From contig JACIVQ010000001.1 in the NCBI GenBank assembly GCA_014361445.1, positions 10,174 through 74,173 on the forward strand: a stretch of DNA of 64,000 nt, given 5' to 3'. How positions within the stretch are numbered: the stretch's first letter is position 1; every line of letters starts with the position of its first letter. The stretch is from Methanosuratincolales archaeon. Lineage in GTDB: Archaea > Thermoproteota > Methanomethylicia > Methanomethylicales > Methanomethylicaceae. Shown piece after piece: positions 1-64,000 of the stretch. The notes beneath the pieces are model-generated. The model had not been told where the DNA came from. It saw nothing but the letters and a program-made list of their open reading frames with translations, and ran no database searches. A program made the translations under genes and the position numbers.

Positions 1-672
1 TGTCAGAGCGCCCTCCCCACGCCCACCATGACCATATCCAATCGAAGAAGGTAACCCGATCACGATCCCAGGAAAAAGACTGGTGAATACGGATGGCAAC
101 GCGCCTTCCATTCCCGCTACTACGATCGCCACTTTTACTCCTTCTTCGATGCATCTTTTGGCTACGGGAAATATCCTGTGAAGACCGGCTATTCCCACAT
201 CGTAGAAGGTTAGAGTCTTGAAACCCATTTCATTAATTATTGCGAGAGCCTCCTCCGCGACGGGGATGTCACAGCTTCCTGCGGTTATTATTGCAACGGG
301 AGGATCCTTCAGTGGCGGCGCTTCACCCCGCCTAATGGAGACGACCCGCCCCCTCTCGTAGTAGGTCGTTTTGGCTTTTCCAGAGAAGGTTTTTATGAGG
401 AGTTCGGCTTGGGCAGGCGTCACCCTTGTAGCGATGACTACACTGTTATCCTGGAGAAGCGCATCGGCAGCACCTATGAGCGTATCGTCAGATTTTCCCT
501 CCCCAAAGATGACTTCGGGGACACCTTTTCTTATATTTCTAGATATGTCTATGCAGGCACCCTCCATCTCCTTCAGGGCAAGTAGGCGGATCTTCCGGGT
601 AGCTTCCTCTACATCGATCTTGCCATTCTTTAGTTGGTAGAGTATCTCGCGGAGGTCCAAAGCCCACACCAA
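1..672 (-). CDS. larB: LarB-like nickel-pincer cofactor biosynthesis protein (PurE-like carboxylase), partial; C-terminus beyond window start
   Basis: Reverse-strand translation gives LREILYQLKNGKIDVEEATRKI...PVAIITAGSCDIPVAEEALAIINEMGF...VAIVVAGMEGALPSV. This is a PurE-like fold with the LarB-type N-terminal extension and a TAGxxDxPVAEEA motif. The likely TTG/GTG start is near 669-672. A LarC gene lies adjacent. Confidence 0.65.
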   Translation of the reverse strand, partial: MVWALDLREILYQLKNGKIDVEEATRKIRLLALKEMEGACIDISRNIRKGVPEVIFGEGKSDDTLIGAADALLQDNSVVIATRVTPAQAELLIKTFSGKAKTTYYERGRVVSIRRGEAPPLKDPPVAIITAGSCDIPVAEEALAIINEMGFKTLTFYDVGIAGLHRIFPVAKRCIEEGVKVAIVVAGMEGALPSVFTSLFPGIVIGLPSSIGYGHGGRGEGALT

Positions 673-722
673 TCAATAAATGTTATATCAGCAATCACAA
701 AAATGAAGTGTGGTGCTAATAT

Positions 723-1910
723 TTGAAGGTAGTGATAATAGATTGTGCCACAGCAGGGGTTTCTGGAGATAAACTGCTCGCAGCGGCGGTGAATGCGGGC
801 GGGAGCGAACTAAAGCTCAAAGTAGAAGAGGCGACCAATTCGATCGTGGGGGAAAGGGCATTCTCTTTTGAAGACGCAGAGCAGAACGGCTTAAGGGGTC
901 TGAGGGTTGCTCACAGCCTTCAGGGTAGGAGGTATGAAGGGGATCTTGTTGAGGCTGTGAGATCAGCCTCCTCCAAGGTGGGTCTAGGTCGCTGGGGCTT
1001 TGGTACCGCAACCTTGGCAGCAGAGTTGATCATGGAAGCAGAGAGGGAGGTCCATGGGGGAGACAAGCTCCACGAGCTGGGAGAGATGGACACCGTTGTT
1101 GACATAGTGGGGACTCTAAAGGTACTTGAAGGGCTCGGACTTGAGGACGCTGAGTTCTTCACCACGCCCTTAAGGGTGGGGACGGGTTACATAAAGGGCG
1201 GGCACGGGATCTTGCCCATCCCTGCACCCGCCACACTCCAGATAGTGAGAAGGGCAGGCATGCCAATTTTGCTTTCGTCCGAGAATTACGAGTACACCAC
1301 ACCTACAGGGGCAGCGCTGCTGGCAGCCCTGACGTACGGGAAGACGACGAGACCACCAGCATTCCGTGTTAGGGGAGTTGGTGTTGGGATTGGTACCTTG
1401 AAGCTGGATGTGCCAAACATAACCCGGATCATAATAGGGGAGAGTGGCGGCTTTTCAGACAAGGTATGTGTGTTGGAGAGCAACTTGGATGACGTGGGTG
1501 GCGAGATCCTTGGATGGCTCTCGGAGAGATTGAAGGGTGTGGCTGAGGATGTCTCCTTTATACCTATATTCATGAAGAAGTCCAGACCGGGGTTCACAGT
1601 CAGGGTAGTTGTTAGACCAGAGATGAAGGACAAGGCGGTCGAAGTGATAATGAAGGAGACCGGGACGCTGGGTGTCAAGGTGCTCGAGTGTGAGAGGGTC
1701 AAGGCAGATAGGGAGTTCGCTGAGGAAACAGTGAAGATAGGGAATTCGGAATACAAAATTAGGGTGAAGAGGAGCAGGACGGCATCGAGGGTCAAGCCAG
1801 AGTTTGATGATTTGAAGAGGATAGCGGTGAATGAGGGCAGGCCCCTGAGGGAGGTAATGGAAGAGGTAATTAGACAGGTCAGAGAGAAATACCAAGAGGA
1901 GAGGAGTTAG
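723..1910 (+). CDS. larC: LarC-like nickel insertion protein (DUF111/UPF0272 family)
   Basis: 395 aa, TTG start. The N-terminus MKVVIIDCATAGVSGDKLLAA matches the DUF111 signature (CxSGxSGDM), and the length is typical of the family. It sits next to larB. Confidence 0.7.
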   Translation: MKVVIIDCATAGVSGDKLLAAAVNAGGSELKLKVEEATNSIVGERAFSFEDAEQNGLRGLRVAHSLQGRRYEGDLVEAVRSASSKVGLGRWGFGTATLAAELIMEAEREVHGGDKLHELGEMDTVVDIVGTLKVLEGLGLEDAEFFTTPLRVGTGYIKGGHGILPIPAPATLQIVRRAGMPILLSSENYEYTTPTGAALLAALTYGKTTRPPAFRVRGVGVGIGTLKLDVPNITRIIIGESGGFSDKVCVLESNLDDVGGEILGWLSERLKGVAEDVSFIPIFMKKSRPGFTVRVVVRPEMKDKAVEVIMKETGTLGVKVLECERVKADREFAEETVKIGNSEYKIRVKRSRTASRVKPEFDDLKRIAVNEGRPLREVMEEVIRQVREKYQEERS

Positions 1911-1921
1911 AGGGGGTTGTC

Positions 1922-2257
1922 TTGGAAGCCTCAAAGAAATTGGAGGTTGAGGATATTAAAGATCTTGCGAGGCTTGTCGCTTCCACCGTTTCCATGGGGC
2001 AGCCCATATACCTCGTGCATTTCAAGCACAACGAGAAGCACTACTATGGGGTTCTAGGGGTTTACAACAACTATTATGATAAATACGGTCTGCCTTTGTT
2101 TTACTACCACGTGACGGACAGGGCATACAATGGAAGGTATGTTCTGGTGAAGATGGACGAGAGGGAGGAAATACTATTCGCTGAGGGCGTTAAACCTGGG
2201 TGGATAGCGGTCCCGATAATAAACCTCAAGGAGAAGCCGGAGTTCGTGGAGATCTGA
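1922..2257 (+). CDS. hypothetical small protein (111 aa) downstream of larC
   Basis: Long ORF with protein-like composition in a tightly packed cluster. No recognisable family. Confidence 0.35.
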   Translation: MEASKKLEVEDIKDLARLVASTVSMGQPIYLVHFKHNEKHYYGVLGVYNNYYDKYGLPLFYYHVTDRAYNGRYVLVKMDEREEILFAEGVKPGWIAVPIINLKEKPEFVEI

Positions 2258-2282
2258 GTTGGCACATGGCAGTGGCAGGCGG

Positions 2283-2651
2283 TCACACAAGGGAGACTTT
2301 GACCCATTCTCCCTGCCTTACCTTTTTTAAGGGCTCTAGATCTGTGACAACCCTTCCGATCACATTTACAGGGCTATATGGCTGTGACTTCCCGTAGAAG
2401 ATGCAGAAGGCCTTCCCAGGAGGCCAGTAAGCAACATCGCCCGCCTGGACGGTGGAACGAGGCTTCTCCGGACCCATGGTGACAGGGGTCTCAAAGTAGA
2501 CCTCCTCCTTCCATAGGAATGCTTTTGAGCTGAAAGGCATAGCCCCCACCAGTGCTTCAACCGTCCTGGGTGCCAAGATACGTGATAGCTCTACTTTGCA
2601 CTCTGCACTCTGAAAAGAGACGAGCACCAAGATCTTGTCAACTATACCCAT
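2283..2651 (-). CDS. cyclophilin-like superfamily protein (DUF369/PF04126-like)
   Basis: 122 aa. The motif ...EIYFETPV...GDVAYWPPGKAFCIFYG...PVNVIGRV matches the conserved pattern of TM1367-like cyclophilin-fold proteins. Confidence 0.5.
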   Translation of the reverse strand: MGIVDKILVLVSFQSAECKVELSRILAPRTVEALVGAMPFSSKAFLWKEEVYFETPVTMGPEKPRSTVQAGDVAYWPPGKAFCIFYGKSQPYSPVNVIGRVVTDLEPLKKVRQGEWVKVSLV

Positions 2652-2663
2652 TAAGCAACCCCA

Positions 2664-2963
2664 CTATGCGGCGGGCACGTAGATGTCGAGGCGGCGACCG
2701 CTCTTGATCGCCTTAAGCAGACCCTGCTTTGAGAGGGTCTCGAGTATATCCTTGGAGATGCTGTATTTCAGGTTGTACTTGGAGTATATCTGGTATGGTG
2801 TTACAAACTTCATCTTAACTACGTCTTTCTTGATCTGGTCCATCACCTTTGGATCAATCAAAATCGTCGTGGATGCCTTTGTGATCTCCCTCTTTGGAGC
2901 TTCTTTCTTGCCAGATTCAAGCTCTTTAGCGGGTTTCGGCTTTGACGTTTTTCCGCCGCCCAT
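2664..2963 (-). CDS. rps25e: 30S ribosomal protein S25e
   Basis: Lys-rich N-terminus MGGGKTSKPKPAKE followed by ...ILIDPKVMDQIKKDVVKMKFVTPYQIYSKYNLKYSISKDILETLSKQGLLKAI..., which matches the eS25 core. The ORF-track start at 2993 adds 10 residues that are probably not translated. Confidence 0.8.
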   Translation of the reverse strand: MGGGKTSKPKPAKELESGKKEAPKREITKASTTILIDPKVMDQIKKDVVKMKFVTPYQIYSKYNLKYSISKDILETLSKQGLLKAIKSGRRLDIYVPAA

Positions 2964-2993
2964 ACCATACACCAAAAGCCAAGAGATTGGCAT

Positions 2994-3043
2994 CGAAATA
3001 AAAAGATTTTGGTTTTGCAGTCGCCCTGGGGATTGGACCCCAG
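2994..3043 (-). terminator. hairpin (ctgggg-attgga-ccccag) followed on the minus strand by a T-rich run; putative terminator of the radical SAM gene
   Basis: Perfect 6-bp stem with a 6-nt loop at 3026-3043. The minus strand then reads ...aaaatctttttatttcg (oligo-T). Confidence 0.3.
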
Positions 3044-3129
3044 AGGAAAATTTTGTCGGGCACTTAAATTCAATGGTAGAGGGATTAAAAATAAAGTTTG
3101 AGCAAGTGCTGCGATAATATTCGCTTATG

Positions 3130-4593
3130 TCATGCCGAAGAAGTCTTAATTGGGGTGCTGTGGGCTCGCTCCAAGATGGGTCTGTGGATGGAGTTCATCG
3201 TGCAGAATGGTATGATTTTTCCATCGGGGAAAGCGTAGTGAATGGTGCACCTATTTATGCGATCAAGATCAAAATTGTAGGGATCCATGAAGTGCATGCA
3301 CCCTATGAGTACAACTTTGCGCATAAACTGTCCCAAGGTATCATAATCCCCATGTAATAGTACGGACGAGACTAGGTCCCCCAGGAGGGAAAGCTTGACG
3401 TGCCTGCTGGCGCCTAGTAGTCTCATCTTTGCCCTTAGCATTGAGCCCCTCGAGGCGTCCTCGTAAACCTTATTGAGGGCGGACATGAACCTCTCGACAT
3501 TGGCATAGCGTGTTATCGGGACGATTTTTTCACCCTCAGGGATGATCATTGTTGCCATTCCACAGTGCTGGTGGTTGGTAAACTCTTGGTACCTTCTCCC
3601 TTTGAGCGCGCCTACGGCCCTCGAGATTGGCAGAACCACTGGGATCGGGTAGAAGTCGCTGACCTTGATCTCGCCGTTTGTTTGCTCCTCTGCAAGTCTT
3701 AGAACATCGGGTATGGTTATCCGCATCTCTCTCAATTTTTTCTTGTCGATCCTGCCTGCCATAGAGACAGGTTGGAAGTTCACGCCCCTGACCACGTCAC
3801 TGTTCCTCGAGGCAAACCTTATTATTGCGCCTATCTGGTCGTCATTTACCCCTTTCACTACCGTTGGGACGAGGACTACGCTGTCCAAGCCAACAGACCT
3901 GCAGTTCTCAATAACCTTGAGTTTTGTCTCGAAGAGATCCAATCCCCTGGCGGTTATATAAGGTCCTGGCTTCATGCCGTCGAACTGAAGGTACAGGGTG
4001 CTGAGACCTGCATCCATGAGTCTCTTGAGGTACTCTATGTCCTTAGCGATCCTTATGCCATTGGTGTTTACCTCAATGTGGTGGAACCCCAGCTCTTTTG
4101 CCATGGCTATGAGGTCTGGGAGATCGTCCCTCACGGTTGGCTCGCCGCCGGAGAACTGGATAGAATTGGGAGGCACAGGCTGGTTCGCCCTGAGGTTCTT
4201 GAGCATAGAGCGGATCTCGTCCTGGGTTGGTTCGTAAAGGTAGCCCGCCGTGGCAGCATTGGCGAAGCATATGGGGCATTTGAGGTTGCACCTGTTGGTT
4301 ACATCGATTATGGAAAGGACTGTGTGGGACCTGTGCGCAGGGCATATCCCACAGTCGTATGGGCAACCCTTCACGGTCTGCGTTCTGGGGTTTTTGACGC
4401 CCTCGCCTATACACTCGTAACCCTCAACCCTCTTGAAGAGCTCATAGTCGCTCCAGTAAATATCCTCAAACCTCCCATGGGAGGGGCAAGTCTTACCTAT
4501 GTAAACAGCGCCACCGTCCTCGTATATCTCGGCATCCAAGACCTGCATACACTCTGGACAGATGCTCTTAGTCCTCTTGATGATCTGCATCAC
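3130..4593 (-). CDS. radical SAM enzyme with Cys-rich N-terminal domain; candidate tetraether lipid synthase (Tes/GDGT-MAS-like) family
   Basis: 487 aa. N-terminal CPEC...CPSHG and CPYDCGICPAH cysteine clusters, then the canonical CNLKCPICF (Cx3Cx2C) radical SAM motif with a glycine-rich SAM motif (FSGGEP). The long C-terminal domain and overall size and architecture resemble archaeal Tes-type enzymes. The family assignment is tentative. Confidence 0.6.
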   Translation of the reverse strand: MMQIIKRTKSICPECMQVLDAEIYEDGGAVYIGKTCPSHGRFEDIYWSDYELFKRVEGYECIGEGVKNPRTQTVKGCPYDCGICPAHRSHTVLSIIDVTNRCNLKCPICFANAATAGYLYEPTQDEIRSMLKNLRANQPVPPNSIQFSGGEPTVRDDLPDLIAMAKELGFHHIEVNTNGIRIAKDIEYLKRLMDAGLSTLYLQFDGMKPGPYITARGLDLFETKLKVIENCRSVGLDSVVLVPTVVKGVNDDQIGAIIRFASRNSDVVRGVNFQPVSMAGRIDKKKLREMRITIPDVLRLAEEQTNGEIKVSDFYPIPVVLPISRAVGALKGRRYQEFTNHQHCGMATMIIPEGEKIVPITRYANVERFMSALNKVYEDASRGSMLRAKMRLLGASRHVKLSLLGDLVSSVLLHGDYDTLGQFMRKVVLIGCMHFMDPYNFDLDRINRCTIHYAFPDGKIIPFCTMNSIHRPILERAHSTPIKTSSA

Positions 4594-4653
4594 AGATCAC
4601 GCCGCCAACTTCACCATTAATTTATATTTTAATGTTTTCATATCATTCATAGG

Positions 4654-5403
4654 TTGATACGTGTGTCAGAAGGGGAGGTTTTACGGATTCTGAGGGGTTG
4701 TGGGCTCACCGAGACCGAGGCGAAGGTTTATCTGGCACTGATAAAAGGCAGAGGGGACGCCAAGGAGATCAGCGCGAGGAGCAAGGTCCCATACAGCAAG
4801 ATACACACGGTTTTGACCAGCCTACAGGAGAAGTCGCTGATTACGGCATCGAGCGACAGACCCACCATCTACTCTGCCAAGAGCGTGGGCGAGGGGCTCG
4901 GCGAGTACAAGATCCAGATGCAGAAGGAGATAGAGGAGGCTTTCAAAAGGGCGGAGCAGGTACTGACGGCAATACAGGGAGAGCCCGAGAAGTCAGATAT
5001 CTGGATAATAAAGAGCGGTAATGAGATCTTGAGCAAGGCTTATCAGATGCTCAGGACGGCTAGGAGGGGCGTGAAGCTTGCGTTGCCTGTATTACCAGAG
5101 TGGCTGAGTGATGAGATCCTGCCCGTTCTGACGAGGCTGAGGGCTCAGCAGGTTGAAGTGAACATGCTGGTGACAAAGAACGTCAGTAAAGAAACGATCC
5201 AAAAACTATCTGGACTTTCCACAGTGAGGAGCAGAGACAAGATGTTTGGAGGAGGGATTATTGTAGACGATGCAGAGGTCATGTTGTTCATAGGCGGTAG
5301 CGAGGGTGTGATGGGCACTGCCATTTGGGCAAGCCACCCGGGCTTGGTTCAGCTCGCCAGTACCTACTTTGACTTTTTGTGGGCAGGCTCAGAAGCACCA
5401 TGA
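4654..5403 (+). CDS. TrmB-family transcriptional regulator
   Basis: N-terminal winged HTH (L..CGLTETEAKVYLALIKGRGDAKEIS..SKVPYSKIHTVLTSLQEKSLI) with a C-terminal effector-type domain. ~250 aa. Confidence 0.6.
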   Translation: MIRVSEGEVLRILRGCGLTETEAKVYLALIKGRGDAKEISARSKVPYSKIHTVLTSLQEKSLITASSDRPTIYSAKSVGEGLGEYKIQMQKEIEEAFKRAEQVLTAIQGEPEKSDIWIIKSGNEILSKAYQMLRTARRGVKLALPVLPEWLSDEILPVLTRLRAQQVEVNMLVTKNVSKETIQKLSGLSTVRSRDKMFGGGIIVDDAEVMLFIGGSEGVMGTAIWASHPGLVQLASTYFDFLWAGSEAP

Positions 5404-6131
5404 GTCTTCATTGGTACCAAGCCACCCCGCTCTATGGTGAAGTAGTGCCAGATTGTGTCGTGTATGGCGCCCTTCATCTTCCTCACGCGGAGCTGTCTCG
5501 CCAATAACCCCTGCTGGGCAAGCAACGGATCGAATCGGAAGTCTATTATCCCATCCACAAGGTAATCGATCATGGCAGCAAACTCGTCTATTGATTTCAA
5601 GCCTATGTGGTAAGTTGCGAAGATCGGGATGCCCATCATCTTGCAGAACTCAGCCCTCCAGTTCTTGACGGTCTCAAGGGTGGATGTGGGCTCGCTGATG
5701 GTGAAGAACTCTGTCAGGGAGTCAATAAATATGGTACCCTTCCCCTCCATGCCCTCTGCTGTGGAGAGGAGCGTGCCCGTGAGCTCGTGGTGGTCCTTTG
5801 GGTTCTGGACTATGCGAATGCCCTCTGTGGGCTTGGGCTGGGTCCTTGCCCTGAAAGAGAAGCAGTCCACTATCCGGAGCACATTATTTGCCAAAGCCCC
5901 GCGGACCTCGTAGCCGAGGCGTAAGAAGTTGTTTACTATCGATGAGGGGCTATCGTCGAATGTCACGAAGATGCACGGTTCGCCGAGCCTTATCCTGGTC
6001 CCTGCGGCCTGGGCGATTGCGACGGACTTGCCAGTCCCTCCTTCCCCGAAGAGGAGTACAAAGCTGTTCCTCGGCATGCCGTCTGGTAGGAGGGAATCTA
6101 TCATGGGGATTCCTAAAGTGATGTATGACAT
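5364..6131 (-). CDS. KaiC/RadB-like RecA-superfamily ATPase
   Basis: Walker A LFGEGGTGKS. Single KaiC-like domain, 255 aa. Confidence 0.6.
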   Translation of the reverse strand: MSYITLGIPMIDSLLPDGMPRNSFVLLFGEGGTGKSVAIAQAAGTRIRLGEPCIFVTFDDSPSSIVNNFLRLGYEVRGALANNVLRIVDCFSFRARTQPKPTEGIRIVQNPKDHHELTGTLLSTAEGMEGKGTIFIDSLTEFFTISEPTSTLETVKNWRAEFCKMMGIPIFATYHIGLKSIDEFAAMIDYLVDGIIDFRFDPLLAQQGLLARQLRVRKMKGAIHDTIWHYFTIERGGLVPMKTHGASEPAHKKSK

Positions 6132-6315
6132 ATGGCTTCAACGCTTTAATTTTGTGGCTTCTTGCTTAAAAACAAGACCTTTTTTTGGCTCTGTTTTATA
6201 AGAATAATAATTCAACTAATGATTAAAATTAATGATTTTGTAAAAATGACAATTTAAAAGAAAAATATAATAATCCCCATTTTGAACTCTATCGGTATTA
6301 ATTGGAGGGTTTTCG

Positions 6316-7290
6316 TTGGCTAAAAATGGAAAGAGGATTTTGGTTGCCCTAGGTGGCAACGCGATAAAGCAGGCACATGAAAAAGGAACAGCTGAAGAGC
6401 AGTTCAGGAACGTGTACACCACAGCCAAGCACTTGGTGAATATGATAGAACATCTAGGGAAGGACGACAGGCTCATAATAACACACGGCAACGGTCCCCA
6501 GGCGGGGAACTTGGCGCTTCAGCAAGACATAGCTAAAGACGTGGTGCCGCCTCAGCCTCTGGACGTCGTGGGCGCAATGACACAGGGGCAGATAGGCTAC
6601 ATGCTCCAGCAGTGTTTAGAGAATATAATGATGGAGAAGGGCATGAAGGTCCCAGTAGTCGCCATAGTCAATCAGGTGCTGGTGGATAAAAACGACCCCG
6701 AGTTCTTTGGTGAGAACGCCTCGAAGCCGGTGGGCAACTTCCTGACAGAGGAAGAGGCCATGAAGATGAAGGCGGAGAAAGGCTGGATCGTGAAGAAGGT
6801 GAAGCCCAATGCGCCAAAGCCATGGAGGAGGGTCGTCCCGTCCCCAGACCCGATCGCAAATGTTGAGGCAGATGTCATAAAGATACTCGTGGACTCTGGA
6901 GTGGTCGTTATTGCATCAGGAGGTGGAGGGATCCCAGTCATAAAGGAGGACGGGAGGCTGGTGGGCGTCGAGGCTGTCATCGACAAGGACCTGGCAGGGG
7001 AGAGGCTAGCAGAGGTCGTGGAGGCAGACATATTCCTGATATTGACTGATGTGGAGAAGGCAAAGCTGAACTTTGGGAAGCCCGACGAGAAGGAGATCGA
7101 CAGGATGACGGTCTCGGAGGCGAAGAAATACCTCGCAGAAGGGCACTTCCTCCCTGGCAGCATGGGACCTAAGGTTAAGGCCTGCATAAGGTTCCTGGAG
7201 TGGGGAGGAAAAGAGGCGATAATAACATCGCTGGACAAGGCTGTAGAAGCGCTTGAAGGGAGAACCGGCACTCATATTGTGAAGGATTAG
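6316..7290 (+). CDS. arcC: carbamate kinase
   Basis: KRILVALGGNA...HGNGPQ(A)G... and a C-terminal ASGGGGIPV motif across the full length of the carbamate kinase family. 324 aa. TTG start with an AT-rich promoter just upstream. Confidence 0.85.
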   Translation: MAKNGKRILVALGGNAIKQAHEKGTAEEQFRNVYTTAKHLVNMIEHLGKDDRLIITHGNGPQAGNLALQQDIAKDVVPPQPLDVVGAMTQGQIGYMLQQCLENIMMEKGMKVPVVAIVNQVLVDKNDPEFFGENASKPVGNFLTEEEAMKMKAEKGWIVKKVKPNAPKPWRRVVPSPDPIANVEADVIKILVDSGVVVIASGGGGIPVIKEDGRLVGVEAVIDKDLAGERLAEVVEADIFLILTDVEKAKLNFGKPDEKEIDRMTVSEAKKYLAEGHFLPGSMGPKVKACIRFLEWGGKEAIITSLDKAVEALEGRTGTHIVKD

Positions 7291-7586
7291 CTTTGGGCTC
7301 TGGTCTGATGTCACACTTCATCCTTTTTTGTCCGTAATACCAGCACTCATCATAGCCCAATTATCCTAACACTTATTTTTTTAATAAACTTGACGGACCG
7401 TTCAAAAGGTTTATTAAGATCCATAATAATAATTGGATGGACAATCCGTCCATATAGTGTCATCTCACCCACCAAATTTTTCTACTTTTTTGGGTCAGTA
7501 AGTAGGACAATTGAGTAGTTTAGGCTCTGACCACACTCCTGCCGATAAGGTTAAAACGGGCAATATTTTATAGATATAAAATACTG

Positions 7587-8663
7587 GTGATAGTGTTGTC
7601 GATTAAGGTTGCCATAGTGGGTGTGGGTAACTGTGCATCAGCCTTGGTCCAAGGGACTTATTTCTACAGGGATGCGCCCGAGGACAGAGAGATACCAGGG
7701 CTTTTACACGTCAACATGGGAGGATACCACGTAAAGGATATAGAGTTTGTGGCGGCCTTCGATGTTGACGCCAATAAGGTAGGCAAAGACCTATCAGAGG
7801 CGATATTTGCAAAGCCGAACAACACAAGGAAGTTCTGCGATGTGCCAAAGATTGGGGTTACAGTAAAAAAGGGGCCTGTTATGGACGGTCTGGGCAAGTA
7901 CCTCAAGGAGTTCTTGACCGTAAGCGAGGAGGAGCCCGTGGATGTAGCAGAGGAGTTGAAGAGATCTGGGGTGGAGGTTGTTGTGAACTACCTGCCTGTG
8001 GGCTCTGAGCAGGCAGTGAGGTGGTACGCGGAGGAGGCGATCAAGGCGGGTTGCGCCTTTGTGAACTGCATGCCAGTCTTCATAGCTTCTGATGAGTCGT
8101 GGCAGAAGAAGTTCGCGGATAAGAACCTGCCAGTGGCTGGGGACGACGTAATGAGCCAGCTGGGGGCAACAGTGTTGCACAAGACCATCGCCAAGCTGAT
8201 GGTCGACAGAGGGGTGAGGATAACCGAGAGTTACCAGCTGAACATAGGAGGCGACACTGACTTTTTGAACATGCTAGAGGAGGCGCGCCTGGTCTCGAAG
8301 AGGATAAGCAAGACTTCTGCCGTCCAGGCAATGATCCCATACGATATACCCCTGAGGATCGGACCTTCGGACTATGTCGAATTCCTCGATAACAAGAAGA
8401 TCTGCTACATCTACATAAAAGGGGAGTATTTCGGAGGGACTCCGGTTCAAGTGGATGTAAAGCTGGATGTGTGGGACGCACCGAATAGCGGCGGGGTAGT
8501 GATAGATGTGATAAGGGCATGCAAGATCGCATTGGACAGGGGCATATCAGGGCCGCTCATAAGCGCCTCAGCTTTCGCATTCAAGCACCCACCACAGCAG
8601 ATGCCTTACGAGGTTGCTAAGAGGTGTTTTGAGGAGTTCATAGAGGGTAAAAGGGAGAGGTAG
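7587..8663 (+). CDS. ino1: myo-inositol-1-phosphate synthase
   Basis: The N-terminus VAIVGVGNCASALVQG...PGLLHV..GYHVKDIEFVAAFDVDANKVGKDLSEAIFA is near-identical in pattern to bacterial and archaeal Ino1 (M. tuberculosis type). A TATA-like element lies at 7566-7582, so the start may be a few codons downstream. Confidence 0.85.
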   Translation: MIVLSIKVAIVGVGNCASALVQGTYFYRDAPEDREIPGLLHVNMGGYHVKDIEFVAAFDVDANKVGKDLSEAIFAKPNNTRKFCDVPKIGVTVKKGPVMDGLGKYLKEFLTVSEEEPVDVAEELKRSGVEVVVNYLPVGSEQAVRWYAEEAIKAGCAFVNCMPVFIASDESWQKKFADKNLPVAGDDVMSQLGATVLHKTIAKLMVDRGVRITESYQLNIGGDTDFLNMLEEARLVSKRISKTSAVQAMIPYDIPLRIGPSDYVEFLDNKKICYIYIKGEYFGGTPVQVDVKLDVWDAPNSGGVVIDVIRACKIALDRGISGPLISASAFAFKHPPQQMPYEVAKRCFEEFIEGKRER

Positions 8664-8763
8664 AGCTGGTAGAGATTTTTACTAGTATTTAATTTTTTGT
8701 AAGAAATTCTTTGAGAAATAAACAAAACAATAAACAAAAAACAAAAACAAAAAAATAAAAAAG

Positions 8764-9075
8764 TTATGGAGTAGGTACAACGGACCTTCCTGAGAACCTT
8801 ATAGCCTCTGCGGCGTTGTCTGGCTTAATCTCGAATGCAAAAGGCCGCTCGCACCACCAGTACTTCTGAGCTTTATCCTCCTTGTAGTATGGGCATATCG
8901 GGCAGCACTTTGCCTCAAGCTTCAGAAGGTACCAGATTGGTGGAGCCTCGTCTGAGGGATAGCTCTTCTGCGGCCAAGGTTTCTCCTTTGAGACGTAGCC
9001 TGGGCACTTCGGGCTTACCCTGGGCTCTTGGTTCAGGATGTTCTTATATTCTGGACATAATATGCAGCATGGCAT
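8764..9075 (-). CDS. hypothetical Cys-rich small protein (103 aa, ~9 Cys) at the 3' end of the pyrimidine-catabolism operon
   Basis: ORF immediately downstream of the YgeW-like gene on the same strand. CC..C, CPGY and CCPICPY clusters. No family recognised. Confidence 0.35.
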   Translation of the reverse strand: MPCCILCPEYKNILNQEPRVSPKCPGYVSKEKPWPQKSYPSDEAPPIWYLLKLEAKCCPICPYYKEDKAQKYWWCERPFAFEIKPDNAAEAIRFSGRSVVPTP

Positions 9076-9088
9076 TGGATTTACCCCC

Positions 9089-10216
9089 TTACCTCCTTCC
9101 TCCCATTGTCAGTGCCATAATGCCCTTCTGTCCGTGTAGCCTGTTCTCAGCCTCGTCCACCGAGACAGACCATCTGTTGGAGAAGATCACTTCGGGTTCC
9201 ACTTCATAGCCAACATCGGCAGGTAGGCAGTGCATCCAGATGCTGTTCTTGCGAGTCCTGTCCATAAGCTCGGGCGTAGTCTTCCAAGCAGCGAGGTTGT
9301 GGGTCCTCTTGTACTCCTCGTGGAGCTTCTCGTCGTAGCCCCCAGCCTTCAGGAGCTCCCAGCTGCACCATCCCTTCGGATAGACCACGAGAGCGTCCTC
9401 GAATGCCTCTTCCATGCTGTGGACTATCTCGAACTTCGTGCCGTACTGGTCGGCGAGCTTTTTAGTATACTCCTCGACAGCAGGGTCCAGGTTGAATTTC
9501 TCTGGGTATGCTAGAGTGACGTCCATCTGGAGGAGTCTTGTGAAGAAGATTATGTTTGTCTGGGGGACTGCCACCGGCTTCCATGCGCCAGGGCTGTTGG
9601 CATAGCACATAACAAACTTCTTTCCTCTTAGGCTCCTGGCATTATATTTCTCTATCACAGTCATGATATCCGCGACGCCTTGACATGGGTGCCACATATC
9701 GCACTCCATATTAATCACAGGTACGGTTGAGGCCTTGGCGTACTCCCTCATTGTGAGGTTGCCCTCTCCGTAGTACTGACCCTTCACGTATCTCCTTATG
9801 GCTATACCGTCGCACATCCTGCTCATGATGGCGGCGGTCTCATAGATGGTTTCACCATGGGTTATCTGTAGCTTTCCGGGGTCCAAATCGTATGCTACGC
9901 CTCCAAGCTGAGTAATCCCTGTAATAAAGGACGACCTAGTTCTCGTGGAAGGGTTGAAGAACAACGTAAATAGCGACTTCCCTTTGCAGATGTTGTCGTG
10001 TCGCTGTCCCATTGCATATTGCCTTTTTAGGTCGAAGGAGACATCCAATACTGTCCAAAGCTCTTCGTCACTCCATTCTATCTCGGGAGCTATCCAGTGT
10101 TTCCCATGGAGTTCTGTTTTTACCAAATATCTCCCTCCGAGTTTTTGCTGGAATTGGGTATAAATTTTTGGTTTAATAATGCTTTCGCGAGGGTTAGAGG
10201 AAACTATCACAAACAA
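9089..10216 (-). CDS. YgeW-family (knotted) carbamoyltransferase; putative catabolic transcarbamylase
   Basis: 375 aa. STRTR carbamoyl-phosphate motif, and ITHGETIYETAAIMSRMCDGIAIR compared with YgeW IAHGETVRETANMISFCADAIGIR. Also MDVTLAYPE, SMEEAF.DA.VVYPKGW and HCLPA. HPCQ replaces HPTQ. The length and the extra segments are as in E. coli YgeW. Confidence 0.8.
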   Translation of the reverse strand: MFVIVSSNPRESIIKPKIYTQFQQKLGGRYLVKTELHGKHWIAPEIEWSDEELWTVLDVSFDLKRQYAMGQRHDNICKGKSLFTLFFNPSTRTRSSFITGITQLGGVAYDLDPGKLQITHGETIYETAAIMSRMCDGIAIRRYVKGQYYGEGNLTMREYAKASTVPVINMECDMWHPCQGVADIMTVIEKYNARSLRGKKFVMCYANSPGAWKPVAVPQTNIIFFTRLLQMDVTLAYPEKFNLDPAVEEYTKKLADQYGTKFEIVHSMEEAFEDALVVYPKGWCSWELLKAGGYDEKLHEEYKRTHNLAAWKTTPELMDRTRKNSIWMHCLPADVGYEVEPEVIFSNRWSVSVDEAENRLHGQKGIMALTMGGRR

Positions 10217-10224
10217 AAAAGAGG

Positions 10225-11604
10225 TTAGTTTAAGGGCTGGTACTTTCCTCTTGGGACGAACTTGCCCGTGCCCTTCTTGCCGACAAACTCCCTGTTGTAT
10301 ACGACGGGTTTGCCCCTCACAAAGACATGAATAGGCATACCCTTGACTTTGACCCCCTCGTATATGGAGTAGTCGATCCTCGAGTGGAGGTTCTCCTGGC
10401 TCAGCTCCATCTCGAAGTCTGGGTCGAAGACGACTATGTCTGCATCGCTGCCCACGTTCAGCGTGCCCTTCCTTGGATATAAACCGAAGAGCTTTGCCGG
10501 GTTGTAAGAGACCACCTCTACGAGCTTATTCAAGGATATCCTGTTCTTGGAAACGCCTTCGCTGTAGAGTATAGGGATCATGGTCTCTGTGCCAGGAACA
10601 CCGTTAGGAACCTTGGTGAAGTTGTCTTTCCCAAGGTCCTTCTGGGCGTCTGTGAATGTGCAGTGATCGGTTGCGACTGTGCTCAGCGTGCCATTTGCGA
10701 GCCCCTCCCAGAGGGCTTCGTTGTCTGCTTTACCCCTCAAAGGAGGCGACATTATATACCGCCTCCCCTTCGGCGATAGGTATTTCTCGTCGGTGAGTAT
10801 GAGGTAGTGGGGGCACGTCTCCCCATACAGGTTCGAATAGAGCTTCTTCATCCTTGAGAGCTCGGCTACGCCCTCCTTTGTAGACATGTGCACGATGTAA
10901 AGGTTCCCCCCGGCGGCTGCTGCCAGCGCCAGACCCCTGTGGACAGCCTCGCCCTCAACGAAGTTCGGTCTGCTCTTTGCGTGGTACTCCGCGGATAGCT
11001 TTCCCAAGGAGACATATCGCTCTATTAGGAGTTCCAGAACAGAGTTGTTCTCGGCATGTAGCTGGACCAAGAACCCGAGTCTTCGGCTCTCTTCCAACAT
11101 CCTGTATATCCTGCCATCGTCGCTCATCAGACCCTCCTTTCTGTATGGCATGAAGAGCTTGAAGCTTGAGACCCCAGCCTCGAGGACCTTGGGGATCTCT
11201 TTGACCAGGTCTTCCGTTAAGTTTGTCACAGCCACGTGGATCCCATAATCCACAACCACTTTGGGGTCAGCCTTGCCCCTCCAGAGGGATATGGTCTCCA
11301 AGAATGTTTTGTCCTTCGGCTGTATCGCGAAGTCCAGAATTGTGGTAACACCACCAAAAGCTGCTGCAATTGTGCCGTACTCAAAGTCGTCGACTGTAGT
11401 GGTTCCCATGAAAGGCATTTCCATGTGGGTGTGGGCGTCTATGCCCCCAGGCATAACATACTTGCCTGAGGCGTCCACGACCTCCTGCGCCTTTTCAGTG
11501 ATGTTTGAGGCGATTGCCACTATCTTGCCGTCTTTCACTCCGATGTCTGCTTTGAAGGTGTCCTTTGGGGTTACAATGGTTCCGTTCTTTATTAATAAGT
11601 CCAT
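10225..11604 (-). CDS. dht: dihydropyrimidinase / D-hydantoinase
   Basis: 459 aa cyclic amidohydrolase. N-terminal LLIKNGTIV...GKI.AI....DA.G..V.PGGID.HTH metal-binding motif and full-length similarity to the hydantoinase family. Confidence 0.9.
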   Translation of the reverse strand: MDLLIKNGTIVTPKDTFKADIGVKDGKIVAIASNITEKAQEVVDASGKYVMPGGIDAHTHMEMPFMGTTTVDDFEYGTIAAAFGGVTTILDFAIQPKDKTFLETISLWRGKADPKVVVDYGIHVAVTNLTEDLVKEIPKVLEAGVSSFKLFMPYRKEGLMSDDGRIYRMLEESRRLGFLVQLHAENNSVLELLIERYVSLGKLSAEYHAKSRPNFVEGEAVHRGLALAAAAGGNLYIVHMSTKEGVAELSRMKKLYSNLYGETCPHYLILTDEKYLSPKGRRYIMSPPLRGKADNEALWEGLANGTLSTVATDHCTFTDAQKDLGKDNFTKVPNGVPGTETMIPILYSEGVSKNRISLNKLVEVVSYNPAKLFGLYPRKGTLNVGSDADIVVFDPDFEMELSQENLHSRIDYSIYEGVKVKGMPIHVFVRGKPVVYNREFVGKKGTGKFVPRGKYQPLN

Positions 11605-11653
11605 TATAAAGCCTCCAATATTAATATAGAAAAAGTGTTGTTTAAACGCTTGC

Positions 11654-12862
11654 CTATTTTGTGACTTTCTTCCATGTTATGCATCCAGGCACAGGGCATA
11701 GATGCGTACAGAGGGAGCATGCGTCGCACTTCTCCTCGTCGACCTCGGCGGCTTTTCCTTGCTCGAACTTTATCGCCTGGTACCCGCCATCGCGACATGC
11801 CACGTAGCAGAGACCGCACTTTATGCAAAGGTCCTTGTTGATGCTGGCAACGACCGTGTAGTCCTTGTTGAGCTTCGACCAAGCGGTCAGTTTGGGGAGG
11901 CTCTTCCCGATGATCTCGTTAACCGAGGAGAAGCCTTTGTCAGCAAGGTAGTTGGTGAGACCGTCAACGAAGTCGGAAATTATCCGGTAGCCCCTCCACA
12001 TCACCGCGGTGCAGACTTGGACGCTGCCTGCACCCACGAGGAGGTATTCAACAGCATCCTTCCAAGTAGTTATTCCACCTATCCCAGAGACGGGGATGTT
12101 AGTTGCCTGAGCTATCTGGGCGACGCACCTTAGTCCAATCGGCTTGACGCCTGGTCCCGATAGACCGCCGAAGGTGCTCATCCCGTCGACGGTGGGTATC
12201 GGCTCAAATGTATCTATGTTGATGCCTATTAGACCGAGTACAGTGTTTATGGCAGAGATGGCATCGGCTCCGGCTTCCTCTGCAGCCTTGGCGGTGTAGG
12301 CGATGTCTGTGACGTTCGGTGTTAGTTTCACCATTACAGGGACCGAGGATCCGCGCTTTGCTGCCTTTGTGAGCTTTTGGATGAGCTCGGTCCTTTGCCC
12401 GATGAAGGCGCCCATCCCCCGTTCAGGCATCCCGTGTGGGCAGCCGAAGTTCAGCTCAATCATATCCACGCCCGCCTCGCTCACGACCCTGGCAAGCTCC
12501 TCCCAGTCCTCCTCCTTGCACTCGGCCATGATGCTCCCTATGAGCGCCTTCTCGGGGAACTTTTTCTTGATCTCTTTGATCTCCTTCACCCATGTGCCGA
12601 CGGGCCTCTTTGAGACCTCTTCGATGTTTTCGAAGAGTATCATCTGCTTCGTCTCGAAGCCCATCACGCCAAACCTGTTCTTTAGATCGTAGACAGGGGT
12701 CTTGTCTGGCTTTATGGTCTTGGTGACAGCTCCAGCCCAACCAGCCTCGAATGCCCTCATTATCATCTCGCCAGTGCATGTAGGTGGCGCCGATGAGAGC
12801 ATGTATGGGTTCTCCAGCTCAAGGTTGCAGAATTTTACGGATATATCTGGTTTTGAAACCAT
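11654..12862 (-). CDS. preA: dihydropyrimidine dehydrogenase subunit PreA-like (DHODH-fold with C-terminal 2x[4Fe-4S] ferredoxin domain)
   Basis: Collinear with E. coli PreA ([23 protein letters not shown]...). C-terminal CIKCGLCYVACRDGG and CDACSLCTHLCPV ferredoxin motifs. 402 aa. Confidence 0.85.
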   Translation of the reverse strand: MVSKPDISVKFCNLELENPYMLSSAPPTCTGEMIMRAFEAGWAGAVTKTIKPDKTPVYDLKNRFGVMGFETKQMILFENIEEVSKRPVGTWVKEIKEIKKKFPEKALIGSIMAECKEEDWEELARVVSEAGVDMIELNFGCPHGMPERGMGAFIGQRTELIQKLTKAAKRGSSVPVMVKLTPNVTDIAYTAKAAEEAGADAISAINTVLGLIGINIDTFEPIPTVDGMSTFGGLSGPGVKPIGLRCVAQIAQATNIPVSGIGGITTWKDAVEYLLVGAGSVQVCTAVMWRGYRIISDFVDGLTNYLADKGFSSVNEIIGKSLPKLTAWSKLNKDYTVVASINKDLCIKCGLCYVACRDGGYQAIKFEQGKAAEVDEEKCDACSLCTHLCPVPGCITWKKVTK

Positions 12863-12883
12863 ATTTTCTCACTTCCATAACTA

Positions 12884-14245
12884 CTATTTCTTTGAACTCT
12901 TACCTCCGGAGAGGAACTTGTCAATGGCAGCTGCAGCCTTCTTACCCTCAGCCACAGCCTCAACGACGGTCTCGCCGCCGTTTACGGCGTCGCCGCCCGC
13001 AAATATGCCCTTTATGGATGTGGAGAAGTTCTCGTCCACAACGATCAGCCCTTTCTCTGTCTTGACGCCATAGGACTTTAGAAGGTCTTCGTCCGGCTTC
13101 TGCCCTATCGCAACTATAACCGAGTCCACATCCAGGCGGAACTCCGAGCCCTTTATGGACCTTACGCCCCTCCTCCCAGAGGAGTCTGGCTCGGTGAGCT
13201 CCATCTTAACGCACTCAATCGCTTTGACGCTCTTGTCTCCTATTATCCGGACCGGGGCTGTGAGTAAGAGGAACTCCACGCCCTCCTCCCTCGCTTGGTT
13301 CCTGCCGTAGGGTACTGCGGGCATCTCGGCGAAGGATCTCCTGTAGACGATGTAGACCCTTTCGGCACCGAGCCTCACAGAGGCACAGGCTGCGTCTATG
13401 GCGGTGTCTCCGCCGCCTATCACGGCGACCCGCTTTCCCTTGAGGTCGGGCGCCTTCCCCTCTCCCATCAACCATTTTGCCACAGATTGTAGGAATTCCT
13501 GTGCGGGGTAAACACCATTTAGCTCCTCGCCGGGTATCCCGAGCTTCTGGGACTTTGTTGCGCCCACGCCAACGAAGACAGCGTCATACTCCTTAAGAAG
13601 TGGCTTTAGGTCGGTAATTTTCCTGTTTGTGACGAAATTAATGCCATACTCCTTTATGAGATCGATCTCAGACTCGGGAACAGACCAGGGTGCCTTCCAA
13701 GGAAGGATGCCGTAGAGCAGAAGGCCTCCGGGTCTTGGGTTTGCATCGAAGACCGTGACGCTGTAGCCCATTCGGGCGAGCTCGTATGCTGCCGAGAGAC
13801 CGGCGGGACCAGCACCCACAACTGCAACCTTCTTGTCCTTGGATCGTGATTTCGGGAATTTCACGAGACCCTTGAGCTTCTCTTTCTCGTAGGCGAACCT
13901 CTGGAGCATAGATATAGCCACAGGCTCCTCGTTCAAGTTCCTCCTTACGCACTTGGACTCGCAGAGGCGCTCAACTGGACAGACGTAGCCGCATTCCCCT
14001 CCTAAGATGTTGCTCTCGCGTATGACTTTGGCAGCCCCATAGAAGTTTCCAGTTTTTATGCGGTATATGAACTCGGGGATGTTGATCCCAGCTGGGCAAG
14101 CCGAGATGCACGGAGCGTCGAAGCACATAAGGCACCTTGAGGCTTCGTACACAGCAAGCCTGTCGTCGAGGTTTGAGACGTATGGAGCGAAGCCAGAGAT
14201 CCTCTCATGCGGAGGAATAGTTTTAGTATGGACTCTACCTGACAT
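12884..14245 (-). CDS. preT: dihydropyrimidine dehydrogenase subunit PreT-like (GltD-like FAD/NAD(P) oxidoreductase with N-terminal Fe-S domain)
   Basis: EASRCLMCFDAPCISACPAG...ECGYVCP..LCESKC N-terminus, VAVVGAGPAGLSAAYELARMGYSVTVFD dinucleotide fold and C-terminal GGDTA. Its size matches PreT rather than the large YgfK/GltB proteins. Confidence 0.8.
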   Translation of the reverse strand: MSGRVHTKTIPPHERISGFAPYVSNLDDRLAVYEASRCLMCFDAPCISACPAGINIPEFIYRIKTGNFYGAAKVIRESNILGGECGYVCPVERLCESKCVRRNLNEEPVAISMLQRFAYEKEKLKGLVKFPKSRSKDKKVAVVGAGPAGLSAAYELARMGYSVTVFDANPRPGGLLLYGILPWKAPWSVPESEIDLIKEYGINFVTNRKITDLKPLLKEYDAVFVGVGATKSQKLGIPGEELNGVYPAQEFLQSVAKWLMGEGKAPDLKGKRVAVIGGGDTAIDAACASVRLGAERVYIVYRRSFAEMPAVPYGRNQAREEGVEFLLLTAPVRIIGDKSVKAIECVKMELTEPDSSGRRGVRSIKGSEFRLDVDSVIVAIGQKPDEDLLKSYGVKTEKGLIVVDENFSTSIKGIFAGGDAVNGGETVVEAVAEGKKAAAAIDKFLSGGKSSKK

Positions 14246-14311
14246 AGAACTCGCTCCTTAGAGGATTAACGATTAATAAGGGGTTTTAATTAAGGCTTTC
14301 GTGATAGAATT

Positions 14312-15001
14312 ATGAATTGTCCAAAGAGAATGGTCGTTAAGGGAATCGTGTTCGATCTTGACGGTACATTAGTAGACTCTATAGATTCTATTTGGAAGGC
14401 TTCTGAATATGTACTAAAGATTAACGGTTACCGCGGGATAGACCGCCAGGATGTGGTAGAGGCCATGGGCAAGACCATATTTGACTTATTTTTGAGGGTC
14501 GAGCCAGGTCTGAGTCATAAGGAGCAGCAGAAGCTATTCGAGGACTACAGGAGAGTCTATATGGATTTCATAGCGCATACGAGACTGATCCCCAGGGTTA
14601 AGGAAACCTTGGCAGTTTTGAGGGGGAGAAGGTTAAAGATGGCGGTCGTCACAACAAAGAGCAAGCAGAATGCTGAGAAGATCCTTTCGTTTTTTGGCAT
14701 AAGGGGCTTCTTTGATGTGGTTATAGGCTTCGAGGATGTGAAGGAGCATAAGCCTTCCATAGAGCCAATAATAAGGGCGGCAGAAGGGCTTAACCTCCAA
14801 GCCTCAGAGTTGGTTGTTGTCGGCGACACTCACATAGACGTCAAAGCTGGGAGGGAGGCAGGCGCATTAACAGTTGCGGTTAAAACTGGCGTGACGCCCC
14901 TGGAGAGGATTACGGCGGAGAGACCAGACTTTTTGATCGATGATGTCTCCAGTCTACCTGAGGTGTTGGAGCAGAATGGGCTCATCAGTATCGGGGACTG
15001 A
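14312..15001 (+). CDS. HAD-superfamily hydrolase (phosphatase, PGP/PpaX-like)
   Basis: DLDGTL motif I, S/T motif II, K and a DD motif near the C-terminus. 229 aa. Confidence 0.75.
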   Translation: MNCPKRMVVKGIVFDLDGTLVDSIDSIWKASEYVLKINGYRGIDRQDVVEAMGKTIFDLFLRVEPGLSHKEQQKLFEDYRRVYMDFIAHTRLIPRVKETLAVLRGRRLKMAVVTTKSKQNAEKILSFFGIRGFFDVVIGFEDVKEHKPSIEPIIRAAEGLNLQASELVVVGDTHIDVKAGREAGALTVAVKTGVTPLERITAERPDFLIDDVSSLPEVLEQNGLISIGD

Positions 15002-16280
15002 TGTTCTTTAGGATCTCGTCGAACACCTCAACAGCGGTGTCAATATGCTCACGGGTCAGAACTAATGGTGGCTCTATTCTTATGACGTTCCCCTCCAAAC
15101 CTCCGAGGCCCACAAGTATCTTTTTCTTCCACGCCTCTTGCAAGAATCTTACGGCTTCCTCCCTTGCTGGCACCTTTGTGGATCTCTCTTTAACGAGCTC
15201 GACCCCTAAGAAGAGACCGACGCCTCTCACGTCTCCTACAATCTCGTATCTCTCCTGCAGCGATTCCAGCCTGCGCTTGAAGTATGCGCCGTTCTCTTTT
15301 ACCTTATCCATGAGCCCACTTGTCAGCTCTTCCAGAACGGCCTCTGCGGCAGCGCATGCGAGAGCATTCCCGCCCAGCGTGGAGTAGTGCTCCCCTGGTC
15401 TGAGGGCAGAGTCGAGCTCTTCTCTGTAGATGGTCACACCGAGTGGAAGACCGTTTGCTATAGCCTTCGATGTGGTCATCACGTCTGGTACAACCCCATA
15501 GTGCTCAATCCCCCAAAGCTTGCCGGTCCGACCATTCCCAGACTGGACTTCGTCCGCAATGAAAAGTATGGAGTACCTGTCCAGCACCCGCTTAACCTCC
15601 TTAAAATAATCAGAGGGGGGTATGATCATGCCACCATTAGCTAGCATGGGTTCCGCTAAAAGTGCAGAGATAGAGTCCCCTCCAACCTCGCATTTAATTA
15701 CGTCTTCCATGTACTTTACGCAGGCGAATCCGCATTCAGGACAGCTTTTGTGGCCGAGCGGGCACCTGTAGCAATAAGGATCAGGCGCAAACACCACTGG
15801 CGCGAATGGACCAAGCCCAACCTTCCAGTTTGACTGCCCCAACGCACTCATGGCGTAAAACGTCCTGCCGTGAAAAGACCGGTGGAGTGCCATTATGTAG
15901 GGTCTTTTCTTGACGCGCTTAACGAGGGAGATTGCGGTCTCGTTTGCCTCTGATCCGCTATTCGTGAAGAAGGTCTTGGTGAGTGCGCCCCCGGGGGAGA
16001 GTTCGGAGAGCCTCTTTGCAAGTTTTGCCGTGTACTCCAAGTAGTATAGTGAAGAAGTGTGGAACAACTTTTGCATCTGAGCTTGAACTGCCTTGATTAC
16101 TCTTTGGTTCGACCATCCCACATTAACTATGGAGACGCCAGCGTATAGGTCAATATAGGCCTCCCCCTCGATAGAGTAAACGATGTCGTCAACAGCCCTG
16201 TCCGGGACAAAGGGGTAGTAATGCCTGTACATGCGCGAGAGGTATCGGTCGGAGAGGTCGATTACATCTTTAGGGTTCAT
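14985..16280 (-). CDS. class-III (omega) aminotransferase, PLP-dependent; candidate beta-alanine/4-aminobutyrate aminotransferase
   Basis: 431 aa. GSEANE..., the DEVQSG.GRTGK PLP-lysine region and TTSKAIANG. The beta-alanine role is inferred from the neighbouring pyrimidine-catabolism genes only. Confidence 0.8.
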   Translation of the reverse strand: MNPKDVIDLSDRYLSRMYRHYYPFVPDRAVDDIVYSIEGEAYIDLYAGVSIVNVGWSNQRVIKAVQAQMQKLFHTSSLYYLEYTAKLAKRLSELSPGGALTKTFFTNSGSEANETAISLVKRVKKRPYIMALHRSFHGRTFYAMSALGQSNWKVGLGPFAPVVFAPDPYCYRCPLGHKSCPECGFACVKYMEDVIKCEVGGDSISALLAEPMLANGGMIIPPSDYFKEVKRVLDRYSILFIADEVQSGNGRTGKLWGIEHYGVVPDVMTTSKAIANGLPLGVTIYREELDSALRPGEHYSTLGGNALACAAAEAVLEELTSGLMDKVKENGAYFKRRLESLQERYEIVGDVRGVGLFLGVELVKERSTKVPAREEAVRFLQEAWKKKILVGLGGLEGNVIRIEPPLVLTREHIDTAVEVFDEILKNISPRY

Positions 16281-16336
16281 AAAACCACTCAGGGATAAAA
16301 AAAGTGCATGGATCTATAAATAATGATTTGGGGGGC

Positions 16337-16681
16337 TCATTTGGGAGGCGCATTGACGGCGATGAGCCAGAGAGGGGTCTTTCCGATGTTCTTTATGGAG
16401 TGTGGAACGTTTGGTGGGAAGACCAGCGCGTTTCCTGTCTTAACCTTGTACTCCTCGTTTCCTATGGTGACCAGCGCCCTCCCCTTCAATATGTAGTAAG
16501 CCTGTTCGAAGGGATGGGTGTGGGGGTCTGCCCTCCCGCCCACCTCAAACTCTGACCTGAACATGGAGAGGTTTTTGCACCCCACGTTAGCTTCCTCCAG
16601 CAGGACTCTAGTGATACATCCGTAGTGTAGTGGGGGCACGAAGGTCCGTGCTTCTTTAGGATCTATAACACGCTTCGTCAT
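16337..16681 (-). CDS. cupin-domain protein
   Basis: 114 aa. The H.H...E...H cupin metal motif (PHTHPFEQAYYILKG...PPNVPHS). Directly upstream of, and co-oriented with, the aminotransferase. Confidence 0.7.
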   Translation of the reverse strand: MTKRVIDPKEARTFVPPLHYGCITRVLLEEANVGCKNLSMFRSEFEVGGRADPHTHPFEQAYYILKGRALVTIGNEEYKVKTGNALVFPPNVPHSIKNIGKTPLWLIAVNAPPK

Positions 16682-16834
16682 TTAACACACCTAGAAGTAT
16701 ATGGGACCGTTAAGGCTTAAATAAGTGTTTGTAGGCAGATTGAAAAATTTATCATTTTTATCCTCATTCTCAATTTTTGTTTTTGTTTTCGCTGTCGTCA
16801 TAACTGATTTTTGGTTTTTCGATTGTTCAAGTTC

Positions 16835-17605
16835 TCAAAGCGGAATGATGGCCCTTATGTTGGAGTAGGTGATCATTTGGATGTCTCTTCCACTCACCCC
16901 TGTGCGATCAAGATAGTGTGCGACCCGCGGGAGTGAGAGGGGATCCGAAGGCCTATTTCCGATGTCACTGTTGAGGACAATACCTTCTGGACCGTTCTTG
17001 AGGATAACTTCGTGGACGTCTTTTGGGGTGAGTTTACCAGGCTGAACCGTGAGCCCCGCATTGGCGCCTATGGCCCTAACCCTTTCCACAAGGTTCGGGG
17101 TAAGGTGGTCTATTATCACCCGTGCGGGGTCTACATTTTCAGATTCGATTATTGAAATTAACTTCTCCAAGATCTTTTCCTTGTTGTTCCTTGGCGTGTG
17201 CATGATCATGGGTACGGGGTACTCGTTGGCGATCCGGATCTGCTGGGTCAAGACAAACTCCTCTTCTTGGCTGCCAGTCTCGAGGCCCACCTCGCCCAGT
17301 GCGGAGGCTTTTTCGTTGTCAAAGAGTGCTAGGATGTGGTCCAAGACGGCCTTTAGGTCCGCTTCTGGAATTGACCTTGGGTGGATCCCGACAGCAACCC
17401 TTGAGCTTATCCCGTACGAGCTGAGCCTCATCGGCTCCTCTTCCATTACCCAACGGAATAGGTCTTGTAAAGTCGAGAATCCGGATGGCTGAACTGGGAA
17501 AAAAGAGCAGATAATTACGCCCTCCACGCCAGATACTGACATTAGCTCAAGGTCTTCTGGACCCCTAAGGTAAGTGTGGGTATGAGAGTCGATGAACCTC
17601 AACAC
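16835..17605 (-). CDS. TatD-family metal-dependent hydrolase
   Basis: IDSHTH motif near the N-terminus and an internal HTP motif. The ORF-track start at 17704 adds a repeat-encoded NRDKNRDK extension, so the likely GTG/TTG start is at about 17605. Confidence 0.65.
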   Translation of the reverse strand: MLRFIDSHTHTYLRGPEDLELMSVSGVEGVIICSFFPVQPSGFSTLQDLFRWVMEEEPMRLSSYGISSRVAVGIHPRSIPEADLKAVLDHILALFDNEKASALGEVGLETGSQEEEFVLTQQIRIANEYPVPMIMHTPRNNKEKILEKLISIIESENVDPARVIIDHLTPNLVERVRAIGANAGLTVQPGKLTPKDVHEVILKNGPEGIVLNSDIGNRPSDPLSLPRVAHYLDRTGVSGRDIQMITYSNIRAIIPL

Positions 17606-17663
17606 GCCCACCCCCACAAAAGGTTGAGTTGCCGTTTTAGTGCTGGATCTATCATGGTTTTGG

Positions 17664-17699
17664 TTTTTATCTCGGTTTTTATCTCGGTTTTTATCTAAT
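17664..17699. repeat. 12-bp tandem repeat (ggtttttatctc) x3 between the thioredoxin and tatD-like genes
   Basis: Direct reading of ggtttttatctcggtttttatctcggtttttatcta. Confidence 0.6.
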
Positions 17700-17722
17700 T
17701 CCAATTTAATCCAATCTTTGAT

Positions 17723-18142
17723 TTAGAGGTATTTCTTTATCTCGGCTTCAAGTCCACTTGCTCCAACCGCGCCGACGAGTCGCCCAACTTCCCTGCCGTT
17801 CTTGAAGAAGACAAATGTTGGTATCCCATAAATCCCAAGCCTTTGAGGAACCTCGAGATTCTCATCAACATTCACTTTTGCCATAAGTACCTTACCTTCG
17901 TACTTTCTGGCAAGTTGTTCAAATATTGGTGCCATTATCATGCAAGGTCCACACCATGATGCCCAGAAGTCTACGACCACCAATTTATCGGTAGTGGAAA
18001 CGAAGGAATCAAATGTTTGATCGTTAAGCTCCACATAACTATGGCTCATTTTCTTCTCACCACCAGTATATTTCTTAGCCATAATCTCTGAGAGTTTTCT
18101 GGCTTTTATTCTTTCAAGCTCGTCATCAAAACTCTCGGACAT
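17723..18142 (-). CDS. trxA: thioredoxin
   Basis: WCGPC active site in a ~110-aa Trx fold with an N-terminal extension. 139 aa. Confidence 0.9.
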   Translation of the reverse strand: MSESFDDELERIKARKLSEIMAKKYTGGEKKMSHSYVELNDQTFDSFVSTTDKLVVVDFWASWCGPCMIMAPIFEQLARKYEGKVLMAKVNVDENLEVPQRLGIYGIPTFVFFKNGREVGRLVGAVGASGLEAEIKKYL

Positions 18143-18187
18143 AGGCTTTCAGGCTCCTTTTTAGGTCGAGGCATATTTATTTTTCTC

Positions 18188-19387
18188 TTAGTTGAAGAGG
18201 GATTTGTCAGGTTTTAGGCGGAGATACTTTGAGTATGTCATGGTATCGGCTTCCATTAAAAAGGGTTTGCCGCAGACCGGCGCCTGAATGCCCCTAGCAC
18301 ACGAGAGGCAGTCTCCATCGCACCCCGGTATAGGTCTGAAGTTCTCTCTGAGGTTTGGCCTGAAGTATACTGGCACAATTTTTCCCTCGCAGACCTTGGA
18401 AGTCATAAACTCTGAGTTCATGCCTATATAGTTCCGACCGACCTTTCTGAACTCCATACATAGGGCGAATGTCAATCCTCTCTTTGAGGAGAGCTCTCTG
18501 AGGGCTCTAAAAACTTTAGAGCGATAGGCTTCTGATGCTTGGTAGCTCAGGCCAATGCGTTCTCTGTAAATAGAATGCCATAGTTTGGGGATCTTGGCGT
18601 CGAAGGACTTGACTACCGAGAGAAGTCTGCCCATATAGGAGGTATTGATGTCGCATACACTCGCTATGATATGGTCAGCCCCCCTCTCTTTGACCGCGTC
18701 CAGGAGGTTCGAAAGATCCCGGGGAGCGTCGTTTATGCCTGGGAGGATGGGGTCGATCCTTACGACCACGTAAAGACCGTGATCCTTAGATTTCTGTACC
18801 GCTTTGAGCTGCTCTTCTACCGTCGAGCCTCCAGGGGAGAGGGCTTTGCGTACCTCCTCATCGAGGGATAGGAGAGTGAACTGGCAAAAACAGTGGTTGT
18901 GTGGGTGTTCGGACATGCGCCTCAACAGGCGATCAGGAACTTTAGCCCCGTTCTTTGTCACAAACTCCACTGGGAGGCCCAAATCGAGAAAGACGTCCAT
19001 GCAACGCTCTGAGAGGTGATAGGTCTCCTCGAGCGGGGACTGAAATGGATCCGTGACGGGTGAGAAGTACCCGCATGATGCGTAGTAAAGCCTCCGCAGT
19101 TCTTCATCCAATTTTTTGTCTATGTCTTTGAATACGGTGACCATTCCTGTCTTGTTCCACTCCTCGAAATATCCCCCGTAGGCTCGCGCATAGCACATGG
19201 GGCAGTTTATTGTGCAGCCATTGTATGGGTTTACAAGGATCCGCTCTGAACTACATTCCCTGCGCCCTGATCGATACGGGAAATACCATCCATGAACCAC
19301 GCACTTCTTTGTAGGAACGAGCATGTGAGGGATGGGCTCATGGATAAGTTTAGGGGCCATTTCAGATCTTATTGGCATCTGGGTCAA
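18188..19387 (-). CDS. radical SAM protein, SplB/DNA-repair-photolyase-like (COG1533-type)
   Basis: CTINCPMCY (Cx3Cx2C) near the N-terminus. 399 aa with additional C-terminal cysteines. Confidence 0.6.
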   Translation of the reverse strand: MTQMPIRSEMAPKLIHEPIPHMLVPTKKCVVHGWYFPYRSGRRECSSERILVNPYNGCTINCPMCYARAYGGYFEEWNKTGMVTVFKDIDKKLDEELRRLYYASCGYFSPVTDPFQSPLEETYHLSERCMDVFLDLGLPVEFVTKNGAKVPDRLLRRMSEHPHNHCFCQFTLLSLDEEVRKALSPGGSTVEEQLKAVQKSKDHGLYVVVRIDPILPGINDAPRDLSNLLDAVKERGADHIIASVCDINTSYMGRLLSVVKSFDAKIPKLWHSIYRERIGLSYQASEAYRSKVFRALRELSSKRGLTFALCMEFRKVGRNYIGMNSEFMTSKVCEGKIVPVYFRPNLRENFRPIPGCDGDCLSCARGIQAPVCGKPFLMEADTMTYSKYLRLKPDKSLFN

Positions 19388-19465
19388 CAGATTATAGTTT
19401 AAGGATCAACTAAAATCATTTACTCAGTCCAGTTACTATGACGATCTTGAGACGGGACAGAAAAG

Positions 19466-20422
19466 TTAGATCCGGCAGACTATATCCTTCCTCAGGTCGA
19501 CGCACCCGATCAGTGCAAGGAGAACCCTCGCATCCTCAGTATTCACGACCCCATGAGCCCTCTCCCTGACCACGAGTTTTGGCTTATATCCGATACCAAG
19601 GCCTACGTTCTCTATCATGAAGAGGTCATTTGCTCCGTCCCCCACGGCCACACATGCCTCTAAGCCCACGCCCACCTTAGCGGCGATTGTCTTTATCGCC
19701 TTGAGTTTTGCCTCAGGTCCGATCATCTCCCCCTCAACCTCACCTGTCAAGCGCCCATCCTTTACAATTAGTCGGTTGCTGAAGACATAGTCGGCTCCTA
19801 TCATCCTGCCGACGTGCTCGGCGGCAAAATCAAAGCTGCCCGTCACTATCCCTATCACGAAGCCAAGTTCCTTGAGTTTCGCTATCAACTCCCTGACCCC
19901 TGGGTTGATCTTTATTGAAGATTTAATCTGATCCAGAACCTCAACCGGGAGCCCCTCCAGTAGCTTTACTCTAGATCTCAGGGCCTCAAGGAAGTTTAAC
20001 TTTCCATCCATGGCAAGCTTAGTGATCTTCTTCACCTCTTCACCCACGCCCGCAGCCTTTGCCAGCTCCTCTATAACCTCCTGCTCTATGAGGGTTCCGT
20101 CAAGGTCGAATACTATGACCCTCTTTCCACACTTGTAGCTATGGTAGGACTCCGCCGCCAGCGCCAGGCCAACATCATCACAGCTGTTCTTTAGTATGTT
20201 CAATAGGACGTCCTTTTTCACAATGGATGTCCTGGTGTCAACAACCATTATAATAAGAAAGAGGTCGTTGAAGATGGTCGAAGCCCTGGTCTTTATTATG
20301 TTCGCATGGAGTCTTGCCAAGACTCCAGTCACCGTGGCAACTATGCCTGGACGGTCTTTTCCCAAGACTGTAATGACCAGCCTATCGTCCTCCAGCATAA
20401 TAAAAAGAAACCTCCAACCCAA
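19466..20422 (-). CDS. serB: phosphoserine phosphatase with N-terminal ACT domain
   Basis: N-terminal ACT (GKDRPGIVATVTGVLA), then HAD motifs VIVFDLDGTL and GDGANDL. 318 aa. Confidence 0.8.
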   Translation of the reverse strand: MGWRFLFIMLEDDRLVITVLGKDRPGIVATVTGVLARLHANIIKTRASTIFNDLFLIIMVVDTRTSIVKKDVLLNILKNSCDDVGLALAAESYHSYKCGKRVIVFDLDGTLIEQEVIEELAKAAGVGEEVKKITKLAMDGKLNFLEALRSRVKLLEGLPVEVLDQIKSSIKINPGVRELIAKLKELGFVIGIVTGSFDFAAEHVGRMIGADYVFSNRLIVKDGRLTGEVEGEMIGPEAKLKAIKTIAAKVGVGLEACVAVGDGANDLFMIENVGLGIGYKPKLVVRERAHGVVNTEDARVLLALIGCVDLRKDIVCRI

Positions 20423-20648
20423 GCTCGTGGCACAGGTAATCTAGCTTCTTGCGAAAGGTTTCGAGATCCAGTCCGGCAGCAAGTTTAATGAGCATGGAAA
20501 GTATGAAGATGCCCTTCATGACGACCTGATCCATGTCCTCAATGTTGCAACCAAATTCCGAGATCACTGAAGAGATCTCGGCAATTAAGCCAGGGCGATC
20601 CGGCCCAACAGTGGTTATAACCATGTACCTATCACGCATAGACTGCAC
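20382..20648 (-). CDS. stand-alone ACT-domain protein
   Basis: 88 aa. The motif TTVGPDRPGLIAEISSVISEFGCNIEDM is the ACT signature. Directly upstream of serB. Confidence 0.6.
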   Translation of the reverse strand: MQSMRDRYMVITTVGPDRPGLIAEISSVISEFGCNIEDMDQVVMKGIFILSMLIKLAAGLDLETFRKKLDYLCHELGLEVSFYYAGGR

Positions 20649-20726
20649 CGGGTGACCATCGAAGATTGTACAGAAAATCTAATTAAGTTTTCGTATTGAT
20701 ATTGGAAACATCACGAGGGAAGATGT

Positions 20727-21359
20727 TTGAGCAAGGTTCAACTTGAGGCACTCAAGGAGGCTCTGATCGAGCAGAATCAAAAGAGGGCGAAAGATCTCAC
20801 AGAGGAATTTTTGCGAGCAGGTGTGCCGCCAAAGGATATAATTGATGTGATATCTGACGGGCTAAAGGTAATTGGAGACTTATTTGAGAGGGGAGAGCTC
20901 TTCCTGCCAGAGGTCATGAGGGCAGCAAACGCCGCCAAGGCCTCATTGAGCGTCGTATTGCCAATGATGGTGAAGGAGAAGGCGGGAGAGGGGCGGGGAG
21001 TGATCGCGATAGGCTCGCTAGGACCGCACGACATAGGGAAGACCATTGTATCCTCTACGCTGATCGCAGATGGTTTCAAGGTGTTGGACATGGGCATAAA
21101 CGTGACGCCGAATGTTGTGGAGGACTTTTTGAGAGATAATGAGGTGGATATACTCGCCCTCTCAATCCTCCTCACCTCTGACATAGATAAATGTGCTAAC
21201 GTGATAGAGAGGGCAAGGAAGGTTAAGAGCGGAATTAAGGTGATGGTTGGGGGCGCAGCCATGAGCCCGGAGACGGCAAGAAAGATAAAGGCAGACGCAT
21301 ACGGTAGAGACGCAAACGAGGCGGTTAAGATAGCAAGGGAACTAACCGGGAGGAGGTAG
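20727..21359 (+). CDS. corrinoid (cobalamin-binding) protein, methyltransferase-associated type
   Basis: N-terminal helical B12-binding-2 domain plus a Rossmann B12-binding domain with GSLGPHDIGKTIV (DxHxxG-like) and MVGGAA. 210 aa. Confidence 0.75.
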   Translation: MSKVQLEALKEALIEQNQKRAKDLTEEFLRAGVPPKDIIDVISDGLKVIGDLFERGELFLPEVMRAANAAKASLSVVLPMMVKEKAGEGRGVIAIGSLGPHDIGKTIVSSTLIADGFKVLDMGINVTPNVVEDFLRDNEVDILALSILLTSDIDKCANVIERARKVKSGIKVMVGGAAMSPETARKIKADAYGRDANEAVKIARELTGRR

Positions 21360-21364
21360 AGAGA

Positions 21365-22246
21365 ATGAAGACAACAGTCATTGGTAGCTACCCAGTTGTC
21401 GGCGAGGGGCTGGAGGCTATAAAAAACGCGGTGAATGACCAGCTAAATGCGGGGATCGAGATAATCAGCGACGGGCAGACAAGGAAGGACATGGTATGTT
21501 ACTTTGCGGACCATATACCCGGGTTCAAGGTCGAGGATGAGAAGGCGAAGATAGTTGGAAAGATAAGACCGCCAGAAGAGACGCCAGTGGTTGATGACCT
21601 GATATTTGCCAGGGAGCTGGCAGGAGGTAAGGCTGAGGTGAAAGCAATAATTACGGGCCCGGTCACAATAGTCTTCTTTTCAGAGCTGACCCCAGAGGCC
21701 CCCTACGCAGGGTTTCGGGACGAGAGACTGTATGAGGACGTGAGCGCAGCCCTGGCAGTGGAGGCGGAGATCATGCAAAAATCGGGCTTTTCTAAGGTTC
21801 AGATAGACGAGCCCAGTTTCTCAATCGGGGCCCCCATGAACATAGGGAGGAAGGCGCTCGAGGCGATCGTGTCAGACTTGAAAGGGATTAAGGCGTTACA
21901 TGTCTGTGGTAACCTTAGGAGGGTCTTTAAGGAGATAGTGAAGATAGAGGGCTTTGATGTTCTGAGCTTCTCGTTCAAAGACAATGTGAGTAATTTTGAC
22001 AATGTTGAGAGGAAACTTCTGGAGGATTATTCAAAGAGGCTGGGCGTGGGGTGTGTAAGTACGATGAGCCCCGAAGCGGAGGACGTAGAGTCTATCAAGA
22101 AGGTGCTGAGTAGGGCGCTGGAGTTGTACGGAGTGGAAAACATAGAGTGGATCCACCCTGATTGTGGGCTGAGATCATTGAAGAGGGATGAGGCTTTCGT
22201 GAAGCTCAAGAATATGGTTATAGCGGCGAAGGAGCTGAGGATCTGA
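21365..22246 (+). CDS. metE: core methionine synthase (cobalamin-independent MetE C-terminal-domain type, zinc site intact)
   Basis: MKTTVIGSYP start typical of archaeal short MetE. Zn-ligand motifs VQIDEPSFS, ALHVCGN (His-x-Cys) and IHPDCGL are all present. 293 aa. Confidence 0.75.
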   Translation: MKTTVIGSYPVVGEGLEAIKNAVNDQLNAGIEIISDGQTRKDMVCYFADHIPGFKVEDEKAKIVGKIRPPEETPVVDDLIFARELAGGKAEVKAIITGPVTIVFFSELTPEAPYAGFRDERLYEDVSAALAVEAEIMQKSGFSKVQIDEPSFSIGAPMNIGRKALEAIVSDLKGIKALHVCGNLRRVFKEIVKIEGFDVLSFSFKDNVSNFDNVERKLLEDYSKRLGVGCVSTMSPEAEDVESIKKVLSRALELYGVENIEWIHPDCGLRSLKRDEAFVKLKNMVIAAKELRI

Positions 22247-23118
22247 TGGTGGAAGTTCGTTTGGGGAATATCAAATTTGGCGACGTTCCGGTCATGATAG
22301 GCAGCCTCTTCTACAAATCGGACAGAAAAGTCATAGACCACAAAAAAGGCGAGGTGAACATGCAGGCACTTCTGAAAGAGCTGAAGAGCGTGGAGAGACT
22401 GAAAGAGAGAACAGGGCTGCTCCACGCCATAGACATAATAGCAGAGACTCCGGAGGCGATGGATAGGTACATAACCATCCTTTCGGAGGCAAGTGATGAC
22501 CCATTGCTCATTGGCGGACTAAATGAAGAGAGCAGGATTGCTGGCTATAAAAAGGCATCCGAGTTGGGTCTGGCGGGCAGGTGTGGGGTAAACTCGGTCT
22601 CCCTAAACACGAGTGAAATGGAGCTCGAGCGCATAAAGGAGAGCGGGATAAGATTTGCGATAGTTCAAACATTGGACCCTGCGGCGGTTTACCCTGAGGA
22701 GAAGCTTGGGGTTTTGAAGGGAGGACTCCTGGAGAGGTGCAGGAATGCAGGCATTACCAGCATGGCCGTAGATGTAGGTATAATAGATTTCACAAGCGTC
22801 TGGCTAGCGGCAGAGTCCATAAAGGCTGTTAAGAATGAATTGGGACTGCCAGCAGGGTGTGCGCCTTCCAATATCGCATACCAGCCGCTATTGAAGAAGA
22901 AGGTTACAAAGAGAGTTGCGAGATCCATGAATGTGGCGCTCAATACCATTATACAGATCGCAGGGGCGGACTTCATACTATACGGACCGCTTAAGGCGGC
23001 AGGGTACATATTCGAGGCAGCAGCCACCGTTGAAGGCATAAAGGCTTACGGGGAAAGGTTGAAGGGGAAGGTCTTTGAGAAGAGCCACCCACTTTATAAG
23101 TTCCTAGCGAAACTGTGA
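22246..23118 (+). CDS. MtrH-like pterin (methyl-H4F/H4MPT):corrinoid methyltransferase
   Basis: Collinear with MtrH: VPVMIGSLFY compared with PTVLVGTIFY, GGADFILYGPLKAAGYIFEAA compared with GGDFVLYGPIENAKMAF, and C-terminal EKSHPLYKFL compared with EEHPFYKLL. Confidence 0.7.
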   Translation: MVEVRLGNIKFGDVPVMIGSLFYKSDRKVIDHKKGEVNMQALLKELKSVERLKERTGLLHAIDIIAETPEAMDRYITILSEASDDPLLIGGLNEESRIAGYKKASELGLAGRCGVNSVSLNTSEMELERIKESGIRFAIVQTLDPAAVYPEEKLGVLKGGLLERCRNAGITSMAVDVGIIDFTSVWLAAESIKAVKNELGLPAGCAPSNIAYQPLLKKKVTKRVARSMNVALNTIIQIAGADFILYGPLKAAGYIFEAAATVEGIKAYGERLKGKVFEKSHPLYKFLAKL

Positions 23119-23366
23119 TATGTGGAGGGGTAATTTTGGTTCTGGCATGTGTCCTTATACACTGCAAGCCTGGAACTGCCACAGACGTACTGAACAAGAT
23201 AAAGGAGATAAAGGGCGTGAGAAGAGCCTTCGAGACGCTTGGGGCATATGACGTCGTTGTGGAGTACGAGTTTCAGAGCCTCGAGAAGCTGGGGATAACG
23301 GTTTATGAGATCGCAAAGATGCCAGGTGTGGTCTCAACCGAGACCTTGATAGAGACCTTGTTGTGA
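23115..23366 (+). CDS. stand-alone RAM (Lrp/AsnC C-terminal ligand-binding) domain protein
   Basis: 83 aa with the beta-alpha-beta-beta-alpha-beta RAM pattern (...ILVLACVLIHCKPG...VVVEYEFQS...). Confidence 0.5.
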   Translation: MICGGVILVLACVLIHCKPGTATDVLNKIKEIKGVRRAFETLGAYDVVVEYEFQSLEKLGITVYEIAKMPGVVSTETLIETLL

Positions 23367-23367
23367 G

Positions 23368-23601
23368 GTGGTAGCTATGGTCCAAGTTCTAGTGCTAATA
23401 AATGCCGAGAAAGTCTCAGTCTTAGATATTGTCGGTAAACTGGAGAAGATGCCGGAGGTATTAGACGTATTTCCAACTTTTGGCAGGTTCGACGTCGTGG
23501 CATTCTGCAATGCCGAAAATAGGGAGAGAGTGAAAGATTTGGTGCGGAAGATAGCGGCATTAGAGGGCGTTCTGAAGACAGAGACCTTGGTGGAGCTCTG
23601 A
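23368..23601 (+). CDS. stand-alone RAM (Lrp/AsnC C-terminal ligand-binding) domain protein
   Basis: 77 aa. Paralogous to the preceding ORF (VLVLINAEKV...FDVVAFCNAEN...). Confidence 0.5.
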   Translation: MVAMVQVLVLINAEKVSVLDIVGKLEKMPEVLDVFPTFGRFDVVAFCNAENRERVKDLVRKIAALEGVLKTETLVEL

Positions 23602-23668
23602 TCCGTCGATATTTTTGCAATTCATGAAGTCAATCAAGTTAGTCCATCTGGATCGGCTCTTTTATGAT

Positions 23669-24517
23669 TTATAACAGCGGGGGAGGCAGACCTACCAACT
23701 CGTAGACCTTGACTATGTTCCCCCTATCGTCACGGCGAGAGTCCACCGGAGTCTCCATTATTAGAGGGAGGGAACGTATCCTTTTATCAGACAGTATGGA
23801 TCTGAACCCATCCTCCCCAATCTTGCCGAGACCGATGTGCTCGTGCCTATCTAGGTGGGATCCTAGATCCCCCTTGGAATCGTTTAGGTGCACAACCTTT
23901 AGTCGGTCAAGACCGATGATCTTTTCCAGTTCGTCGAGAACCTCTCCTATTCTTGTCTTTACATCATAGCCACCAGCGAAGGCATGGCAGGTGTCGAAGC
24001 AGAACCCAACCCTTTCAGGGTCTTCTAATTTGTCCATTATCGCACGTATGTCCTCAAATGTGGTACCCATACTGTTCTTCTGACCAGATGTATTCTCCAA
24101 GAGAATCATGCACTCTGAACCAGTTTCGAGGGCGCTGTTGAGTGCGGAGACGAGCCTTTGGCAACCTTTCTCCTCCCCGCTCCCGAGATGGCTCCCAAGG
24201 TGAGTGACTAGGTAGGGGATTCCAAGCTGAGAACACCTCTTCAGTTCAGCCTTCAAAGTGTCCACAGACTTCTTGTAGACCTCGTCGTTCGGCGTTGCCA
24301 AATTCGGGAGGTAGGGCATATGGTCCACTACAGGGCTTATATCGACCTTGCTGAGGCGCTCTCTAAAGGATCTTATAACATCTTCTGGGATGTCGGAAAA
24401 TGACCACCCTCGGGGATTCCTTGTAAAGAGCTGGAATGTGTTGCACCCAATTTTGAGCGCTCTCTCTACAGAACGGTCGATGGAGCCTGCTATGGAGATG
24501 TGAACGCCAACGCGCAT
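23669..24517 (-). CDS. nfo: endonuclease IV (AP endonuclease family 2)
   Basis: MRVGVHISIAG start, then HxxY...HLG...HLNDSK and a TIM-barrel Zn-ligand pattern. ~282 aa. Confidence 0.9.
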   Translation of the reverse strand: MRVGVHISIAGSIDRSVERALKIGCNTFQLFTRNPRGWSFSDIPEDVIRSFRERLSKVDISPVVDHMPYLPNLATPNDEVYKKSVDTLKAELKRCSQLGIPYLVTHLGSHLGSGEEKGCQRLVSALNSALETGSECMILLENTSGQKNSMGTTFEDIRAIMDKLEDPERVGFCFDTCHAFAGGYDVKTRIGEVLDELEKIIGLDRLKVVHLNDSKGDLGSHLDRHEHIGLGKIGEDGFRSILSDKRIRSLPLIMETPVDSRRDDRGNIVKVYELVGLPPPLL

Positions 24518-24585
24518 TTGACACACCAAATAGAACTACGCTCAAGACTCGTTTAAGGGTTTAGATGGGCGTTGGCGTAGGATTA

Positions 24586-25326
24586 CTAAAAAGAGCCCTT
24601 TAATGCCCGCCTCAGCGACTCCCTCATCTCGGGTGGAAATTTTTTTGGCTCTTGTGATGGGAGTTCCAAGCCCTTTATTGCGGCGAGCCCAGTGCCGTAG
24701 AGTACCCAGCCAATGACGTACTCAAAGAGATCACGGTCATGCCCAGAAGATTCTCCAAGGAGGCTCAGTAACTCTATTATTACGTATTGAGAGGCCTCTA
24801 TGCATGAATGGAGAGATTCGAGGAGTTCCTCCCCGACTAGAAGGGAGTCCCCGAGACCCTGCAATAGCCCTTTAAGGGTTGCGGCATCTGAATGTGAGAA
24901 AGTGTTGTCCAAGGATAGTATAAAGAGGGCTTTTTCAGTTTGGATGTCCGGATAGACATAACATCTGGATACCTTTGAGAGGGGATAAAGGTCTCTGAGT
25001 TCCTTGATAGGGAGGCCCTCAGTGAGAGAGATTATAGGTTTCCCTCTGAGGAGGTGCCAGATCTCGTCGGCTATGGTGTAGGCGCGGTTTCTCTCAGAGC
25101 CAATAAAGATCAAGTTGCACCATTTTGCAAGTTGGTGGAGTTCTTCAAGATCACATGAGGTAGGGAGGATTCGGACCTCCTGGTTTAGCCTGCACAGATT
25201 CTCTAGTGGCCTGCCTCTATCTTCGCAACCCAGTACCAGAAGCTTCAAGGTTTTCACCACTAAATGATCCTCTATTTCGACGCTAGTGAGCTGCCCACGG
25301 CTAAATCCTGTGGGCTTCATGCTCAC
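24586..25326 (-). CDS. hypothetical protein, Rossmann-like
   Basis: 246 aa ORF. Alternating hydrophobic beta-strand segments (LKLLVLG, VRIL, CNLIFIG). No confident family. Confidence 0.3.
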   Translation of the reverse strand: MSMKPTGFSRGQLTSVEIEDHLVVKTLKLLVLGCEDRGRPLENLCRLNQEVRILPTSCDLEELHQLAKWCNLIFIGSERNRAYTIADEIWHLLRGKPIISLTEGLPIKELRDLYPLSKVSRCYVYPDIQTEKALFILSLDNTFSHSDAATLKGLLQGLGDSLLVGEELLESLHSCIEASQYVIIELLSLLGESSGHDRDLFEYVIGWVLYGTGLAAIKGLELPSQEPKKFPPEMRESLRRALKGSF

Positions 25327-25468
25327 AATGTTAATAGGCGTATTAACAATTTATGTGTTACAGAAGGTTTATGCTCCCAATTCCTGAAATGTGCGGCTCT
25401 TACGAAACTTTGATGACAGATAAGATTAATATTCCTAGACCGCATTAACTCCTCAAGAGGATACTCAG

Positions 25469-26248
25469 ATGTCCTTCAATAAACTCAAGGCTTTAGGTTT
25501 CTCTGATTTGGAGATAAAGATCTATGAATATGTGATCAAGAAAGGGAGTTGTAAGAAAGAGGACTTGCTGAGAGACCTTGAGTTGACTGAGGAGGGTTTA
25601 AATGAGCATCTCTCGAAGATGTCATCGCTAGGCGCCATAGAGCTTGTTGATGATTTGGTTTCGCCTTCACCGCCGGGGTCATTCCTTCAAAAGTACTTGA
25701 GGCTAAAGGAGGTTGAGTTAGATCTTCAGCTAGCCGAGCTAAGGAAATTGGTGAACGAACTGCAGATGACCCTAGAGCCCGTATACAGCGAGAGCAAGTA
25801 CGGAGTAAGGCTGGAAGAGTTGTGGCAGAGCATAGACAGCCTATCCAGCATGGAAATGGAGACCATAAGGATGATTTCCCGTGCTAACTCAGAAATATCT
25901 ATATTGGCGGAGCGGTTCAGTTACTATCCGAAGGTAAGGGAGGAGTTGCTTTCAGCCTTAGACAGGAAGGTCAGGGTCAGAGTCCTCCTGCTGGCACTTG
26001 ATAAGGAGAATGAGGGGAGGGTCGAGGACCTGAAAAGGAACAAGATTGAAGTGAGGTTGGCTAGATGCGATTGGAGGAGTGTGAGGTTTACTTTAGTGGA
26101 CAAGAGAGAGGTAATATTCCTAATTTGGGCAAAGAAGAGCGGAGAGAACAGGGTTTACTACAGACCTGGCTACTCGAAGAACCCGGGAATGGTGAGCGTT
26201 TTCTCGGACTCCTTCGAGTATCTGTGGGACAAGGCATTACAACTCTAA
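25469..26248 (+). CDS. TrmB-family transcriptional regulator (second copy)
   Basis: N-terminal wHTH LKALGFSDLEIKIYEYVIKKGSCKKEDLLRDL. Confidence 0.5.
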   Translation: MSFNKLKALGFSDLEIKIYEYVIKKGSCKKEDLLRDLELTEEGLNEHLSKMSSLGAIELVDDLVSPSPPGSFLQKYLRLKEVELDLQLAELRKLVNELQMTLEPVYSESKYGVRLEELWQSIDSLSSMEMETIRMISRANSEISILAERFSYYPKVREELLSALDRKVRVRVLLLALDKENEGRVEDLKRNKIEVRLARCDWRSVRFTLVDKREVIFLIWAKKSGENRVYYRPGYSKNPGMVSVFSDSFEYLWDKALQL

Positions 26249-26289
26249 AGAAAATAAGGGTCTCCCTCGGAACCGCAATAGAACTGGGT

Positions 26290-27210
26290 TTGATCGAAGG
26301 CCTCCAAAAGGAGGCACCAACCACAGCTTACCTTTTTATGATCGGTAAAGGTTGCAGGGGGAAGTGTGCCTTTTGCCCTCAGTCCACGGGTCTGTCGGAT
26401 AATATATCGAGGGTGAGCTGGCCCGAGTTCCCAGTAGAGGACGTATTGAGGGTTATGAAGGGCAACCGAAGGTTCGAGAGGGTTTGCGTTCAATGCGCCG
26501 ACGAGGACGGTTTGATCCTTCACATTAGGCGCTTTATAGAGGTCTTGAGGGAGTGGGCAAGCATTCCGATTTCGGTCTCTATACCTCCAGCCCCTCCCGA
26601 GGATTTGCGCATGTTGGAGGGTGCAGGTGTGGATGTATTGACAATCCCGCTGGACTGCGCCAATGAAGAATTATTCCGCAGAATCAAGGGGAGAGAGTGG
26701 GAGTACCACTGGAGAGCTCTTGAGAAGGCTTTGGAGGTCTTCGGACCTAAAAGGGTCGGGACGCACATTATAGTAGGGCTTGGGGAGACGGAGAGAGATG
26801 TTGTTAATGTGGTTTCAAAATGCCACAGGACTGGAATTGTGCCCTCCCTCTTCGCCTTCACGCCAATAAAGGGGACCCCCCTTGGAGGTAGACCGCAACC
26901 TAATTTGAGGTCTTACAGGAGGTTGCAGTTGGGCAGGGAGCTGATAATCACCGGTAAGGCGACTGAGAAGGATTTTTCGTATGATAGTCTCGGCAGGATT
27001 ATGAAGATCAACGTTAGCAGAGATGTAATAGAGGAAATTGTGGAGAAGGGGGATGCCTTCATGACCAGGGGTTGCCCAGGCTGCAATAGACCGTATTTCA
27101 ACGAGAAGGTTACCGGACCAGTTTACAATTACCCCCGCAGACTGGATAGGATGGAGGTTGAAGAAGTCAGGAGGGAGTTACTTGGAGGGATTGAGGGTCT
27201 TAAGGTTTGA
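26290..27210 (+). CDS. radical SAM protein, LipS1/LipS2-like (two-component archaeal lipoyl synthase candidate)
   Basis: CRGKCAFC radical SAM motif with additional Cys clusters (CVQC, GCPGC). Adjacent to split lplA. The start is uncertain (TTG 26290 or ATG 26338). The ORF-track start at 26065 overlaps trmB. Confidence 0.5.
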   Translation: MIEGLQKEAPTTAYLFMIGKGCRGKCAFCPQSTGLSDNISRVSWPEFPVEDVLRVMKGNRRFERVCVQCADEDGLILHIRRFIEVLREWASIPISVSIPPAPPEDLRMLEGAGVDVLTIPLDCANEELFRRIKGREWEYHWRALEKALEVFGPKRVGTHIIVGLGETERDVVNVVSKCHRTGIVPSLFAFTPIKGTPLGGRPQPNLRSYRRLQLGRELIITGKATEKDFSYDSLGRIMKINVSRDVIEEIVEKGDAFMTRGCPGCNRPYFNEKVTGPVYNYPRRLDRMEVEEVRRELLGGIEGLKV

Positions 27211-27940
27211 GGTGCATGATCCCTTCTACAACATGGCTCTGGACGAAGCTATTGCACACTCTGTTGGAGAAGGGGGAAGCCCGCCAACACTCAGGCTTTA
27301 TGGGTGGTCCCCGAGGGCGGTCTCCCTAGGGTATTTCCAGGAGGTTCTGGAGGAGGTCGATTTAGAGTTTTGCAGGGAGAGGGGGATAGAGGTTGTTAGG
27401 AGGATAACAGGCGGCGGAGCGGTCCTCCACACAGAGGGGGAGCTGACATACAGCTTCGTGGTGAAGGACGATGGTTCTCTTGTTCCAAGCGACATTGAAG
27501 AAAGTTACAGGAGGATATGTGCACCCATAGTGGCGTGTATTAGGAGGCTGGGTGGCGATGCGTCCTTCAGACCAATAAACGACATTGAAGTTGGGGGAAA
27601 GAAGGTCTCGGGAAATGCTCAGACAAGAAGGTTCGGGGCGGTTCTTCAGCACGGCACCTTGTTACTCTCCATGGATTATTCGTTGCTCGGCGCACTGAGA
27701 CCAAGGGTTGAAAAGTTGAAAGACAAGGGGGTTTCAGAGGTCGGCGGGAGGGTCACAACATTGAAGGAGGTACTTAAGTTTGAGCCGAAGAGGGAAGGAG
27801 TAGCTGAGATCTTAGCGGAGGAGTTCGGAAGGGCGTTTCAACTTGAGTTGAGATACGGAAATATCACCGATAGGGAGAGAAGTCTTGCGGGTGACCTTGT
27901 TAGAAAGTACAGGTCAAAAGATTGGACTTTCAGGAGGTAG
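27191..27940 (+). CDS. lplA: lipoate-protein ligase A, N-terminal catalytic domain (LplA-N)
   Basis: BPL/LPL catalytic domain, including RITGGGAVLH..GEL.YS and K(K)VSGNAQ lysine motifs. Confidence 0.8.
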   Translation: MRVLRFEVHDPFYNMALDEAIAHSVGEGGSPPTLRLYGWSPRAVSLGYFQEVLEEVDLEFCRERGIEVVRRITGGGAVLHTEGELTYSFVVKDDGSLVPSDIEESYRRICAPIVACIRRLGGDASFRPINDIEVGGKKVSGNAQTRRFGAVLQHGTLLLSMDYSLLGALRPRVEKLKDKGVSEVGGRVTTLKEVLKFEPKREGVAEILAEEFGRAFQLELRYGNITDRERSLAGDLVRKYRSKDWTFRR

Positions 27941-27944
27941 GCTG

Positions 27945-28223
27945 GTGGAGATAATAGGGGTAAAGAAGGTGAAAGGGGGAAAACTCCTCAAGGTTCTGGT
28001 TATTGAGGAAGGAGGCGTTATAAAGGAGGCAAAAATCTCCGGAGATTTCTTTGTTCATCCAGAAGAGGCTATTGACGAGATTGAGGCGTGCTTAAAAGGG
28101 GCAGATATGAGCAGAGTGAGGGAAGTTTTGAGGGATTTCGCCAAGAGGAGGACGGTCAGGACTGTCGGCTTTACTCTTGATGATATCACAGAGGTCATCG
28201 AGGGGCGGGGCAAATTTGCTTAG
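27945..28223 (+). CDS. lipoate-protein ligase C-terminal domain protein (LplA-C/LplB)
   Basis: ~92 aa. The size and position after LplA-N are as in Thermoplasma. A GGAGG lies 6 nt upstream of the GTG start. Confidence 0.55.
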   Translation: MEIIGVKKVKGGKLLKVLVIEEGGVIKEAKISGDFFVHPEEAIDEIEACLKGADMSRVREVLRDFAKRRTVRTVGFTLDDITEVIEGRGKFA

Positions 28224-29085
28224 TTACAGACCAAAGCCCGCCGTGTACAGCGTTTCAATTACCGGTCACAGGTGTGATCTGGGGTGCCAACACTGCAGAG
28301 GGAAGTATCTGAAAGGCATGGAGGCGGTGGAAGATCCGGACGGCCTCATTAGAACCTTCCTGAAAGCAAAGGAAAAGGGTGCAAAGAACATCTTGATTAG
28401 TGGGGGGTTTGACAGACTGGGAAGACTCCCGGTCATGGATTTTCTAGGCGCCATAAGTCAAGGCAAAAGTATGACTGGATTGGTTGTAGAGATCCACTCA
28501 GGGTTGAACAGGGAGTTAGGCAGATTGAGGGACGCTGGCGTGGATGCCCTACTCCTGGATGTTGTAGGAGAGCAGGAGACTATTGAGAGGTACATCGGAG
28601 GGCAATGGTGTGCTGAAGAGTATGCGGAAGTCTTGCGTGAGGCAAAGAGGTTCATCCCTTTAGTGGCAGCGCACATCCTAGTGGGGGTAGACAGAGGAGA
28701 GATAAGGGGGGAGTTCAAGGCGGTAGATATGGTGGCAGAGGCCAAGGCTGATGCCCTCTCCATATTGACGCCTATGGACGCAAGGTCGCCCGAGCTCGAC
28801 GAAATTGCCAAGGTAATGGAATATGCTAGGGAGAGGTTCGGAGATCACCTGACTTTGGGGTGTATGCGGACTAGGGGAAAAGATCGACCGGAGATAGAGA
28901 GGCTCGCGGTAGATTTGGGTTTCGACGGTATAGCAAATCCGCTCCGCAGGACACTGAGGTACGCAGAGTCCACTGGAGTCAAGGTGATTGAGGTTGAGGG
29001 TTGCTGCGTCTTCACTCAAGATAGAATTCCCATGAACACCAAAGGTCTTCCGGGTGCTCGTCAGGCGGACACAAAAGGCACCTGA
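28177..29085 (+). CDS. radical SAM protein, second LipS-like partner
   Basis: CDLGCQHC (Cx3Cx2C) with extra cysteines (LGCM, VEGCCVF). The start is uncertain (28177 ATG, 28216 TTG or 28243 GTG). Confidence 0.5.
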   Translation: MMISQRSSRGGANLLSYRPKPAVYSVSITGHRCDLGCQHCRGKYLKGMEAVEDPDGLIRTFLKAKEKGAKNILISGGFDRLGRLPVMDFLGAISQGKSMTGLVVEIHSGLNRELGRLRDAGVDALLLDVVGEQETIERYIGGQWCAEEYAEVLREAKRFIPLVAAHILVGVDRGEIRGEFKAVDMVAEAKADALSILTPMDARSPELDEIAKVMEYARERFGDHLTLGCMRTRGKDRPEIERLAVDLGFDGIANPLRRTLRYAESTGVKVIEVEGCCVFTQDRIPMNTKGLPGARQADTKGT

Positions 29086-29518
29086 CCTTAAACTTTGGGT
29101 TGATAACCTTAGCAAAGGCTGAGAGATGGGCTAGACCGACGGGCTTGCATGGGAATAGACCTCTGCCGCTCTTCAGCCTTGCGGTCTGCGGCCTGCAGTT
29201 CCTGATGTTCAGTACTACTCTGTCACCTATGGTTTCTACCGAGACGGCAGAAACGGGTGCGATTGATGTGAAGTGAAGTGCCCTTGCGAGATCCTCCAGA
29301 GTGCCGTCGCTTATCTTCAGAAATTTCTTGATCCGCCTCGCCTCAGAGACGCCAAACTGCTCCCAAGCCTCCCTATCGATCTCCACAGCTACACTCTGCC
29401 CGTACCTGTTTTCTATGGAGAGGAACCAGTAACCGTCCAGTGTGAGGAGGTTCTTGGACATCACCTCAACCAGATCCAACAACTGCTCCCTGGTTAGCGA
29501 CTCTAGAACTTTGTTCAT
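29012..29518 (-). CDS. hypothetical protein (168 aa)
   Basis: ORF with protein-like composition. Its 3' end overlaps the convergent radical SAM gene by 74 bp. Confidence 0.35.
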   Translation of the reverse strand: MNKVLESLTREQLLDLVEVMSKNLLTLDGYWFLSIENRYGQSVAVEIDREAWEQFGVSEARRIKKFLKISDGTLEDLARALHFTSIAPVSAVSVETIGDRVVLNIRNCRPQTARLKSGRGLFPCKPVGLAHLSAFAKVINPKFKVRCLLCPPDEHPEDLWCSWEFYLE

Positions 29519-29570
29519 AATTTAAGATCGGTTTTAGTGCTATAATACGATTACTTCAAGAGTTTCCCGT

Positions 29571-30353
29571 TCACAAAGATCCGACTCGCCAGAGGAGGTC
29601 AATATAATCGTATATGACCTTGGCCAAGGATCTGTCCGATATGTATACCGCCAGATTCTTCCTCTTCTCAGGGGGTTGATCCAAGCCCACAACTAAGTGA
29701 AAGATGACCTCCCCCTTATCTGAGAGTATGACATTGAAGGGTATCACGTTCGTGCCAATCTTTATCATCACGTTTTCCGAAGATAGGTGTTTAAGGGCAT
29801 TAAATGCATCTTGGCTCGCTAGAATTTTTACATACTTAGATTTCTTTTGATCAAGGTTAGAAAGAATTTCCAGAAGCCCAGAGTATATGTTCATGTCTAG
29901 GTTGCCCATAACTATGCAGAGCTCCTTCTTAAAGGACTGCACTAATGTCCGGATGCGGTTAGTTATGCCGGCCAAGGATCTGACGAACCATATCTCGGAG
30001 CCCTCCACGGAGCGGGCATCGTAAATTGATTGAAGATCGTTCAGAAAGACCTCCTCTATCCTGCTCAGGCGGTTTTGTTGTTCCATCCTTATGACGTTTA
30101 TCACCTCCGACGGCGGCTTTGCCTTGAACCTCATGGGACGGCCTTGCCCCATCTCGACCCACCCTTTCAGCTCAAGAGCCTCCAAGACGTCGTATACGCG
30201 CGTGTGTGGCACCCCAGAAGATTCGCTGATCTCTTTGGCGCTGGATGGACCGTCTAGTACGAGCTTAAGATAAACGAGTGCCTCATAGTCGGTCAGACCA
30301 GCCTCCTTCAGACGCTCAAAGGCGCTCATTGACTTTAAAGCCCTTGCAGACAT
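29571..30353 (-). CDS. TrmB-family transcriptional regulator (third copy)
   Basis: LKEAGLTDYEALVYLKLVLDGPSSAKEISESSGVPHTRVYDVLEALELKGWVE wHTH plus a C-terminal domain. Confidence 0.6.
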   Translation of the reverse strand: MSARALKSMSAFERLKEAGLTDYEALVYLKLVLDGPSSAKEISESSGVPHTRVYDVLEALELKGWVEMGQGRPMRFKAKPPSEVINVIRMEQQNRLSRIEEVFLNDLQSIYDARSVEGSEIWFVRSLAGITNRIRTLVQSFKKELCIVMGNLDMNIYSGLLEILSNLDQKKSKYVKILASQDAFNALKHLSSENVMIKIGTNVIPFNVILSDKGEVIFHLVVGLDQPPEKRKNLAVYISDRSLAKVIYDYIDLLWRVGSL

Positions 30354-30401
30354 CTCCTGACCCTTATTAACTACTAATAGTGAATAAAATTAATATTTGT
30401 T

Positions 30402-31373
30402 TTGGCAGATGTAAGACTTATGGAATATGCCATCGAGATCTCAGGGCTCACAAAGAAGTTCGGGGATTTCGTAGCGGTGGACAACCTTGATCTCAGGGTG
30501 AGGGTGGGAGAGATCTTCGGTTTTCTTGGACCAAACGGGGCAGGCAAGACAACGACAATTAGGATGATGTGCGGTTTGATGAGGCAGAGCAAGGGAACTA
30601 TAAGGATCTACGGGTACAGCATCCCTGAAGAGAGGAGTGAACTGATCAAGATCACGGGTTACATGGCACAGAGGTTCAGCCTTTACGAGGACCTGAGTGT
30701 TTATGAGAATATGGAGTTCTTCGGCAAACTCTACGGGCTCAACGGAGAAGGCTTACATAAGAGGATACGCGAACTCTTGGAGTTCCTGGATTTGGAGGAT
30801 GTCAAGGACAGGCTTGCTGGGAGGCTCAGCGGCGGTATGAAGCAGCGGCTGGCTTTGGGCGTAGCGCTCATACACAGACCGAAGTTGTTGGTTTTGGATG
30901 AGCCAACGGCAGGGGTTGACCCCCCAATAAGGAGGGCTTTCTGGGAGTACCTCAGGGGGCTGAATAAGGAAGGGACTACGATACTGGTGACCACCCATTA
31001 CATGGATGAGGCGGAGAACTGCGACAGGATAGGTCTGATGAACAAAGGGAGGCTCATAGCAGAGGGCACCCCCAAGGAGCTCAAGAGGAGGATTTTCGGA
31101 GGAGACCTTGTTGAGGTTGTCTTACAGGGGCGCATTCAGGGAGACGTGATTAAAGGTTTCTTGAATGTGGGGGATTTGAAGTACAAAGATGGCGAGACTG
31201 TCTTGAGGCTCGTCCTGAAGGACGCGTCGAAAGAGCTCCCATCCCTGCTGAAGAGACTCGACAGCATGGGATTAAAGGTACAATCGGCAGAGCCCATCAA
31301 CGTCACTCTCGAGGAGGTCTTCATCGAGCTTGTGACCAAGTCCGAGGCAAGGGTTCGAGGTGAGGCATATTAG
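30402..31373 (+). CDS. ABC transporter ATP-binding protein (ABC-2 type)
   Basis: Walker A GPNGAGKTT, LSGGMKQR signature and Walker B LLVLDEPT. Confidence 0.9.
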   Translation: MADVRLMEYAIEISGLTKKFGDFVAVDNLDLRVRVGEIFGFLGPNGAGKTTTIRMMCGLMRQSKGTIRIYGYSIPEERSELIKITGYMAQRFSLYEDLSVYENMEFFGKLYGLNGEGLHKRIRELLEFLDLEDVKDRLAGRLSGGMKQRLALGVALIHRPKLLVLDEPTAGVDPPIRRAFWEYLRGLNKEGTTILVTTHYMDEAENCDRIGLMNKGRLIAEGTPKELKRRIFGGDLVEVVLQGRIQGDVIKGFLNVGDLKYKDGETVLRLVLKDASKELPSLLKRLDSMGLKVQSAEPINVTLEEVFIELVTKSEARVRGEAY

Positions 31374-32466
31374 GATTACAGCTGTCGTAATCAAGGAGCT
31401 TATCCAGCTGAAAAGAGATCCTAGGTCACTTGTCATGATAGCGATGATTCCGTTGATCGTCATGTTGCTGTTCGGTGTGGGATACGGCGGTGGGACTGGA
31501 AAGATCAGTATAGCAGTCGTGAACCTCGACAAAGGAAGCCTTAGCTGGACGGTGCTCGACTCGATAATGAAGACCCCCAGCGTCTACGTCAAGGCTTATG
31601 CCAACAGCATTGAGGAGGGGAGGGAGCTCGTGAAGGACGGCACGGTCTCAGCAACGGTCGTCATACCAGAAGGGTTTACTGAAGAGCTGATGAAGGGCGC
31701 GTCAACCCAAGTTTTGGTTATAGTAGATGAGAGCATAACGACCATCTCAAGCACCATAAGGAACGCGATGCTGGCGGTGACGTACAAATTCCAGCAGGAG
31801 CTCGTCAGGAGCGTTGGGGGATCTTCTGTGGAGCTTATTTATAGCTCCGTTTATGGTCCTAAGGTCACCAACCTTGAGGCTTTCACACCCCTTGTCATTG
31901 GCATCGTACTTCAGCTCGTTCCGACGAGCCTGATCTCCATAGCAATCTGCAAAGAGAAGGAGCGGGGAACATTCGAGCAGTTGATAATGTCTCCAATAAG
32001 CAGGTATGACATAATATTCGGGAAGCTACTCGCATTTTTCATCGCCACTATAGCGGACATGCTCATCACGTTGATGGTTGCTGTTTGGATCTTTGACGTA
32101 TCCGTGAGGGGCCCATTGATAGATGCGATGGTGGTTTCTACCCTCTTTCTACTTGGATCGTTAGGGCTAGGGATGCTGATATCGGTCCTATCCAGGAACC
32201 AGCTTCAAGCCAACCAAGCCGCGATATTCATATTCATACCAGCTCTGCTATTCAGTGGTGCCCTTATGCCCATTGACATGCTCTCTCCCAGTGCGAGGAT
32301 ACTGGCAAACCTTACCCCCATGTACTATTTTGTTTCGGCCTTTAGGGATATTATGATAAAGGGGTTTGGGTTGTGGCAGATAACCTGGGAGGTGTTTGCA
32401 CTGTCAGTTTACATGGTATTGATGATGGTGACCGCCCCGTTAGTGCTGAGGTTGAGGGTTGATTGA
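31360..32466 (+). CDS. ABC-2 family transporter permease
   Basis: 368 aa. One N-terminal TM, an extracytoplasmic loop, then a 5-TM C-terminal ABC-2 pattern. Confidence 0.8.
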   Translation: MRHIRITAVVIKELIQLKRDPRSLVMIAMIPLIVMLLFGVGYGGGTGKISIAVVNLDKGSLSWTVLDSIMKTPSVYVKAYANSIEEGRELVKDGTVSATVVIPEGFTEELMKGASTQVLVIVDESITTISSTIRNAMLAVTYKFQQELVRSVGGSSVELIYSSVYGPKVTNLEAFTPLVIGIVLQLVPTSLISIAICKEKERGTFEQLIMSPISRYDIIFGKLLAFFIATIADMLITLMVAVWIFDVSVRGPLIDAMVVSTLFLLGSLGLGMLISVLSRNQLQANQAAIFIFIPALLFSGALMPIDMLSPSARILANLTPMYYFVSAFRDIMIKGFGLWQITWEVFALSVYMVLMMVTAPLVLRLRVD

Positions 32467-34709
32467 TCATGGTTGTTTCAAGGAGGAATTCAGGAATGTT
32501 TCGATTTGGATGTGCTGGAATGGTTATTTTAATTTCATTGGTAATTCTAAGCTCAACATCATCGGGCGTCTTTTGCGCTGAGACAAACTTCAAGGTAGAG
32601 GATGTGAGTTGGAGGGCATTGAATATTGGTGTTGGAAATAGTACTTGTATTGTGCAGCTCAGGTATTACGGGGATAGCCCGTGTTCTAACGTGGATGGAA
32701 CCCTTGATGTCTCTCAGTTGAGCGAGAGCTACACCAGGGTATCAGACAAATATTCAGGGACTGTAGAGAATGGGGGTGCAGTTTATTTGGAGTTTGTTTT
32801 CGATGTTTCTTCTTCGTCTAAGGCAGGGTGGTACAAAGCCCCATTGACAGTAAATTACATGGTGGATGGCAGGGTCCTTTGGGAGAGCTTCGATTTGGTG
32901 TTGACGGTCAATGGGAACCCCGATCTCTCATGCGCTACCGGTGGAGAGAGGATTCTGAGAGGGTACATCAACGAGATTCCCATTATAATTAGGAATGATG
33001 GTGACGGGGTTGCTAGGAGGGTCAGGGTCACTGTGCAAAGCCAAGACGTTTATTTGACGATAATCGGTCCGAATGAATTCAGTGCAGACTTCCTTATGCC
33101 GAATGAAGAATGGGTCGTAGTAGTGAAGGCCTTCGCACAGCTGAGTATCCGCGATGGGAGCAGCATTGCACTCAATGTTAGATATGAAGACCAGGAAAAT
33201 GTGGGATATACGAAGACTACGACCATCGGTCTCAAAGTGGAAGATCCTGATAAGCCAAGCATGGTTGTAAGCGCAAACACCACGAAGATAAGCCCAGGTG
33301 TTACGAACGGCGTACTCCTTTCAATCTTAAATAGCGGAGGCAAGGAAGCGATGGATTTAACGATCAAGTTGACCCCCGCCTCAAATCAGCTGACCTTGGT
33401 TGGCAATAACACCTTTTCATTTCCAAATCTGGGTGCAGGAGAGGCATTGGATCTTCCGATATCACTGTACCTGGAGCCACAGACCTATGGAAGTCTTCCT
33501 CTCTATGTGACGATCAATTACAAAGACGATAGGAACGGCACGTACCAAGACTCGCTATCAATCGGTTTCCTAAGCGAGGAAGAGCCAGAGCCCAAGGTGG
33601 AGGTGATGGCGAAGAGGCTACAGCTCCAGCCAAACGCCATAAATTCCGTCACCATAATACTTGAGAACAGAGGGGAGAAGGCAGCGAAAGACCTCAGGAT
33701 CAATCTCTTCTCGCAGACCCCAGAGGTCGCAGTGGTGGTGGGAACTGGAGTAGAACATAGAGACTTTCTGGGGCCGAATGAGACTTGGGAGGTACAAAAG
33801 GAGATCTTCGTGCAGCCGAATGTCTATGGCGCGGTGCCACTTTATGTGCAGGTCCAGTATCAGGACGAGTTGAATAACAGGTACTCATTCACCTCGACCA
33901 TCGGTTTTGAAGTTAAGGGGACGCCATCCCTGGCAATATCCTCAGTCATATATAGCCCATCCCCAGTCTTCGCAGGGAACAGAGCGGTCAGGGCAAATTG
34001 CGTTGTGGTCAACCATGGCAATTACACGGCGCAGGACGTTAGTGTAACACTTGGAGAAATTGGCGGGGTTGTGAAGCCGTCTTATCCCGGGTCAGACCGT
34101 GTAAAGATACCGTTCTTAACCGTCGGAGGGAGTGTGAGCGTCCAATTTCTGCTTGATATTGATGAGAATGCAAAGCCAGGATACTACGAGATACCTGTAA
34201 GGATATCAACGAGTACCGAAAACATCTCGACTGTGATTCCGCTCACCCTATCGGAGAAGGCAAAGATTCTTGTCGACAAGATATATTTCGATAGGGAAGT
34301 CACTCCAGGAGCGAGGAATGTAAAGCTATTCGTCGAGATGCTGAACGTTGGTAATGTCACAGCTGAGGAGGTTAGAGTTTCCGTGATATCTGGATACATC
34401 ACCGGATCCACCACACAGCTCCTGGGTAACATGGCAAGCGGGACTAGGAGAGTGGTCGTCATGGAGGTTGATGTGGACAACAAGGTAAGCCCAGGCGAGT
34501 TTCCTGTAGACGTGGAGGTCTCTTGGAGCCAAGATGGGAGAAGCATGTCTGAGACCTCAACCAAGAGTCTGACAATTGGCGAGCCTGGGAAGGTCGAGAT
34601 CTGGGCTGTAGTAGGAGTTCTAGCGGTTCTGGTAGCAATTGTATTCATTTTCAGGAAGAAGGTAAAGGAGGTCAGCAAGTCATTTTTGTATAAGCTGAGA
34701 GGACGGTGA
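32463..34709 (+). CDS. large cell-surface protein with signal peptide, repeated CARDB/NEW3-like beta-sandwich domains and C-terminal TM anchor (COG1470-like)
   Basis: 748 aa. N-terminal hydrophobic segment, internal repeats (..NSGGKEAMDLTIKL.. / ..NRGEKAAKDLRINL.. / ..NVGNVTAEEVRVSV..), and a C-terminal IWAVVGVLAVLVAIVFIF + KK anchor. Its start is translationally coupled to the ABC-2 permease. Confidence 0.6.
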   Translation: MIMVVSRRNSGMFRFGCAGMVILISLVILSSTSSGVFCAETNFKVEDVSWRALNIGVGNSTCIVQLRYYGDSPCSNVDGTLDVSQLSESYTRVSDKYSGTVENGGAVYLEFVFDVSSSSKAGWYKAPLTVNYMVDGRVLWESFDLVLTVNGNPDLSCATGGERILRGYINEIPIIIRNDGDGVARRVRVTVQSQDVYLTIIGPNEFSADFLMPNEEWVVVVKAFAQLSIRDGSSIALNVRYEDQENVGYTKTTTIGLKVEDPDKPSMVVSANTTKISPGVTNGVLLSILNSGGKEAMDLTIKLTPASNQLTLVGNNTFSFPNLGAGEALDLPISLYLEPQTYGSLPLYVTINYKDDRNGTYQDSLSIGFLSEEEPEPKVEVMAKRLQLQPNAINSVTIILENRGEKAAKDLRINLFSQTPEVAVVVGTGVEHRDFLGPNETWEVQKEIFVQPNVYGAVPLYVQVQYQDELNNRYSFTSTIGFEVKGTPSLAISSVIYSPSPVFAGNRAVRANCVVVNHGNYTAQDVSVTLGEIGGVVKPSYPGSDRVKIPFLTVGGSVSVQFLLDIDENAKPGYYEIPVRISTSTENISTVIPLTLSEKAKILVDKIYFDREVTPGARNVKLFVEMLNVGNVTAEEVRVSVISGYITGSTTQLLGNMASGTRRVVVMEVDVDNKVSPGEFPVDVEVSWSQDGRSMSETSTKSLTIGEPGKVEIWAVVGVLAVLVAIVFIFRKKVKEVSKSFLYKLRGR

Positions 34710-34766
34710 ATGAAGAAAAAGGATGAGGAAAAAGAATGAAAAACAAAAAATAAAAATAAAAAAAGA

Positions 34767-35507
34767 TTATTGAATGTAGAAAGTTATCGAGACGCTTGCA
34801 GAGACGCTCACCGCGCCTGGCAGAATTGTTGTAGAGGATGCTTGTGCTAAATCGTAACTGCGGTATATCGGAACCGGAGACGAGTAAGACTCTGAGACGC
34901 TTTGTACGCCAACAACCTTTACGCCCAAGGTCTTTGCGATGGTATTAGCCTTTGCCTGGGCATCTTTTACAGCCGTTTCCAGAGCAAGAGTCCTCAGGGC
35001 TGCCAGTTTTGTGTCAGAGACTGCGAAGTAGACCCCATTAACCTGATTCAGACCGCTCTCGACACAGGCATCGATTATTTTTCCTGCCATATTTCCAAGA
35101 TCTGGACCGCTGTATGTCACCTGGAGAGTGTGTATGACCCTGTATCCGATGAGGACTTGCTCGTTATTTATGTATCTGTACTCAGGATTTATGGTGTAGC
35201 TAAGCGTCTGGATTGAAGACTCGGGTATACCCAAGCCTTTCAGTGCGCTCAGTGCACGATTTATGTTATTGGCTGCGGTTGCTGTAGCCTTTTGGACTTC
35301 AGGATCTAGGACGCTGGTCCCCAGAATCAGTTTCACAGTATCTGGCTGTTCGTAGAGCACCGCGTTGCCAACCACGGAGAGAGTACTAGAAGTCCCATCA
35401 AGATCTGCCGCCTGAACCTGTTGTGGAGAGTAGAGCGCGGTTCCCAGTACAAGCAGTGTCAAAGCGACGCCTAGAAATGCCAAATATTTAAATTTCATGT
35501 TGACCAC
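34767..35507 (-). CDS. SIMPL-domain (DUF541) secreted protein
   Basis: Signal peptide plus the SIMPL family pattern (LSYTINPEYRY...GYRV...). 246 aa. Confidence 0.65.
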   Translation of the reverse strand: MVNMKFKYLAFLGVALTLLVLGTALYSPQQVQAADLDGTSSTLSVVGNAVLYEQPDTVKLILGTSVLDPEVQKATATAANNINRALSALKGLGIPESSIQTLSYTINPEYRYINNEQVLIGYRVIHTLQVTYSGPDLGNMAGKIIDACVESGLNQVNGVYFAVSDTKLAALRTLALETAVKDAQAKANTIAKTLGVKVVGVQSVSESYSSPVPIYRSYDLAQASSTTILPGAVSVSASVSITFYIQ

Positions 35508-35553
35508 GTGATTAACAAGGAAGATCAGGGCTTATATTCCTAGTAGATGTTCT

Positions 35554-35576
35554 ATTTGTTAGAACGAAAGATCTAA
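35554..35576. repeat. 23-bp sequence atttgttagaacgaaagatctaa (copy 1 of a perfect direct repeat; contains inverted half-sites ttaga-N8-tctaa)
   Basis: Identical 23-mer at 53377-53399. Confidence 0.8.
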
Positions 35577-35730
35577 TACGTGTTCTATTACGCACTTTTT
35601 TAGCACCCGTCCCATACAGGTCACTGTTGAGAGAGGGGCGTCTGCCGATAAAAGCCTTTGCGCCCTCAAGGGATTCAGGGGACTCAAGGAACTCAGGGAG
35701 CGAATAATAGAGGTAAGTAAAAAGCATCTG

Positions 35731-36003
35731 TTGTTCGGCAGCCCATTGAGGTACTTCATCATTGCGTATGTAGCCTCTAAAAAAGAGGTCACATGGTCTC
35801 AATTGAAGGGGGCTATTGAGTTGTGGGCGGGACCGGTCAACCCAAATACGCTGAGCTTCCACCTCGGCGAGCTTATGGAAGGGGGCTTCATAGTCAAAAT
35901 AGAGATCGAGGGCCAGCCTAGGTACAGGGTCGCCGAGGGGAGCCTTAAGGGAGTGGAGGGGCTCCTCGATAAAGAGATCATTAAGGAAATGGAGGCTCTT
36001 TGA
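35731..36003 (+). CDS. small winged-helix transcriptional regulator
   Basis: 90 aa. wHTH-like ...LSFHLGELMEGGFIVKIEIEGQPRYRV.... Preferred over the overlapping minus-strand ORF. Confidence 0.45.
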   Translation: MFGSPLRYFIIAYVASKKEVTWSQLKGAIELWAGPVNPNTLSFHLGELMEGGFIVKIEIEGQPRYRVAEGSLKGVEGLLDKEIIKEMEAL

Positions 36004-36085
36004 GTATCTACTGGTTCATACACCAGCAAACCCCGTCATTAAAGCAGGAAGCCCACGGGCCTATAGTTTTGGCTTCTCTCAACAT

Positions 36086-36589
36086 TTAGAGATCTAAAGG
36101 ATAAACATCTTCGATCCTCTGGGAGAACGGTTTCTTCTTATGAATCATAATCTCCTTTGTTCTTATCAGGGGGTGAGTATAGTCTACCTCTGGGCGACTC
36201 ATTATTATCTCGTCGGCCAACCTCTCTAAGCTGTAGACGTCTTTCTCTTCGATTACTACGACCATATGATGGAATCCTGTACAGAGCCAGACGCTCTCGA
36301 CTTGCGGGTGTTTTAATAACTCCTCGGCCAACCTCTCTCTCGTCCCTGGCGGTACTCCTGCTTTAAGGTTGAAAGCTATATCTGAGACTTGCCTGCCAAG
36401 TTTGTAGTAGTTTATATTACATGTTGGGTCTATGATCTTCTCATCAATTAACCTATTTACTCTCGCTGCTACGGCTGGGACGCTCAGCCCAAGTCTATTG
36501 GAGATTTCACTATAGGGCGTCCTCGCATTGGCAATCAAAATTCTTATTATTTCTTTATCTATTTTGTCAACTAAGCTCTTTCTGCCCAT
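36086..36589 (-). CDS. lrp: Lrp/AsnC-family transcriptional regulator
   Basis: N-terminal HTH (IDKEIIRILIANARTPYSEISNRLGLSVPAVAARVNRL) plus a C-terminal RAM domain. Confidence 0.85.
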   Translation of the reverse strand: MGRKSLVDKIDKEIIRILIANARTPYSEISNRLGLSVPAVAARVNRLIDEKIIDPTCNINYYKLGRQVSDIAFNLKAGVPPGTRERLAEELLKHPQVESVWLCTGFHHMVVVIEEKDVYSLERLADEIIMSRPEVDYTHPLIRTKEIMIHKKKPFSQRIEDVYPLDL

Positions 36590-36671
36590 GCCCTATATAA
36601 TTCTCTCTCTACCTTAATAAGTTTAAGCGAAATGATTTATATAAACAAAAAAGGGGAAAAAAATAAGGTTG

Positions 36672-37943
36672 TTATAGGTAGCGGTTAAAGGGTTTTTCCT
36701 TTCCATCCCTTACAATTTTTATTTTTGCTGGTTCAGTTTTTATTATCACCCTTCCAGATTTGACTACGAGTAGCCTAGGCGCCATGGTCCTTATCGCTTC
36801 AAGTTCACTGAAAGCATCCATCACCACTAGATCCGCATCTTTCCCTTCTTCCACCCCGTACCTCTCGGATATACCTAAGGCTCTGGCCGGATTGTATGTT
36901 ATCAGGTTCAAACTATCTAAGAGTTCCCTGTAACCTGTCAATTGCCCAACATGTACGCCCATAAATAGAGCATGAAGCATATCGCCATTTCCCAGAGGAT
37001 ACCATGGGTCCATTATGCAGTCGTGCCCTAATGCGACATTGATGCCGTGTTGCAATAGCTCCTTAATTCGGGTTAAACCCCTCCTTTTCGGATAAGTATC
37101 AAACCTCCCTTGGAGGTGAATGTTTATCAGCGGATTTGCTACGATCGTTATATCTGCTTTTTTTAACAAACCAAAGAGCTTGAAGGCATATGCATTATTG
37201 TAGGAGTGCATGGCTGTGGTGTGCCCTGCGGTCACTTTCCCTTGATATCCCTCTCGAATAGTTTGGGCGGCGACGACCTCAAGAAACCTTGACTGCTCAT
37301 CGTCCGTTTCGTCAACATGACCATCGACTTTCTTTCCGTATTTTTTGGCAAGCTTGAATGCCAGCTCAACTGATCTCACGCCGTCTTCTCTTGTATATTC
37401 TATATGGGGTATTATTCCTACATTGTCAGCGCCTAACTCTAAAGCCCTTTCTAACAATTCTTGGTTGCCTGGATCTGTGAGGATGCCGTCCTGTGGGAAT
37501 GCCGTGACCTCTAGATCGATTATATCAGCACACTCTTTCTTAAGTTCTAATAATCCCTTGAGGGTTGAGAGGGTTGGCTCCGTCACGTCTGCATGAGTCC
37601 TAACCCTTGTAGTCCCATTGGAGGCTATAAGCTCAAGAGCCCTCATGGCTCTAGCCTTCATCTCGTCAATATTCAGTTTTTTCTTATACTCCCCCCAGAT
37701 GGCTATGCCTTCCAGAAGCGTTCCACTCTCATTGTATCTTGGAGTACCAAGTGTTAGTACAGAATCGAGATGTATGTGCATGTCTGTGAATGTTGGAAGA
37801 ACCAACCTACCCCCAGCATCAAACTCTTCATTCCCCCTTTCTTTGATCTCTTTTTTAATTGTTGTAATTTTGCCTTCGCTGACGCCTATGTCGACGGTTC
37901 CGTCCTTCCCCATCAGTTTTGCTCTCCTAATAATAAGGTCCAT
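36672..37943 (-). CDS. codA: cytosine deaminase (amidohydrolase)
   Basis: Near-collinear with E. coli CodA: HIHLD, RTHVDV, GHVDE.DDEQSRF, HTTAMHSYN, VANPLINIHLQGRFDTYPKRRG and GHDCIMDPWYPLG. Confidence 0.9.
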   Translation of the reverse strand: MDLIIRRAKLMGKDGTVDIGVSEGKITTIKKEIKERGNEEFDAGGRLVLPTFTDMHIHLDSVLTLGTPRYNESGTLLEGIAIWGEYKKKLNIDEMKARAMRALELIASNGTTRVRTHADVTEPTLSTLKGLLELKKECADIIDLEVTAFPQDGILTDPGNQELLERALELGADNVGIIPHIEYTREDGVRSVELAFKLAKKYGKKVDGHVDETDDEQSRFLEVVAAQTIREGYQGKVTAGHTTAMHSYNNAYAFKLFGLLKKADITIVANPLINIHLQGRFDTYPKRRGLTRIKELLQHGINVALGHDCIMDPWYPLGNGDMLHALFMGVHVGQLTGYRELLDSLNLITYNPARALGISERYGVEEGKDADLVVMDAFSELEAIRTMAPRLLVVKSGRVIIKTEPAKIKIVRDGKEKPFNRYL

Positions 37944-38042
37944 TTACTCACCTCTTCCTATATATTTTAAATAAACTATCATATAACCTTTAATTTTTTA
38001 GGCAACATATATATATTTCTTTTATTATTTAAGTAGAATTAG

Positions 38043-39479
38043 GTGCTTTGTATGAGTAGTTCAGGGATAAGCCCAGAACTTTTCCCTACCAAGCCTGAAC
38101 AGAGGATCGTCGGAACTGTCGGTTATACTCTTATGATACTCTCCATGACTATCACAACCTCCATATTCTTCTTGGGCTGGATCTCTCAAGTGCTCGGCCT
38201 CTCATTAGCCCAGACCATGGTTGCCGCTCTAATTGGCAATGGCGTTGTCGCGGCGGTCATGTATCTAAATGGTTATGTAGGCGTTAAAGAAGGCATCCCG
38301 TTTCCAATTCAACTGAGAACCGCCTTCGGAACGAAGGGATCAATCCTTCCCATGGTAGTGCGAATGATAGTCTCCCTCTTCTGGTATGGTATTGATGGTT
38401 TCATAGCAGCATGGGCAATGACTGAAATGGCTCTTATTGTGGCAGGTTGGCCAGCAGATAGAATAATAAGCGAGGGTCTGGCCTACACCCCCATAACCTT
38501 TGTCTTGTATTTGATAGCCGTAGCCGCCATAGGTACTGGGAAAATTAAGTCGATAAAATGGATCGATTCCATTGCCGGTCCTCTCCTGTTTATCTTCTTC
38601 GCCTGGTTTGTTATCTACATGACTGGGATACCCGAGTTCTCAGGGAAGGTTATACCCATATGGGAGGGCGGCGCCCCATGGTTCGGGTCAGAGTTCTTTT
38701 GGGCTACGGCTATTCAGACGGCATGGTGGGGTACTATCGCCCTAAACGTCTCAGACATCTGCCGCTACAACAAATCAGTAAAATCTTTGCCTGTCGGCCA
38801 CGTGGTAGGACTCATAATACCCCAAATAGTCGGCTCTGCAATAGGCTTCACTGCCACATACCTGGCTGGCGGGAACCTCAGCCCAATAGATATAATCGCA
38901 AAATATTCGCCGATGCCTGCTTTGGGGGCGCTCGGTTTATTCTTTGCCTTCTTGGCTACATCCACCACCAACCTTACAGGCGACATACCTGCAACTACAA
39001 ATGCAGTTATAAGAGTCTTCAGGCTTAGCTGGAACAAAGCGCTCATAATAGCTACAATCATCGCATTCTTCATAGGTCCATGGTGGTATGTCCAAAATTC
39101 CATAGGCATGGCGTACCAACTTCTCAACTTCAACTGGTACTACAGTATGTTCTTGGGTCCGATAGCCGGGGTGATGGTGGTTGACTACTGGGTTGTTAGG
39201 AAAAAGAGAATAATTGTTGAGGAATTATACAAGGAACAAGGTATCTACTATTATAGAGGCGGAGTTCTCTGGGCTGGCGTTGGCTCATTCATACTTGGAA
39301 TTGTAGGTGAATATATTGCAAGCCTCTTCCAAGGTGGTTTCTACTACGCCTTTGGGATTCCATTACCTGGACTAGAGCTTGCATGGTACTACGGTTTCAT
39401 CATATCAGGCGTAATTTACTACATATGGGCTACTGTGAATAAAAGTGAAGTTCTGGTGGAGAACAAGCTCCACCAATAA
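38043..39479 (+). CDS. NCS1-family nucleobase:cation symporter (cytosine/uracil/hydantoin permease-like)
   Basis: 478 aa, ~12 predicted TM helices, with size and topology typical of NCS1. Divergently arranged with codA. Confidence 0.65.
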   Translation: MLCMSSSGISPELFPTKPEQRIVGTVGYTLMILSMTITTSIFFLGWISQVLGLSLAQTMVAALIGNGVVAAVMYLNGYVGVKEGIPFPIQLRTAFGTKGSILPMVVRMIVSLFWYGIDGFIAAWAMTEMALIVAGWPADRIISEGLAYTPITFVLYLIAVAAIGTGKIKSIKWIDSIAGPLLFIFFAWFVIYMTGIPEFSGKVIPIWEGGAPWFGSEFFWATAIQTAWWGTIALNVSDICRYNKSVKSLPVGHVVGLIIPQIVGSAIGFTATYLAGGNLSPIDIIAKYSPMPALGALGLFFAFLATSTTNLTGDIPATTNAVIRVFRLSWNKALIIATIIAFFIGPWWYVQNSIGMAYQLLNFNWYYSMFLGPIAGVMVVDYWVVRKKRIIVEELYKEQGIYYYRGGVLWAGVGSFILGIVGEYIASLFQGGFYYAFGIPLPGLELAWYYGFIISGVIYYIWATVNKSEVLVENKLHQ

Positions 39480-40356
39480 TCTATTTTTTTATTTTGAGTG
39501 GTGAAAACAAAAATAAAATTAAAATACCACTCACGCAATTCATAACTAACAGTTTGACACTCTAGCTTCCACTTCTATCCCCAACCCCTCTCCTTTCCTA
39601 TTCCATTTCCACTCCTACTTCCACTCCTAATATGACCACGACTCTAATACAAATCACACTTAATTCAAATCATTATCTCATAGAGCGCTCACTCTTATTG
39701 TCACCATTTATCCTGTAACTTATACTCATAATCATACCTGCATTAGTGTCCATGCCAGCGTTTGCATAAATGTTTACCCTCGTCAAGGAACCTCCGCGTG
39801 AGGAAGAAAAGTAAGAGGGCGGCGGACATATATAGAAGGCCAGCGGGCTGTGAACCATCGCCTTGAAGGCGCGGAAGAGGAACAGTAGGGGATCATTATG
39901 AAGGCGCCGAGGGGGCTTACGTGTTCCCGAAGATCAGGGCGGAGAGAGTGGAGCGTCTCGTAATCGGCAATTTGAAAACGCGAATATCGAGGGTATGGGG
40001 AGCAAGAGTATCAGGAAGATCGCTGTGGCCATCCTCCCGCCCTCGAGGGGCATGTTCTGGTATAGGGGCAGGGTCGCCTCGGGGTATAGAGCGCCTATGG
40101 CGTATGTGATCGCGCGGTCTATGAACAGTGCCAAGAGGAACGTAATTCCGGAGCGCATGCCCCCAAACCTTCAACCAACCGTTCCGACCCGTAAGATCAC
40201 CCAAAGAGGTTCGTGGCTTTAGCCGCGAGGGGCTTCTACCGTGCCCATCCACTATATTTTTTCCATTCAATTTTATAAACTCGTCATATTATGAGAGTAG
40301 ATTGGAGGAGAAAATGAGGGGCACGAAACATAAGATCGATACAGGGGTGTGCCAGC

Positions 40357-40752
40357 GTGGGCATAATCTATGAGAACCTTAGAAAGGTAGGTTTTGGAGG
40401 GCATAGGTGGTGCGAGATTTACGAGTTTATTGACACGGGCTGCGCCGCTGGCTGCACTTTTATGGTAGAGATAACTTTGAAGTGGAAAGAGCCCATCACG
40501 GACAAGGAGAGGGCGGAAGAGATTAGATCTCTCAGAGAGGGAATAAGCGAGCTGGAGGGAAGGCTCGTCGATCTTAAGTCGATAGTTAAGCCCGACTTCA
40601 AAGCCCTTCAGAGAGCCGTATCCTCAACGAAGACCGGAACCCGCGAGCACGAAGAGGCCCTTCGAAAGCTTAAGGGGGCGCACAGGCGATGGGCGGAGCT
40701 CAAACGGATGATCCAAGAAAACCAGCAAATAAAAAACAGGTCGAGGGGATGA
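40357..40752 (+). CDS. hypothetical protein (possibly the N-terminal part of a frameshifted gene continuing in 40689-41222)
   Basis: 131 aa ORF. It overlaps the next ORF by 64 bp across an A6 run. Confidence 0.3.
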   Translation: MGIIYENLRKVGFGGHRWCEIYEFIDTGCAAGCTFMVEITLKWKEPITDKERAEEIRSLREGISELEGRLVDLKSIVKPDFKALQRAVSSTKTGTREHEEALRKLKGAHRRWAELKRMIQENQQIKNRSRG

Positions 40753-41222
40753 GGGCGAGGCTTAACATGCTTGAGGGGGGCTCGGAAGCCCTCAAAACGA
40801 GAGGCAAACATCTAATCACGAGGTGCTTCTTCTGGGAGGATGGGGAGGACGAGGAAGCCATTAATGATTTTGTGGAAAGGTTCATCAGCGATGTGGAATT
40901 CCGGCGGCAGAGCATCGAGGGCAACGCCGACTGGTGCCACATCAACAGGATCTACGAGGCGGCTGAGGAAGTGGTCTGGAGGTTCTACTCCAATCTCCCA
41001 CACTTCCTCGGATATACTTTAGGTGATAGGAAGACCGAAAAGGAACACAGGGAAGCCTACGCCAAATTCGAGATGTACTGCAAAAGTGTTTATAAGTACA
41101 TCAAACAGAACATAAACGCCTTAATGGGAAATCCGGATTACCAAGAAGCCCTCCTCTGTGGAAGGAATGGCCTTGAGCGATTCGTCAAAGAACACATCCT
41201 GCCAAAGGTCGAGAGAATGTGA
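40689..41222 (+). CDS. hypothetical protein
   Basis: 177 aa ORF with protein-like composition. No family recognised. Confidence 0.35.
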   Translation: MGGAQTDDPRKPANKKQVEGMRARLNMLEGGSEALKTRGKHLITRCFFWEDGEDEEAINDFVERFISDVEFRRQSIEGNADWCHINRIYEAAEEVVWRFYSNLPHFLGYTLGDRKTEKEHREAYAKFEMYCKSVYKYIKQNINALMGNPDYQEALLCGRNGLERFVKEHILPKVERM

Positions 41223-41320
41223 GCTACTCCATGACTCAGGCTTATAGCCGTGGGTTTTCCGCTAAAAATGGGAGAGAACGCAGCCACAACCGTAATAGGC
41301 TGATCAGAAAGGTTGGCTAT

Positions 41321-41578
41321 ATGAAATATACAAAGCAAGCGAAAACCAGAGCAGCTGAAAGGGGTATAACTGAGGACATGATTTTGGAGGCGATATTGCA
41401 ACCGTCCCAGACATATTATGACTTGAGCACTGGAGCAACAATAGCCTTCAAGAAGCTTAATGGAAAGCATCTTTTAGTAGCATACTCTAGAGAGGATAAG
41501 GAAATCAGGATTGTGACAACTTTTATAACATCAAATGCCGAAGAAATAATTGACAGAAAACCGAAGAGCAAAACATGA
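41321..41578 (+). CDS. DUF4258-family putative toxin
   Basis: MKYTKQAKTRAAERGITEDMILEAILQPSQ...GKHLLVAYSREDKEIRIVTTF matches the DUF4258 pattern (HA.ER..ERGI.....E.L......NG....V.Y.......I.VIT.Y). The ORF-track start at 41219 is probably too far upstream. Confidence 0.55.
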   Translation: MKYTKQAKTRAAERGITEDMILEAILQPSQTYYDLSTGATIAFKKLNGKHLLVAYSREDKEIRIVTTFITSNAEEIIDRKPKSKT

Positions 41579-41589
41579 GTGAGGATTAA

Positions 41590-41811
41590 GTGAAAGTGGA
41601 ATATGACAGAGAATCAGACATACTATACATAAAGTTCAAAGAGACGGAAATAGCAGACACCAAAATGTTAAGCGAAGACGCCTACATAGACCTGGACAAA
41701 GATGGAAACCTCGTTGGCATAGAAATATGGAAAGCCTCCCAAAACGCCATACTCCCAATATCTAAGGACATAGCCGAAAAACTAAAACTGATTTTGGAAA
41801 GCCCAGCCTAA
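41590..41811 (+). CDS. DUF2283-family protein (partner of DUF4258; putative antitoxin)
   Basis: MKVEYDRESDILYIKF...DLDKDGNLVGIEIW is the DUF2283 signature. 73 aa. Confidence 0.6.
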   Translation: MKVEYDRESDILYIKFKETEIADTKMLSEDAYIDLDKDGNLVGIEIWKASQNAILPISKDIAEKLKLILESPA

Positions 41812-41985
41812 AGCAAAATAAAAAGCTTTCCTAGCTCTGGTTAAATATTTTCGAAATTTTAACTTAATACCGGTGTATTTATCCCCATCTTAGCTCATAT
41901 TTCATGTAAGTCAATGCTCAGCAAGTAATGAAGAGCCTTCTCTTAAGAGTGGACTGATCTATCTCCAGCCCAGGGGCGGCGCACA

Positions 41986-42768
41986 TCAACCATAATTTTT
42001 TAAGTTTCTACCGCTCGGCACTCCCAGGTTTTTTCTAAAACCCTCTGGTTCACATATCCCTGGTGTTCGAAATAAATTGTCTAATCTCTTGGCTTCTTCG
42101 ATAAATATTCTTCTCGCATCGTCCGAGAACTTGTTTCTCCTCTGGATCTCCTCAATAGCCTGGATGTTCCCCTCTATCAGCCTCAAAACCGCTAATGTCC
42201 TCTTAAAACTGTATGTAGTGAATGGGCTCTCCTTTTCCTCGAAACCGAGCCTTTTCAGGGCACCTTTCAAGGATAAATATGCGAAGTGGTGAAGTACTTG
42301 AAAGGTGGCCATGGCCCTGTCATGCTCCTCTGCGCTACATTCAACCACACTCATCCCACATGTCAAAAGCAGTTCTCTAAACTTATCCATCCAGCACCTA
42401 ACACGTACAGGAACTATTACAACGTTCTTAATGCCCACCCTATGCGATGCAAAGAGGGGGTGGATGCTGACATACTCCAACCGTTCGGGCAGGAGACGTG
42501 TGACCTCCTCCACAATACCACACTTAACAGAGGAGATGTCCACAAAGAGGGCCCCATCTCTCATATGTTGAGATGCCTCCCCTGCGAGTTCTGGGAGCGA
42601 TGTGGGCGGAACCGCTGCTATCAGGATATCGCTCTGTAGCATACATATATCAATGTCAGCAACCCTTACCCCTACGATTTTTGCAACCCTAGCGGCCCGC
42701 CTAAATGACCTGCCACAGAGGGTCACTTCTGTAGACTTCTTCAATAGGCGGGCCATGCACCTGCCCAT
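41986..42768 (-). CDS. tyrA: prephenate dehydrogenase
   Basis: TyrA catalytic core (VAAVPP...HPLFAS...). The Rossmann motif KVGIVGTGRMG lies in frame upstream of the first ATG (see findings), so the true start probably lies between 42769 and 42843. Confidence 0.75.
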   Translation of the reverse strand: MGRCMARLLKKSTEVTLCGRSFRRAARVAKIVGVRVADIDICMLQSDILIAAVPPTSLPELAGEASQHMRDGALFVDISSVKCGIVEEVTRLLPERLEYVSIHPLFASHRVGIKNVVIVPVRVRCWMDKFRELLLTCGMSVVECSAEEHDRAMATFQVLHHFAYLSLKGALKRLGFEEKESPFTTYSFKRTLAVLRLIEGNIQAIEEIQRRNKFSDDARRIFIEEAKRLDNLFRTPGICEPEGFRKNLGVPSGRNLKNYG

Positions 42769-42782
42769 CCTCCCTGTCCCGA

Positions 42783-43853
42783 CTATGCCAACCTTGAGTA
42801 GCTCCCTAGAACCTTCAATGATTTTGATTTCCTCCTTGCATTTTCTATAACCCTAAGGCGACTTTCTCCACCGATACCACCCTCAAACTCCATGTAAAAG
42901 AAGTACTCCCACGGTCTCCCCATAATCGGTCTCGAAAGGATCATGGTGATATTTATCCCCGCCTCGGCGAAATCTGAAAGAACCCGAGAGAGGGCACCTG
43001 GTACATTATCAAGAAAGAATATTACTGCAGTCTTCTCCCCTTCAGCCTTTGATCTCTCCCGGCTCAGGATCGCGAATCTTGTATAGTTTTTGGGCGAGTC
43101 CTCAATATTCATGGCCATAATCCTTAACCCATTCAACTCCGCGGCCGTCTTACTCCCAATGGCAGCCCCTTTTGTATCCCTTGATACAAGCTCTGCTGCC
43201 CTTGCCGTAGATTCGGTAACAACGACCTCTGCATTGCTTAGATACCTTGATATATAACCCTCGCACTGTGCTAAGGCTTGTGGGTGTGAATAGAGGCGCT
43301 CCACATCACATAAGGAGGAGATCCTAGGGTTCACCATCAAGTTCTGGTTTATCCTGAGCAGTACCTCGCCCACTATGTATAATGGATACTCCATTAGGCA
43401 GTCCAGTGTTTCATTCACAGAACCCTCAATGGAGTTCTCGAGTGGAACAACGCCCAAATCCGCCTCCTCATTGTCGACGCTGCGGAAGATTTCCATGATC
43501 CTTCTGCATGGGGCGTACCTATTAGAAGATCCGAGAATTGTTGCAGCCTCATGGGAAAAACTCCCCTCAGGTCCCAAGTAGGCCACAGAGAGCGACCTCT
43601 GGGCATTTCTACACATGGAGATTATCTCCCTGAAGACCCTCTCCACACCCTTTGCAGGTGCGAGGGCTGCGGCCGCATGGGCGCTTTCTACAACCTCCCT
43701 CTCGCGCCCTGGGTCGAAGACTGGCATATCCGCTTCAGATTTTATTATGGCGATTTCCTTGCAGAGCTTTATCCTTTCGTCGATGAGCCTGACGATCTCT
43801 CTATCGATCTCTTCGATCTTTTTTCTAACTTCCCTTAGACCCATCCTCCTCAC
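42783..43853 (-). CDS. pheA: bifunctional chorismate mutase / prephenate dehydratase
   Basis: N-terminal AroQ CM helix (LREVRKKIEEIDREIVRLIDERIKLCKEIAIIK), a PDT domain (VAYLGPEGSFSHEAA...), a TRF motif and a C-terminal ACT domain. Confidence 0.9.
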   Translation of the reverse strand: MRRMGLREVRKKIEEIDREIVRLIDERIKLCKEIAIIKSEADMPVFDPGREREVVESAHAAAALAPAKGVERVFREIISMCRNAQRSLSVAYLGPEGSFSHEAATILGSSNRYAPCRRIMEIFRSVDNEEADLGVVPLENSIEGSVNETLDCLMEYPLYIVGEVLLRINQNLMVNPRISSLCDVERLYSHPQALAQCEGYISRYLSNAEVVVTESTARAAELVSRDTKGAAIGSKTAAELNGLRIMAMNIEDSPKNYTRFAILSRERSKAEGEKTAVIFFLDNVPGALSRVLSDFAEAGINITMILSRPIMGRPWEYFFYMEFEGGIGGESRLRVIENARRKSKSLKVLGSYSRLA

Positions 43854-44940
43854 CCATCACCTTTGGGATCATTTTTGCCATAATCATAAGATCCAAAAGG
43901 CAGAAAGCCGTAACGCACTCTACAACAGGGACGGCCCTGATCGCTACACATGGATCATGCCTCCCTACGACCTCGATCTCTGTCTCTTCCATAGTCCTCA
44001 GGTCGACGCTCCTCTGCCTCTTTTTTATTGAGGGCGTGGGCTTTATCCCTACCCTGAAGATCAAAGGCATGCCGTTTGTGATCCCCCCAAGAACCCCTCC
44101 TGAATGGTTCGTCTTTGTAACTACCCTCCCATTTTGAAGATAGAGTTCATCATTAGACTGGGATCCCCTCATGCTACATAAACCAAATCCTGATCCAAAC
44201 TCAACGGCTTTAACCCCAGGTATGCTAAATAGAGCATGGGCAAGTACACCCTCTACAGGGTCGAAGATTGGCTCTCCGAGACCGACCGGTAGACCTGAAA
44301 CTCTACATTCAATCACCCCTCCAGTCGAATCCCCCTCCTCTATGAGTTTCCTTATCTCGGATACCATAAGCTCTGAGGCCGTCCTGTCAGCACAATAGAC
44401 AGGACTGCCTGCAACATTCTCCAAAATCTCTTCATCAGATAGACCTTCCCTTGCCTTGATCCCGTTTATTTGTATCATATGTGCCAAGATCCTAACACCC
44501 ATTTTAGCTAGGACTTTTTTGGCAATACTCCCAGCCATAACAAACCCTGCTGTCATCCTCCCTGAAAAGAACCCCCCGCCACGGTTGTCATTGTGTCCCC
44601 CATACTTCACAAAGGCTGTATAATCTGCATGACCAGGTCTCGGGATATAACGGTTCCTCTCATACCACGTAGAATCGAGATCCTTGTTGTGGATCAACAT
44701 TAGAATCGGCCCACCATTCGTCTTCCCATAGGAGACCCCGCTGAGGATATGAACGACATCATCCTCCCCCCTGCCGCTCACTAGACCTCTACCAGGTCTC
44801 CTCCTCTCGAGCTCGCACTGGATGTCCCTCTCTTCTAGTCGGAGGCCGGCTGGGCACCCATCCACGACCGCACCTATTACCTTCCCATGGGACTCCCCAA
44901 AGATAGTCACCCTAAACTCTTTACCAAAACTGAAGCCCAT
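43825..44940 (-). CDS. aroC: chorismate synthase
   Basis: FGESHG...GCPAG N-terminus, RPGHAD and SGRxTAG motifs. 371 aa. Confidence 0.95.
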   Translation of the reverse strand: MGFSFGKEFRVTIFGESHGKVIGAVVDGCPAGLRLEERDIQCELERRRPGRGLVSGRGEDDVVHILSGVSYGKTNGGPILMLIHNKDLDSTWYERNRYIPRPGHADYTAFVKYGGHNDNRGGGFFSGRMTAGFVMAGSIAKKVLAKMGVRILAHMIQINGIKAREGLSDEEILENVAGSPVYCADRTASELMVSEIRKLIEEGDSTGGVIECRVSGLPVGLGEPIFDPVEGVLAHALFSIPGVKAVEFGSGFGLCSMRGSQSNDELYLQNGRVVTKTNHSGGVLGGITNGMPLIFRVGIKPTPSIKKRQRSVDLRTMEETEIEVVGRHDPCVAIRAVPVVECVTAFCLLDLMIMAKMIPKVMGEEDGSKGS

Positions 44941-46208
44941 TAGAAGACCTCCACCGTTGCGCCAAGGGTCCTTAGATCATTAAAGAAAGAGGGGTAGCTC
45001 TTTGAGACGCACTCAGCATTTTGGATTATAGTCTCCCCTTGAGCTACGAGCGAGGCCACGGCCGAGGCCATGGCTATCCTATGGTCGTTACTCGGGTCTA
45101 TCACCGTCGCTCTTAGGGGGGTGCCACCCTGAATTACCATAAAGTCTTCATAAGCCTTGACCTCAACACCAAAAGCCCTCAGCATATTAGTAGTTGTCAA
45201 TACCCTGTCACTCTCCTTAAACCTAAGCCTCCTAATCCCTTTTATAATTGTGGTACCGCTTGCTTGGGATCCTAAGACCGCAGTTATTGGTACTAAATCC
45301 GGAACATCGCTCATATCCAAAACTAAACCATAGAGTTTAGATCTCTTAGCCCTCCAAGTCCTACCATGCATATAAACCTCGCCCCCCATCTGGCTGAAGA
45401 TCTCTATGACCTTCCTGTCTCCCTGTGTAGAGTTTGGCATCAATCCTTCGACGCCAACATTCCCAGCGAGGAGGCCGGCAGCGAGTAGGATAGCCCCTAA
45501 GGAGTAGTCGCCCTCCACCCTGAAATTACATGGGGTCAATCTTTGACCGCCTTTTATGTGGAAGACTCTATCTTCTCTAACGATAGTGGCACCGAAAGCC
45601 CTGAGCACCTCCATAGTCATATCAACATAATATTTCGAGGCTATTGGCGTTGTAATATTTAGGACCGTGTCTTTTTTTGCCTTTGTAGATGCTATCAGGA
45701 GTGCTGATATAAACTGTGAACTTATGTCCCCACGGAGATTCACCTCTCCACCCTCTATACCTCCCCCCATAACCACTACTGGAGGACAGCCGTCCCCTCT
45801 GGTGGAGTAGCAGGAGACACCCAACGAGTTGAGACACCTTAATAGTTCCCCCATAGGCCGCCTCCTTAAGGACCGGTCTCCCGTCAATACCGTTATACCA
45901 GGGGCGAGCGCTGATACCGCCGTGAAGATCCTAATCGCCGTAGCAGATCCCTTACAGTCTATGATGTCCTCAGGTGTCCTGAGTGACCCACCCTCTATAA
46001 CCCATTTGTCATAGCCCTCTTCTACACCAGCCCCGAGCATCTTGGCGGCATTAAGCGCCGCCCTTGCATCCTCACAATGAGAGGGATCGATTATCTCTGT
46101 CCTACCATCTGCAATGAGCGCGCATGCCACCGCCCTCTGCGTATAACTCTTCGAGGGCGGCGCTCTTACGCTACCGCTGACCTCATTCCCCTTAATCTTT
46201 ACATTCAT
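44940..46208 (-). CDS. aroA: 3-phosphoshikimate 1-carboxyvinyltransferase (EPSP synthase)
   Basis: PPSKSYTQRA, LGAG... and the full two-domain EPSPS length (422 aa). Confidence 0.95.
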   Translation of the reverse strand: MNVKIKGNEVSGSVRAPPSKSYTQRAVACALIADGRTEIIDPSHCEDARAALNAAKMLGAGVEEGYDKWVIEGGSLRTPEDIIDCKGSATAIRIFTAVSALAPGITVLTGDRSLRRRPMGELLRCLNSLGVSCYSTRGDGCPPVVVMGGGIEGGEVNLRGDISSQFISALLIASTKAKKDTVLNITTPIASKYYVDMTMEVLRAFGATIVREDRVFHIKGGQRLTPCNFRVEGDYSLGAILLAAGLLAGNVGVEGLMPNSTQGDRKVIEIFSQMGGEVYMHGRTWRAKRSKLYGLVLDMSDVPDLVPITAVLGSQASGTTIIKGIRRLRFKESDRVLTTTNMLRAFGVEVKAYEDFMVIQGGTPLRATVIDPSNDHRIAMASAVASLVAQGETIIQNAECVSKSYPSFFNDLRTLGATVEVF

Positions 46209-47065
46209 AAATCCTCACCCTTGCGGGCCTTCCTGCAACTAGTCTTGGCTTTAATAATCCTTGCCCCGAAACGCTTCCAGCCCTCGACTATGGGATCCTC
46301 ATCCCCCTCCCTACATACAGCACAGACGGCTGGACCTTTACCGCAGAGACCTGCTGATATCGCCCCCCTCTCCATGGCCGTTATGATGGGCGATGGGTCA
46401 TATCCAAAGGTATGTGACATAATTAGGCCATTTAGGATCATTGCTTGCCAGACCCTCCCACCCATCGCTTCTTGAAAAGCCACCTCGGCAAGCCTCCTCA
46501 CAGACCTTACAGTTTCCTGTCCCACACTCCCTGAGTAACGCCTCTCCTCGGGAACGAGAAAGAGGACAGTCAAGGGCTCGACCTCAACACTCTTTAAGAT
46601 CCTCATCCGGCAATTATCAGTGATCTGAAGGCCGCCAAAGTAACTGGCTGATGCGTCATCGAAGGCGCCCGTGAGTGTCACCCTTGCTCTTATTGAGGCC
46701 TCGACCCCTAGCTTTACTATCTCGAGATCCTCCAGGTCCTCTCCCAAGGCGTCTAGTGTAGCCAACACTATGGCGTTTGACGCCGCGCTGGAGCTCTTCA
46801 TGCCCCTTGCTATTGGGATGTTGCTCCACGTCTTTATGGAGCCCCCCTTCCTAAGTCCAAACCGCTCCATTACTACCTTAAATGACTCCTTTGCCAACTC
46901 CTTACTCTCCCCACTATCACCATTTATCTCGACCGAGATTCCTACATGATCGTTGAGCTCGACCTCAGCGACCGTCCAAAGATCCACACCTAATGATGCG
47001 CCAAGTCCCGATGGCATAGCATTTACAACTGTTGTGGCTCCATAGGCCACCCCTACCCCTTTCAT
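46205..47065 (-). CDS. aroK: shikimate kinase, archaeal GHMP-kinase type
   Basis: GHMP motif PIARGMKSSSAASNA. Positioned within the aro operon. 286 aa. Confidence 0.8.
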   Translation of the reverse strand: MKGVGVAYGATTVVNAMPSGLGASLGVDLWTVAEVELNDHVGISVEINGDSGESKELAKESFKVVMERFGLRKGGSIKTWSNIPIARGMKSSSAASNAIVLATLDALGEDLEDLEIVKLGVEASIRARVTLTGAFDDASASYFGGLQITDNCRMRILKSVEVEPLTVLFLVPEERRYSGSVGQETVRSVRRLAEVAFQEAMGGRVWQAMILNGLIMSHTFGYDPSPIITAMERGAISAGLCGKGPAVCAVCREGDEDPIVEGWKRFGARIIKAKTSCRKARKGEDL

Positions 47066-47901
47066 CGGGTATCACCCCTTACGGCCCTGCGCATCGTCTC
47101 TAAGGGCGCCGTCCGCCCAGTCCATAAAGTAAACGCTATAGCCCCTTGATGGACTAGCGGCTCTAGACCATCTATCACCTTGCAGCCCTTTGCCTTGGCC
47201 AACCGCAAAAGTTTCGTCTCGATGGGATCATAAACTAGATCCATCACTATGACGCCCACATCCAACAGGTGGTCTGGTACAGGGCTCTCATCTATTCTTG
47301 GTCTCATCCCCAAAGGCGTGGCATTTATAATTAGATCTACTTTCCTTATTCCACTGAGATCGACCAGAGAGAGACCTTCTGCATAAGCCCCCCCTCTGAG
47401 GAGGTCTGCAAGAGATTTAGACTTGGAGGGATCCCTCCCAGCTATGAGGATCTTAGATGGCTTATTAGTAGATGCCAACTCAAATGCAACTCCTCTTGCC
47501 GCTCCTCCATAGCCCACTATGATCACGCTCTTCCCAGAGATCTCTACGCCGCAATACTCAAGGGCCCCAATAACCCCTTTCCCATCAGTATTATAGCCAA
47601 CCAATCTTCCTCCGTTGTTCAGAATGGTATTCACAGAGCCCACAAGTTCCGCCGTCCCTTCCAATTCATCGAGGTATTTTATGATCTCCGTCTTGTGGGG
47701 CATAGTCACATTACACCCAAGGAAGCCTATAGCCCTCAGACCATCAACAGTAGTTTTGAGGTCCTCCCTCTTCACCCTGAAGGCAAGGTACGCGCAATCC
47801 TCCCCCAACTCTGAGAAGGCAGCAGTAAACATAGCCGGGCTCCTAGAGTGTTCTACTGGGTCGCCTATCAAACAGCAGAGGCGCGTCCTACCAGTGGTCA
47901 A
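47062..47901 (-). CDS. aroE: shikimate 5-dehydrogenase
   Basis: GDPVEHSRSP, NVTMPHK and the GGAARG NADP motif. Confidence 0.9.
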   Translation of the reverse strand: MTTGRTRLCCLIGDPVEHSRSPAMFTAAFSELGEDCAYLAFRVKREDLKTTVDGLRAIGFLGCNVTMPHKTEIIKYLDELEGTAELVGSVNTILNNGGRLVGYNTDGKGVIGALEYCGVEISGKSVIIVGYGGAARGVAFELASTNKPSKILIAGRDPSKSKSLADLLRGGAYAEGLSLVDLSGIRKVDLIINATPLGMRPRIDESPVPDHLLDVGVIVMDLVYDPIETKLLRLAKAKGCKVIDGLEPLVHQGAIAFTLWTGRTAPLETMRRAVRGDTR

Positions 47902-48556
47902 GGGCCATCACCTCCCGTAGGGACTTAAGTGTCTCAACATCTACCTGCCCAGGTGCCGTCTCCTTCCCTCTCTTAAGAGAGGCATATGTCCACTCAGCCC
48001 CAAATATGGGGCAGAGCACACGGGATATGATCCCTAACTCCCCGTAACAGAATATAATGCGCCGGTACCCCTTCAATGAGCTGCATGCCTGGAGGGCGAC
48101 CAGATTTTCATCATGGGTATGTGCGGGCATCACCGCCTTATAGATGACCTTGTTCCCATATTCTTTGATCATTGAAGAGATCTCCTCTTGTGTAAGGGGG
48201 CGGTTGACATGCCACGAGATGATGATCTCAGTTCTGCCGAGCATGCTCTCCATACACTCTCTAATGAGAGATCCCCCCATCTCGGCACCGAGATCCACAT
48301 AATCTGCATACTCGGATGCCATTAGGAGTAATTCCGCTCTCTCTCTGAGCCCACCATCAAACCTTCCAAATGTAGAGTTTGGCATTATAGTGGCTACTTT
48401 GGGGATATCTATTACATCTAAAGCCTTGAATATGCGCCTGAGCTTGTCTCCATCTAATCTCTTAATGTAATCTAATCGAACCTCTATGAGATCGGCCCCC
48501 TTAATCCTTGCCTCCTCTGCGCTACGGAGCAGATCCTTCTCGCATACCTCGGCCAA
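47888..48556 (-). CDS. aroD: 3-dehydroquinate dehydratase, type I
   Basis: IEVRLD... and a (beta/alpha)8 type-I DHQase pattern with the conserved lysine region. 222 aa. Confidence 0.8.
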   Translation of the reverse strand: MAEVCEKDLLRSAEEARIKGADLIEVRLDYIKRLDGDKLRRIFKALDVIDIPKVATIMPNSTFGRFDGGLRERAELLLMASEYADYVDLGAEMGGSLIRECMESMLGRTEIIISWHVNRPLTQEEISSMIKEYGNKVIYKAVMPAHTHDENLVALQACSSLKGYRRIIFCYGELGIISRVLCPIFGAEWTYASLKRGKETAPGQVDVETLKSLREVMALDHW

Positions 48557-48575
48557 GGAGACACAGATCTTGTAC

Positions 48576-49664
48576 CTAATTGCACATAACCTCCTCTAAA
48601 GATGAAGTTATGATCTCTTCGGGAGGGTCTGTTATAACCGTACCTTCTCCGATTTTTGTTGGAACAGCGAACCTTAACTTACCGGACCTGACCTTCTTGT
48701 CATGGTATATTGAGGTGAGTACGCCCTCAACTGATCCCCTCCGCGCCCTCTTTGAAAGTCCGTAGGCCGATATTAGCGACTCCATCCTATGGAGATCCCT
48801 ATGGCTAAGTAATCCTAGTCTATTGGAGATCCTGCCCTCCACCACCATACCCACCCCTACTGCTTCTCCATGGCTATAGTAAGAATAACTTGTAGCCGAC
48901 TCTAGCGCATGTCCCACCGTGTGACCAAAATTTAACAACATCCTCGCATTTTTATCGAACTCGTCTATGGCTACTACATCTGCTTTAATCTTAATAGCAA
49001 TTGAAACGATCCTCTCTATAAGATCGCTTTGGAGCCCTTTAATATCATCCTTATATTGTTCGAGGATGGAGAAGAGAGAGCTGTTAAGGATGGCACCATA
49101 CTTTATAAGTTCAGCGATCCCGTTCCTGATCTCTCTTGGTGGGAGCGTTTTTAAAAGACCTACGTCCGTAACGACGAGCTTTGGTTGGTAGAATGTTCCG
49201 ATGAGGTTCTTCGCGAGGGGGTGGTTTATGGCAACCTTCCCACCGATGCTACTGTCTACTTGTGCGAGGAGGGTCGTCGGGATGTGGGCTAGCTTTGTTC
49301 CTCTCATGTATGTGGCAGCGACAAAACCAGCCAGATCACCTACACAGCCCCCTCCGAATGAGGCTATCACCGCTTCCCTCCCTACATTATGCTCGAGTAG
49401 GGCATTTACCACCTCTAAGTAGCTCTCGAAGGATTTTGCCCCCTCCCCATCTGGGACTTCTATAATAAAATAGTCGAGCCCTTCATTGGAGAGGGAGTCT
49501 TCTACGATTCTTCCGTAAAGTCCCCTAACGGGAGGGACTGTGAGGACCACTACTTTTTCCCCTTCGCTTACCTCTCTAAGATACCTCCCCACACTACTAA
49601 GTAGCCCATTACCTATGTGGACTGAGTAACTCCGTCTGCCTAAGTTTACGGTTATAGTCTCCAC
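48576..49664 (-). CDS. aroB: 3-dehydroquinate synthase
   Basis: GGGCVGDLAGFVAATYMRG..IPTTLLAQVDSSIGGKVAINHP. Confidence 0.9.
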   Translation of the reverse strand: METITVNLGRRSYSVHIGNGLLSSVGRYLREVSEGEKVVVLTVPPVRGLYGRIVEDSLSNEGLDYFIIEVPDGEGAKSFESYLEVVNALLEHNVGREAVIASFGGGCVGDLAGFVAATYMRGTKLAHIPTTLLAQVDSSIGGKVAINHPLAKNLIGTFYQPKLVVTDVGLLKTLPPREIRNGIAELIKYGAILNSSLFSILEQYKDDIKGLQSDLIERIVSIAIKIKADVVAIDEFDKNARMLLNFGHTVGHALESATSYSYYSHGEAVGVGMVVEGRISNRLGLLSHRDLHRMESLISAYGLSKRARRGSVEGVLTSIYHDKKVRSGKLRFAVPTKIGEGTVITDPPEEIITSSLEEVMCN

Positions 49665-50645
49665 TCAAATTCGCCTCCCCACGGCCCTTGTCAAGACCGC
49701 GAGCTCGTCCATGAGTCTATGGAAGGCTTTTAGTGTGAGGGACTGGGGACCATCGCTGAGGGCAGCCTCAGGCCTTGGATGTACCTCTATTAAGAGCCCA
49801 TCTGCCCCAGCTGCTATTGCGGCTTTGGAGGCGGCAGGTACAAGCTCGCTCCTCCCTGTCGCATGGCTTGGGTCAGCGACTACTGGTAGGTGGGTCAATA
49901 GCTTGGTCAGAGCTATACCTGACACATCCAGGACATTCCTGGTGGCATCCTCAAAAGTCCTTATCCCCCGCTCACAGAGTATTACATTCCAATTCCCCTC
50001 TAAGAGTATGTACTCTGCTGCTAAGAGCCACTCCTCGATTTTGGCCGACGGGCCTCTCTTCAGTAGTACAGGCTTCATAGATCTTCCGACCGCCCTGAGG
50101 AGTTCGAAGTTCTGCATGTTCCTCGCCCCTATCTGAAGCGCATCTGCATACTTGGAGACCAGATTGACCTGTTCCGGGGAGAGTACCTCCGTGACTACAG
50201 GGAGACCTACTTCACCAGAGACCTCCCTCAGAATCTTCAGTCCCTCCTCCCCAAGCCCCTGAAATGAGTAAGGGGACGTCCTAGGCTTGAACGCCCCCCC
50301 TCTGAGCGCCCTCGCACCAGCATTCTTTACATCCCTTGCTACTTCCCTCATCATCTCTAACCCTTCAACAGCACAAGGTCCTGCGCAGACTACAACTTCT
50401 TCCCCTCCGAACTCTACATCCTTGATCTTTACACAAGTATTATCTTTGGAATACTCCCTACTCACGAGCTTGAATTCGCTCTGGATCTCCTTTGAAGAGA
50501 TTATCTCGATTTGAGAGAGCAAACCCTCAGGAACCCTCCCCTTTACTATATATACAACCTTCCCATCACGTTCGACCTTCCAAATCCTCCCAGCCAACCC
50601 CCTCTCAAGAATCTGAGATGGCTCCCTAAGAGTTAAGATCATCAT
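49665..50645 (-). CDS. aroF: 3-deoxy-7-phosphoheptulonate (DAHP) synthase, type I-beta with N-terminal regulatory domain
   Basis: [21 protein letters not shown] and LPVVTEV. 326 aa. Confidence 0.9.
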
Positions 50646-51553
50646 CTCCTCCTCCGAATAACCCCCTTGATAACTGATCTTATCTTTTCGGCTGTAAGAC
50701 CAAACTTCTCTAATAGTTCGCGGTGTGTTCCGGATTCGCCGAAAGTGTCGCCGATACCAATCCTTGCCACTGGGACTGGGTACTCTAGAGAGAGAAGTTC
50801 CGCCACAGCGCTCCCTAGACCACCAATTACGCTATGCTCCTCAACACATACTACTGCCCCACAGGACTTTGCAGCTGAGATGACTGCCTCCTTGTCCAGC
50901 GGCTTAATTGTCGAGACGTGTACAACCCTCACACTTGTATCTGTGCATCTTGCCGCTTCGAGAGCCTCTGCGGTTATTGAGCCAGTAGAGAAGAGGGCAA
51001 CATCGCTACCGTCCATTAAAGTGGTTGCCTTACCAATCCTAAATACCCCATCACGATCGAAGATCCTCACATCTTCGTCCCTCCCTATCCTTAGGTAGAC
51101 CGGCCCCTTCATTTCTATAATAGCCTCCACCGCCTCCTTGACCTCTTGAGGGTCACCTGGCGCGACCACGGTCATGTTTGGTAAGACGCGCATCAACGCA
51201 AGGTCTTCCAAGGCTTGGTGGGACGCTCCATCATCAGCGGCTGTCAGCCCAGCGTGTGTGCCCACGAGTTTCACATTAAGGTTCGCTCTGGAGATCGTAT
51301 TCCTTATCTGCTCCCATGCCCTCATTAGAAAAGAGGAGAAGAGGGTCACGAGAGGGACCCTCCCTGTGAGTGCCAGTCCAGCCGCGACCCCTACTATATC
51401 TTGCTCGCTGATTCCAAGATTGAATAATCGGTTTGGGTACCTGTCTTTAAATTTGTATACGTATGTAGGGTTGCCAACGTCCCCAGTCAGGACGATGAGT
51501 TCTTCGTATAATTCTCCGAGCCTTACCAAGGACTCTCCGAACGCTCTGCGCAC
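50642..51553 (-). CDS. tkt: transketolase, C-terminal (pyrimidine-binding) subunit
   Basis: Split-transketolase pyrimidine-binding subunit pattern, with an internal Gly-rich segment. 303 aa. Confidence 0.9.
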
Positions 51554-52420
51554 CTAGAGACCTCCCCCGTACGCCTCTAACTCCTTTAATGCCGCCAAGT
51601 ACTGCTCATCATTCAAGCGGATCTTGTGCCCCCCATTTGTATCCTCAATAAATGGGACGCCATGCCCCTTCTTAGTGTAGGCTATTATAGCAACAGGTCC
51701 TTCGGAGTGTTCTGCGTAGTCCAAAACCTCCACAATCTTCTGTACATCATGCCCATTTACTGTGTAAACCTCCCAACCAAAACTTTCAATCTTTGCCTTC
51801 AATGGTACCTTTTTCTTAACCTCCTCCGTTCTTCCGTCTAATTGCCACCCATTTCGGTCAATAATTAGAACCAAGTTTGAGAGTTTCAGATGCGCAGCCG
51901 TCATCATAGCCTCCCAGACCTGCCCTTCGTCACACTCGCCGTCGCCCATCAAAACATAGACCCTCGATCTACTGCCATTCATCCTGATACCCAACGCCAT
52001 GCCCACCCCAATGGACAAGCCCTGTCCTAACGAGCCAGACGGAGCCTCCACGCCAGGAACTCTAAGATCCGGATGCCCCTGGAGGCGGGACCCAAGTTTT
52101 TTGAAGGTCCTTAACTCCTCCCTTTGGATGTAGCCCATTTCCGCCAGGACCGCATAAAGTGCCAGTGCCGCATGCCCCTTGCTCAGGACGAACCGATCTC
52201 TATCTTTCCACAATGGCTCATAGGGGGTGTGCCGCATTTTCAAGAAGTAGAGTGTTGCGATTATTTCAAGGCATGAAAGCGATGAACCGAGGTGCGCATT
52301 TTCATTATGGGCCGTCTCGAGTACCAGTCGACGAATAGATCTTATCTTCTCTTTGAGTTTTTGAACCTCTATTATATGCCGTAGTTCGCTAGTTTCCACT
52401 GTGCTACCCATTACAGTCAC
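51554..52420 (-). CDS. tkt: transketolase, N-terminal (TPP-binding) subunit
   Basis: GHPDLRVPGVEAPSGSLGQGLSIGVGMAL, a GDGE TPP motif and SNLVLIIDRN. Confidence 0.9.
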   Translation of the reverse strand: MTVMGSTVETSELRHIIEVQKLKEKIRSIRRLVLETAHNENAHLGSSLSCLEIIATLYFLKMRHTPYEPLWKDRDRFVLSKGHAALALYAVLAEMGYIQREELRTFKKLGSRLQGHPDLRVPGVEAPSGSLGQGLSIGVGMALGIRMNGSRSRVYVLMGDGECDEGQVWEAMMTAAHLKLSNLVLIIDRNGWQLDGRTEEVKKKVPLKAKIESFGWEVYTVNGHDVQKIVEVLDYAEHSEGPVAIIAYTKKGHGVPFIEDTNGGHKIRLNDEQYLAALKELEAYGGGL

Positions 52421-52707
52421 CCTTTGCTGTTAAAATTCGCGGAGGTCGATCTGAAGTCAAAGACTCAAAGAGTGTCCAAAGGCAAAGAATGGTTACGGTT
52501 ATAGATATTGGAATTGGCTCACTTTGCCCACCTTTTTTATACTCCTAGAATCTTGATAGTATTTAAGTATTCTCGACAAAATTTTTTGACTAGCAAAAGC
52601 GGCAACACCAAAGGCATACAACCAGCAGGGTCCAAAATCAGAATCCTAGACGAGCCTCCAATTGCATATATCATTAGCACAAATGATTCCCGATATTATG
52701 ACTGCCT

Positions 52708-53297
52708 CTATTCACCGCCCAGGAAGGTCGAGGAGCTCGCCAAATACAAACCCTTTATCGGCGTTTTGAAGTATGGCCTTCTTACCCCAACCGACTGATC
52801 GAAGGAGTAGAGGGCGCCCTCTGGCATCGAAGTATATCTCTCGAATGTTTTGGGTGTTGCCGCGTCCTTGATGTAAAGCGACGGGCAGCCCGTCACAGAC
52901 AGGTAGAGCATGTAGTCGTAGTCCCCCGCTCGCATACGCCTTCTGGAAGACCCCCTTCCCACTCACGGCGTCCGGAGGGAACATGAACCAGCCCGTACTG
53001 GACGAGCTTCCTTATTGTCAGTTTGAAGTCAACCTTGGTCAGCTCCTTGTAGGGCTGACTGTTGGCCCATGCCACGACTCGCTCTATCTCCGCCCTGGTG
53101 GTAGTGCTCGGGTCGAAGGGGCATGCATTCATAATGGTGCAGACGTGGGTCACGTACTTGATGGTCCCCACGTCCGATATCCCCATGGCCCTCAGGTGTT
53201 CTATGAACGATAGCAGGAACTGCGCGTTCGGGAGGGAGGCTAGGCGCCTCTTGACATACTCCATCCTCTTCCTGCAGTCTTGCATGTCCTCACTCAC
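52708..53297 (-). pseudogene. tyrosine-recombinase (integrase) remnant, frameshifted and truncated
   Basis: The 52893-53297 frame encodes a SAM-like N-terminal domain (AQFLLSFIEHLRAMGISDVGTIKYVTHVCTIMNACPFDP...TRAEIERVVAWAN). The overlapping 52708-52962 frame continues with an integrase box-I-like segment RAGDYDYMLYLSVTGCPS, lacking the catalytic Arg, and then terminates. Confidence 0.45.
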
Positions 53298-53376
53298 CCC
53301 TGCTCTTCTGAAGCGGGGCGGATTTTAAAAGGCTGGATGGATGTACAAGAGAATCTGTATTGTACTCGCAACCTAC

Positions 53377-53399
53377 ATTTGTTAGAACGAAAGATCTAA
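53377..53399. repeat. 23-bp sequence atttgttagaacgaaagatctaa (copy 2 of the perfect direct repeat)
   Basis: Identical to 35554-35576. Lies 80 bp upstream of the integrase-remnant start. Confidence 0.8.
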
Positions 53400-53462
53400 A
53401 AAATTGATTTGAGAACTTACAAAAACCTTTGGTGTGATCTGAATAAACAGTACCTCAACTGC

Positions 53463-54128
53463 TTAGACGCAAATTCCTGCACGGTTCATCAAGAGCCTTG
53501 ACAAATACCACAAAGGTATCGATATTGCGGCGATAATAGACAGGGAGATCAAGAATGATAGAGAGATCTCCAACAGTGAATTAGACTGGAAGATAAAGAG
53601 GGGCGGTAAAATAGAGAGGATGAGTGCGGAGGCTAAAATTAAGAGCAAGAACCGACGCAAATCGGGGCAAAGGGGAGCAAATAAAAGTCCGAAGAATAAA
53701 GAGAAGAGCCAAAGTGGGACAGATATTAAAAAGCTGTTGATGAAGAAATACATTAAAGTAATAGCCATGGCCAGAGTCAGAGACAACGGCAAAGAGGAAG
53801 GGAGCCGGCCGAATTTTGGGTACCTTTTGCCGACCTTAATGCCCGTTTTGGGGATCTCTTGATTAAGCCAGGCTTCAGCCTTTGGGGTAATCTCGTAGAG
53901 GTACCTCTTGTCATCCCTTCTTCTCGAAATGAGGCCGAGTCTCAAAAGGAGGGATAGGTGAGCTTCTACTGTGCTTCTCGATCTGTTGACACTCTCTGCG
54001 ATTTCATCTCCAGTCATTGGCCTCTGGGAGAGTGCCTCCAATATGGAATATCTCGTCCTTTCGCTTAGAGCGTCAAGGATCTCCCTCAGTTCCTCCCCTT
54101 CCATGCCATATTTTTGGGAGAACCTCAT
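53463..54128 (-). CDS. ArsR-like wHTH regulator fused to a C-terminal multi-TM domain
   Basis: N-terminal LREILDALSERTRYSILEALSQRPMTGDEIAESVNRSRSTVEAHL (ArsR-type), then about four hydrophobic helices. Confidence 0.5.
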   Translation of the reverse strand: MRFSQKYGMEGEELREILDALSERTRYSILEALSQRPMTGDEIAESVNRSRSTVEAHLSLLLRLGLISRRRDDKRYLYEITPKAEAWLNQEIPKTGIKVGKRYPKFGRLPSSLPLSLTLAMAITLMYFFINSFLISVPLWLFSLFFGLLFAPLCPDLRRFLLLILASALILSILPPLFIFQSNSLLEISLSFLISLSIIAAISIPLWYLSRLLMNRAGICV

Positions 54129-54228
54129 TTAAGAGAATTATTGTATTTCGATTTTTCTAGAAAGATCGAATCGGTCTCCGCCTTAAGAGGGCTTATAATC
54201 AGCCGAGGACGTACTCTCTCAGAGGACT

Positions 54229-54798
54229 ATGCGTCTGAAAAAGATCCTCCTGATATTGGCAATAGTGATGTTCTTCCCTTGGGCGCTGCTGCCACTTGGA
54301 TTTTATCACATCTGGAGGAGAGGGGTCTTTCAATCATTGATGAAAAGTTTTGCAGAACCATTTAGAAGGCCTCTTATCAGGACTCAAGGATTAATCGAAG
54401 AGACTCTAACTTTTAAGTATTATAAGCCCAGCAATGGCCAGTGTTACGCGTTAATTCCAAGGACGTTTGGGGCCCAGTATGTTTACGGGATTGAGATAAG
54501 AGACCTCCCGGAGAGGTTGACAAGTAATATTGGAGATGTAATCAGGGCGATCATGGATAATATTGGGGCGAGAGGAGAGACCACGATCTCATTGGTTACT
54601 AAAGACAAGATCGAGAAGGTGCGAATTCATTCGGTTTCAAAGGTTCTTCCTGGAATTGAGGTTGATGTCGGGAAGGAGGCGAGAGAGACCACATTGAGGA
54701 TCTTTGATGCCTTGAGATCAGAGTCTCCAACACTTAAGGTCAACTTATGCAAGGGTGACGAGGTCACGGAAGGCTTGCCCTTGGAGGTATTTAGATGA
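54229..54798 (+). CDS. hypothetical membrane-anchored protein
   Basis: N-terminal TM (ILLILAIVMFFPWALLPLGF) with a soluble domain. 189 aa. Confidence 0.35.
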   Translation: MRLKKILLILAIVMFFPWALLPLGFYHIWRRGVFQSLMKSFAEPFRRPLIRTQGLIEETLTFKYYKPSNGQCYALIPRTFGAQYVYGIEIRDLPERLTSNIGDVIRAIMDNIGARGETTISLVTKDKIEKVRIHSVSKVLPGIEVDVGKEARETTLRIFDALRSESPTLKVNLCKGDEVTEGLPLEVFR

Positions 54799-56126
54799 GA
54801 CGGCAGGAGCTCAAGACTTTGGGACTGCTCAATAAATGTGAGAATAAGTTAGCAGTGCGTGCTGGTTTAGGGGAGATCAGGGAGGCAGAATTTTCGAGGG
54901 TAGTTGTCATTGGGGATGAGAGGGCAAGGGTAAGGATGATGGCGGAGCTCGTGATGAATGGTTTTGAAGGAGGCCATGCCCCTCTCGTCATGGACCTGAA
55001 GGGAAGGTACGCAGGACTTATTGACTATATTCCCTCAATGAAGATATACAAAGTCGGAAAGCACCCAACTTTCAACCCACTAAAGGAGGCATTTCCAGGG
55101 TACTCCAAAGAATTCGCCCTGATCTTTAAGGAGATATATGAGCTAAGCCGTGATGAGTGCATATATCTTGAAAAGGTCCTTGAGAATGCCTACAGGGATG
55201 GAGATTGTTGCCCAACATTAGAAGGTATATTTGAGAGGCTCCTTCGGATGGAGGCAGAGGCCCAACCGAAGGAGGGTTACAAGATCGAGTGTCTCAAAAA
55301 TGTCCTCTCAGAGCTGGAGGTAGGACCGCTAGCCCCCATATTTAGGGGAAATGAGAGGGAGCTCTTCGCGCCGATGATACTCGATCTTGGCAATCTCACG
55401 TTAAAGGAGAGGGTTATGATGATGGTTGCCAGCCTTGCCAGGATCAGGGAGTGCAGAGCCACATTTGTGGTGATTGACGGGCTTGACTGGTCAATCATCT
55501 CCGGTTCAATATGGTTAAAAAGTATTGTAAGGGATATGATCGAAGACCTGAGCTACAGAGGAATATCCGTATATATCGGGTCAGATGATCTAATTCACGC
55601 CCCAATCCGGAGTACGGCATATGTATTCTGCGGTCCAATTTGGTATGATGAGGTTAGGTGGATCAGAGGGCTGGCGGACGGGCTGGATTTAGAGCACTTC
55701 AGATACCTTGAGGAGGGCACAGGGCTTGTAGTGACGTGGAAGAGGGCTCCATTTTACTTGAGGTTCAGAAGCCCAGAATTCAGGGTTGTTGGGGACGATG
55801 AGATCGAGGCACACATGAAGACCTTGGGTGAAGAGGTTTCGTATTTTGATTCTGCTCAAGGTAAAAGTGAAGGGATGCTAGAGAGGCTATTTAGGGACAG
55901 GGCGTCTCTCTTCTACGCGAAAGAGTTCTTGAGGTTAGTTGGCGAAGGTAGGGTGCCTGTGGAGGCGGTAAGTTCTCAAAGAAACGCAACTTTGAGAAAT
56001 GTGGTCAGAATCTTGAAGCGGTACTTCTTGGTTGTTGAGCACATAGATGGAACAGGAACGAAATGGTACAGGCTCACCAATGTTGGGGAGAAAGCACTAC
56101 GCGAGGTGGAGGGAGAGGAGGCGTGA
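54795..56126 (+). CDS. hypothetical protein, P-loop-NTPase-like core with degenerate Walker A and C-terminal wHTH
   Basis: VVVIGDERARV occupies the position where a Walker A would be expected. hhhhD motifs (FVVIDGLD, VYIGSDD). C-terminal ...LRNVVRILKRYFLVVEHIDGTGTKWYRLT is wHTH-like. 443 aa. Confidence 0.35.
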   Translation: MRRQELKTLGLLNKCENKLAVRAGLGEIREAEFSRVVVIGDERARVRMMAELVMNGFEGGHAPLVMDLKGRYAGLIDYIPSMKIYKVGKHPTFNPLKEAFPGYSKEFALIFKEIYELSRDECIYLEKVLENAYRDGDCCPTLEGIFERLLRMEAEAQPKEGYKIECLKNVLSELEVGPLAPIFRGNERELFAPMILDLGNLTLKERVMMMVASLARIRECRATFVVIDGLDWSIISGSIWLKSIVRDMIEDLSYRGISVYIGSDDLIHAPIRSTAYVFCGPIWYDEVRWIRGLADGLDLEHFRYLEEGTGLVVTWKRAPFYLRFRSPEFRVVGDDEIEAHMKTLGEEVSYFDSAQGKSEGMLERLFRDRASLFYAKEFLRLVGEGRVPVEAVSSQRNATLRNVVRILKRYFLVVEHIDGTGTKWYRLTNVGEKALREVEGEEA

Positions 56127-56428
56127 GGGTGAAACATGTGACGGACAGGGAGATATTCTGGAGCCTAGGACGGGGCGATGGGGACGAGATAATAGGGGTG
56201 GAGGTTAGCCTGGAGGGAGAGGGCAGAGTCTCTAGAAAGATAGTTTCCAGGGGGAAGTACGGCAAGGAGAGGACGGTCTTCTTGGAGAGGTACTCTGTGG
56301 ATGAGTACCTAGGGATCATAAGATCTGAGTCTGCACTCCTCTCCTCTTCCAAAGGTGAAGATCGCGATGCTATGACATTGATAATAGAGGCGATAGAGCT
56401 CCTAAGGAGGGCATCCGAGAAGATATGA
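56123..56428 (+). CDS. hypothetical small protein
   Basis: The ORF ends 1 bp before radA. The likely GTG start overlaps the preceding stop. Confidence 0.3.
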   Translation: MRVKHVTDREIFWSLGRGDGDEIIGVEVSLEGEGRVSRKIVSRGKYGKERTVFLERYSVDEYLGIIRSESALLSSSKGEDRDAMTLIIEAIELLRRASEKI

Positions 56429-56446
56429 ATGGTTTGGTGTAGTAAT

Positions 56447-57412
56447 ATGGATAATGTTGGTGAAGAGCTAGACCTAGAGGATCTTTCAGGGATAGGATCC
56501 TCAACGGCAGAGAAACTTAGGAGGGCAGGGATTAGCTCTGTGAAGGAGCTTGCTGCAATATCAGTCAGAGAACTCCTGGAAAGGAGTGAATTGGGCGAGG
56601 GGAAAGCAGAGGAAGTAACAAAGAGCGCCAGGGAATTCTGTCTTCCAAAGGTGTTAAGCGCAAAGGAATTTTTGGAGAGGAGGAGAAAGATGCCGAGATT
56701 GACCACAGGTTCGAAAAACATCGACAAGTTGCTAGGGGGAGGACTCGAACCCGGAATAACCGAGCTTATAGGCGCATTTGGGACTGGGAAAACACAGATC
56801 TGCCTCCAGCTCTGCGTAACCGTACAGCTCACAGAGAATAGGGGAGGCCTAAACGGCACCGCCTTTTATATCGACACAGAGGACACGCTCAAACCTGAAA
56901 GGATTCTACAGATAGCAAAGCGCTTTGGGATTGAGGATGAAGAGATACTGGAGGGCGTTTACTGCTTCAGAGCCATAAATTCGGACCATCAGTTTGAGGG
57001 GCTCAGAGAGGCGGCCCGGTACATTAAGGAAAAATCTGTAAAGCTGTTGATCGTAGACTCGCTAACCTCCCACTTCAGGAGCGAGTATCCGGGAAGGGAA
57101 AATCTGGTCTTAAGGCAACAAAGGCTGAACAACTTTATGCACGGGCTTCAGAAGCTGGTCTCTCTTTATGATCTCATAGTTGTTGCTACAAACCAAGTCG
57201 TGGATGTCCCAGAGGTCATACCTGGCGCCAGACCTGCAAGACCTGCCGGAGGGAACATAGTCGCGCATGGGAGTACATTCAGGTTGTGGCTCGAAAGGTG
57301 CAAGGGTATGACTAGGTTGACCTGCATAGACTCGCCGAAGCACGCGAGAGATACTACCTACGTTACGCTGACTGAGGGAGGGGTCGAGGATGTCGAGGAG
57401 GAGAGGGTTTAG
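56447..57412 (+). CDS. radA: DNA repair and recombination protein RadA
   Basis: N-terminal HhH (DLEDLSGIGSSTAEKLRRAGISSVKELA) and Walker A GAFGTGKTQ, with full RecA/Rad51 core similarity. Confidence 0.9.
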   Translation: MDNVGEELDLEDLSGIGSSTAEKLRRAGISSVKELAAISVRELLERSELGEGKAEEVTKSAREFCLPKVLSAKEFLERRRKMPRLTTGSKNIDKLLGGGLEPGITELIGAFGTGKTQICLQLCVTVQLTENRGGLNGTAFYIDTEDTLKPERILQIAKRFGIEDEEILEGVYCFRAINSDHQFEGLREAARYIKEKSVKLLIVDSLTSHFRSEYPGRENLVLRQQRLNNFMHGLQKLVSLYDLIVVATNQVVDVPEVIPGARPARPAGGNIVAHGSTFRLWLERCKGMTRLTCIDSPKHARDTTYVTLTEGGVEDVEEERV

Positions 57413-59787
57413 GGCGACTCTAGCCGCCAATCTCCCTCCTTTCTTGATTTTAGAACTTCCTCCAGTATAACCCTGCGCTCAATTCCAGCCACAATCTTTC
57501 GGGTCCACACAACAACATCAGGGTTAACGCTCAGGCTGTCTATCCCTTGCTTAACTAGGAACTCTGACAGCTCGGGGTAGACGCTCGGACCTTGGCCGCA
57601 TATGCTGACCGTCACGCCGTTCTTGTGGGCCACTTTTATCAGGTGGGATATCGCCCTTAGAACCGCAGGGTCCCTCTCATCGAAATACCTAGAGTCCTGC
57701 GCTGGCAGGATGGGCGAGTCCCTGTCTACTCCGAGAATCAGCTGGGTCAGGTCGTTGCTGCCCACGCTGAACCCATCACACAGCTTTGAGAACTCGTCTG
57801 CCATGAAGATTATTGAGGGTATCTCGGCCATCAGCCAGACCTTGAAGTCCCTGCTCCTCTCAAGTCCCTCTTCCTTCATTATGGAGAGGCACTTCTCCAC
57901 CTCCCAAGTGGTTCTAACAAATGGTAGCATGACGTAAACGTTCTTGAGTCCCCACTCATCCCTGACTCGTTTAATCGCCCTGCACTCCAGCCTGAAGCCG
58001 GGTTCGTATATAGGCGAGATGTACCTGCTCACGCCGCGCCAGCCGATCATAGGGTTGTGCTCCTGTGGCTCGTACTTATCACCACCCTTAAGCTGCCTGT
58101 ACTCGTTTGTCTTGAAGTCGCTGAATCGAACCACAACAGGTCTGGGGTAGATGTTTCTGGCCACCCATGCGATCCCGCTGGCGAGCTTGTCGATGAAACG
58201 CTCCTCCTCGTGCCTCTCTATGAGGTAGAGCGGGTGTTCGCCTATGATGTCAGCTATGATGAACTCTATCCGCATCAGACCTATCCCGTCAAATGGTAGA
58301 TCTTTGTACTTGTCTATCATCGCTGGCTCTCCCAAGTTCATGTATATCTTCGTTCCCGTGGGCGGATAGATCCCTGACATGTTGATTGCTAACGGTGCTG
58401 CCTCCTTCTTCTCTTCAGCAGCCAGGAGGTCTCCGTCGTAAACGATGCCATGGGTGGCGTCAACCGTTATGACCTGCCCGGTCTTTATCACAGATGTTGC
58501 GTTCACCGTGCCAACAATGCAAGGGATGCCCAGCTCGCGGCTCACAATTGCAGCATGACAGGTAATACCACCGCTGTTGGTCACAATTGCCCTCGCCTTC
58601 CTCATGGCAGGAGCCCAGTCTGGCGAGGTCATATGTGTTACTAGAATCTCGCCCGGCTGGAACTGACCAATATCCTTGACGTCCAATATCACCCTTGCCT
58701 TGCCAGAAACTATCCCTGGGGCGGCCGGCAGACCACGTAGGAGGCGCTTCTTCTCCCCCCTAATTGAGGGCCCCTCCTCCTTGGCCTTCTCTTTCTGGGA
58801 CCATACGGTCTCAGGTCTAGCCTGTACGATGTAAAGGCGGTTGTCATCCTCGTCAAGTGCCCACTCGATATCCATAGGGACGCCATAATGCTTCTCAATT
58901 TCTATCGCATACCTAGCAAGCATGATCGCTTGATCTCTAGTTATGCAGGGAGACTCTCGGAGATTCTCAGGAACAGGGATCTCCTTGACAAAGCCGCCTC
59001 CTCCTTCGGCAGGAGATCTTATGGCCATGCGAGATTTTTCAGAGATCGACTCCTTCAATATCACGAGGTTCTTCTTGTCAATTATGAATTGGTCAGGTCT
59101 GACCCTTCCTTGAACAATAGTCTCTCCCACACCGAAGGTACCTTCTATAAGGATTACGTCCCTATTCCCAGTTGCGGGGTCTAGAGTAAAGATAACGCCA
59201 GCAGCCCTACTGTTCACCATCTTTTGGACTCCGACGCTGAGGTAGACCTTGCTATCTTCAAATCCCTTGGCCTTACGGTAAGCAATGGCCCTAGGAGTGT
59301 ACAGGGAGGAGAAGCACTTCTTTACATACTTGAGAAGGGCCTCCTCGCCCTCTACAAATAAAAATGTGTCCTGCTGACCTGCAAAGCTGGCACTCGGGAG
59401 GTCTTCTGCAGTGGCACTACTCCTGACGGCTACCGCTGGATTCTTCTTGCCAAGCTTCTCACCAAGCTCTTTGTATGCTCGAACTATTTCTGATTTTAGA
59501 GCTTCAGGCAGTTCGGCAGACTCGATCATCTCCCTGATCTTAATCGATGTAGACTCCAATAATGCGCTATCAAGAACGTCAACTTTTGATAGTAAATCAA
59601 AGATCATTGGTGCAAGGTTATTCTTCTCTATGTGTAATTTGTAAGCTTCAGCCGTTATGGCAAAACCAGGGGGCACCGGTATCCCAATAGAGATTAACTC
59701 TCCAAGGTTTGCATTTTTGCCACCCACAATACTAACATCATCTTTTCTAAGAGACTCGAAGGGAATGACGTATTTCGGTGAGGCCAT
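57409..59787 (-). CDS. ppsA: phosphoenolpyruvate synthase (pyruvate, water dikinase)
   Basis: VIPFESLRKDDVSIVGGKNANLGEL N-terminus, a central phosphohistidine domain (GGITCHAAIVSRELGIPCIVG) and a C-terminal PEP-utilising domain. The ORF-track N-terminal 50-aa extension was rejected. Confidence 0.9.
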   Translation of the reverse strand: MASPKYVIPFESLRKDDVSIVGGKNANLGELISIGIPVPPGFAITAEAYKLHIEKNNLAPMIFDLLSKVDVLDSALLESTSIKIREMIESAELPEALKSEIVRAYKELGEKLGKKNPAVAVRSSATAEDLPSASFAGQQDTFLFVEGEEALLKYVKKCFSSLYTPRAIAYRKAKGFEDSKVYLSVGVQKMVNSRAAGVIFTLDPATGNRDVILIEGTFGVGETIVQGRVRPDQFIIDKKNLVILKESISEKSRMAIRSPAEGGGGFVKEIPVPENLRESPCITRDQAIMLARYAIEIEKHYGVPMDIEWALDEDDNRLYIVQARPETVWSQKEKAKEEGPSIRGEKKRLLRGLPAAPGIVSGKARVILDVKDIGQFQPGEILVTHMTSPDWAPAMRKARAIVTNSGGITCHAAIVSRELGIPCIVGTVNATSVIKTGQVITVDATHGIVYDGDLLAAEEKKEAAPLAINMSGIYPPTGTKIYMNLGEPAMIDKYKDLPFDGIGLMRIEFIIADIIGEHPLYLIERHEEERFIDKLASGIAWVARNIYPRPVVVRFSDFKTNEYRQLKGGDKYEPQEHNPMIGWRGVSRYISPIYEPGFRLECRAIKRVRDEWGLKNVYVMLPFVRTTWEVEKCLSIMKEEGLERSRDFKVWLMAEIPSIIFMADEFSKLCDGFSVGSNDLTQLILGVDRDSPILPAQDSRYFDERDPAVLRAISHLIKVAHKNGVTVSICGQGPSVYPELSEFLVKQGIDSLSVNPDVVVWTRKIVAGIERRVILEEVLKSRKEGDWRLESP

Positions 59788-60242
59788 CAGCAACACCAAA
59801 GAGACTAAAATTTTTAATGTTATAAAACAATTTTGGTAGATCCATAATGATTTATAATATATCGAGATTATCCAGAGTTGATACTCTCCACAACTAAAGG
59901 CAGGGTTTCTGGACGTTCCGGTGATGAGCAGGCTCACATTCAGTCTCGTGTGGGCAAGTAGCCTAGGAATGACTTTCCGTAGCCTTCATTAAGAGATCCG
60001 TTATGAGATCCGTTGATGTATATTTATTTATTTTTGGTAATAATTAAACCACGTGATTGTACTAGCGGGGGATTATTCATTATGGATCATTGATGACCGA
60101 AATTGTAAAACCTATTGTAAAACCGCTCGCTCAAAGTTTCTATCATTTGTATTAAATTTTCATTTTCACATTTCTGCTGTTCAAGGTTTTAACACTTCAA
60201 CGGATGAAAACTGGGATTTCTCGCCCTATAGAGAATAATATG

Positions 60243-60518
60243 TCATCTCAAGATGGTGAATTCTTTGAATTCACCCTTTGGCATATCCCAGTTTATCTTC
60301 AAGTTCTCAACGGAGGCACCAGGAGGGCCTATTCGAACCTCCTCAATTAGTTTAAGTAGAGAGTCCTTTTCCCCTTCCGCCACGATCTCGACGCTCCCAT
60401 TGTTTAGGTTCTGGACATACCCAACAAGCCCGAGCTTCCTTGCTATTCTCAGTGTGAAGTATCTAAAGCCCACTCCTTGGACTATACCATAAACCCTTAT
60501 CTGTGCACGGGCGTGCAA
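60243..60518 (-). CDS. acyP: acylphosphatase
   Basis: VYGIVQGVGFRYFT and GYVQNLNNGSVEIVAEG signatures. 91 aa. Confidence 0.85.
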   Translation of the reverse strand: MHARAQIRVYGIVQGVGFRYFTLRIARKLGLVGYVQNLNNGSVEIVAEGEKDSLLKLIEEVRIGPPGASVENLKINWDMPKGEFKEFTILR

Positions 60519-60675
60519 AAGAGTTTACCTCGACAGAATTTTTTATAAAGCGGATATATAAAAAAGTTAAGAAAAATCATTATATTTATTGAATGAGCCG
60601 GGTTGCTAATTCACGACTTCCTGAGGGATCCTCCTTGGGAGGTTTTGATTTAAGATAAAAAATAAAGGTAGGAAG

Positions 60676-62262
60676 TTATGCGGGGATATTTCCGTGGCGC
60701 TTGGGAGGGCGTGGTTGTATCTCGCGCTTAGTGATCAAAGCCTCTAGCGCTTTGATTAGCATCGGTCGAGTTTCCTTTGGTAAGATAACGGCGTCGACGT
60801 ATCCGAGGTTGGCTGCTACGTAGGGGTTAGCGAATTTGTTCCTGTATTCTGCCACAAGCCTATTGGTTATCTCTTTGACCTCCTCTGGCGTCTTTGCCTT
60901 CATCAGCTCGTTCCTGTGGATGATCTCAACTGCACCCTCTGGCCCCATGACTGCGATCTCTGCGGTCGGCCATGCGAAGACCACATCAGCACCGAGGTGC
61001 CTGCTGCACATTGCAATGTAACCGCCACCATAAGCCTTTCTCATTATCACGGTGAGCTTTGGAACTGTGGCCTCTGAATACGCGTAAATGACCTTTGCGC
61101 CGTGCCTTATCACACCACCATGCTCCTGCTTTGTGCCAGGAAGGTATCCAGGAACGTCCACGAAAGTCACGAGAGGTATGTTGAAGGCATCACATGTCCT
61201 AACAAACCTCGCAATCTTGTCTGAAGAGTCGATGTCTAGGCACCCGGCATAAACCAACGGCTGGTTTGCAACCACCCCAACCGACCTGCCATTCAATCTG
61301 GCAAAGCCAACAACAGCATTCGGAGCAAACTGCGCGTGAACCTCAAAGAATGAACCTTTGTCAAAGACGTGATTGATAACGTCGTGGACATCGTATGGCT
61401 TCTTTGGATCTGCAGGTACGACATCGTTTAGCTCCTCGTCCATCCTGTCAGGAGGGTCGGCACACTCGAGGATTGGAGGGTCGTCCATGTTATTAGACGG
61501 GAGATAGCTGAGAAGCTGCTTTATCTGCTTTATGCACTCCTCGTCATTGTCTGCAGCAAAGTGAGCTACTCCGCTCAGTTTCGCATGCGCATCGGCACCA
61601 CCCAAGGTCTCAAATGTTACATCTTCACCAATCGCAGCCTTTACAACTTTTGGACCGGTTATGAACATGTAGCTCGTCTTGCGAACCATAAATATGAAGT
61701 CGGCGAGTGCCGGGGAATAGACCGCGCCTCCCGCGCATGGACCCATGATGGCTATTATTTGAGGAATGACTCCCGATGCCATGACGTTCCTGTAAAAGAT
61801 CTCCCCGTAGCCTGCCAGCGAGTTTATGCCCTCCTGTATCCTCGCGCCTCCAGAGTCGTTTAGTCCAATGAGGGGGGCGCCAGCCTTCAGTGCCATATCT
61901 TGAATTTTTGCGATCTTTTTGGCGTGCATCTCGCTCAGCGAGCCGCCCACAAAAGTGAAGTCCTGCGAGTATACGAAGACAGTCCTACCGTTTATCGTAC
62001 CGTAACCTGTTACAACGGCGTCTCCCAGGACGCGTTTCTTGTCCATATCGAAGTCATAGCACCTGTGTACCACAAACTGGTCGACCTCGACGAAGCTGCC
62101 TGGGTCAAGGAGTTTCTCTATCCTCTCCCTCGCGGTGAGCTTTCCAGCCTTGTGCTGCTTCTCTATGGCCTCGGTCCCGCCACCAAGTTTTGCCTTCTCT
62201 TTAAGCTCGTTTAATTCCTTGAATTTATCAACCAATGATGTAGCCATAATATTACACCCCAT
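60676..62262 (-). CDS. pccB: acyl-CoA (acetyl-/propionyl-CoA) carboxylase, carboxyltransferase subunit
   Basis: 528 aa, a two-domain crotonase-fold CT typical of PccB/AccD6-type enzymes. Confidence 0.9.
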
Positions 62263-62266
62263 CTCT

Positions 62267-62734
62267 CTATTCTATAACTACCAACGGGTCTCCAACATTT
62301 ACAAATTTGCCTGGCTGAACCTTGATCTCTTTTACAGTGCCAGCCCTATTTGACTTGATTGGGTTCTCCATCTTCATAGTCTCCAGCGTGAGTAACACGT
62401 CGCCTTCCTTAACGGCGTCACCCACTTTAACTTTCAAAGTCATTACCGTGCCGGGCATGGCAGCCTTTATCGTGCCACCCACAGCGGCTGTTGCCCCAGG
62501 AATTCCAGCAACGCCACTTGTAGCGCCTGTTGCAGCTGCCGCCTGTACCGAGGGCGAGAGCATATCAGCTATGCTGATCTTAAAGGTCTCGTCGTTGACT
62601 TTTACATCGTAGAGACCGTAAGCCTTCTCCTCTATGTTGACGTCGTACTTCACATTACCTATGTTGAGCTGGAACTTATTGATCTTGGACATTGGCATCA
62701 CCTGGCACTTCTTAATCTGCCTGACAAGACCCAT
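62267..62734 (-). CDS. accB: biotin carboxyl carrier protein
   Basis: C-terminal biotinyl domain with an E(T)MKM motif ([10 protein letters not shown]). The true start is possibly internal. Confidence 0.8.
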
Positions 62735-64000
62735 CCGCTTGAGACAGGCTGTCGCACGGGCTTGCTCTGAATGTATGAGGCTATAGCGGCGGCTAGTGCC
62801 ACGGTTTTCTTATCCGTGACCGCTGCCCCAGCCTGCGGTTGCTGTGGCGCCTCTTCCGCCTTTGGCTGTATCTTGCTGAGGACGTTTGCCCTGCTCTTCC
62901 TCCAAGCCTCGTCCTGCTCGAACTGGAGCTTTACCTTCTCCAGAATGTTTCTGTCCTGAATGAACTCTGTGTTTATCCTACCCTTTATGAACTCTTCATC
63001 ATTCATGACAACCTTGTGGAAGGGTATCACGGTCTGGATGCCCTCTATGACAAACTCGTCCAGTGCGCGCCTCATCCTCGCGATACACTCGTTGCGGTCG
63101 TTGCCCCATGTCAGCAATTTTACAACCAGAGAGTCGTAGAATGGAGGGATGGTGTAGCCTGCATATATACCGCTGTCTACCCTCACGCCAGGACCACCTG
63201 GCTCTATGTAATTGGTGATCAGACCAATTGAAGGCACAAAGTTGTTGAGGGGATCTTCGGCATTTATACGGCACTCCATGGCATGTCCACGTATCTGGAC
63301 GTCCTCTTGCTTGATCGAGAGAGGTTCGCCCGACGCGATCTTGAGCTGTTCCTTGACTATGTCGATCCCGGTGACGAGCTCTGTTACTGGATGCTCTACC
63401 TGGAGCCTGCTGTTAACTTCCAAGAAGTAGAAGGCATGGTCCTTCTCGGAGTATAGAAATTCGCATGTACCTGCGTTTTCGTAACCTGCTACTTGTGCCA
63501 CTTTAACTGCAGTCTCACCCATTCTCCTTCTCAGATCAGGGTCCTCATACATAACTGGGGATGGTGCTTCCTCAATTAGCTTCTGGTGCCTCCTCTGGAT
63601 GGAGCACTCCCTCTCTCCCAGGTATATCACGTTCCCCTTCTTGTCGGCAAGTATCTGGATCTCGATGTGCCTTGGCTTCTCTACATACTTCTCAATGTAG
63701 ACCTCAGCTCTCGAAAATGCCGATGCAGCTAGCCTCTGCGCCTTCTTGATAGCCTCGAGGAGTTCGTCTTTGCTCCTGCAGACCTGCATGCCAATTCCGC
63801 CGCCACCTCCAGCTGGCTTGACCATTACTGGGTACCCTGCCTCCTCGGCAATTTGAAGGGCGTCTTTGTCGTCCTGTACCGCATCCAGTGCACCTGGCAC
63901 AATGGGGATTCCGGCCTTCTTCATTGTCCGCCTAGCGCCAAGTTTATCGCCCAGAAGCTCCTGCGCCTTTGCCTTTGGTCCGATGAACTCAATCCCGGCC
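62698..64000 (-). CDS. accC: biotin carboxylase, partial (N-terminus beyond window end)
   Basis: The ATP-grasp reading frame continues upstream of the first ATG to the window edge ([32 protein letters not shown]...). Confidence 0.9.

Follow-up and report, generated by a model that had tools for sequence, protein, structure and literature searches.

In the reductive degradation of uric acid, HyuA acts on 5-ureidomethylhydantoin, and the 2-ureido group of its product is then phosphorolysed by YgeW (PMC12507026, 2025). An earlier sequence-only reading of the DNA described here held that the substrate of YgeW-type enzymes is not firmly established, a statement that this 2025 work has outdated. 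Pyrimidines are degraded by the canonical Pyd pathway, which consists of PydA (PreT/PreA), the dihydropyrimidinase PydB, the beta-ureidopropionase PydC, and the aminotransferase PydD. A catabolic beta-alanine transcarbamylase was named in a 2015 review as one that "remains to be proven" (PMC4581275). The idea of a transcarbamylase (TCase) in this catabolic role is therefore not new. Here, we describe an archaeal locus whose gene context suggests, with a probability of roughly 0.55, reductive pyrimidine degradation in which phosphorolysis of N-carbamoyl-beta-alanine is coupled to ATP synthesis.

The operon and its surroundings

The window, which is the whole 64-kb stretch of DNA analyzed, contains a minus-strand operon encoding a PreT-like protein, PreA, a dihydropyrimidinase (DHPase), a TCase, and a small Cys-rich protein. 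It is flanked by genes for a class-III aminotransferase, a cupin, and a HAD hydrolase. The ORFs described in the sequence-only reading are all present, with correct coordinates and strands. Families were assigned from Pfam and NCBIfam profile scores against curated cut-offs, and PreA, DHPase, and carbamate kinase (CK) are identified at the equivalog level.

The first gene of the operon (12884-14245) encodes a GltD/PreT-like subunit with Fer4_20 and Pyr_redox_2 domains. Over 444 aa, the protein is 35% identical to E. coli PreT; the value for YgfK is 33%. Its type is FAD/NAD(P)-binding with two [4Fe-4S] clusters. The second gene (11654-12862) encodes PreA, the catalytic FMN subunit of dihydropyrimidine dehydrogenase (NF006183, 543 bits against a cut-off of 335; 43% identity to E. 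coli PreA). The active-site loop ELNFGCPHGM (NxxCPHGM, with the catalytic-loop Cys) is kept. UacX of the purine pathway, by contrast, scores 202 bits on the same model and has neither the catalytic loop nor its Cys. Because the window protein passes the cut-off and keeps the loop, its sequence marks it as a true PreA of the pyrimidine type, predicted to convert uracil or thymine to the 5,6-dihydro form. The third gene (10225-11604) encodes DHPase, a dihydropyrimidinase/D-hydantoinase (TIGR02033, 540 bits against 393). Its closest solved relative is the Bacillus D-hydantoinase 1k1d (477 bits), and it is 38-39% identical to HyuA. HyuA likewise passes TIGR02033, so this family assignment leaves the substrate unfixed. 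The CK gene (6316-7290, plus strand; TIGR00746, 411 bits against 358) encodes a protein 44% identical to E. coli YqeA. The sequence-only reading rightly placed it near the operon but at 2 kb; it is convergent with the operon and 1.5 kb from its end, with an inositol-phosphate synthase gene in between.

The last gene of the operon (8764-9075) encodes a conserved protein of 103 aa with eight Cys, in which CCxxCPxYK is repeated twice. In the archaeal clade it is always found 3' of the TCase gene, with identities of 83% (locus L007) and 47% (L090). A Pfam search up to E=10 gave no match, and a database search returned only three clusters of close homologues. The HAD-IA phosphatase gene (14312-15001, plus strand; HAD_2, E-value 1e-40) is divergent from PreT and syntenic in close relatives only. 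The protein is possibly a nucleotidase, and little ties it to the pathway. Neither it nor the class-III (omega-type) aminotransferase (14985-16280, minus strand; PF00202, 328 bits) reaches an NCBIfam equivalog cut-off. The best solved relative of the aminotransferase is Pyrococcus 7vno, and synteny of its gene extends to L007, L100, and L101, whereas none is located near L090. A class-III aminotransferase gene is also adjacent in bacterial Pyd clusters. The window enzyme is a candidate for beta-alanine removal. Upstream of it lies the gene for a small cupin (16337-16681, minus strand; Cupin_2, E-value 8.5e-19); in L090, a cupin gene (64% identity) is found directly upstream of that for DHPase.

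At a distance of 20 kb from the operon are the genes for the cytosine deaminase CodA (36672-37943, minus strand; NF006685, 526 bits against 483) and, divergently, an NCS1-family nucleobase permease (38043-39479, plus strand; PF02133 Transp_cyt_pur, E-value 3.5e-47). CodA, which converts cytosine to uracil and NH3, is a possible feeder for the operon. In L008, the distance between the operon and a gene of the Transp_cyt_pur family (PF02133) is about 5 kb.

Pfam or NCBIfam profiles were run on about 50 ORFs of the window that measure 150 aa or more and were taken as real genes, leaving out some ORFs of this size that overlap them, mostly on the opposite strand. No CN_hydrolase or Peptidase_M20 was found among them, and tblastn with the Peptostreptococcaceae M20 protein YgeY found no match in the window. 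These searches bear out the earlier claim that the 64-kb window contains no nitrilase- or M20-type beta-ureidopropionase. SsnA, XdhD, YgeY, and YgeX are likewise missing from the window, where SsnA matches only the cytosine deaminase, and weakly, and from the loci of syntenic relatives.

The carbamoyltransferase and its relatives

The TCase gene (9089-10126, minus strand) starts with TTG at 10126, with GGAGGGAG just upstream. The resulting protein of 345 aa is identical to the database protein P0001, and the 30 extra residues implied by the earlier start at 10216 are unsupported. It has OTCace_N and OTCace domains, and the motifs STRTR, HPCQ, HCLP, and AENRLH include those for carbamoyl-phosphate binding. 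The AlphaFold model (mean pLDDT 96.3) predicts the TCase fold.

The TCase is below all NCBIfam equivalog cut-offs. The top match is an ornithine carbamoyltransferase (OTC) subfamily model (209 bits against 306), another OTC model gives 206 against 281, and the PTC cut-off is also not reached. The ornithine-binding DxxxSMG loop is absent, with YPKGWCSW in its place. On two YgeW equivalog models the scores are 200 bits against 453 and 191 against 500. With an HMM of its own family, members score 437-585 bits, and true OTCases form a separate group at no more than 320. E. coli YgeW, at 288 bits, is within the range of ordinary OTCases. By these scores, the TCase belongs to a distinct, unnamed family and is no YgeW equivalog, and the earlier label "YgeW-family" is only approximate. 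We propose it as an orphan catabolic carbamoyltransferase and a candidate N-carbamoyl-beta-alanine:phosphate carbamoyltransferase.

The relatives L007-L009, L100, and L101, with TCases 84-98% identical to that of the window, retain the whole block of cupin, aminotransferase, HAD, PreT, PreA, DHPase, TCase, and small ORF. In L090 (74%), the core of cupin, DHPase, TCase, small ORF, and CK is kept, and PreT/PreA were not found within 10 kb. CK is encoded near the operon in L007, L090, L100, and L101, and was not found within 10 kb in L008. Because the block and its core are retained over these identities, the gene arrangement is not due to chance.

The linkage of PreT, PreA, and TCase recurs in unrelated lineages. 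In the bacterial locus L159, a DHPase gene (530 bits) is followed at some distance by PreT-PreA-TCase-CK, with PreA at 483 bits; CK is just below the TIGR00746 cut-off (351 against 358) but passes the carbamate kinase subfamily model NF009007 (318 against 266). In L177, GntR-TCase is divergent from PreA-PreT-DHPase (PreA 415 bits, DHPase 444), and the order in L180 is GntR-PreT-PreA-TCase. These three TCases are 43-45% identical to that of the window and belong to other subclades, and therefore the linkage has probably arisen, or been retained, on more than one occasion. The TCase gene co-occurs with preT and preA at all three loci, and at L159 and L177 also with a DHPase gene. Purine-route genes (YgeY, SsnA, XdhD, YgfK/UacX) are carried by 59 of the 136 loci with a family TCase, such as L001, L003, L012, L041, and L168. 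Among bacterial members, most take the position of YgeW in clusters for reductive uric-acid degradation.

A proposed phosphorolytic route and its alternatives

We infer which substrate the TCase uses, in which direction the flux runs, and what the aminotransferase, cupin, HAD protein, and Cys-rich ORF do. In the proposed route, PreT/PreA would reduce uracil or thymine to the dihydropyrimidine, and cytosine could enter via the nearby permease and CodA. DHPase would open the ring to give N-carbamoyl-beta-alanine or N-carbamoyl-beta-aminoisobutyrate. Instead of hydrolysis, the TCase would move the carbamoyl group to phosphate, yielding beta-alanine and carbamoyl phosphate. CK would then convert carbamoyl phosphate and ADP to ATP, CO2, and NH3, with one ATP per pyrimidine. 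The aminotransferase probably takes away beta-alanine, which would help to pull the unfavorable phosphorolysis forward.

Family members sit with CK in purine clusters in YgeW's place, and YgeW was shown to be a ureido-acid phosphorylase; a catabolic phosphorolytic role therefore appears to be the norm of the family. Several points count against the pyrimidine reading. The transcarbamylase equilibrium strongly favors carbamoylation, as in OTCase. Judged by gene context, the closest bacterial relatives most likely act on an alpha-ureido group, that of 2,3-diureidopropionate, rather than on a beta-ureido acid. TIGR02033 does not tell dihydropyrimidinases from the hydantoinase HyuA, no gene that would handle malonate semialdehyde was found near the operon, and the genome may encode a beta-ureidopropionase outside the window. 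CK is encoded outside the operon and is missing near that of L008. PreT/PreA are absent near the L090 core and also near the TCase of L018, which is 82% identical to that of L177.

The relatives in purine clusters, which the sequence-only reading did not notice, raise a serious rival, unlikely as it is. The core of DHPase, TCase, and CK may act on a cyclic ureide of the hydantoin type or one derived from purines. In that case, DHPase would be HyuA-like, the TCase would resemble YgeW, which phosphorolyses 2,3-diureidopropionate, in splitting an N-carbamoyl-alpha-amino acid with phosphate, and the heterocycle reduced by PreT/PreA would be neither uracil nor thymine. The purine-route genes at 59 of 136 loci, the likeness of DHPase to HyuA, and the L090 core are consistent with this, as are the PreA-like and DHPase-like genes of the nearest outgroup, L091, which are divergent and below the cut-offs. 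Against it, SsnA, XdhD, YgeY, and YgeX are missing in the window and its syntenic relatives, and PreA passes its cut-off and, unlike UacX, has the catalytic loop. Nearby genes encode CodA and a nucleobase permease, and L159, L177, and L180 pair a family TCase with PreA-type enzymes at loci without purine-route genes. The same evidence gives comparative-genomic support to the earlier proposal that TCase and CK replace beta-ureidopropionase, apart from its YgeW label and the overlooked relatives.

It is quite improbable that the TCase is anabolic, for example a divergent ornithine carbamoyltransferase supplied with carbamoyl phosphate by CK, in an incidental neighborhood of pyrimidine genes. Such supply by CK has been proposed for archaea without CPSase, and Thermococcales are reported to supply carbamoyl phosphate by CK and chemistry related to OTC (PMC13260591). 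P0001 and its relatives are named "ornithine carbamoyltransferase" by their sources, in line with the top OTC match. However, the scores below both OTC cut-offs, the replaced DxxxSMG loop, and the separate grouping of true OTCases argue against this assignment, as do the adjacency to DHPase kept over 74-98% identity and the recurrent linkage to PreT-PreA in bacteria.

The least credible alternative is reverse operation as an unconventional uracil synthesis, in which the TCase would use carbamoyl phosphate made by CK to carbamoylate beta-alanine, followed by ring closure through DHPase and oxidation of dihydrouracil by PreT/PreA, mirroring the de novo steps of ATCase, dihydroorotase, and DHODH; the homology of three enzymes to the de novo ones (Pfam OTCace, Amidohydro_1, DHO_dh) and the carbamoylation equilibrium favor it, but ring closure and dihydrouracil oxidation are unfavorable directions, CodA and the uptake permease point to nucleobase consumption, the aminotransferase suits beta-alanine disposal, and L159 is part of a cluster of reductase and transport genes, as is typical of catabolism.

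If the pyrimidine degradation reading is true, an archaeon of the methanogen-related Methanomethylicia could make ATP from pyrimidines by way of an enzyme activity known only as a prediction.

Comparison with described pathways

The YgeW/YqeA step of E. coli (PMC12507026) resembles the proposed one: a TCase phosphorolyses the product of a hydantoinase/DHPase-family enzyme (HyuA), and CK harvests ATP. YgeW is also the closest solved structure to the window TCase by sequence (3q98, 170 bits, 39% identity). The two proteins share the YPKxW and HCLPAD motifs and a proline-rich WAYSP..KP..VPQ loop. The window TCase is shorter (345 versus 396 aa) and fails both YgeW equivalog models. Its context differs by the presence of PreT/PreA and the absence of SsnA, XdhD, YgeY, and YgeX, and its proposed substrate is a beta-ureido acid instead of an alpha-ureido acid.

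The members in bacterial purine clusters (for example, L001 of Peptostreptococcaceae, L003, and L041) belong to the same TCase family (437-585 bits, 43-55% identity) and usually adjoin CK. Where an M20 gene directly precedes that of the TCase, the enzyme is mostly "Q-type" (NxQCD, LSVP, WGS, and a short loop), whereas the window TCase is "E-type" (NMECD, VAVP, WCS, and a longer loop).

The arginine and agmatine deiminase routes, with catabolic OTCase or PTCase plus CK, share the logic by which a ureido compound and phosphate give an amine and carbamoyl phosphate, and then ATP. In contrast, the window TCase is of another subfamily, without the SMG loop and below the OTC and PTC cut-offs, and its ureido substrate would derive from reductive pyrimidine ring opening.

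With the Pyd pathway, the window shares the first two enzymes at the equivalog level. It lacks PydC of either type, and a TCase follows DHPase, with CK nearby. Therefore, the last step would be phosphorolytic and ATP-yielding, whereas that of Pyd is hydrolytic.

The operon and its transcarbamylase

Genes were assigned to families by Pfam and NCBIfam profile scores, and the ORF placement of the sequence-only reading agrees with the ORF map. The enzymes identified are linked in one operon on the minus strand. A GltD/PreT-like flavoprotein (12884-14245), which is recognized at the domain level only (Fer4_20 and Pyr_redox_2) and shares 35% identity with E. coli PreT, is followed by PreA (11654-12862; NF006183, 543 against a cut-off of 335 bits), a dihydropyrimidinase/D-hydantoinase (10225-11604; TIGR02033, 540 against 393 bits), a transcarbamylase with OTCace_N and OTCace domains that stays below all equivalog cut-offs (9089-10216 as an ORF), and a 103-aa ORF of no family (8764-9075). 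Carbamate kinase lies on the plus strand (6316-7290) and matches at the equivalog level (TIGR00746, 411 against 358 bits). The operon is also flanked by a HAD phosphatase that reaches no equivalog (14312-15001, plus strand), a class-III aminotransferase below equivalog cut-offs (14985-16280, minus strand), and a cupin (16337-16681, minus strand; Cupin_2, E = 8.5e-19).

The transcarbamylase gene had been correctly located before, but neither the proposed start at 10216 nor the label "YgeW-family" holds. The start is a TTG at 10126, just after GGAGGGAG, with a TTTATA box about 35 nt upstream. A 'Candidatus Methanomethyliales' MAG encodes a database protein identical to the 345-aa product. The gene for the 103-aa protein always lies directly 3' of the transcarbamylase gene. 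This protein contains eight Cys and two CCxxCPxYK repeats, has no Pfam match even at E = 10, and has no detected PyrI-like zinc domain. Its homologues were found in close relatives only, within the archaeal clade that comprises the window and loci L007-L009, L090, L100, and L101. It may act as a regulator or bind metal as a partner protein.

The transcarbamylase is a member of the aspartate/ornithine transcarbamylase superfamily. It contains PF02729 (E = 4e-36) and PF00185 (E = 1e-26), together with the carbamoyl-phosphate motifs STRTR, HPxQ, and HxLP. S60-T-R-T-R64, H146-P-C-Q149, H299-C-L-P302, and R329 in AENRLH are invariant across the family alignment. The AlphaFold model, built with 120 homologues, is very confident (mean pLDDT 96.3). 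In Foldseek, OTC, AOTCase, and YgeW structures match this model about equally (TM 0.81-0.86), and the fold comparison does not separate them. By sequence, the closest solved relative is E. coli YgeW (3q98; 170 bits, 39% identity), and Pyrococcus OTCase and Xanthomonas AOTCase rank close behind. The alignment of YANSPGAWKPVAVPQ of the window protein opposite WAYSPSYGKPLSVPQ of YgeW makes a trefoil knot through the proline-rich loop plausible, as in YgeW.

Profile scores set the protein apart from the named groups. Against their cut-offs, it reaches 200 of 453 bits (NF005538) and 191 of 500 bits (TIGR03316) on the YgeW models, 206 of 281 (TIGR00658) and 209 of 306 (NF001986) on the OTC models, 199 of 288 on the AOTCase model, and 176 of 500 on the PTCase model. 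An HMM of the family itself gives 437-585 bits for members, at most 320 for OTCases, and only 288 for E. coli YgeW. This gap indicates a distinct, unnamed family. The YgeW equivalog was rejected because of the two missed YgeW models and the low score of E. coli YgeW on the family HMM. Members of the family are labelled "ornithine" or "N-acetylornithine carbamoyltransferase" in databases. The ornithine label was also rejected, since the protein is below both OTC cut-offs and the DxxxSMG loop is replaced. At the ornithine-binding position, it has YPKGWCSW in place of the YTDVWASM of Pyrococcus furiosus OTCase, and annotation as an OTCase can thus be dropped.

The remaining window genes, which include a tetraether lipid synthase, a corrinoid protein, MtaA-like and MtrH-like methyltransferases, RadA, and a shikimate operon, fit the 'Candidatus Methanomethyliales' lineage. 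The genes for the corrinoid protein, the Meth_synt_2 (MtaA-like) methyltransferase, and the MtrH-like methyltransferase (20727-23118) also flank the operon in L007-L009 and fit the methyl-reducing methanogenesis typical of Methanomethylicia. The shikimate/chorismate operon (42783-52420, minus strand) is complete: it begins with a split transketolase and DAHP synthase, continues through chorismate synthase, and ends with a chorismate mutase-prephenate dehydratase fusion.

A proposed pyrimidine route and its purine-type relatives

The upstream enzymes point to pyrimidine reduction. The window PreA shares 43% identity with E. coli PreA and 31% with UacX of the reductive uric-acid route, which reaches only 202 bits on NF006183. 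The catalytic loop is ELNFGCPHGM in the window, with the Cys kept, and ECNFSCPQ in E. coli; it is deleted in UacX. By these sequence features, the pair is assigned as the dihydropyrimidine dehydrogenase PreA of the Pyd pathway with a PreT-type partner. The downstream enzyme is likewise assigned as the dihydropyrimidinase of this pathway from its profile score, although the purine-route HyuA also passes TIGR02033 (554 bits). A cytosine deaminase, CodA (36672-37943, minus strand; NF006685, 526 against 483 bits), is divergent from an NCS1 nucleobase permease (38043-39479, plus strand), with an AsnC/Lrp-type regulator (36086-36589, minus strand) on the downstream side of codA. This arrangement resembles a module for importing and deaminating cytosine, and it could supply the operon with substrate. 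In L008, a gene of the same permease family is found about 5 kb from the operon.

The sequence-only reading held that the window has no nitrilase- or M20-type beta-ureidopropionase, and the searches agree. Scans of approximately 50 window ORFs that are 150 aa or longer and were taken as genuine genes returned neither CN_hydrolase nor Peptidase_M20, and tblastn with the M20 protein YgeY of Peptostreptococcaceae returned nothing in the window.

What that reading overlooked is that bacterial family members of 40-55% identity are mostly located inside reductive uric-acid clusters. Database matches to the transcarbamylase at E <= 0.001 number 7444, including ordinary transcarbamylases such as OTCases. 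Profile scans of genome and metagenome contigs with family alignments each gave at least 600 matches, mostly bacterial relatives of 40-48% identity. Purine-route genes are present in 59 of the 136 loci with a family transcarbamylase. In Peptostreptococcaceae AGR-M142, the order is SsnA, YgeX, YgeY, transcarbamylase, a 205-aa ORF, xanthine permease, UacX, HyuA, and XdhD. In dozens of genome and metagenome loci, the M20 YgeY gene is directly upstream of the transcarbamylase gene; carbamate kinase is usually directly downstream, with SsnA, XdhD, and YgfK/UacX nearby. YgeW phosphorolyses the 2-ureido group of the HyuA product to give albizziin and carbamoyl phosphate (PMC12507026, 2025). The statement that its substrate is not firmly established is thus outdated, and YgeW has been no orphan since 2025 (PMC12507026). 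The family described here appears to take the YgeW role in many bacteria.

Since HyuA clears the same dihydropyrimidinase model as the window enzyme, one might in principle read the window core of dihydropyrimidinase, transcarbamylase, and carbamate kinase as a module for hydantoins or purines. We consider a hydantoin- or purine-type substrate unlikely. The window PreA is of the PreA equivalog type, and UacX is below the cut-off. Counterparts of SsnA, XdhD, YgeY, and YgeX are missing from the window and from the syntenic archaeal loci: tblastn with Peptostreptococcaceae (L001) queries gave no match to them in the 64-kb window, where the sole weak SsnA match is the cytosine deaminase, and no purine-route genes were found in L007, L090, L100, and L101, where E. 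coli protein queries were used as well. In addition, the window has the cytosine deaminase and nucleobase permease described above, the archaeal relatives keep the gene order, and the bacterial loci L159, L177, and L180 repeat the linkage of PreT, PreA, and transcarbamylase with no purine-route genes.

Family members fall into two sequence types. The Q-type, marked by a short loop and by NxQCD, LSVP, and WGS, mostly accompanies YgeY. The E-type, to which the window protein belongs, is marked by NMECD and VAVP and by a longer 110s loop. This loop, together with E141 and A186, sets the window clade apart from the YgeY-linked clade. E-type enzymes are also present in purine loci with two or even three transcarbamylases and carbamate kinase, so these features mark a subfamily and not a pathway or substrate. 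The loop equivalent to the SMG loop of OTCase contains residue 254, which is Cys both in the archaeal clade and in the subclade of L177, L180, and L160, Thr in two-transcarbamylase loci, Gly in the Q-type, and Ala in YgeW and L159. Cys254 is suggestive as a specificity residue, a lead and not proof.

Many bacterial purine-type loci have two transcarbamylases adjoining carbamate kinase (L110, L117, L124, L126, L133, L139, L148-L153, L158, L162, L170, L178, and L021-L040), and L163 has three. One group combines an E-type enzyme with an "IHPMPVDRG" type, and another combines a Q-type enzyme with an ATCase-like type that has an LHSLP..R motif. The M20 YgeY gene is often absent from such loci. Such an arrangement points to possible phosphorolytic harvesting of both ureido groups of 2,3-diureidopropionate in these loci.

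Recurrence of the gene linkage

L007-L009, L100, and L101, whose transcarbamylases are 84-98% identical to that of the window, retain the block of cupin, aminotransferase, HAD, PreT, PreA, dihydropyrimidinase, transcarbamylase, and small ORF. L090 (74% identity) keeps the cupin, dihydropyrimidinase, transcarbamylase, and small ORF, and carbamate kinase is immediately adjacent; PreT/PreA were not found within 10 kb.

The linkage is also seen in bacteria. L159 contains dihydropyrimidinase (530 bits), Grd-like genes, an ABC transporter, PreT, PreA (483 bits), transcarbamylase, and a carbamate kinase that scores 351 bits on TIGR00746 (cut-off 358) and 318 on NF009007 (cut-off 266). In L177, a GntR-transcarbamylase pair is divergent from PreA (415 bits), PreT, and dihydropyrimidinase (444 bits). 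L180 has the order GntR, PreT, PreA, transcarbamylase, and its PreA is 42% identical to the window PreA. No purine-route genes were found in these three loci. Their transcarbamylases belong to other subclades, are only 43-45% identical to the window protein, and have their nearest relatives in other genomic contexts. The linkage therefore looks like repeated recruitment or retention, and not one inherited block.

In L159 (metagenome contig Ga0180433_10005049, 1-16530), the genes for dihydropyrimidinase, PreT, PreA, transcarbamylase, and carbamate kinase are interleaved with a glycine-reductase-type system. This consists of a GrdG/FarE-like subunit, a thioredoxin-reductase-like gene, component C beta, and a GrdB-family selenoprotein B with an in-frame TGA (LTST*GTSTRCG). 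The ABC transporter is of the NMT1 type. The Grd-like system might reduce the beta-alanine produced, in a Stickland-like pyrimidine fermentation.

The nearest outgroup, L091 (53% transcarbamylase identity), is a methylotrophic archaeal contig with MtmB and MttB genes nearby. Its order at 5358-13044 is transcarbamylase, a dihydropyrimidinase-like protein, aldehyde:ferredoxin oxidoreductase (AFOR), a PreA-like protein, and ADP-forming acyl-CoA synthetase. As the PreA-like and dihydropyrimidinase-like proteins are below the cut-offs, this locus is ambiguous and is not counted as firm support; it may represent a related but distinct heterocycle fermentation. On sister branches, the database proteins P0094 and P0057 have arginase-family neighbours, and function is thus not uniform across the family. 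In L096 and L098, from sister branches of the archaeal clade, the transcarbamylase adjoins arginase-family ureohydrolases, luciferase-like oxidoreductases, AFOR, and a Bmp-type ABC transporter. From these contexts, the family clearly has further substrates.

Proposed pathway and known systems

We favour, with a probability of about 55%, a pyrimidine route in the window whose last step is phosphorolytic and yields ATP. PreT/PreA would reduce uracil or thymine, with cytosine entering once it is taken up and deaminated, and dihydropyrimidinase would open the ring. The transcarbamylase would then move the carbamoyl group of N-carbamoyl-beta-alanine to phosphate, carbamate kinase would make ATP, and the aminotransferase would remove beta-alanine. 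Enzyme identities and gene linkage come directly from the sequence comparisons, whereas the transcarbamylase substrate, the flux direction, and the roles of the accessory genes are inferences, and phosphorolysis of N-carbamoyl-beta-alanine, or carbamoylation of beta-alanine, is proposed from genomic context. Transcarbamylase equilibria favour carbamoylation. Flux would thus depend on product removal, as it does in the arginine deiminase pathway. At 60676-63924, three genes encode the biotin carboxylase, biotin carboxyl carrier protein, and carboxyltransferase parts of an acyl-CoA carboxylase or decarboxylase; any connection of this enzyme with a fate of beta-alanine as malonate semialdehyde or malonyl-CoA is speculative. 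An anabolic, OTC-like role of the transcarbamylase, which would suit its database label and not its replaced ornithine loop, is very improbable, and a reversed, biosynthetic route to uracil is more improbable still; a small share of the probability goes to none of these readings.

The wider reading is more tentative and falls somewhat short of an even chance. In it, the window enzyme and its PreT/PreA-linked bacterial counterparts would be the postulated catabolic beta-alanine transcarbamylase, a new activity. With carbamate kinase, it would support ATP-yielding pyrimidine fermentation in Methanomethylicia and, separately, in anaerobic bacteria, where, in at least L159, the surrounding Grd-like selenoprotein cluster might reduce beta-alanine. 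A 2015 review of transcarbamylases states that such an enzyme "remains to be proven" (PMC4581275). Within the full-text literature, mostly outside subscription journals, we found no ureidopropionate phosphorolysis, beta-alanine transcarbamylase, or characterised family member. If correct, beta-ureido acids from pyrimidines would join the few transcarbamylase/carbamate kinase routes for substrate-level ATP, the prediction left open in that review (PMC4581275) would be settled, and a large family now carrying ornithine-type labels would gain a function. Methanomethylicia, which are discussed mainly for methyl-reducing methanogenesis, would gain a nucleobase-fermenting, ATP-yielding side metabolism. 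The prediction lends itself to a direct test with two recombinant proteins and is clearly relevant to research on nucleobase catabolism, transcarbamylases, and Methanomethylicia physiology.

The logic of the proposed route is the same as in the catabolic OTCase, PTCase, UGTCase, and YgeW systems with carbamate kinase. The standard Pyd pathway has the same upstream half as the window, but its beta-ureidopropionase, PydC, was not found among the scanned window ORFs. The reductive uric-acid context of YgeW differs in its SsnA, XdhD, YgeY, YgeX, and YgfK/UacX, none of which tblastn found in the window. The new part would be the junction between these known systems, at which a beta-ureido acid serves as the phosphorolysis substrate and PydC is replaced.

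Follow-up and report, generated by a model that had tools for sequence, protein, structure and literature searches.

An archaeal YgeW-related transcarbamylase encoded in a conserved PreT-PreA-dihydropyrimidinase operon: a predicted beta-alanine transcarbamylase

Introduction

Which substrate does an archaeal transcarbamylase use when its gene stands next to that of a dihydropyrimidinase? An earlier note on this DNA, made from the sequence alone, had placed the transcarbamylase (TCase) in the YgeW family. Its description of the protein as archaeal and as a neighbour of a dihydropyrimidinase (DHPase) was right, and its suggestion to anchor the substrate assignment on this neighbour is upheld and proved to be the key to it. 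YgeW (YTCase; E. coli b2870; PDB 3q98, 2yfk) is a knotted transcarbamylase with a catabolic role in the anaerobic breakdown of urate (2,8-dioxopurine pathway). The note called members of the family outside the enterobacterial ygeW cluster poorly described; the role of YgeW itself has meanwhile been addressed by two studies from 2025, which show that it cleaves 2,3-diureidopropanoate when urate is degraded anaerobically (PMC12507026; bioRxiv 10.1101/2025.04.24.650524). YgeW and YqeA yield ATP from 2,3-diureidopropanoate. One study places the cleavage at the 3- (beta-) ureido group (bioRxiv 10.1101/2025.04.24.650524), the other at the 2- (alpha-) ureido group (PMC12507026). For urate degradation in the gut, the choice between the two groups is an open question (PMC12990295).

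Results

The transcarbamylase gene starts at the second TTG codon

The window, i.e., the whole 64-kb stretch of DNA analysed, contains the TCase gene on the minus strand:

9089..10126, minus strand: transcarbamylase gene, 345 aa, TTG start after GGAGGGAG
10127..10216, minus strand: first 30 codons of the mechanical ORF, covering the ribosome-binding site and the spacer between the DHPase and TCase genes

The mechanical ORF (9089..10216, minus strand, 375 codons) also begins with TTG. The ribosome-binding site GGAGGGAG lies directly 5' of the second TTG at 10126, the NCBI protein P0001 is identical to the 345-residue product (100% identity, 100% coverage), and all homologues begin at the equivalent M-VKT... 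in the alignment. We therefore assign the gene to 9089-10126; the first 30 codons of the longer frame are almost certainly non-coding, judging from these sequence features. The earlier note had thus recognized a real TCase gene on the correct strand but with the wrong start, giving 375 instead of 345 residues. For the same reason, its claim that the protein is 60-70 residues longer than OTCases fails: TCase has 345 residues, compared with 334 in E. coli ArgI, 315 in the P. furiosus ornithine carbamoyltransferase (OTC), and 396 in YgeW.

Pfam matches to OTCace_N (PF02729, 3.4e-36) and OTCace (PF00185, 9.6e-27) identify the product, at the level of sequence, as a real transcarbamylase of the ATCase/OTCase-fold superfamily. 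NCBI and JGI name it ornithine carbamoyltransferase. The AF2 model of TCase (pLDDT 96.2) matched OTC, AOTCase, and YgeW structures in the PDB alike (Foldseek TMq 0.81-0.86; 0.85 for P. furiosus OTC), and we rejected the fold comparison as a non-discriminating test of class. Scans of the 64-kb window for tRNAs and with Rfam gave no matches. A bacterial promoter/terminator scan, a method not applicable to archaea, returned counts at shuffle level.

Motifs and models separate TCase from ornithine carbamoyltransferases

The motifs used to compare TCase with its relatives are the following:

9935..9949, minus strand: STRTR carbamoyl-phosphate motif, residues 60-64
9680..9691, minus strand: HPCQ motif, residues 146-149
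9560..9595, minus strand: proline-rich loop SPGAWKPVAVPQ, residues 178-189, signature of knotted transcarbamylases (PMC4581275)
9221..9232, minus strand: HCLP motif, residues 299-302, followed by D304-V305-G306

STRTR and HCLP are retained, as had been noted. HPCQ is also present, but the argument built on it, a departure from the HPTQ of OTC and ATC enzymes, is inverted: 36 of the 40 OTCases sampled carry HPCQ and the remaining four HPTQ, whereas HPTQ occurs in all seven true YgeW sequences. Being the commonest OTCase variant, HPCQ is therefore not diagnostic. With D304-V305-G306 after HCLP, TCase, like YgeW (D334-I335-S336), lacks the arginine of the OTC-type HCLPxxRG.

Could TCase nevertheless be an ornithine carbamoyltransferase, working either in biosynthesis or, with carbamate kinase (CK) and an ornithine aminotransferase, in a catabolic route of the arginine-deiminase kind? 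The database names point that way, as do the best NCBIfam scores of TCase, which are to OTC models. TCase also resembles P. furiosus OTC in its overall fold (TMq 0.85) and over its C-terminal 40 residues, and the nearest solved homologue of the aminotransferase encoded nearby is an archaeal omega-aminotransferase. Against this, TCase scores below every OTC cut-off (209 bits vs. 306 and 206 vs. 281). The earlier note had set an OTC substrate-loop signature against its own reading; we looked for it and found that DxxxSMG, present in 38 of 40 OTCases, occurs in none of the 17 members of the archaeal clade examined, with SMG lacking in TCase itself. TCase has the proline-rich loop absent from OTCases and stands apart from them in the tree, and its surroundings contain no arginine genes, unlike true OTC loci, which adjoin argD. 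We regard an OTC function as highly improbable.

Two other classes fared similarly. The N-acetyl/N-succinyl-ornithine carbamoyltransferase model gave 199.6 vs. a cut-off of 288, of the extended, Trp-bearing 80s loop of this class, the insertion seen in the SLRTR subgroup is not present, and no arg genes were found near TCase, unlike the arginine-biosynthesis context of AOTCase. The putrescine carbamoyltransferase model TIGR04384 gave 176 vs. 500.

TCase resembles YgeW in its substrate-binding domain but appears to lie outside the YgeW family

A proline-rich loop and an extended 120s loop serve as sequence proxies for knotted transcarbamylases (PMC4581275). TCase has both and would accordingly group with AOTCase, SOTCase, and YTCase. 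Its loop SPGAWKPVAVPQ contains three prolines (YgeW counterpart, SPSYGKPLSVPQ) and is accompanied by a YPK(S/G)W motif including the conserved lysine. The 120s loop, counted from R111 to N139, spans 28 residues, compared with 20 in ArgI and 36 in YgeW. YgeW has an extended 240s loop with two additional helices. In TCase, this region, from K251 to H299, measures 48 residues (59 in YgeW, 41 in ArgI), and the AF2 model places helices 256-261 and 267-275 within it.

Collinearity with E. coli YgeW, as claimed in the earlier note, extends over residues 5-306 at 39% identity, but the N-terminal extension and the C-terminal helix of YgeW are missing, and over its last 40 residues TCase aligns with OTCases instead (DEAENRLHxQK). 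The assignment to the YgeW family stands only in part. YgeW is the top PDB sequence match, and the proline-rich loop, YPK(S/G)W, and the lack of DxxxSMG agree with it. However, both YgeW equivalog models failed (NF005538, 200.5 bits vs. a cut-off of 453; TIGR03316, 191.8 vs. 500), with alignments stopping at residue 305, whereas a true YgeW used as control (locus L136) scored 657 and 616. The terminal helices are lacking, YgeX, YgeY, SsnA, and XdhD are not among the neighbours, and TCase differs at D124, Q160, S200, Y201, S206, and S271 of YgeW. Thus, the substrate-binding domain of TCase appears nearer to that of YgeW than to that of OTC, and by the tests applied, namely models, terminal helices, and neighbours, TCase falls outside the YgeW family.

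In the tree, TCase and its archaeal relatives form a clade of Methanomethylicia with 100% bootstrap support (one cluster at 50% identity), separate from OTCases and within an unresolved supergroup that includes the true YgeW proteins along with a bacterial "short YgeW-like" family. The latter provides the nearest sequences outside the archaeal clade, with 44-55% identity. The archaeal-clade loci came from a metagenome scan, and bacterial genome-contig matches served as controls. A profile search of genome contigs with the family alignment returned bacterial relatives, YgeW, and OTCs, with no archaeal relatives among the matches listed.

Eight residues have been proposed to form the second-substrate site of YgeW: Q98, D124, Q160, S200, K203, K270, D334, and E344 (PMC4581275). 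Five of the eight are retained in TCase (Q87, K183, K251, D304, and E308), and three differ (Y113, E141, and G180). G180, A181, and A186 stand for YgeW S200, Y201, and S206. The archaeal clade deviates from true YgeW, and equally from the bacterial urate-type family, by S200G, Y201A, S206A, S271G, Q160E, and D124Y, of which the first four put small or apolar residues in place of polar ones, in the proline-rich loop and where the 240s loop begins. This loss of polar residues fits a substrate without a second ureido group.

The surrounding genes probably encode a reductive pyrimidine pathway

The genes around TCase and two further genes of the window are:

6316..7290, plus strand: carbamate kinase, TIGR00746 (arcC) 411 bits vs. 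358, 1.8 kb from TCase
8764..9075, minus strand: Cys-rich ORF, 103 aa, seven invariant Cys (CCxxC ... CCxxCxY ... WWC)
10225..11604, minus strand: dihydropyrimidinase / D-hydantoinase, TIGR02033 540 bits vs. a cut-off of 393
11654..12862, minus strand: PreA-type dihydropyrimidine dehydrogenase subunit (DHO_dh plus two [4Fe-4S]), NF006183 543 bits vs. 335
12884..14245, minus strand: PreT-type subunit, glutamate synthase small subunit-like, by profile and sequence matches
14985..16280, minus strand: class-III (omega-amine) aminotransferase, candidate beta-alanine aminotransferase, conserved beside the cluster
16337..16681, minus strand: Cupin_2 protein, 114 aa, conserved at the head of the cluster
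36672..37943, minus strand: cytosine deaminase, NF006685 526 bits vs. a cut-off of 483
38043..39479, plus strand: nucleobase permease of the NCS1 family, in divergent orientation to the gene for cytosine deaminase

The operon runs PreT-PreA-DHPase-TCase-small ORF with gaps of 21, 49, 98, and 13 nt, so that the Cys-rich ORF starts 13 nt past the TCase stop codon, and an oligo-T tract after this ORF ends the operon. The Cys-rich protein is an obligate neighbour of the archaeal TCase clade and belongs to a family of only 12 clusters among 5.8 billion proteins. Pfam and NCBIfam searches with it gave no match, and its AF2 model was unusable (pLDDT 39.5).

The models for dihydropyrimidine dehydrogenase and DHPase of the reductive pyrimidine pathway were thus passed. 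The best PDB matches of the DHPase are 1k1d (477 bits) and 3sfw, its nearest relatives being classical D-hydantoinases/dihydropyrimidinases. The window PreA shares 43% identity (337 bits) with E. coli PreA, compared with 31% (169 bits) with a UacX-like protein of a urate cluster. A pass of the NCBIfam PreA equivalog was rejected as sufficient evidence for a pyrimidine substrate: in the control locus L136, a genuine YgeW/YgeY/Xdh cluster, a PreA-like protein likewise exceeds the cut-off (438 vs. 335), and PreTA alone therefore does not prove such a substrate. The nearest solved relative of the aminotransferase is a P. horikoshii omega-aminotransferase, itself deposited only as a hypothetical 4-aminobutyrate aminotransferase, and a role in beta-alanine removal is therefore only a candidate one. 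The cytosine deaminase may represent a feeder step from cytosine to uracil.

The operon is conserved, and urate-pathway genes are absent from its surroundings

More than 17 independent contigs of the archaeal clade, with 74-98% identity, keep the synteny; the MAGs GCA_015660995.1 and GCA_054474235.1 are examples of genomes with the operon. The DHPase gene lies directly upstream of TCase wherever the sequence extends that far, and PreT-PreA upstream in 11-12 loci. About 11 loci have carbamate kinase within about 1.5-4.5 kb, and the genes for the aminotransferase and the cupin are also kept. The conserved PreT-PreA-dihydropyrimidinase-TCase operon, followed by the small Cys-rich ORF, was found only in the archaeal clade. 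Departures from this gene order are L008 (75% identity), with DHPase-TCase-CK but PreTA not adjacent, and L097-99 (68% clade), short contigs on which DHPase is not adjacent. Members of a sister clade adjoin other reductases (AFOR, F420/luciferase-like) and nucleoside transporters, and the bacterial relatives reside in urate (2,8-dioxopurine) clusters with YgeY, SsnA, XdhD, and carbamate kinase.

The position of these bacterial relatives raises the question of whether TCase is isofunctional with YgeW, cleaving 2,3-diureidopropanoate in an archaeal urate pathway. Its nearest family (44-55% identity) occupies the YgeW position in urate clusters with YgeY, SsnA, XdhD, YgeX, and CK; E. coli YgeW is the best PDB sequence match; and Q87, K183, K251, D304, and E308 are shared with the putative YgeW site. 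On the other hand, YgeY, YgeX, SsnA, and XdhD were not found near the gene in any of the more than 17 archaeal loci, and tblastn detected no YgeX, YgeY, or XdhD anywhere in the 64-kb window. A urate route needs two amidohydrolases and two ureido-cleaving enzymes, but one of each is present, which matches a single-ring substrate. Together with the systematic alteration of positions common to YgeW and the bacterial family, and the failure of both equivalog models, this makes a YgeW-like function clearly improbable in our view.

No nitrilase-type or M20-type beta-ureidopropionase was found among the annotated ORFs of the window or in related loci, leaving the hydrolytic step of the reductive pyrimidine pathway without a candidate there.

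Discussion

From the gene identities, the order and conservation of the operon, the distinctness of the clade, and the absence of urate-pathway genes, we infer the substrate of TCase, the direction of its reaction, and its coupling to ATP. We consider it probable, on the basis of this context, that TCase phosphorolyses N-carbamoyl-beta-alanine to beta-alanine and carbamoyl phosphate, from which carbamate kinase would gain ATP. TCase is accordingly predicted to be an N-carbamoyl-beta-alanine:phosphate carbamoyltransferase (beta-alanine transcarbamylase), in effect replacing beta-ureidopropionase. In this pathway, uracil (optionally derived from cytosine) or thymine would be reduced by PreT/PreA, and the dihydropyrimidinase would open the ring to N-carbamoyl-beta-alanine or N-carbamoyl-beta-aminoisobutyrate. 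TCase and phosphate would cleave this ureido product into beta-alanine and carbamoyl phosphate, which carbamate kinase would convert with ADP to ATP, CO2, and NH3, thereby pulling the unfavourable phosphorolysis forward. Beta-alanine would finally be removed by the class-III aminotransferase. YgeW together with YqeA offers a precedent, as the cleavage at the 3- (beta-) ureido group assigned by one study (bioRxiv 10.1101/2025.04.24.650524) is the same chemistry as cleavage of N-carbamoyl-beta-alanine.

Several observations count against this reading: D-hydantoinases are promiscuous, PMC12507026 assigns YgeW cleavage to the alpha group, L008 has no adjacent PreTA, and L097-99 have no adjacent DHPase on their short contigs. 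DHPase and TCase might instead act on other reduced N-heterocycles or on hydantoins, with TCase phosphorolysing a different N-carbamoyl acid, e.g., an N-carbamoyl-D-alpha-amino acid from 5-substituted hydantoins or the product of a PreTA-reduced heterocycle; the ATP-yielding logic would be unchanged and only the substrate different. The best solved relatives of the DHPase are indeed broad-specificity D-hydantoinases, PreA-like reductases passing the PreA model are found in urate clusters, the sister clade sits beside AFOR, F420/luciferase-like reductases, and nucleoside transporters, and L008 again lacks adjacent PreTA. However, the canonical gene set for reductive pyrimidine breakdown is complete with PreT/PreA, DHPase, and an omega-aminotransferase, PreA of the window is markedly nearer to E. 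coli PreA than to UacX, and a cytosine deaminase and a nucleobase permease are encoded within the window. We therefore judge such an alternative substrate to be rather unlikely and retain N-carbamoyl-beta-alanine as the predicted one.

Phosphorolysis of N-carbamoyl-beta-alanine to gain ATP was proposed in 2015; our full-text searches found no later report, and none has been demonstrated in the literature searched. We see about an even chance that the archaeal clade is the beta-alanine transcarbamylase postulated then, serving an ATP-yielding pyrimidine fermentation in methanogen-related archaea, maybe with the Cys-rich protein as a small subunit. The operon provides a concrete, expressible candidate for this enzyme. 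If the prediction is true, the operon would represent an energy-conserving variant of a textbook pathway, with an enzyme activity that is new. Methanomethylicia could then gain ATP from nucleobases, with pyrimidine breakdown as a substrate-level-phosphorylating fermentation, and a systematic mis-annotation as ornithine or N-acetylornithine carbamoyltransferase would be corrected. A true prediction would also be relevant to the choice between the two ureido groups in the YgeW reaction, because the pyrimidine-derived substrate has only a beta-ureido group, and would support a YgeW lineage with beta-ureido regiochemistry as its ancestral activity.

Comparison with known systems

Like YgeW, with which it shares 39% identity over residues 5-306, TCase has the proline-rich loop as well as the YPK(S/G)W lysine, has lost the arginine after HCLP, and combines a short OTC-like 80s loop carrying a Gln with a 120s loop longer than in OTC and, in the AF2 model, helices in the 240s region. 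Both have a carbamate kinase partner, and for TCase a catabolic, ATP-yielding cleavage of the ureido product of a hydantoinase-family enzyme is likewise predicted. Unlike YgeW, TCase is 51 residues shorter (13 fewer at the N-terminus), lacks the extra N- and C-terminal helices, and ends in an OTC-like C-terminal helix (322-342) with no extension. Its 120s and 240s loops are shorter by eight and 11 residues, HPCQ replaces HPTQ, and D124Y, Q160E, S200G, Y201A, S206A, and S271G distinguish the two. YgeW neighbours YgeX/YgeY/SsnA/XdhD/YgfK, whereas TCase neighbours PreT/PreA/DHPase/aminotransferase; of the YgeW-type neighbourhood, only the hydantoinase-family gene and CK are present in the window.

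The bacterial "short YgeW-like" transcarbamylases (325-345 aa) form an unnamed family annotated as OTC or AOTC in Clostridia, Chloroflexota, Actinomycetota, and others, e.g., Peptostreptococcaceae AGR-M142 (L001). TCase shares their length class, OTC-like C-terminus, and proline-rich loop architecture, and a carbamate kinase gene usually follows theirs. Unlike the archaeal clade, they keep the polar equivalents of Q160, S200, Y201, S206, and S271 and adjoin YgeY, SsnA, XdhD, or YgeX; the archaeal clade is a separate group with 100% bootstrap support, a pyrimidine-type context, and the Cys-rich partner ORF.

Catabolic OTCase and PTCase with carbamate kinase, in the arginine and agmatine deiminase pathways, convert a ureido compound and phosphate into an amine and carbamoyl phosphate and then ATP, as predicted here, but they are unknotted, have the SMG-type 240s loop, and differ in substrates and gene contexts. 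Beta-ureidopropionase (PydC, beta-alanine synthase) holds the same pathway position as TCase, with the same predicted substrate and beta-alanine as product. PydC is unrelated in fold and chemistry (nitrilase or M20 type) and wastes the energy of the carbamoyl bond by hydrolysis, whereas phosphorolysis by TCase would conserve it as carbamoyl phosphate and then as ATP.

Gene boundaries and class of the transcarbamylase

The minus-strand ORF 9089..10216 was confirmed as 375 codons initiated at TTG, but the real start of the transcarbamylase (TCase) gene is the second TTG, at 10126, with GGAGGGAG directly upstream. The resulting 345-residue protein shares the N-terminus M-VKT... with all its homologues in the alignment and is identical to a deposited entry (P0001, 100% identity and coverage) named [quoted passage not shown]. 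Pfam matched both transcarbamylase domains (3.4e-36 and 9.6e-27), the motifs STRTR (residues 60-64), HPCQ (146-149) and HCLP (299-302) are present, and AlphaFold2, given 88 homologues, modelled the protein with very high confidence (pLDDT 96.2, pTM 0.94). The gene and its motifs are therefore real.

The earlier note had assigned the protein to the YgeW family, considering it 60-70 residues longer than OTCases and its HPCQ a departure from them. It is only 11-30 residues longer, and 51 shorter than YgeW; HPCQ occurs in 36 of 40 collected OTCases, including P. furiosus OTC, whereas all seven true YgeW sequences carry HPTQ. No NCBIfam transcarbamylase model gives TCase a score that reaches its curated cut-off.

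NCBIfam scores of TCase
OTC model: 209 bits, cut-off 306
YgeW models: 200 and 192 bits, cut-offs 453 and 500
AOTCase model: 200 bits, cut-off 288
PTCase model: 176 bits, cut-off 500

The top PDB sequence matches are the E. coli and E. faecalis YgeW proteins (5.5e-49), limited to residues 5-306, followed by P. furiosus OTC (2.5e-45), which aligns at full length. The collinearity claimed with E. coli YgeW thus holds for residues 5-306, but the extra terminal helices of YgeW are absent and the C-terminal 40 residues are OTC-like (DEAENRLHxQK). The class criteria of Shi et al. 2015 (PMC4581275) gave a mixed outcome. TCase contains the proline-rich loop SPGAWKPVAVPQ, a 120s loop of 28 residues (20 in the shorter ArgI loop, 36 in YgeW) and K251, the conserved lysine opening the 240s loop, equivalent to YgeW K270; like YgeW, it has no Arg after HCLP. 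The OTC signature DxxxSMG, found in 38 of 40 OTCs, is absent from TCase and from all 17 clade members. Both YgeW-family membership and identity as an OTCase were rejected, and the earlier note was partly right in observation and in interpretation.

A neighbour-joining tree (213 sequences, 327 columns, 100 bootstraps) places TCase in a fully supported (100%) clade of 17 Methanomethylicia-type sequences, to which a small sister clade attaches at 61%. True YgeW and a large "short YgeW-like" family of bacteria join both clades in a supergroup that is poorly resolved and leaves out OTCases and ATCases. Among the 1.84 billion proteins of a library of 50%-identity representatives, the entire archaeal clade is a single cluster (P0006, 86%), and the nearest representative beyond it is just 48% identical.

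Genomic context

Genomic context provides the decisive evidence on the role of TCase, which is the fourth gene of a minus-strand operon and, as the earlier note had recognized, adjoins a dihydropyrimidinase (DHPase).

Features in the window (bits versus NCBIfam cut-off)
12884-14245 (-): PreT-like
11654-12862 (-): PreA (NF006183, 543 versus 335)
10225-11604 (-): DHPase (TIGR02033, 540 versus 393)
9089-10126 (-): TCase
8764-9075 (-): Cys-rich ORF, 103 aa, followed by an oligo-T tract
6316-7290: carbamate kinase (CK; arcC, 411 versus 358), 1.8 kb from TCase
14985-16280: class-III aminotransferase, just upstream of the operon
16337-16681 (-): cupin (Cupin_2), 114 aa, just upstream of the operon
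within 36086-39479: cytosine deaminase (526 versus 483), adjoining an NCS1 nucleobase permease

By tblastn, the 64-kb window contains no YgeX, YgeY or XdhD homologues. The stretch 36086-39479, 22 kb from the pyrimidine operon, holds an Lrp/AsnC-type regulator, the cytosine deaminase and the divergent NCS1 permease, likely a module for cytosine uptake and deamination. At 20727-23118 and 3130-4593, a corrinoid protein and Meth_synt_2-like and MtrH-like methyltransferases are encoded one after another, and an HMPTM-type radical SAM enzyme (methanopterin biosynthesis) is also present; the two finds fit a methyl-reducing Methanomethylicia genome. The regions 41986-52420 and 57409-63924 carry ordinary housekeeping genes: a shikimate (aromatic amino acid) operon with a split transketolase and a DAHP synthase, then PEP synthase and an acyl-CoA carboxylase (carboxyltransferase and biotin carboxylase).

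Related loci, obtained by look-ups of relatives and a metagenome scan, were screened by tblastn. The reference proteins were drawn from the window, from a clostridial urate cluster and, for E. coli, from the ygeW and preTA loci. Across over 17 independent contigs of the archaeal clade (74-98% identity), DHPase lies directly upstream of TCase wherever sequence exists there, PreT-PreA precedes DHPase in 11-12 loci, CK lies within a few kb in about 11, and the aminotransferase and cupin are kept; YgeY, YgeX, SsnA and XdhD are absent from all of them. Cupin_2 stands at the cluster head, upstream of the aminotransferase or, in L008 (8098-8442), directly upstream of DHPase. Bacterial relatives (39-55% identity), where flanks exist, mostly reside alongside YgeY, SsnA, XdhD, YgeX and CK; these neighbourhoods are urate (2,8-dioxopurine) clusters with their transcarbamylase in the position of YgeW, e.g., L001. 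Control loci were as expected, namely true YgeW loci and OTC loci adjoining argD.

Sister-clade and Thermoplasmatota relatives (L010, 5358-11208; L012, 8194-13780; L100, 5301-13140) neighbour aldehyde:ferredoxin oxidoreductase, luciferase-like (F420-type) oxidoreductases, an arginase-family protein and a Bmp nucleoside ABC transporter, and look like additional candidate N-heterocycle catabolic clusters.

The Cys-rich ORF has seven invariant cysteines (CCxxC ... CCxxCxY ... WWC) and directly follows TCase in all archaeal-clade loci, as well as in a 68%-identity subclade and one sister-clade member. Since DHPase or PreTA is not adjacent in the latter cases, the ORF tracks TCase and not the reductase.

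Further copies of the Cys-rich ORF (72-103 aa including the window copy)
L005: 11053-11364
L008: 11075-11383
L097: 3505-3723
L100: 10524-10754

Only 12 clusters emerged when 5.8 billion proteins were searched with its profile, Pfam and NCBIfam gave zero matches, and AlphaFold2 produced no usable model. We speculate, by analogy, that the protein might be a PyrI-like metal-binding partner of TCase.

Pyrimidine or urate

In L136, a true YgeW/YgeY/Xdh cluster, a two-subunit PreT/PreA-like reductase (4115-6608) resides inside a genuine urate cluster. Its PreA-like protein clears the NCBIfam PreA cut-off (438 versus 335), so the model alone cannot separate uracil from 2,8-dioxopurine reductases; it probably takes in the latter too, and a dihydropyrimidine dehydrogenase annotation of L136-type reductases may be wrong there. 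The window PreA scores higher (543 versus 438 bits), and its identity is 43% with E. coli PreA but 31% with the clostridial UacX-like protein, which itself falls short of the PreA model cut-off. For the window DHPase, the nearest relatives are classical D-hydantoinases/dihydropyrimidinases (1k1d at 477 bits), which are promiscuous enzymes, and the aminotransferase, a candidate for beta-alanine, is of the omega-amine type (closest PDB entry 7vno). The PreA score and identity, the kinship of DHPase and the aminotransferase type still favour pyrimidines.

Proposed pathway and comparison with known systems

The archaeal operon comprises exactly the reductive pyrimidine gene set, plus transcarbamylase and CK but minus the hydrolytic beta-ureidopropionase, which did not appear among the annotated ORFs of the 64-kb window or at the related loci; the most economical reading is a phosphorolytic route. 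PreTA would reduce uracil or thymine to the dihydropyrimidine, DHPase would open the ring to N-carbamoyl-beta-alanine (or N-carbamoyl-beta-aminoisobutyrate), TCase with phosphate would release beta-alanine and carbamoyl phosphate, CK would convert the latter to ATP, CO2 and NH3, and the omega-aminotransferase would remove beta-alanine. The general logic, phosphorolysis of a DHPase product followed by carbamate kinase, is highly probable; the substrate, the reaction direction and the ATP coupling are inferences.

N-carbamoyl-beta-alanine is 2,3-diureidopropanoate minus the 2-ureido group. In the alignment, several positions that are conserved and polar in the bacterial urate-type family as well as in true YgeW carry small or apolar residues in archaeal-clade members: YgeW S200, Y201, S206 and S271 correspond to G180, A181, A186 and G252, with further changes from Q160 to E141 and D124 to Y113. 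The loss of polar residues is in line with a substrate lacking the 2-ureido group, and we lean towards N-carbamoyl-beta-alanine as the predicted specific substrate.

YgeW itself phosphorolyses 2,3-diureidopropanoate and yields ATP together with the carbamate kinase YqeA (PMC12507026; bioRxiv 10.1101/2025.04.24.650524), cutting the 3-ureido group according to the latter report and the 2-ureido group according to the former. A PyrB-like second transcarbamylase precedes the short YgeW-like TCase in Chloroflexota and Actinomycetota urate-type clusters (L029, L030, L032, L035, L036, L038, L040 and L043, around 9000-11200 in each), where CK mostly follows and the YgeY amidase is absent. Loci bearing YgeY have no PyrB-like gene (L012, L013, L019, L020, L023, L028, L031, L033, L034, L037, L039, L120, L124-L126, L128 and L129), L042 being the only one with both. 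This pattern suggests a variant that strips 2,3-diureidopropanoate of its two ureido groups by phosphorolysis and so forms two carbamoyl phosphates.

According to the 2015 family review, a beta-alanine transcarbamylase acting in catabolism "remains to be proven". Full-text literature searches turned up no report of such an enzyme, and no paper tying Methanomethylicia to this pathway. We therefore class TCase with the catabolic transcarbamylases related to YgeW, as a clade whose substrate and place in metabolism are predicted to be new. Most probably the gene specifies an unproven enzyme activity by which archaeal pyrimidine breakdown would yield ATP.

Follow-up and report, generated by a model that had tools for sequence, protein, structure and literature searches.

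The locus described here raises the question of how a short MetE-type enzyme, reduced to its catalytic domain, obtains the methyl group for homocysteine. The characterised enzymes of this kind (core MetEs), such as MesA from Methanothermobacter and MesB, the core MetE of Dehalococcoides, accept methylcobalamin but not methyl-folate in vitro, and a requirement for a corrinoid protein has been suggested for them (PMC7005905, PMC7857596). The question of their natural donor goes back to the finding that the Methanothermobacter core MetE uses methylcobalamin only poorly; the existing proposals, MtrA (the methyl source predicted for MesA) and CoFeSP, are predictions. In the window, i.e. the whole 64-kb stretch of DNA analysed here, the gene of a core MetE adjoins those of a dedicated corrinoid protein and of a candidate loader; the lineage has neither Mtr nor CoFeSP, and a pure culture of it now exists. 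We see roughly an even chance that this operon specifies a methionine synthase which consists of three polypeptides, depends on a corrinoid and comes with regulators of its own. Methyl transfer from the corrinoid protein to homocysteine is highly probable, while far less confidence attaches to the direction from pterin to corrinoid and to which pterin is used.

The five genes of the operon are consecutive on the plus strand (20727-23601). An open reading frame check reproduced exactly the coordinates given in a preliminary description of this DNA, and the Pfam matches, with scores far beyond chance, bear out its domain calls as well: a corrinoid protein (CoP), a MetE with the catalytic domain only, an MtrH homologue and two stand-alone RAM proteins (Table 1). 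The gene junctions are of the operon type and a ribosome binding site lies ahead of each gene. CoP stops 5 nt ahead of the ATG of MetE, upstream of which lies a GGAGG, and the MtrH-like gene starts either at an ATG overlapping the MetE stop codon or at a TTG 14 nt further on. The likelier starts listed in Table 1 were chosen by ribosome binding sites and public gene calls. An oligo-T run follows the RAM2 stop codon (after 23601).

Table 1. Features of the operon and of the adjoining divergent unit, with positions in the window.
Feature	Position	Strand	Evidence
Corrinoid protein (CoP), 210 aa	20727..21359	+	PF02607 + PF02310, cap and Rossmann domains
Core MetE-type homocysteine methyltransferase, 293 aa, MesA-related	21365..22246	+	Meth_synt_2, 3e-38
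Pterin-type methyltransferase of the MtrH/MtgA family (TIM barrel), 285-290 aa (285 aa from the likely start)	22246..23118 (likely start 22261)	+	MtrH, 8.5e-43
Stand-alone RAM protein 1 (RAM1), demi-FFRP type, 83 aa (likely 76 aa)	23115..23366 (likely start 23136)	+	PF01037, 7e-11
Stand-alone RAM protein 2 (RAM2), 77 aa (likely 74 aa)	23368..23601 (likely start 23377)	+	PF01037, 4e-10
Candidate bidirectional promoter and/or operator palindrome	20673..20692	.	inverted repeat, conserved
Small ACT-domain protein, divergent	20382..20648	-	ACT_6, 1.3e-19
ACT-SerB phosphoserine phosphatase, divergent	19466..20422	-	TIGR00338 serB, 232.7 bits (cutoff 144)

The whole layout, with SerB and ACT diverging from CoP, MetE, MtrH, RAM1 and RAM2, recurs in 19/19 other species-level Methanomethylicia loci sampled, down to 50-60% identity. 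All five genes are under purifying selection, with dN/dS values of 0.02-0.10 (CoP 0.09-0.10, MetE 0.05-0.07, MtrH-like 0.07-0.08, RAM1 0.02-0.04). Co-occurrence of the three genes, named as a check in the preliminary description, was found at every one of these loci, all from a single class; synteny kept inside one class carries less weight than co-occurrence in distant lineages would.

MetE matches PF01717 (Meth_synt_2) only, which spans residues 17-289, while the folate-binding N-terminal domain PF08267 stays below its cutoff. The protein reaches 256.7 bits against NF002119 ('methionine synthase', cutoff 258) and its Baldrarchaeota homologue 298.4. Like MesA and MesB, it is a single MetE catalytic domain of about 300 aa with an HxC...C motif (H179-x-C181...C267). 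In 81 family members neither this motif nor the homocysteine triad (S8, Q38, D148) varies, and their combination is typical of MesA (PMC7857596), to whose methanogen representatives the window MetE is 38-42% identical and with which it shares a Gln at the position of E. coli E484.

These features bear on the reading that is the default in the literature, according to which the mtrH/corrinoid pair feeds methylated substrates into methanogenesis, as was described for the Methanomethylicia pair (PMC10033731, PMC6421429), and the MetE-like protein is a methylcobamide:CoM-type methyltransferase. The MetE catalytic domain is indeed distantly akin to MtaA-type enzymes, with weak NCBIfam matches of about 1e-7 to CoM methyltransferase models. 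However, methionine synthase models match it at 2.6e-76, i.e. better by ~70 orders of magnitude, and the residues that bind homocysteine's amino and carboxyl groups are invariant, while CoM has neither group. Furthermore, the same MetE clade is represented outside the methanogens, by Asgard archaea, Dehalococcoidia and Nitrospinota, the operon contains amino-acid-sensor domains and adjoins serB, and 2-3 mtaA genes are already found in published Methanomethylicia genomes. A catabolic role of the operon therefore appears very improbable.

In one respect the zinc site departs from expectation. The preliminary description had credited MetE with all zinc ligands, but alignment to T. maritima MetE, together with a family alignment and residue table, revealed three of the four (His179, Cys181, Cys267), while the position of the fourth, a Glu (T. 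maritima E642, E. coli E665), is occupied by Ser203. Throughout Methanomethylicia this position is Ser or Ala, whereas 34/34 methanogen MesA proteins have Glu. The modelled fourth ligand of the characterised MesB is Asp, so that a Glu at this place may be dispensable. In three separate lineages, MetEs that have lost the Glu ligand are those physically linked to MtrH or corrinoid genes. In contrast to the MesA genes of classical methanogens, which stand alone and keep the Glu, the window clade is Glu-less and linked to CoP and an MtrH homologue. MesA itself has been described as confined to Mtr-bearing methanogens.

The corrinoid protein matches B12-binding_2 and B12-binding (3e-18 each), and MetH proteins match its cap and Rossmann module at 1e-20 to 1e-31. 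Against TIGR02370, the model of methyltransferase cognate corrinoid proteins, it scores 133 bits, below the cutoff of 215. Its lower-ligand loop (GSL--GPHDIGK) carries a 2-residue deletion, and in the DxHxxG loop His and Gly are kept while Asp is replaced by Gly (GPHDIGK), as in 20/20 orthologues. Among solved structures, its best relatives are MttC (7xcn) and MtmC (3ezx). In a second alternative, CoP would be methylated from a methanogenic substrate by an MtmB- or MtaB-like enzyme encoded elsewhere and act as a hub for methyl distribution, from which MetE would drain methyl groups to homocysteine and the MtrH-like protein would run from corrinoid to pterin for biosynthetic C1. The host group would suit such a role, being methyl-reducing methanogens with mtmB, mtaA, several corrinoid proteins and no Wood-Ljungdahl methyl branch (PMC12244365). 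In addition, the soluble characterised MtrH homologues MtgA and MtxA, to which the MtrH-like protein is closest among characterised proteins, transfer methyl groups from corrinoid to pterin, and in Jord- and Freyarchaeia a related MetE adjoins an MttB-family methyltransferase and a corrinoid protein. However, the latter genes are convergent and not co-transcribed, and CoP shares no more than 32-36% identity with MtmC, MttC or the corrinoid protein linked to MttB in Asgard archaea. Substrate-specific methyltransferases normally adjoin their cognate corrinoid protein, while no gene for MtmB, MtbB, MttB or MtaB was found in the operon or among the annotated open reading frames of the 64-kb window. 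Finally, the methyl-pterin product would be useless without the same reductase that is missing for the loading direction. We consider such a hub unlikely, yet the strongest of the competing explanations.

The MtrH-like protein is the candidate loader; its orthologues are named 'hypothetical protein' at NCBI. It scores 147 bits against PF02007 (gathering score 22.8) but remains below the NCBIfam thresholds of NF002142 (219.9, threshold 287), TIGR01114 (131, threshold 271) and the MtgA model NF047990 (156.7, threshold 550). Among solved structures, its sequence matches MtgA (135 bits) better than MtxA (116) and MtrH of the Mtr complex (87). Its AlphaFold model (pLDDT 94.8) superimposes on MtgA with a TM of 0.92 and on Mtr-complex MtrH with 0.91, and the structural neighbours are pterin-binding barrels only. 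The protein resembles MtgA (D. hafniense), MtxA (Methermicoccus shengliensis) and Mtr-complex MtrH in family, fold (TM 0.86-0.92) and corrinoid-protein partner, and 6/7 pterin-ring ligands are kept, including the N5-contacting Asn (MtgA S32, D75, N129, D194, S226 and N227 are matched). It differs from them in two pocket residues, both changed in 64/64 clade members: the equivalent of MtgA D102 is Gly and that of H38 is Asp, giving the motif LIGGLNEESR in the window protein. Both positions are conserved across MtgA, MtxA, the MtrH of the Mtr complex and the MetE-linked MtrH of Asgard archaea. MtgA with the D102A mutation is inactive. A further difference is that no MtgB/MtoB-type MT1 and no mtrA-G lie nearby. 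We also considered and rejected a role as subunit of the Mtr complex (mtrEDCBAFGH): neither membrane-subunit genes nor other mtr genes occur among the annotated open reading frames of the window, and six Methanomethylicia MAGs have a single mtrH without mtrA-G, located two genes from this corrinoid protein.

The altered pocket allows for a third alternative, in which CoP and MetE form the synthase core as proposed while the MtrH-like protein, retooled by D102G and H38D, loads CoP from a methyl donor other than canonical methyl-H4MPT or methyl-folate, for example a pterin not yet recognised or a methyl compound that is no pterin. This would fit the invariance of both replacements, the new conserved motif GG(L/M)(N/D)EE, the separation of the clade from other MtrH-like proteins by an identity gap (at least 60% on one side, at most 40% on the other), its position under the NCBI family cutoff and genomes without a known methyl-pterin route. 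In contrast, the retained ligands and the pterin binding common to all structural neighbours argue for an ordinary pterin substrate. Some Bathyarchaeia MtrH-like proteins show 'LIGG' variants too, suggesting that the Asp may be dispensable or replaced by N/D92, and in the MeTr/MetH lineage the position equivalent to D102 is Asn and not Asp. Such a retooled loader seems quite improbable to us, although less so than the catabolic role.

Returning to the three-polypeptide synthase, the genomic background of the loading step has to be considered. In published MAGs of Methanomethylicia, mer, mtd, mch, ftr and most genes of F420 biosynthesis are missing, as is the methyl branch of the Wood-Ljungdahl pathway; thus no known route leads to CH3-H4MPT, and a weak search found no MTHFR in Methanomethylicia. 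In contrast, Asgard relatives possess MTHFR, MetE and MtrH genes clustered in this order. The preliminary description had taken the operon as an equivalent of MetH assembled from separate modules. As far as gene content and a MetH-like function from non-MetH modules are concerned, this view gains support from the operon structure, the class-wide conservation under purifying selection, the invariant homocysteine triad and the Asgard clusters. Its loading step, however, is uncertain and might lead from CH3-pterin to corrinoid via the MtrH-like protein or in the opposite direction, since the Asp essential in MtgA is missing, the MAGs have no Mer, F420 synthesis or H4MPT methyl branch, and MtgA and MtxA run from corrinoid to pterin. 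The Asp-less CoP loop and the Glu-less MetE likewise count against a three-part synthase, alongside D102G and H38D.

The comparison with MetH (EC 2.1.1.13) shows where the likeness ends. Both share a homologous B12 module and, by our proposal, the chemistry, in which a methyl-pterin passes its methyl group via a corrinoid (Co(I)/CH3-Co(III)) to homocysteine activated by Zn. However, the operon does not encode MetH proper, as none of the five proteins contains PF02574 (Zn(Cys)3) and the homocysteine module is PF01717. The pterin module matches PF02007 only, in contrast to PF00809 in MetH, whose folate domains are distant structural neighbours of the MtrH-like protein (TM about 0.56-0.65). Further differences are the distribution over three polypeptides, the DxH loop without Asp and the lack of an AdoMet reactivation domain (PF02965), which was found neither in the operon nor in the annotated open reading frames of the window. 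Bacteria are known to have B12-dependent methionine synthases that are made of several polypeptides, keep the corrinoid protein separate and are reactivated by a RamA-like protein encoded elsewhere, namely the three-part MetH of Phaeobacter inhibens (PMC5764234) and MtgBCD of Ruegeria pomeroyi, whose corrinoid protein serves both methionine synthesis and demethylation (PMC12478193). While these consist of MetH-type pieces, two of the three modules of the archaeal operon are non-orthologous replacements (MetE-type and MtrH-type). If true, the operon would plainly illustrate how MetH-like chemistry can be put together from non-homologous parts. CoP-MtrH couples of Bathyarchaeia and other archaea likewise have a lone mtrH adjoining the gene of a corrinoid protein. 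The Bathyarchaeia-type pairs that we retrieved differ from the operon, being convergent, situated among H4MPT genes (Mch, Fwd), with Gln for the His ligand of CoP and without adjacent MetE or RAM genes.

From gene content, operon organisation, conservation and the residues kept or lost, all directly observed, we infer every chemical step of the following scheme. The TIM barrel of the MtrH-like protein would methylate Co(I) CoP from an N5-methyl-pterin. The short MetE would hold homocysteine by S8, Q38 and D148 and activate its thiol at the His/Cys/Cys zinc, whereupon CH3-Co(III)-CoP would donate the methyl group and methionine would be formed. Occasional Co(II) could be repaired by a RamA encoded elsewhere in the genome. 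The preliminary description had seen no RamA-like gene, which holds among the annotated open reading frames of the 64-kb window; one ramA per related Methanomethylicia MAG was found on other scaffolds, hence its absence from the window is no gap.

Parts of this arrangement have been noted before: the mtrH/corrinoid pair, read as methanogenic, is known, and one paper mentions in passing that the pair of Ca. Methanomethylicus adjoins a metE homologue and might be anabolic (Loh et al., 2021; PMC7886697). The lone mtrH of Methanomethylicia, routinely cited for methanogenesis from unknown methylated substrates, may serve anabolism, which would alter metabolic reconstructions of Methanomethylicia and other mtrH-only archaea. 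The operon also defines a three-protein system for reconstitution. One might speculate further that it represents a distinct archaeal class of B12-dependent methionine synthases with three co-evolved altered active sites (Glu-less zinc site, Asp-less His loop, Asp-less pterin pocket), in which the Glu-less MetE is a core-MetE subtype adapted to protein-bound methylcorrinoid. The donor of its loader would lie outside the Wood-Ljungdahl CH3-H4MPT or CH3-folate pools missing in these methanogens, and control would be exerted by a demi-FFRP pair and a palindromic promoter common with serine synthesis. Taken as a whole, we regard this extension as rather unlikely.

The RAM proteins themselves match AsnC_trans_reg (RAM, PF01037) only and lack an HTH; RAM2 is 33% identical to RAM1. 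RAM1 finds 2zbc and 2cvi/2e1a (stand-alone AsnC-type, 75-83 aa) among solved structures, RAM2 finds 2cyy/1ri7 (FL11), 2djw and 2zbc. Thus they resemble demi-FFRPs such as P. horikoshii DM1 and the 83-aa AsnC-like protein of S. tokodaii in length, in their RAM-only composition and as best solved-structure matches, but differ from them as a conserved tandem pair within a biosynthetic operon. RAM genes are present at every complete Methanomethylicia locus and not near any other MetE. It is plausible that they are amino-acid sensors, and the pair might sense Met, Ser or a related amino acid and tune the system.

A second regulatory element may reside in the 78-nt divergent spacer between the ACT gene and the operon, which contains the palindrome GAAAATCTAATTAAGTTTTC. 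An exact match to the pattern GAAAATSTAWTTAASTTTT occupies the same place in 13 non-identical loci of Methanomethylicia, and the pattern is found only once in the window, even with 3 mismatches allowed. The palindrome is a candidate for a shared BRE-TATA-BRE bidirectional promoter and/or an operator, which would couple expression of the operon to the ACT/ACT-SerB unit. SerB could be linked to the operon functionally via serine as C1 or sulfur precursor. The small ACT gene is present at every Methanomethylicia locus that reaches that far.

The best-supported reading of the five-gene operon is that of a three-component methionine synthase, in which MetE would transfer the methyl group of the CH3-Co(III) corrinoid protein to homocysteine, yielding methionine, while the MtrH-like protein would load the corrinoid protein from a methyl-pterin. 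Five consecutive plus-strand open reading frames are present where the preliminary description had placed them, and profile searches matched the domain make-up claimed for them (see table). The junctions between the five genes are of the operon type. MetE starts with an ATG that is preceded at 5 nt by GGAGG, while the start of the MtrH-like gene is either an ATG overlapping the MetE stop codon or a TTG 14 nt further on, which is used by public gene calls. More probable starts of RAM1 and RAM2 lie at 23136 and 23377, each after an RBS-like sequence (GGAGGGG and GAGGTGG, respectively). Beyond the final stop codon of the operon an oligo-T tract is found, and an Rfam search of the whole window detected no riboswitch or other RNA family.

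Positions of the features discussed (loci with L numbers are from other genomes and carry their own coordinates)
Feature	Position	Strand	Basis or context
Corrinoid protein, B12-binding cap and Rossmann domain	20727-21359	+	profile search
MetE, catalytic domain of cobalamin-independent methionine synthase only	21365-22246	+	profile search
MtrH-family protein	22246-23118	+	profile search
RAM1, Lrp/AsnC ligand-binding (RAM) domain alone	23115-23366	+	profile search
RAM2, Lrp/AsnC ligand-binding (RAM) domain alone	23368-23601	+	profile search
Palindrome GAAAATCTAATTAAGTTTTC, 20 nt	20673-20692		78-nt divergent spacer between ACT and corrinoid protein genes
MTHFR, core MetE, MtrH, three consecutive same-strand genes	L025 5059-7826; L028 5080-7832		Baldr/Odinarchaeota-like
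Core MetE, its end 15 nt from convergent MttB-family gene, then canonical (GDIHDLGK) corrinoid protein	L041 5974-9015; also L042, L044, L045		Jord/Freyarchaeia
Corrinoid protein and MtrH-like gene, two pieces each	L038 5370-5986 and 6888-7713		
Corrinoid proteins beside MtrH-likes	L085 5938-6582; L087 5921-6571	-	Mch/Fwd gene context
Tetraether lipid synthase Tes	3130-4593	-	NCBIfam
Pyrimidine-related cluster (putative)	9089-14245	-	four genes
246-aa open reading frame	24586-25326	-	
Lipoylation cluster	26065-29085	+	
Aromatic amino-acid operon	41986-52420	-	eleven co-directional genes

The methionine synthase assignment is strong. Against NF002119, the archaeal 'methionine synthase' model of NCBI, MetE scored 256.7 bits (2.6e-76), one bit below the cutoff, while CoM methyltransferase models gave only about 1e-7. 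Alignment with T. maritima MetE and 80 relatives identified His179, Cys181 and Cys267 as the HxC...C zinc motif and revealed the homocysteine-binding residues Ser8, Gln38 and Asp148 to be invariant. In addition, Gln is found at the position of E. coli Glu484, a replacement that is the signature of the core MetE types MesA and MesC (Price et al., PMC7857596). A function of the MetE-like protein as CoM methyltransferase was rejected on the evidence of residues and profile scores. The preliminary description had also credited MetE with all zinc ligands, which is incorrect because the fourth ligand, Glu, is Ser203 here and either Ser or Ala across all Methanomethylicia orthologues. In the biochemically characterized core MetE of Dehalococcoides the modeled fourth ligand is Asp (PMC7005905); by analogy, Glu is therefore probably not indispensable in core MetEs. 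Within the MetE family alignment (loci L005-L084), Glu is lost, to Ser, Ala or Gly, at every locus where MetE is linked to a gene for MtrH, a corrinoid protein or both (20 + 4 + 4, in three archaeal lineages); it is kept in 34 of 34 methanogen MesA proteins and in other stand-alone archaeal copies. Dehalococcoidia MetEs without such neighbors lack it as well. Since the tree in which the Glu-less lineages are non-monophyletic was built by neighbor-joining without support values, the apparent tracking of Glu loss with MtrH/corrinoid linkage is only a lead.

The corrinoid protein shares 32-36% identity with MtmC, MttC and the further corrinoid proteins retrieved and falls below the TIGR02370 cutoff. 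Its loop reads GSL--GPHDIGK in all 20 orthologues: the predicted cobalt-ligating His is kept, Gly replaces the Asp of DxHxxG, and two residues are missing from the loop. Corrinoid proteins beside the nearest MtrH-likes outside the Methanomethylicia carry GN(I/V)QGLGK, with Gln at the expected cobalt-ligating position.

In vitro, core MetEs use methylcobalamin and not methyl-folate, and the poor Km values have led to the assumption that the true donor is a corrinoid protein, predicted to be MtrA for MesA and CoFeSP for MesB and MesC (PMC7857596, PMC7005905). Methanomethylicia are methyl-reducing methanogens without Wood-Ljungdahl pathway or Mtr complex (PMC10033731), and a published gene table of six of their MAGs lists no ftr, mch, mtd, mer, mtrA-G or cofC/D/G/H, while ramA and mtrH are each present once. 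Locus L022, possibly from a relative of these archaea with both Mtr and the Wood-Ljungdahl pathway, did not enter into this reasoning. Given residue conservation, profile scores, family chemistry, the operon itself and the absence of the other core-MetE donors, we consider it highly probable that the corrinoid protein delivers its methyl group to homocysteine. RamA is encoded elsewhere, which removes the reactivation problem raised by the preliminary description.

Among solved structures, the MtrH-like protein is closest to D. hafniense MtgA (135 bits), a methylcorrinoid:THF methyltransferase, followed by MtxA of Methermicoccus (116 bits) and the MtrH subunit of the Mtr complex from M. mazei (87 bits). 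Its AlphaFold model (pLDDT 94.8) superimposes on all three with TM scores of 0.86-0.92, and every further structural neighbor is a barrel that binds pterin (MeTr, the folate domain of MetH, DHPS). When the pterin ligands of MtgA listed by Badmann and Groll were mapped onto it, Ser32, Asp75, Asn129, Asp194, Ser226 and Asn227 turned out to be retained. However, MtgA Asp102 is Gly and His38 is Asp in 64 of 64 clade members, whereas MtgA, MtxA, Mtr-complex MtrH and the MetE-linked MtrH of Asgard archaea carry Asp and His at these positions. An Asp102 to Ala mutant of MtgA is inactive (Badmann and Groll). The 64 members have a new conserved motif in common, LIGG(L/M)(N/D)EE(S/T)R, and are separated by an identity gap (at least 60% within the clade, at most 40% to every other MtrH-like protein). 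They fall under the NCBIfam thresholds and are named 'hypothetical protein' by NCBI. A few Bathyarchaeia MtrH-likes read LIGG as well, thus the Asp102 equivalent is not universal, and its role may be taken over by an Asn or Asp that comes two residues later. A pocket remodeled in this way might also accept a different methyl donor; the altered Asp and His fit this possibility, while the six retained ligands point to a pterin.

Loading from a methyl-pterin, as in MetH, is plausible but unproven. In its favor, the MtrH-like protein is the sole candidate loader within the operon, and it would, by analogy, provide in soluble form what MtrH and MtrA are predicted to do for MesA in classical methanogens. 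Asgard MTHFR-MetE-MtrH clusters further connect the MetE/MtrH pair to methyl-pterin metabolism. However, MTHFR can also work oxidatively, and these clusters therefore do not fix the direction of transfer. A Baldrarchaeota MTHFR query gave no Methanomethylicia protein among 29 matches of a word-indexed search, a method too insensitive to establish absence. Against methyl-pterin loading stand the missing catalytic Asp and the lack of a known methyl-pterin route in the six MAGs; moreover, the soluble MtrH homologues characterized so far run the opposite way. The latter direction is that of the main rival, a hub in which the corrinoid protein would receive the methyl group of methylamine or methanol through a substrate-specific methyltransferase whose gene lies elsewhere, and the MtrH-like protein would export methyl groups to a pterin. 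The functional equivalence to MetH proposed in the preliminary description is partly supported. Bacterial multi-polypeptide B12-dependent methionine synthases are made of MetH-type domains (PMC12478193, PMC5764234), whereas the present system is outside the MetH family and best placed among both core MetEs and corrinoid methyltransferase systems.

To follow the arrangement across genomes, bacteria and archaea were scanned with the MetE alignment at one genome per species, and the flanks of the 80 loci kept were examined by tblastn and profile searches. An identical MetE is on record in the Candidatus Methanomethylicia (Verstraetearchaeota) MAG GCA_038801675.1. All 19 Methanomethylicia loci retain the order of the operon, including the divergent ACT and SerB genes, as far as the contigs reach and down to 50-60% protein identity. 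MetE stands alone at 53 loci (classical methanogens, three Odin-, Prometh- and Hodarchaeota, Dehalococcoidia, Nitrospinota, Ktedonobacterales). MetE precedes MtrH at four Baldr/Odinarchaeota-like loci, with an MTHFR-family gene upstream in the two examined; there, MtrH retains the catalytic Asp, MetE lacks the Glu ligand, and no corrinoid protein was found within 6 kb. The unannotated proteins following mtrH in L028, L088 and L090 were considered as a hidden conserved corrinoid partner and rejected, being mutually unrelated and in two cases membrane-protein-like. At four Jord/Freyarchaeia loci, MetE converges with the genes of an MttB-family methyltransferase and a corrinoid protein, which hints at methionine synthesis from methylamine or a quaternary amine. 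Decay of the three divergent active sites was rejected, as the variant motifs are themselves invariant and dN/dS is 0.02-0.10 for all five genes (Nei-Gojobori, against three orthologous loci), RAM1 being the most constrained; thus none of the five is decaying. In one locus (L038) the corrinoid protein and MtrH-like genes align in two pieces each, which could reflect frameshifts, assembly errors or possibly local decay.

RAM1 and RAM2, a pair confined to Methanomethylicia among the 80 loci, match stand-alone AsnC-type proteins of 75-83 aa with solved structures. The palindrome GAAAATCTAATTAAGTTTTC occurs only once in the window, even if three mismatches are allowed, and keeps its position in 13 non-identical orthologous Methanomethylicia loci, where the remaining spacer has diverged beyond alignment. 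It reads BRE-TATA-BRE, so that it could act as an operator, as one symmetric promoter driving the operon and the ACT/ACT-SerB unit alike, or as both. A palindrome regulon found no support in a metagenome scan: among 120 loci listed, 117 were chance matches in AT-rich contigs (median GC 33%) and three were the orthologous locus.

In print, the operon has received only passing attention. Its mtrH/corrinoid pair is usually taken as a sign of methanogenesis from unknown methylated substrates (PMC10033731, PMC6421429), while a single sentence of Loh et al. (2021) states that the pair of Ca. Methanomethylicus adjoins a metE homologue and is possibly anabolic (PMC7886697). In the six-MAG table, the gene numbers of mtrH and of a corrinoid protein entered as 'MtbC1' differ by two, which makes the unlisted gene between them the operon MetE; one of these MAGs, LCB019-004, is our locus L018. 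Of the readings considered, the catabolic one is the least likely. The operon calls into question how lone mtrH genes of archaeal genomes are usually interpreted, and it offers a defined, culturable case on which the physiological donor of core methionine synthases can be tested.

Other genes of the window deserve brief mention. For the gene at 3130-4593, the Pfam domain Zn_ribbon_HMPTM suggested a radical SAM enzyme of methanopterin biosynthesis, which was rejected because NCBIfam identifies the protein as Tes, the synthase of tetraether (GDGT) lipids (666.8 bits, cutoff 450); the window is therefore uninformative on the organism's pterin. What looks like a pyrimidine-related cluster comprises a carbamoyltransferase-family protein, an amidohydrolase, a dihydroorotate/dihydropyrimidine-dehydrogenase-like protein with 4Fe-4S domain and a PreT-like flavoprotein. 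The 246-aa open reading frame has no match in Pfam or NCBIfam; the near-identical public contigs L001 and L002 have a gene call for it next to nfo, with no Pfam family recorded. The lipoylation cluster encodes a LipS2-type lipoyl synthase, catalytic and C-terminal parts of LplA and a LipS1-type lipoyl synthase. In the aromatic amino-acid operon, a split transketolase, DAHP synthase, DHQ synthase, dehydroquinase, shikimate dehydrogenase and a GHMP-type kinase are followed by EPSP synthase, chorismate synthase, chorismate mutase/prephenate dehydratase-ACT and prephenate dehydrogenase.
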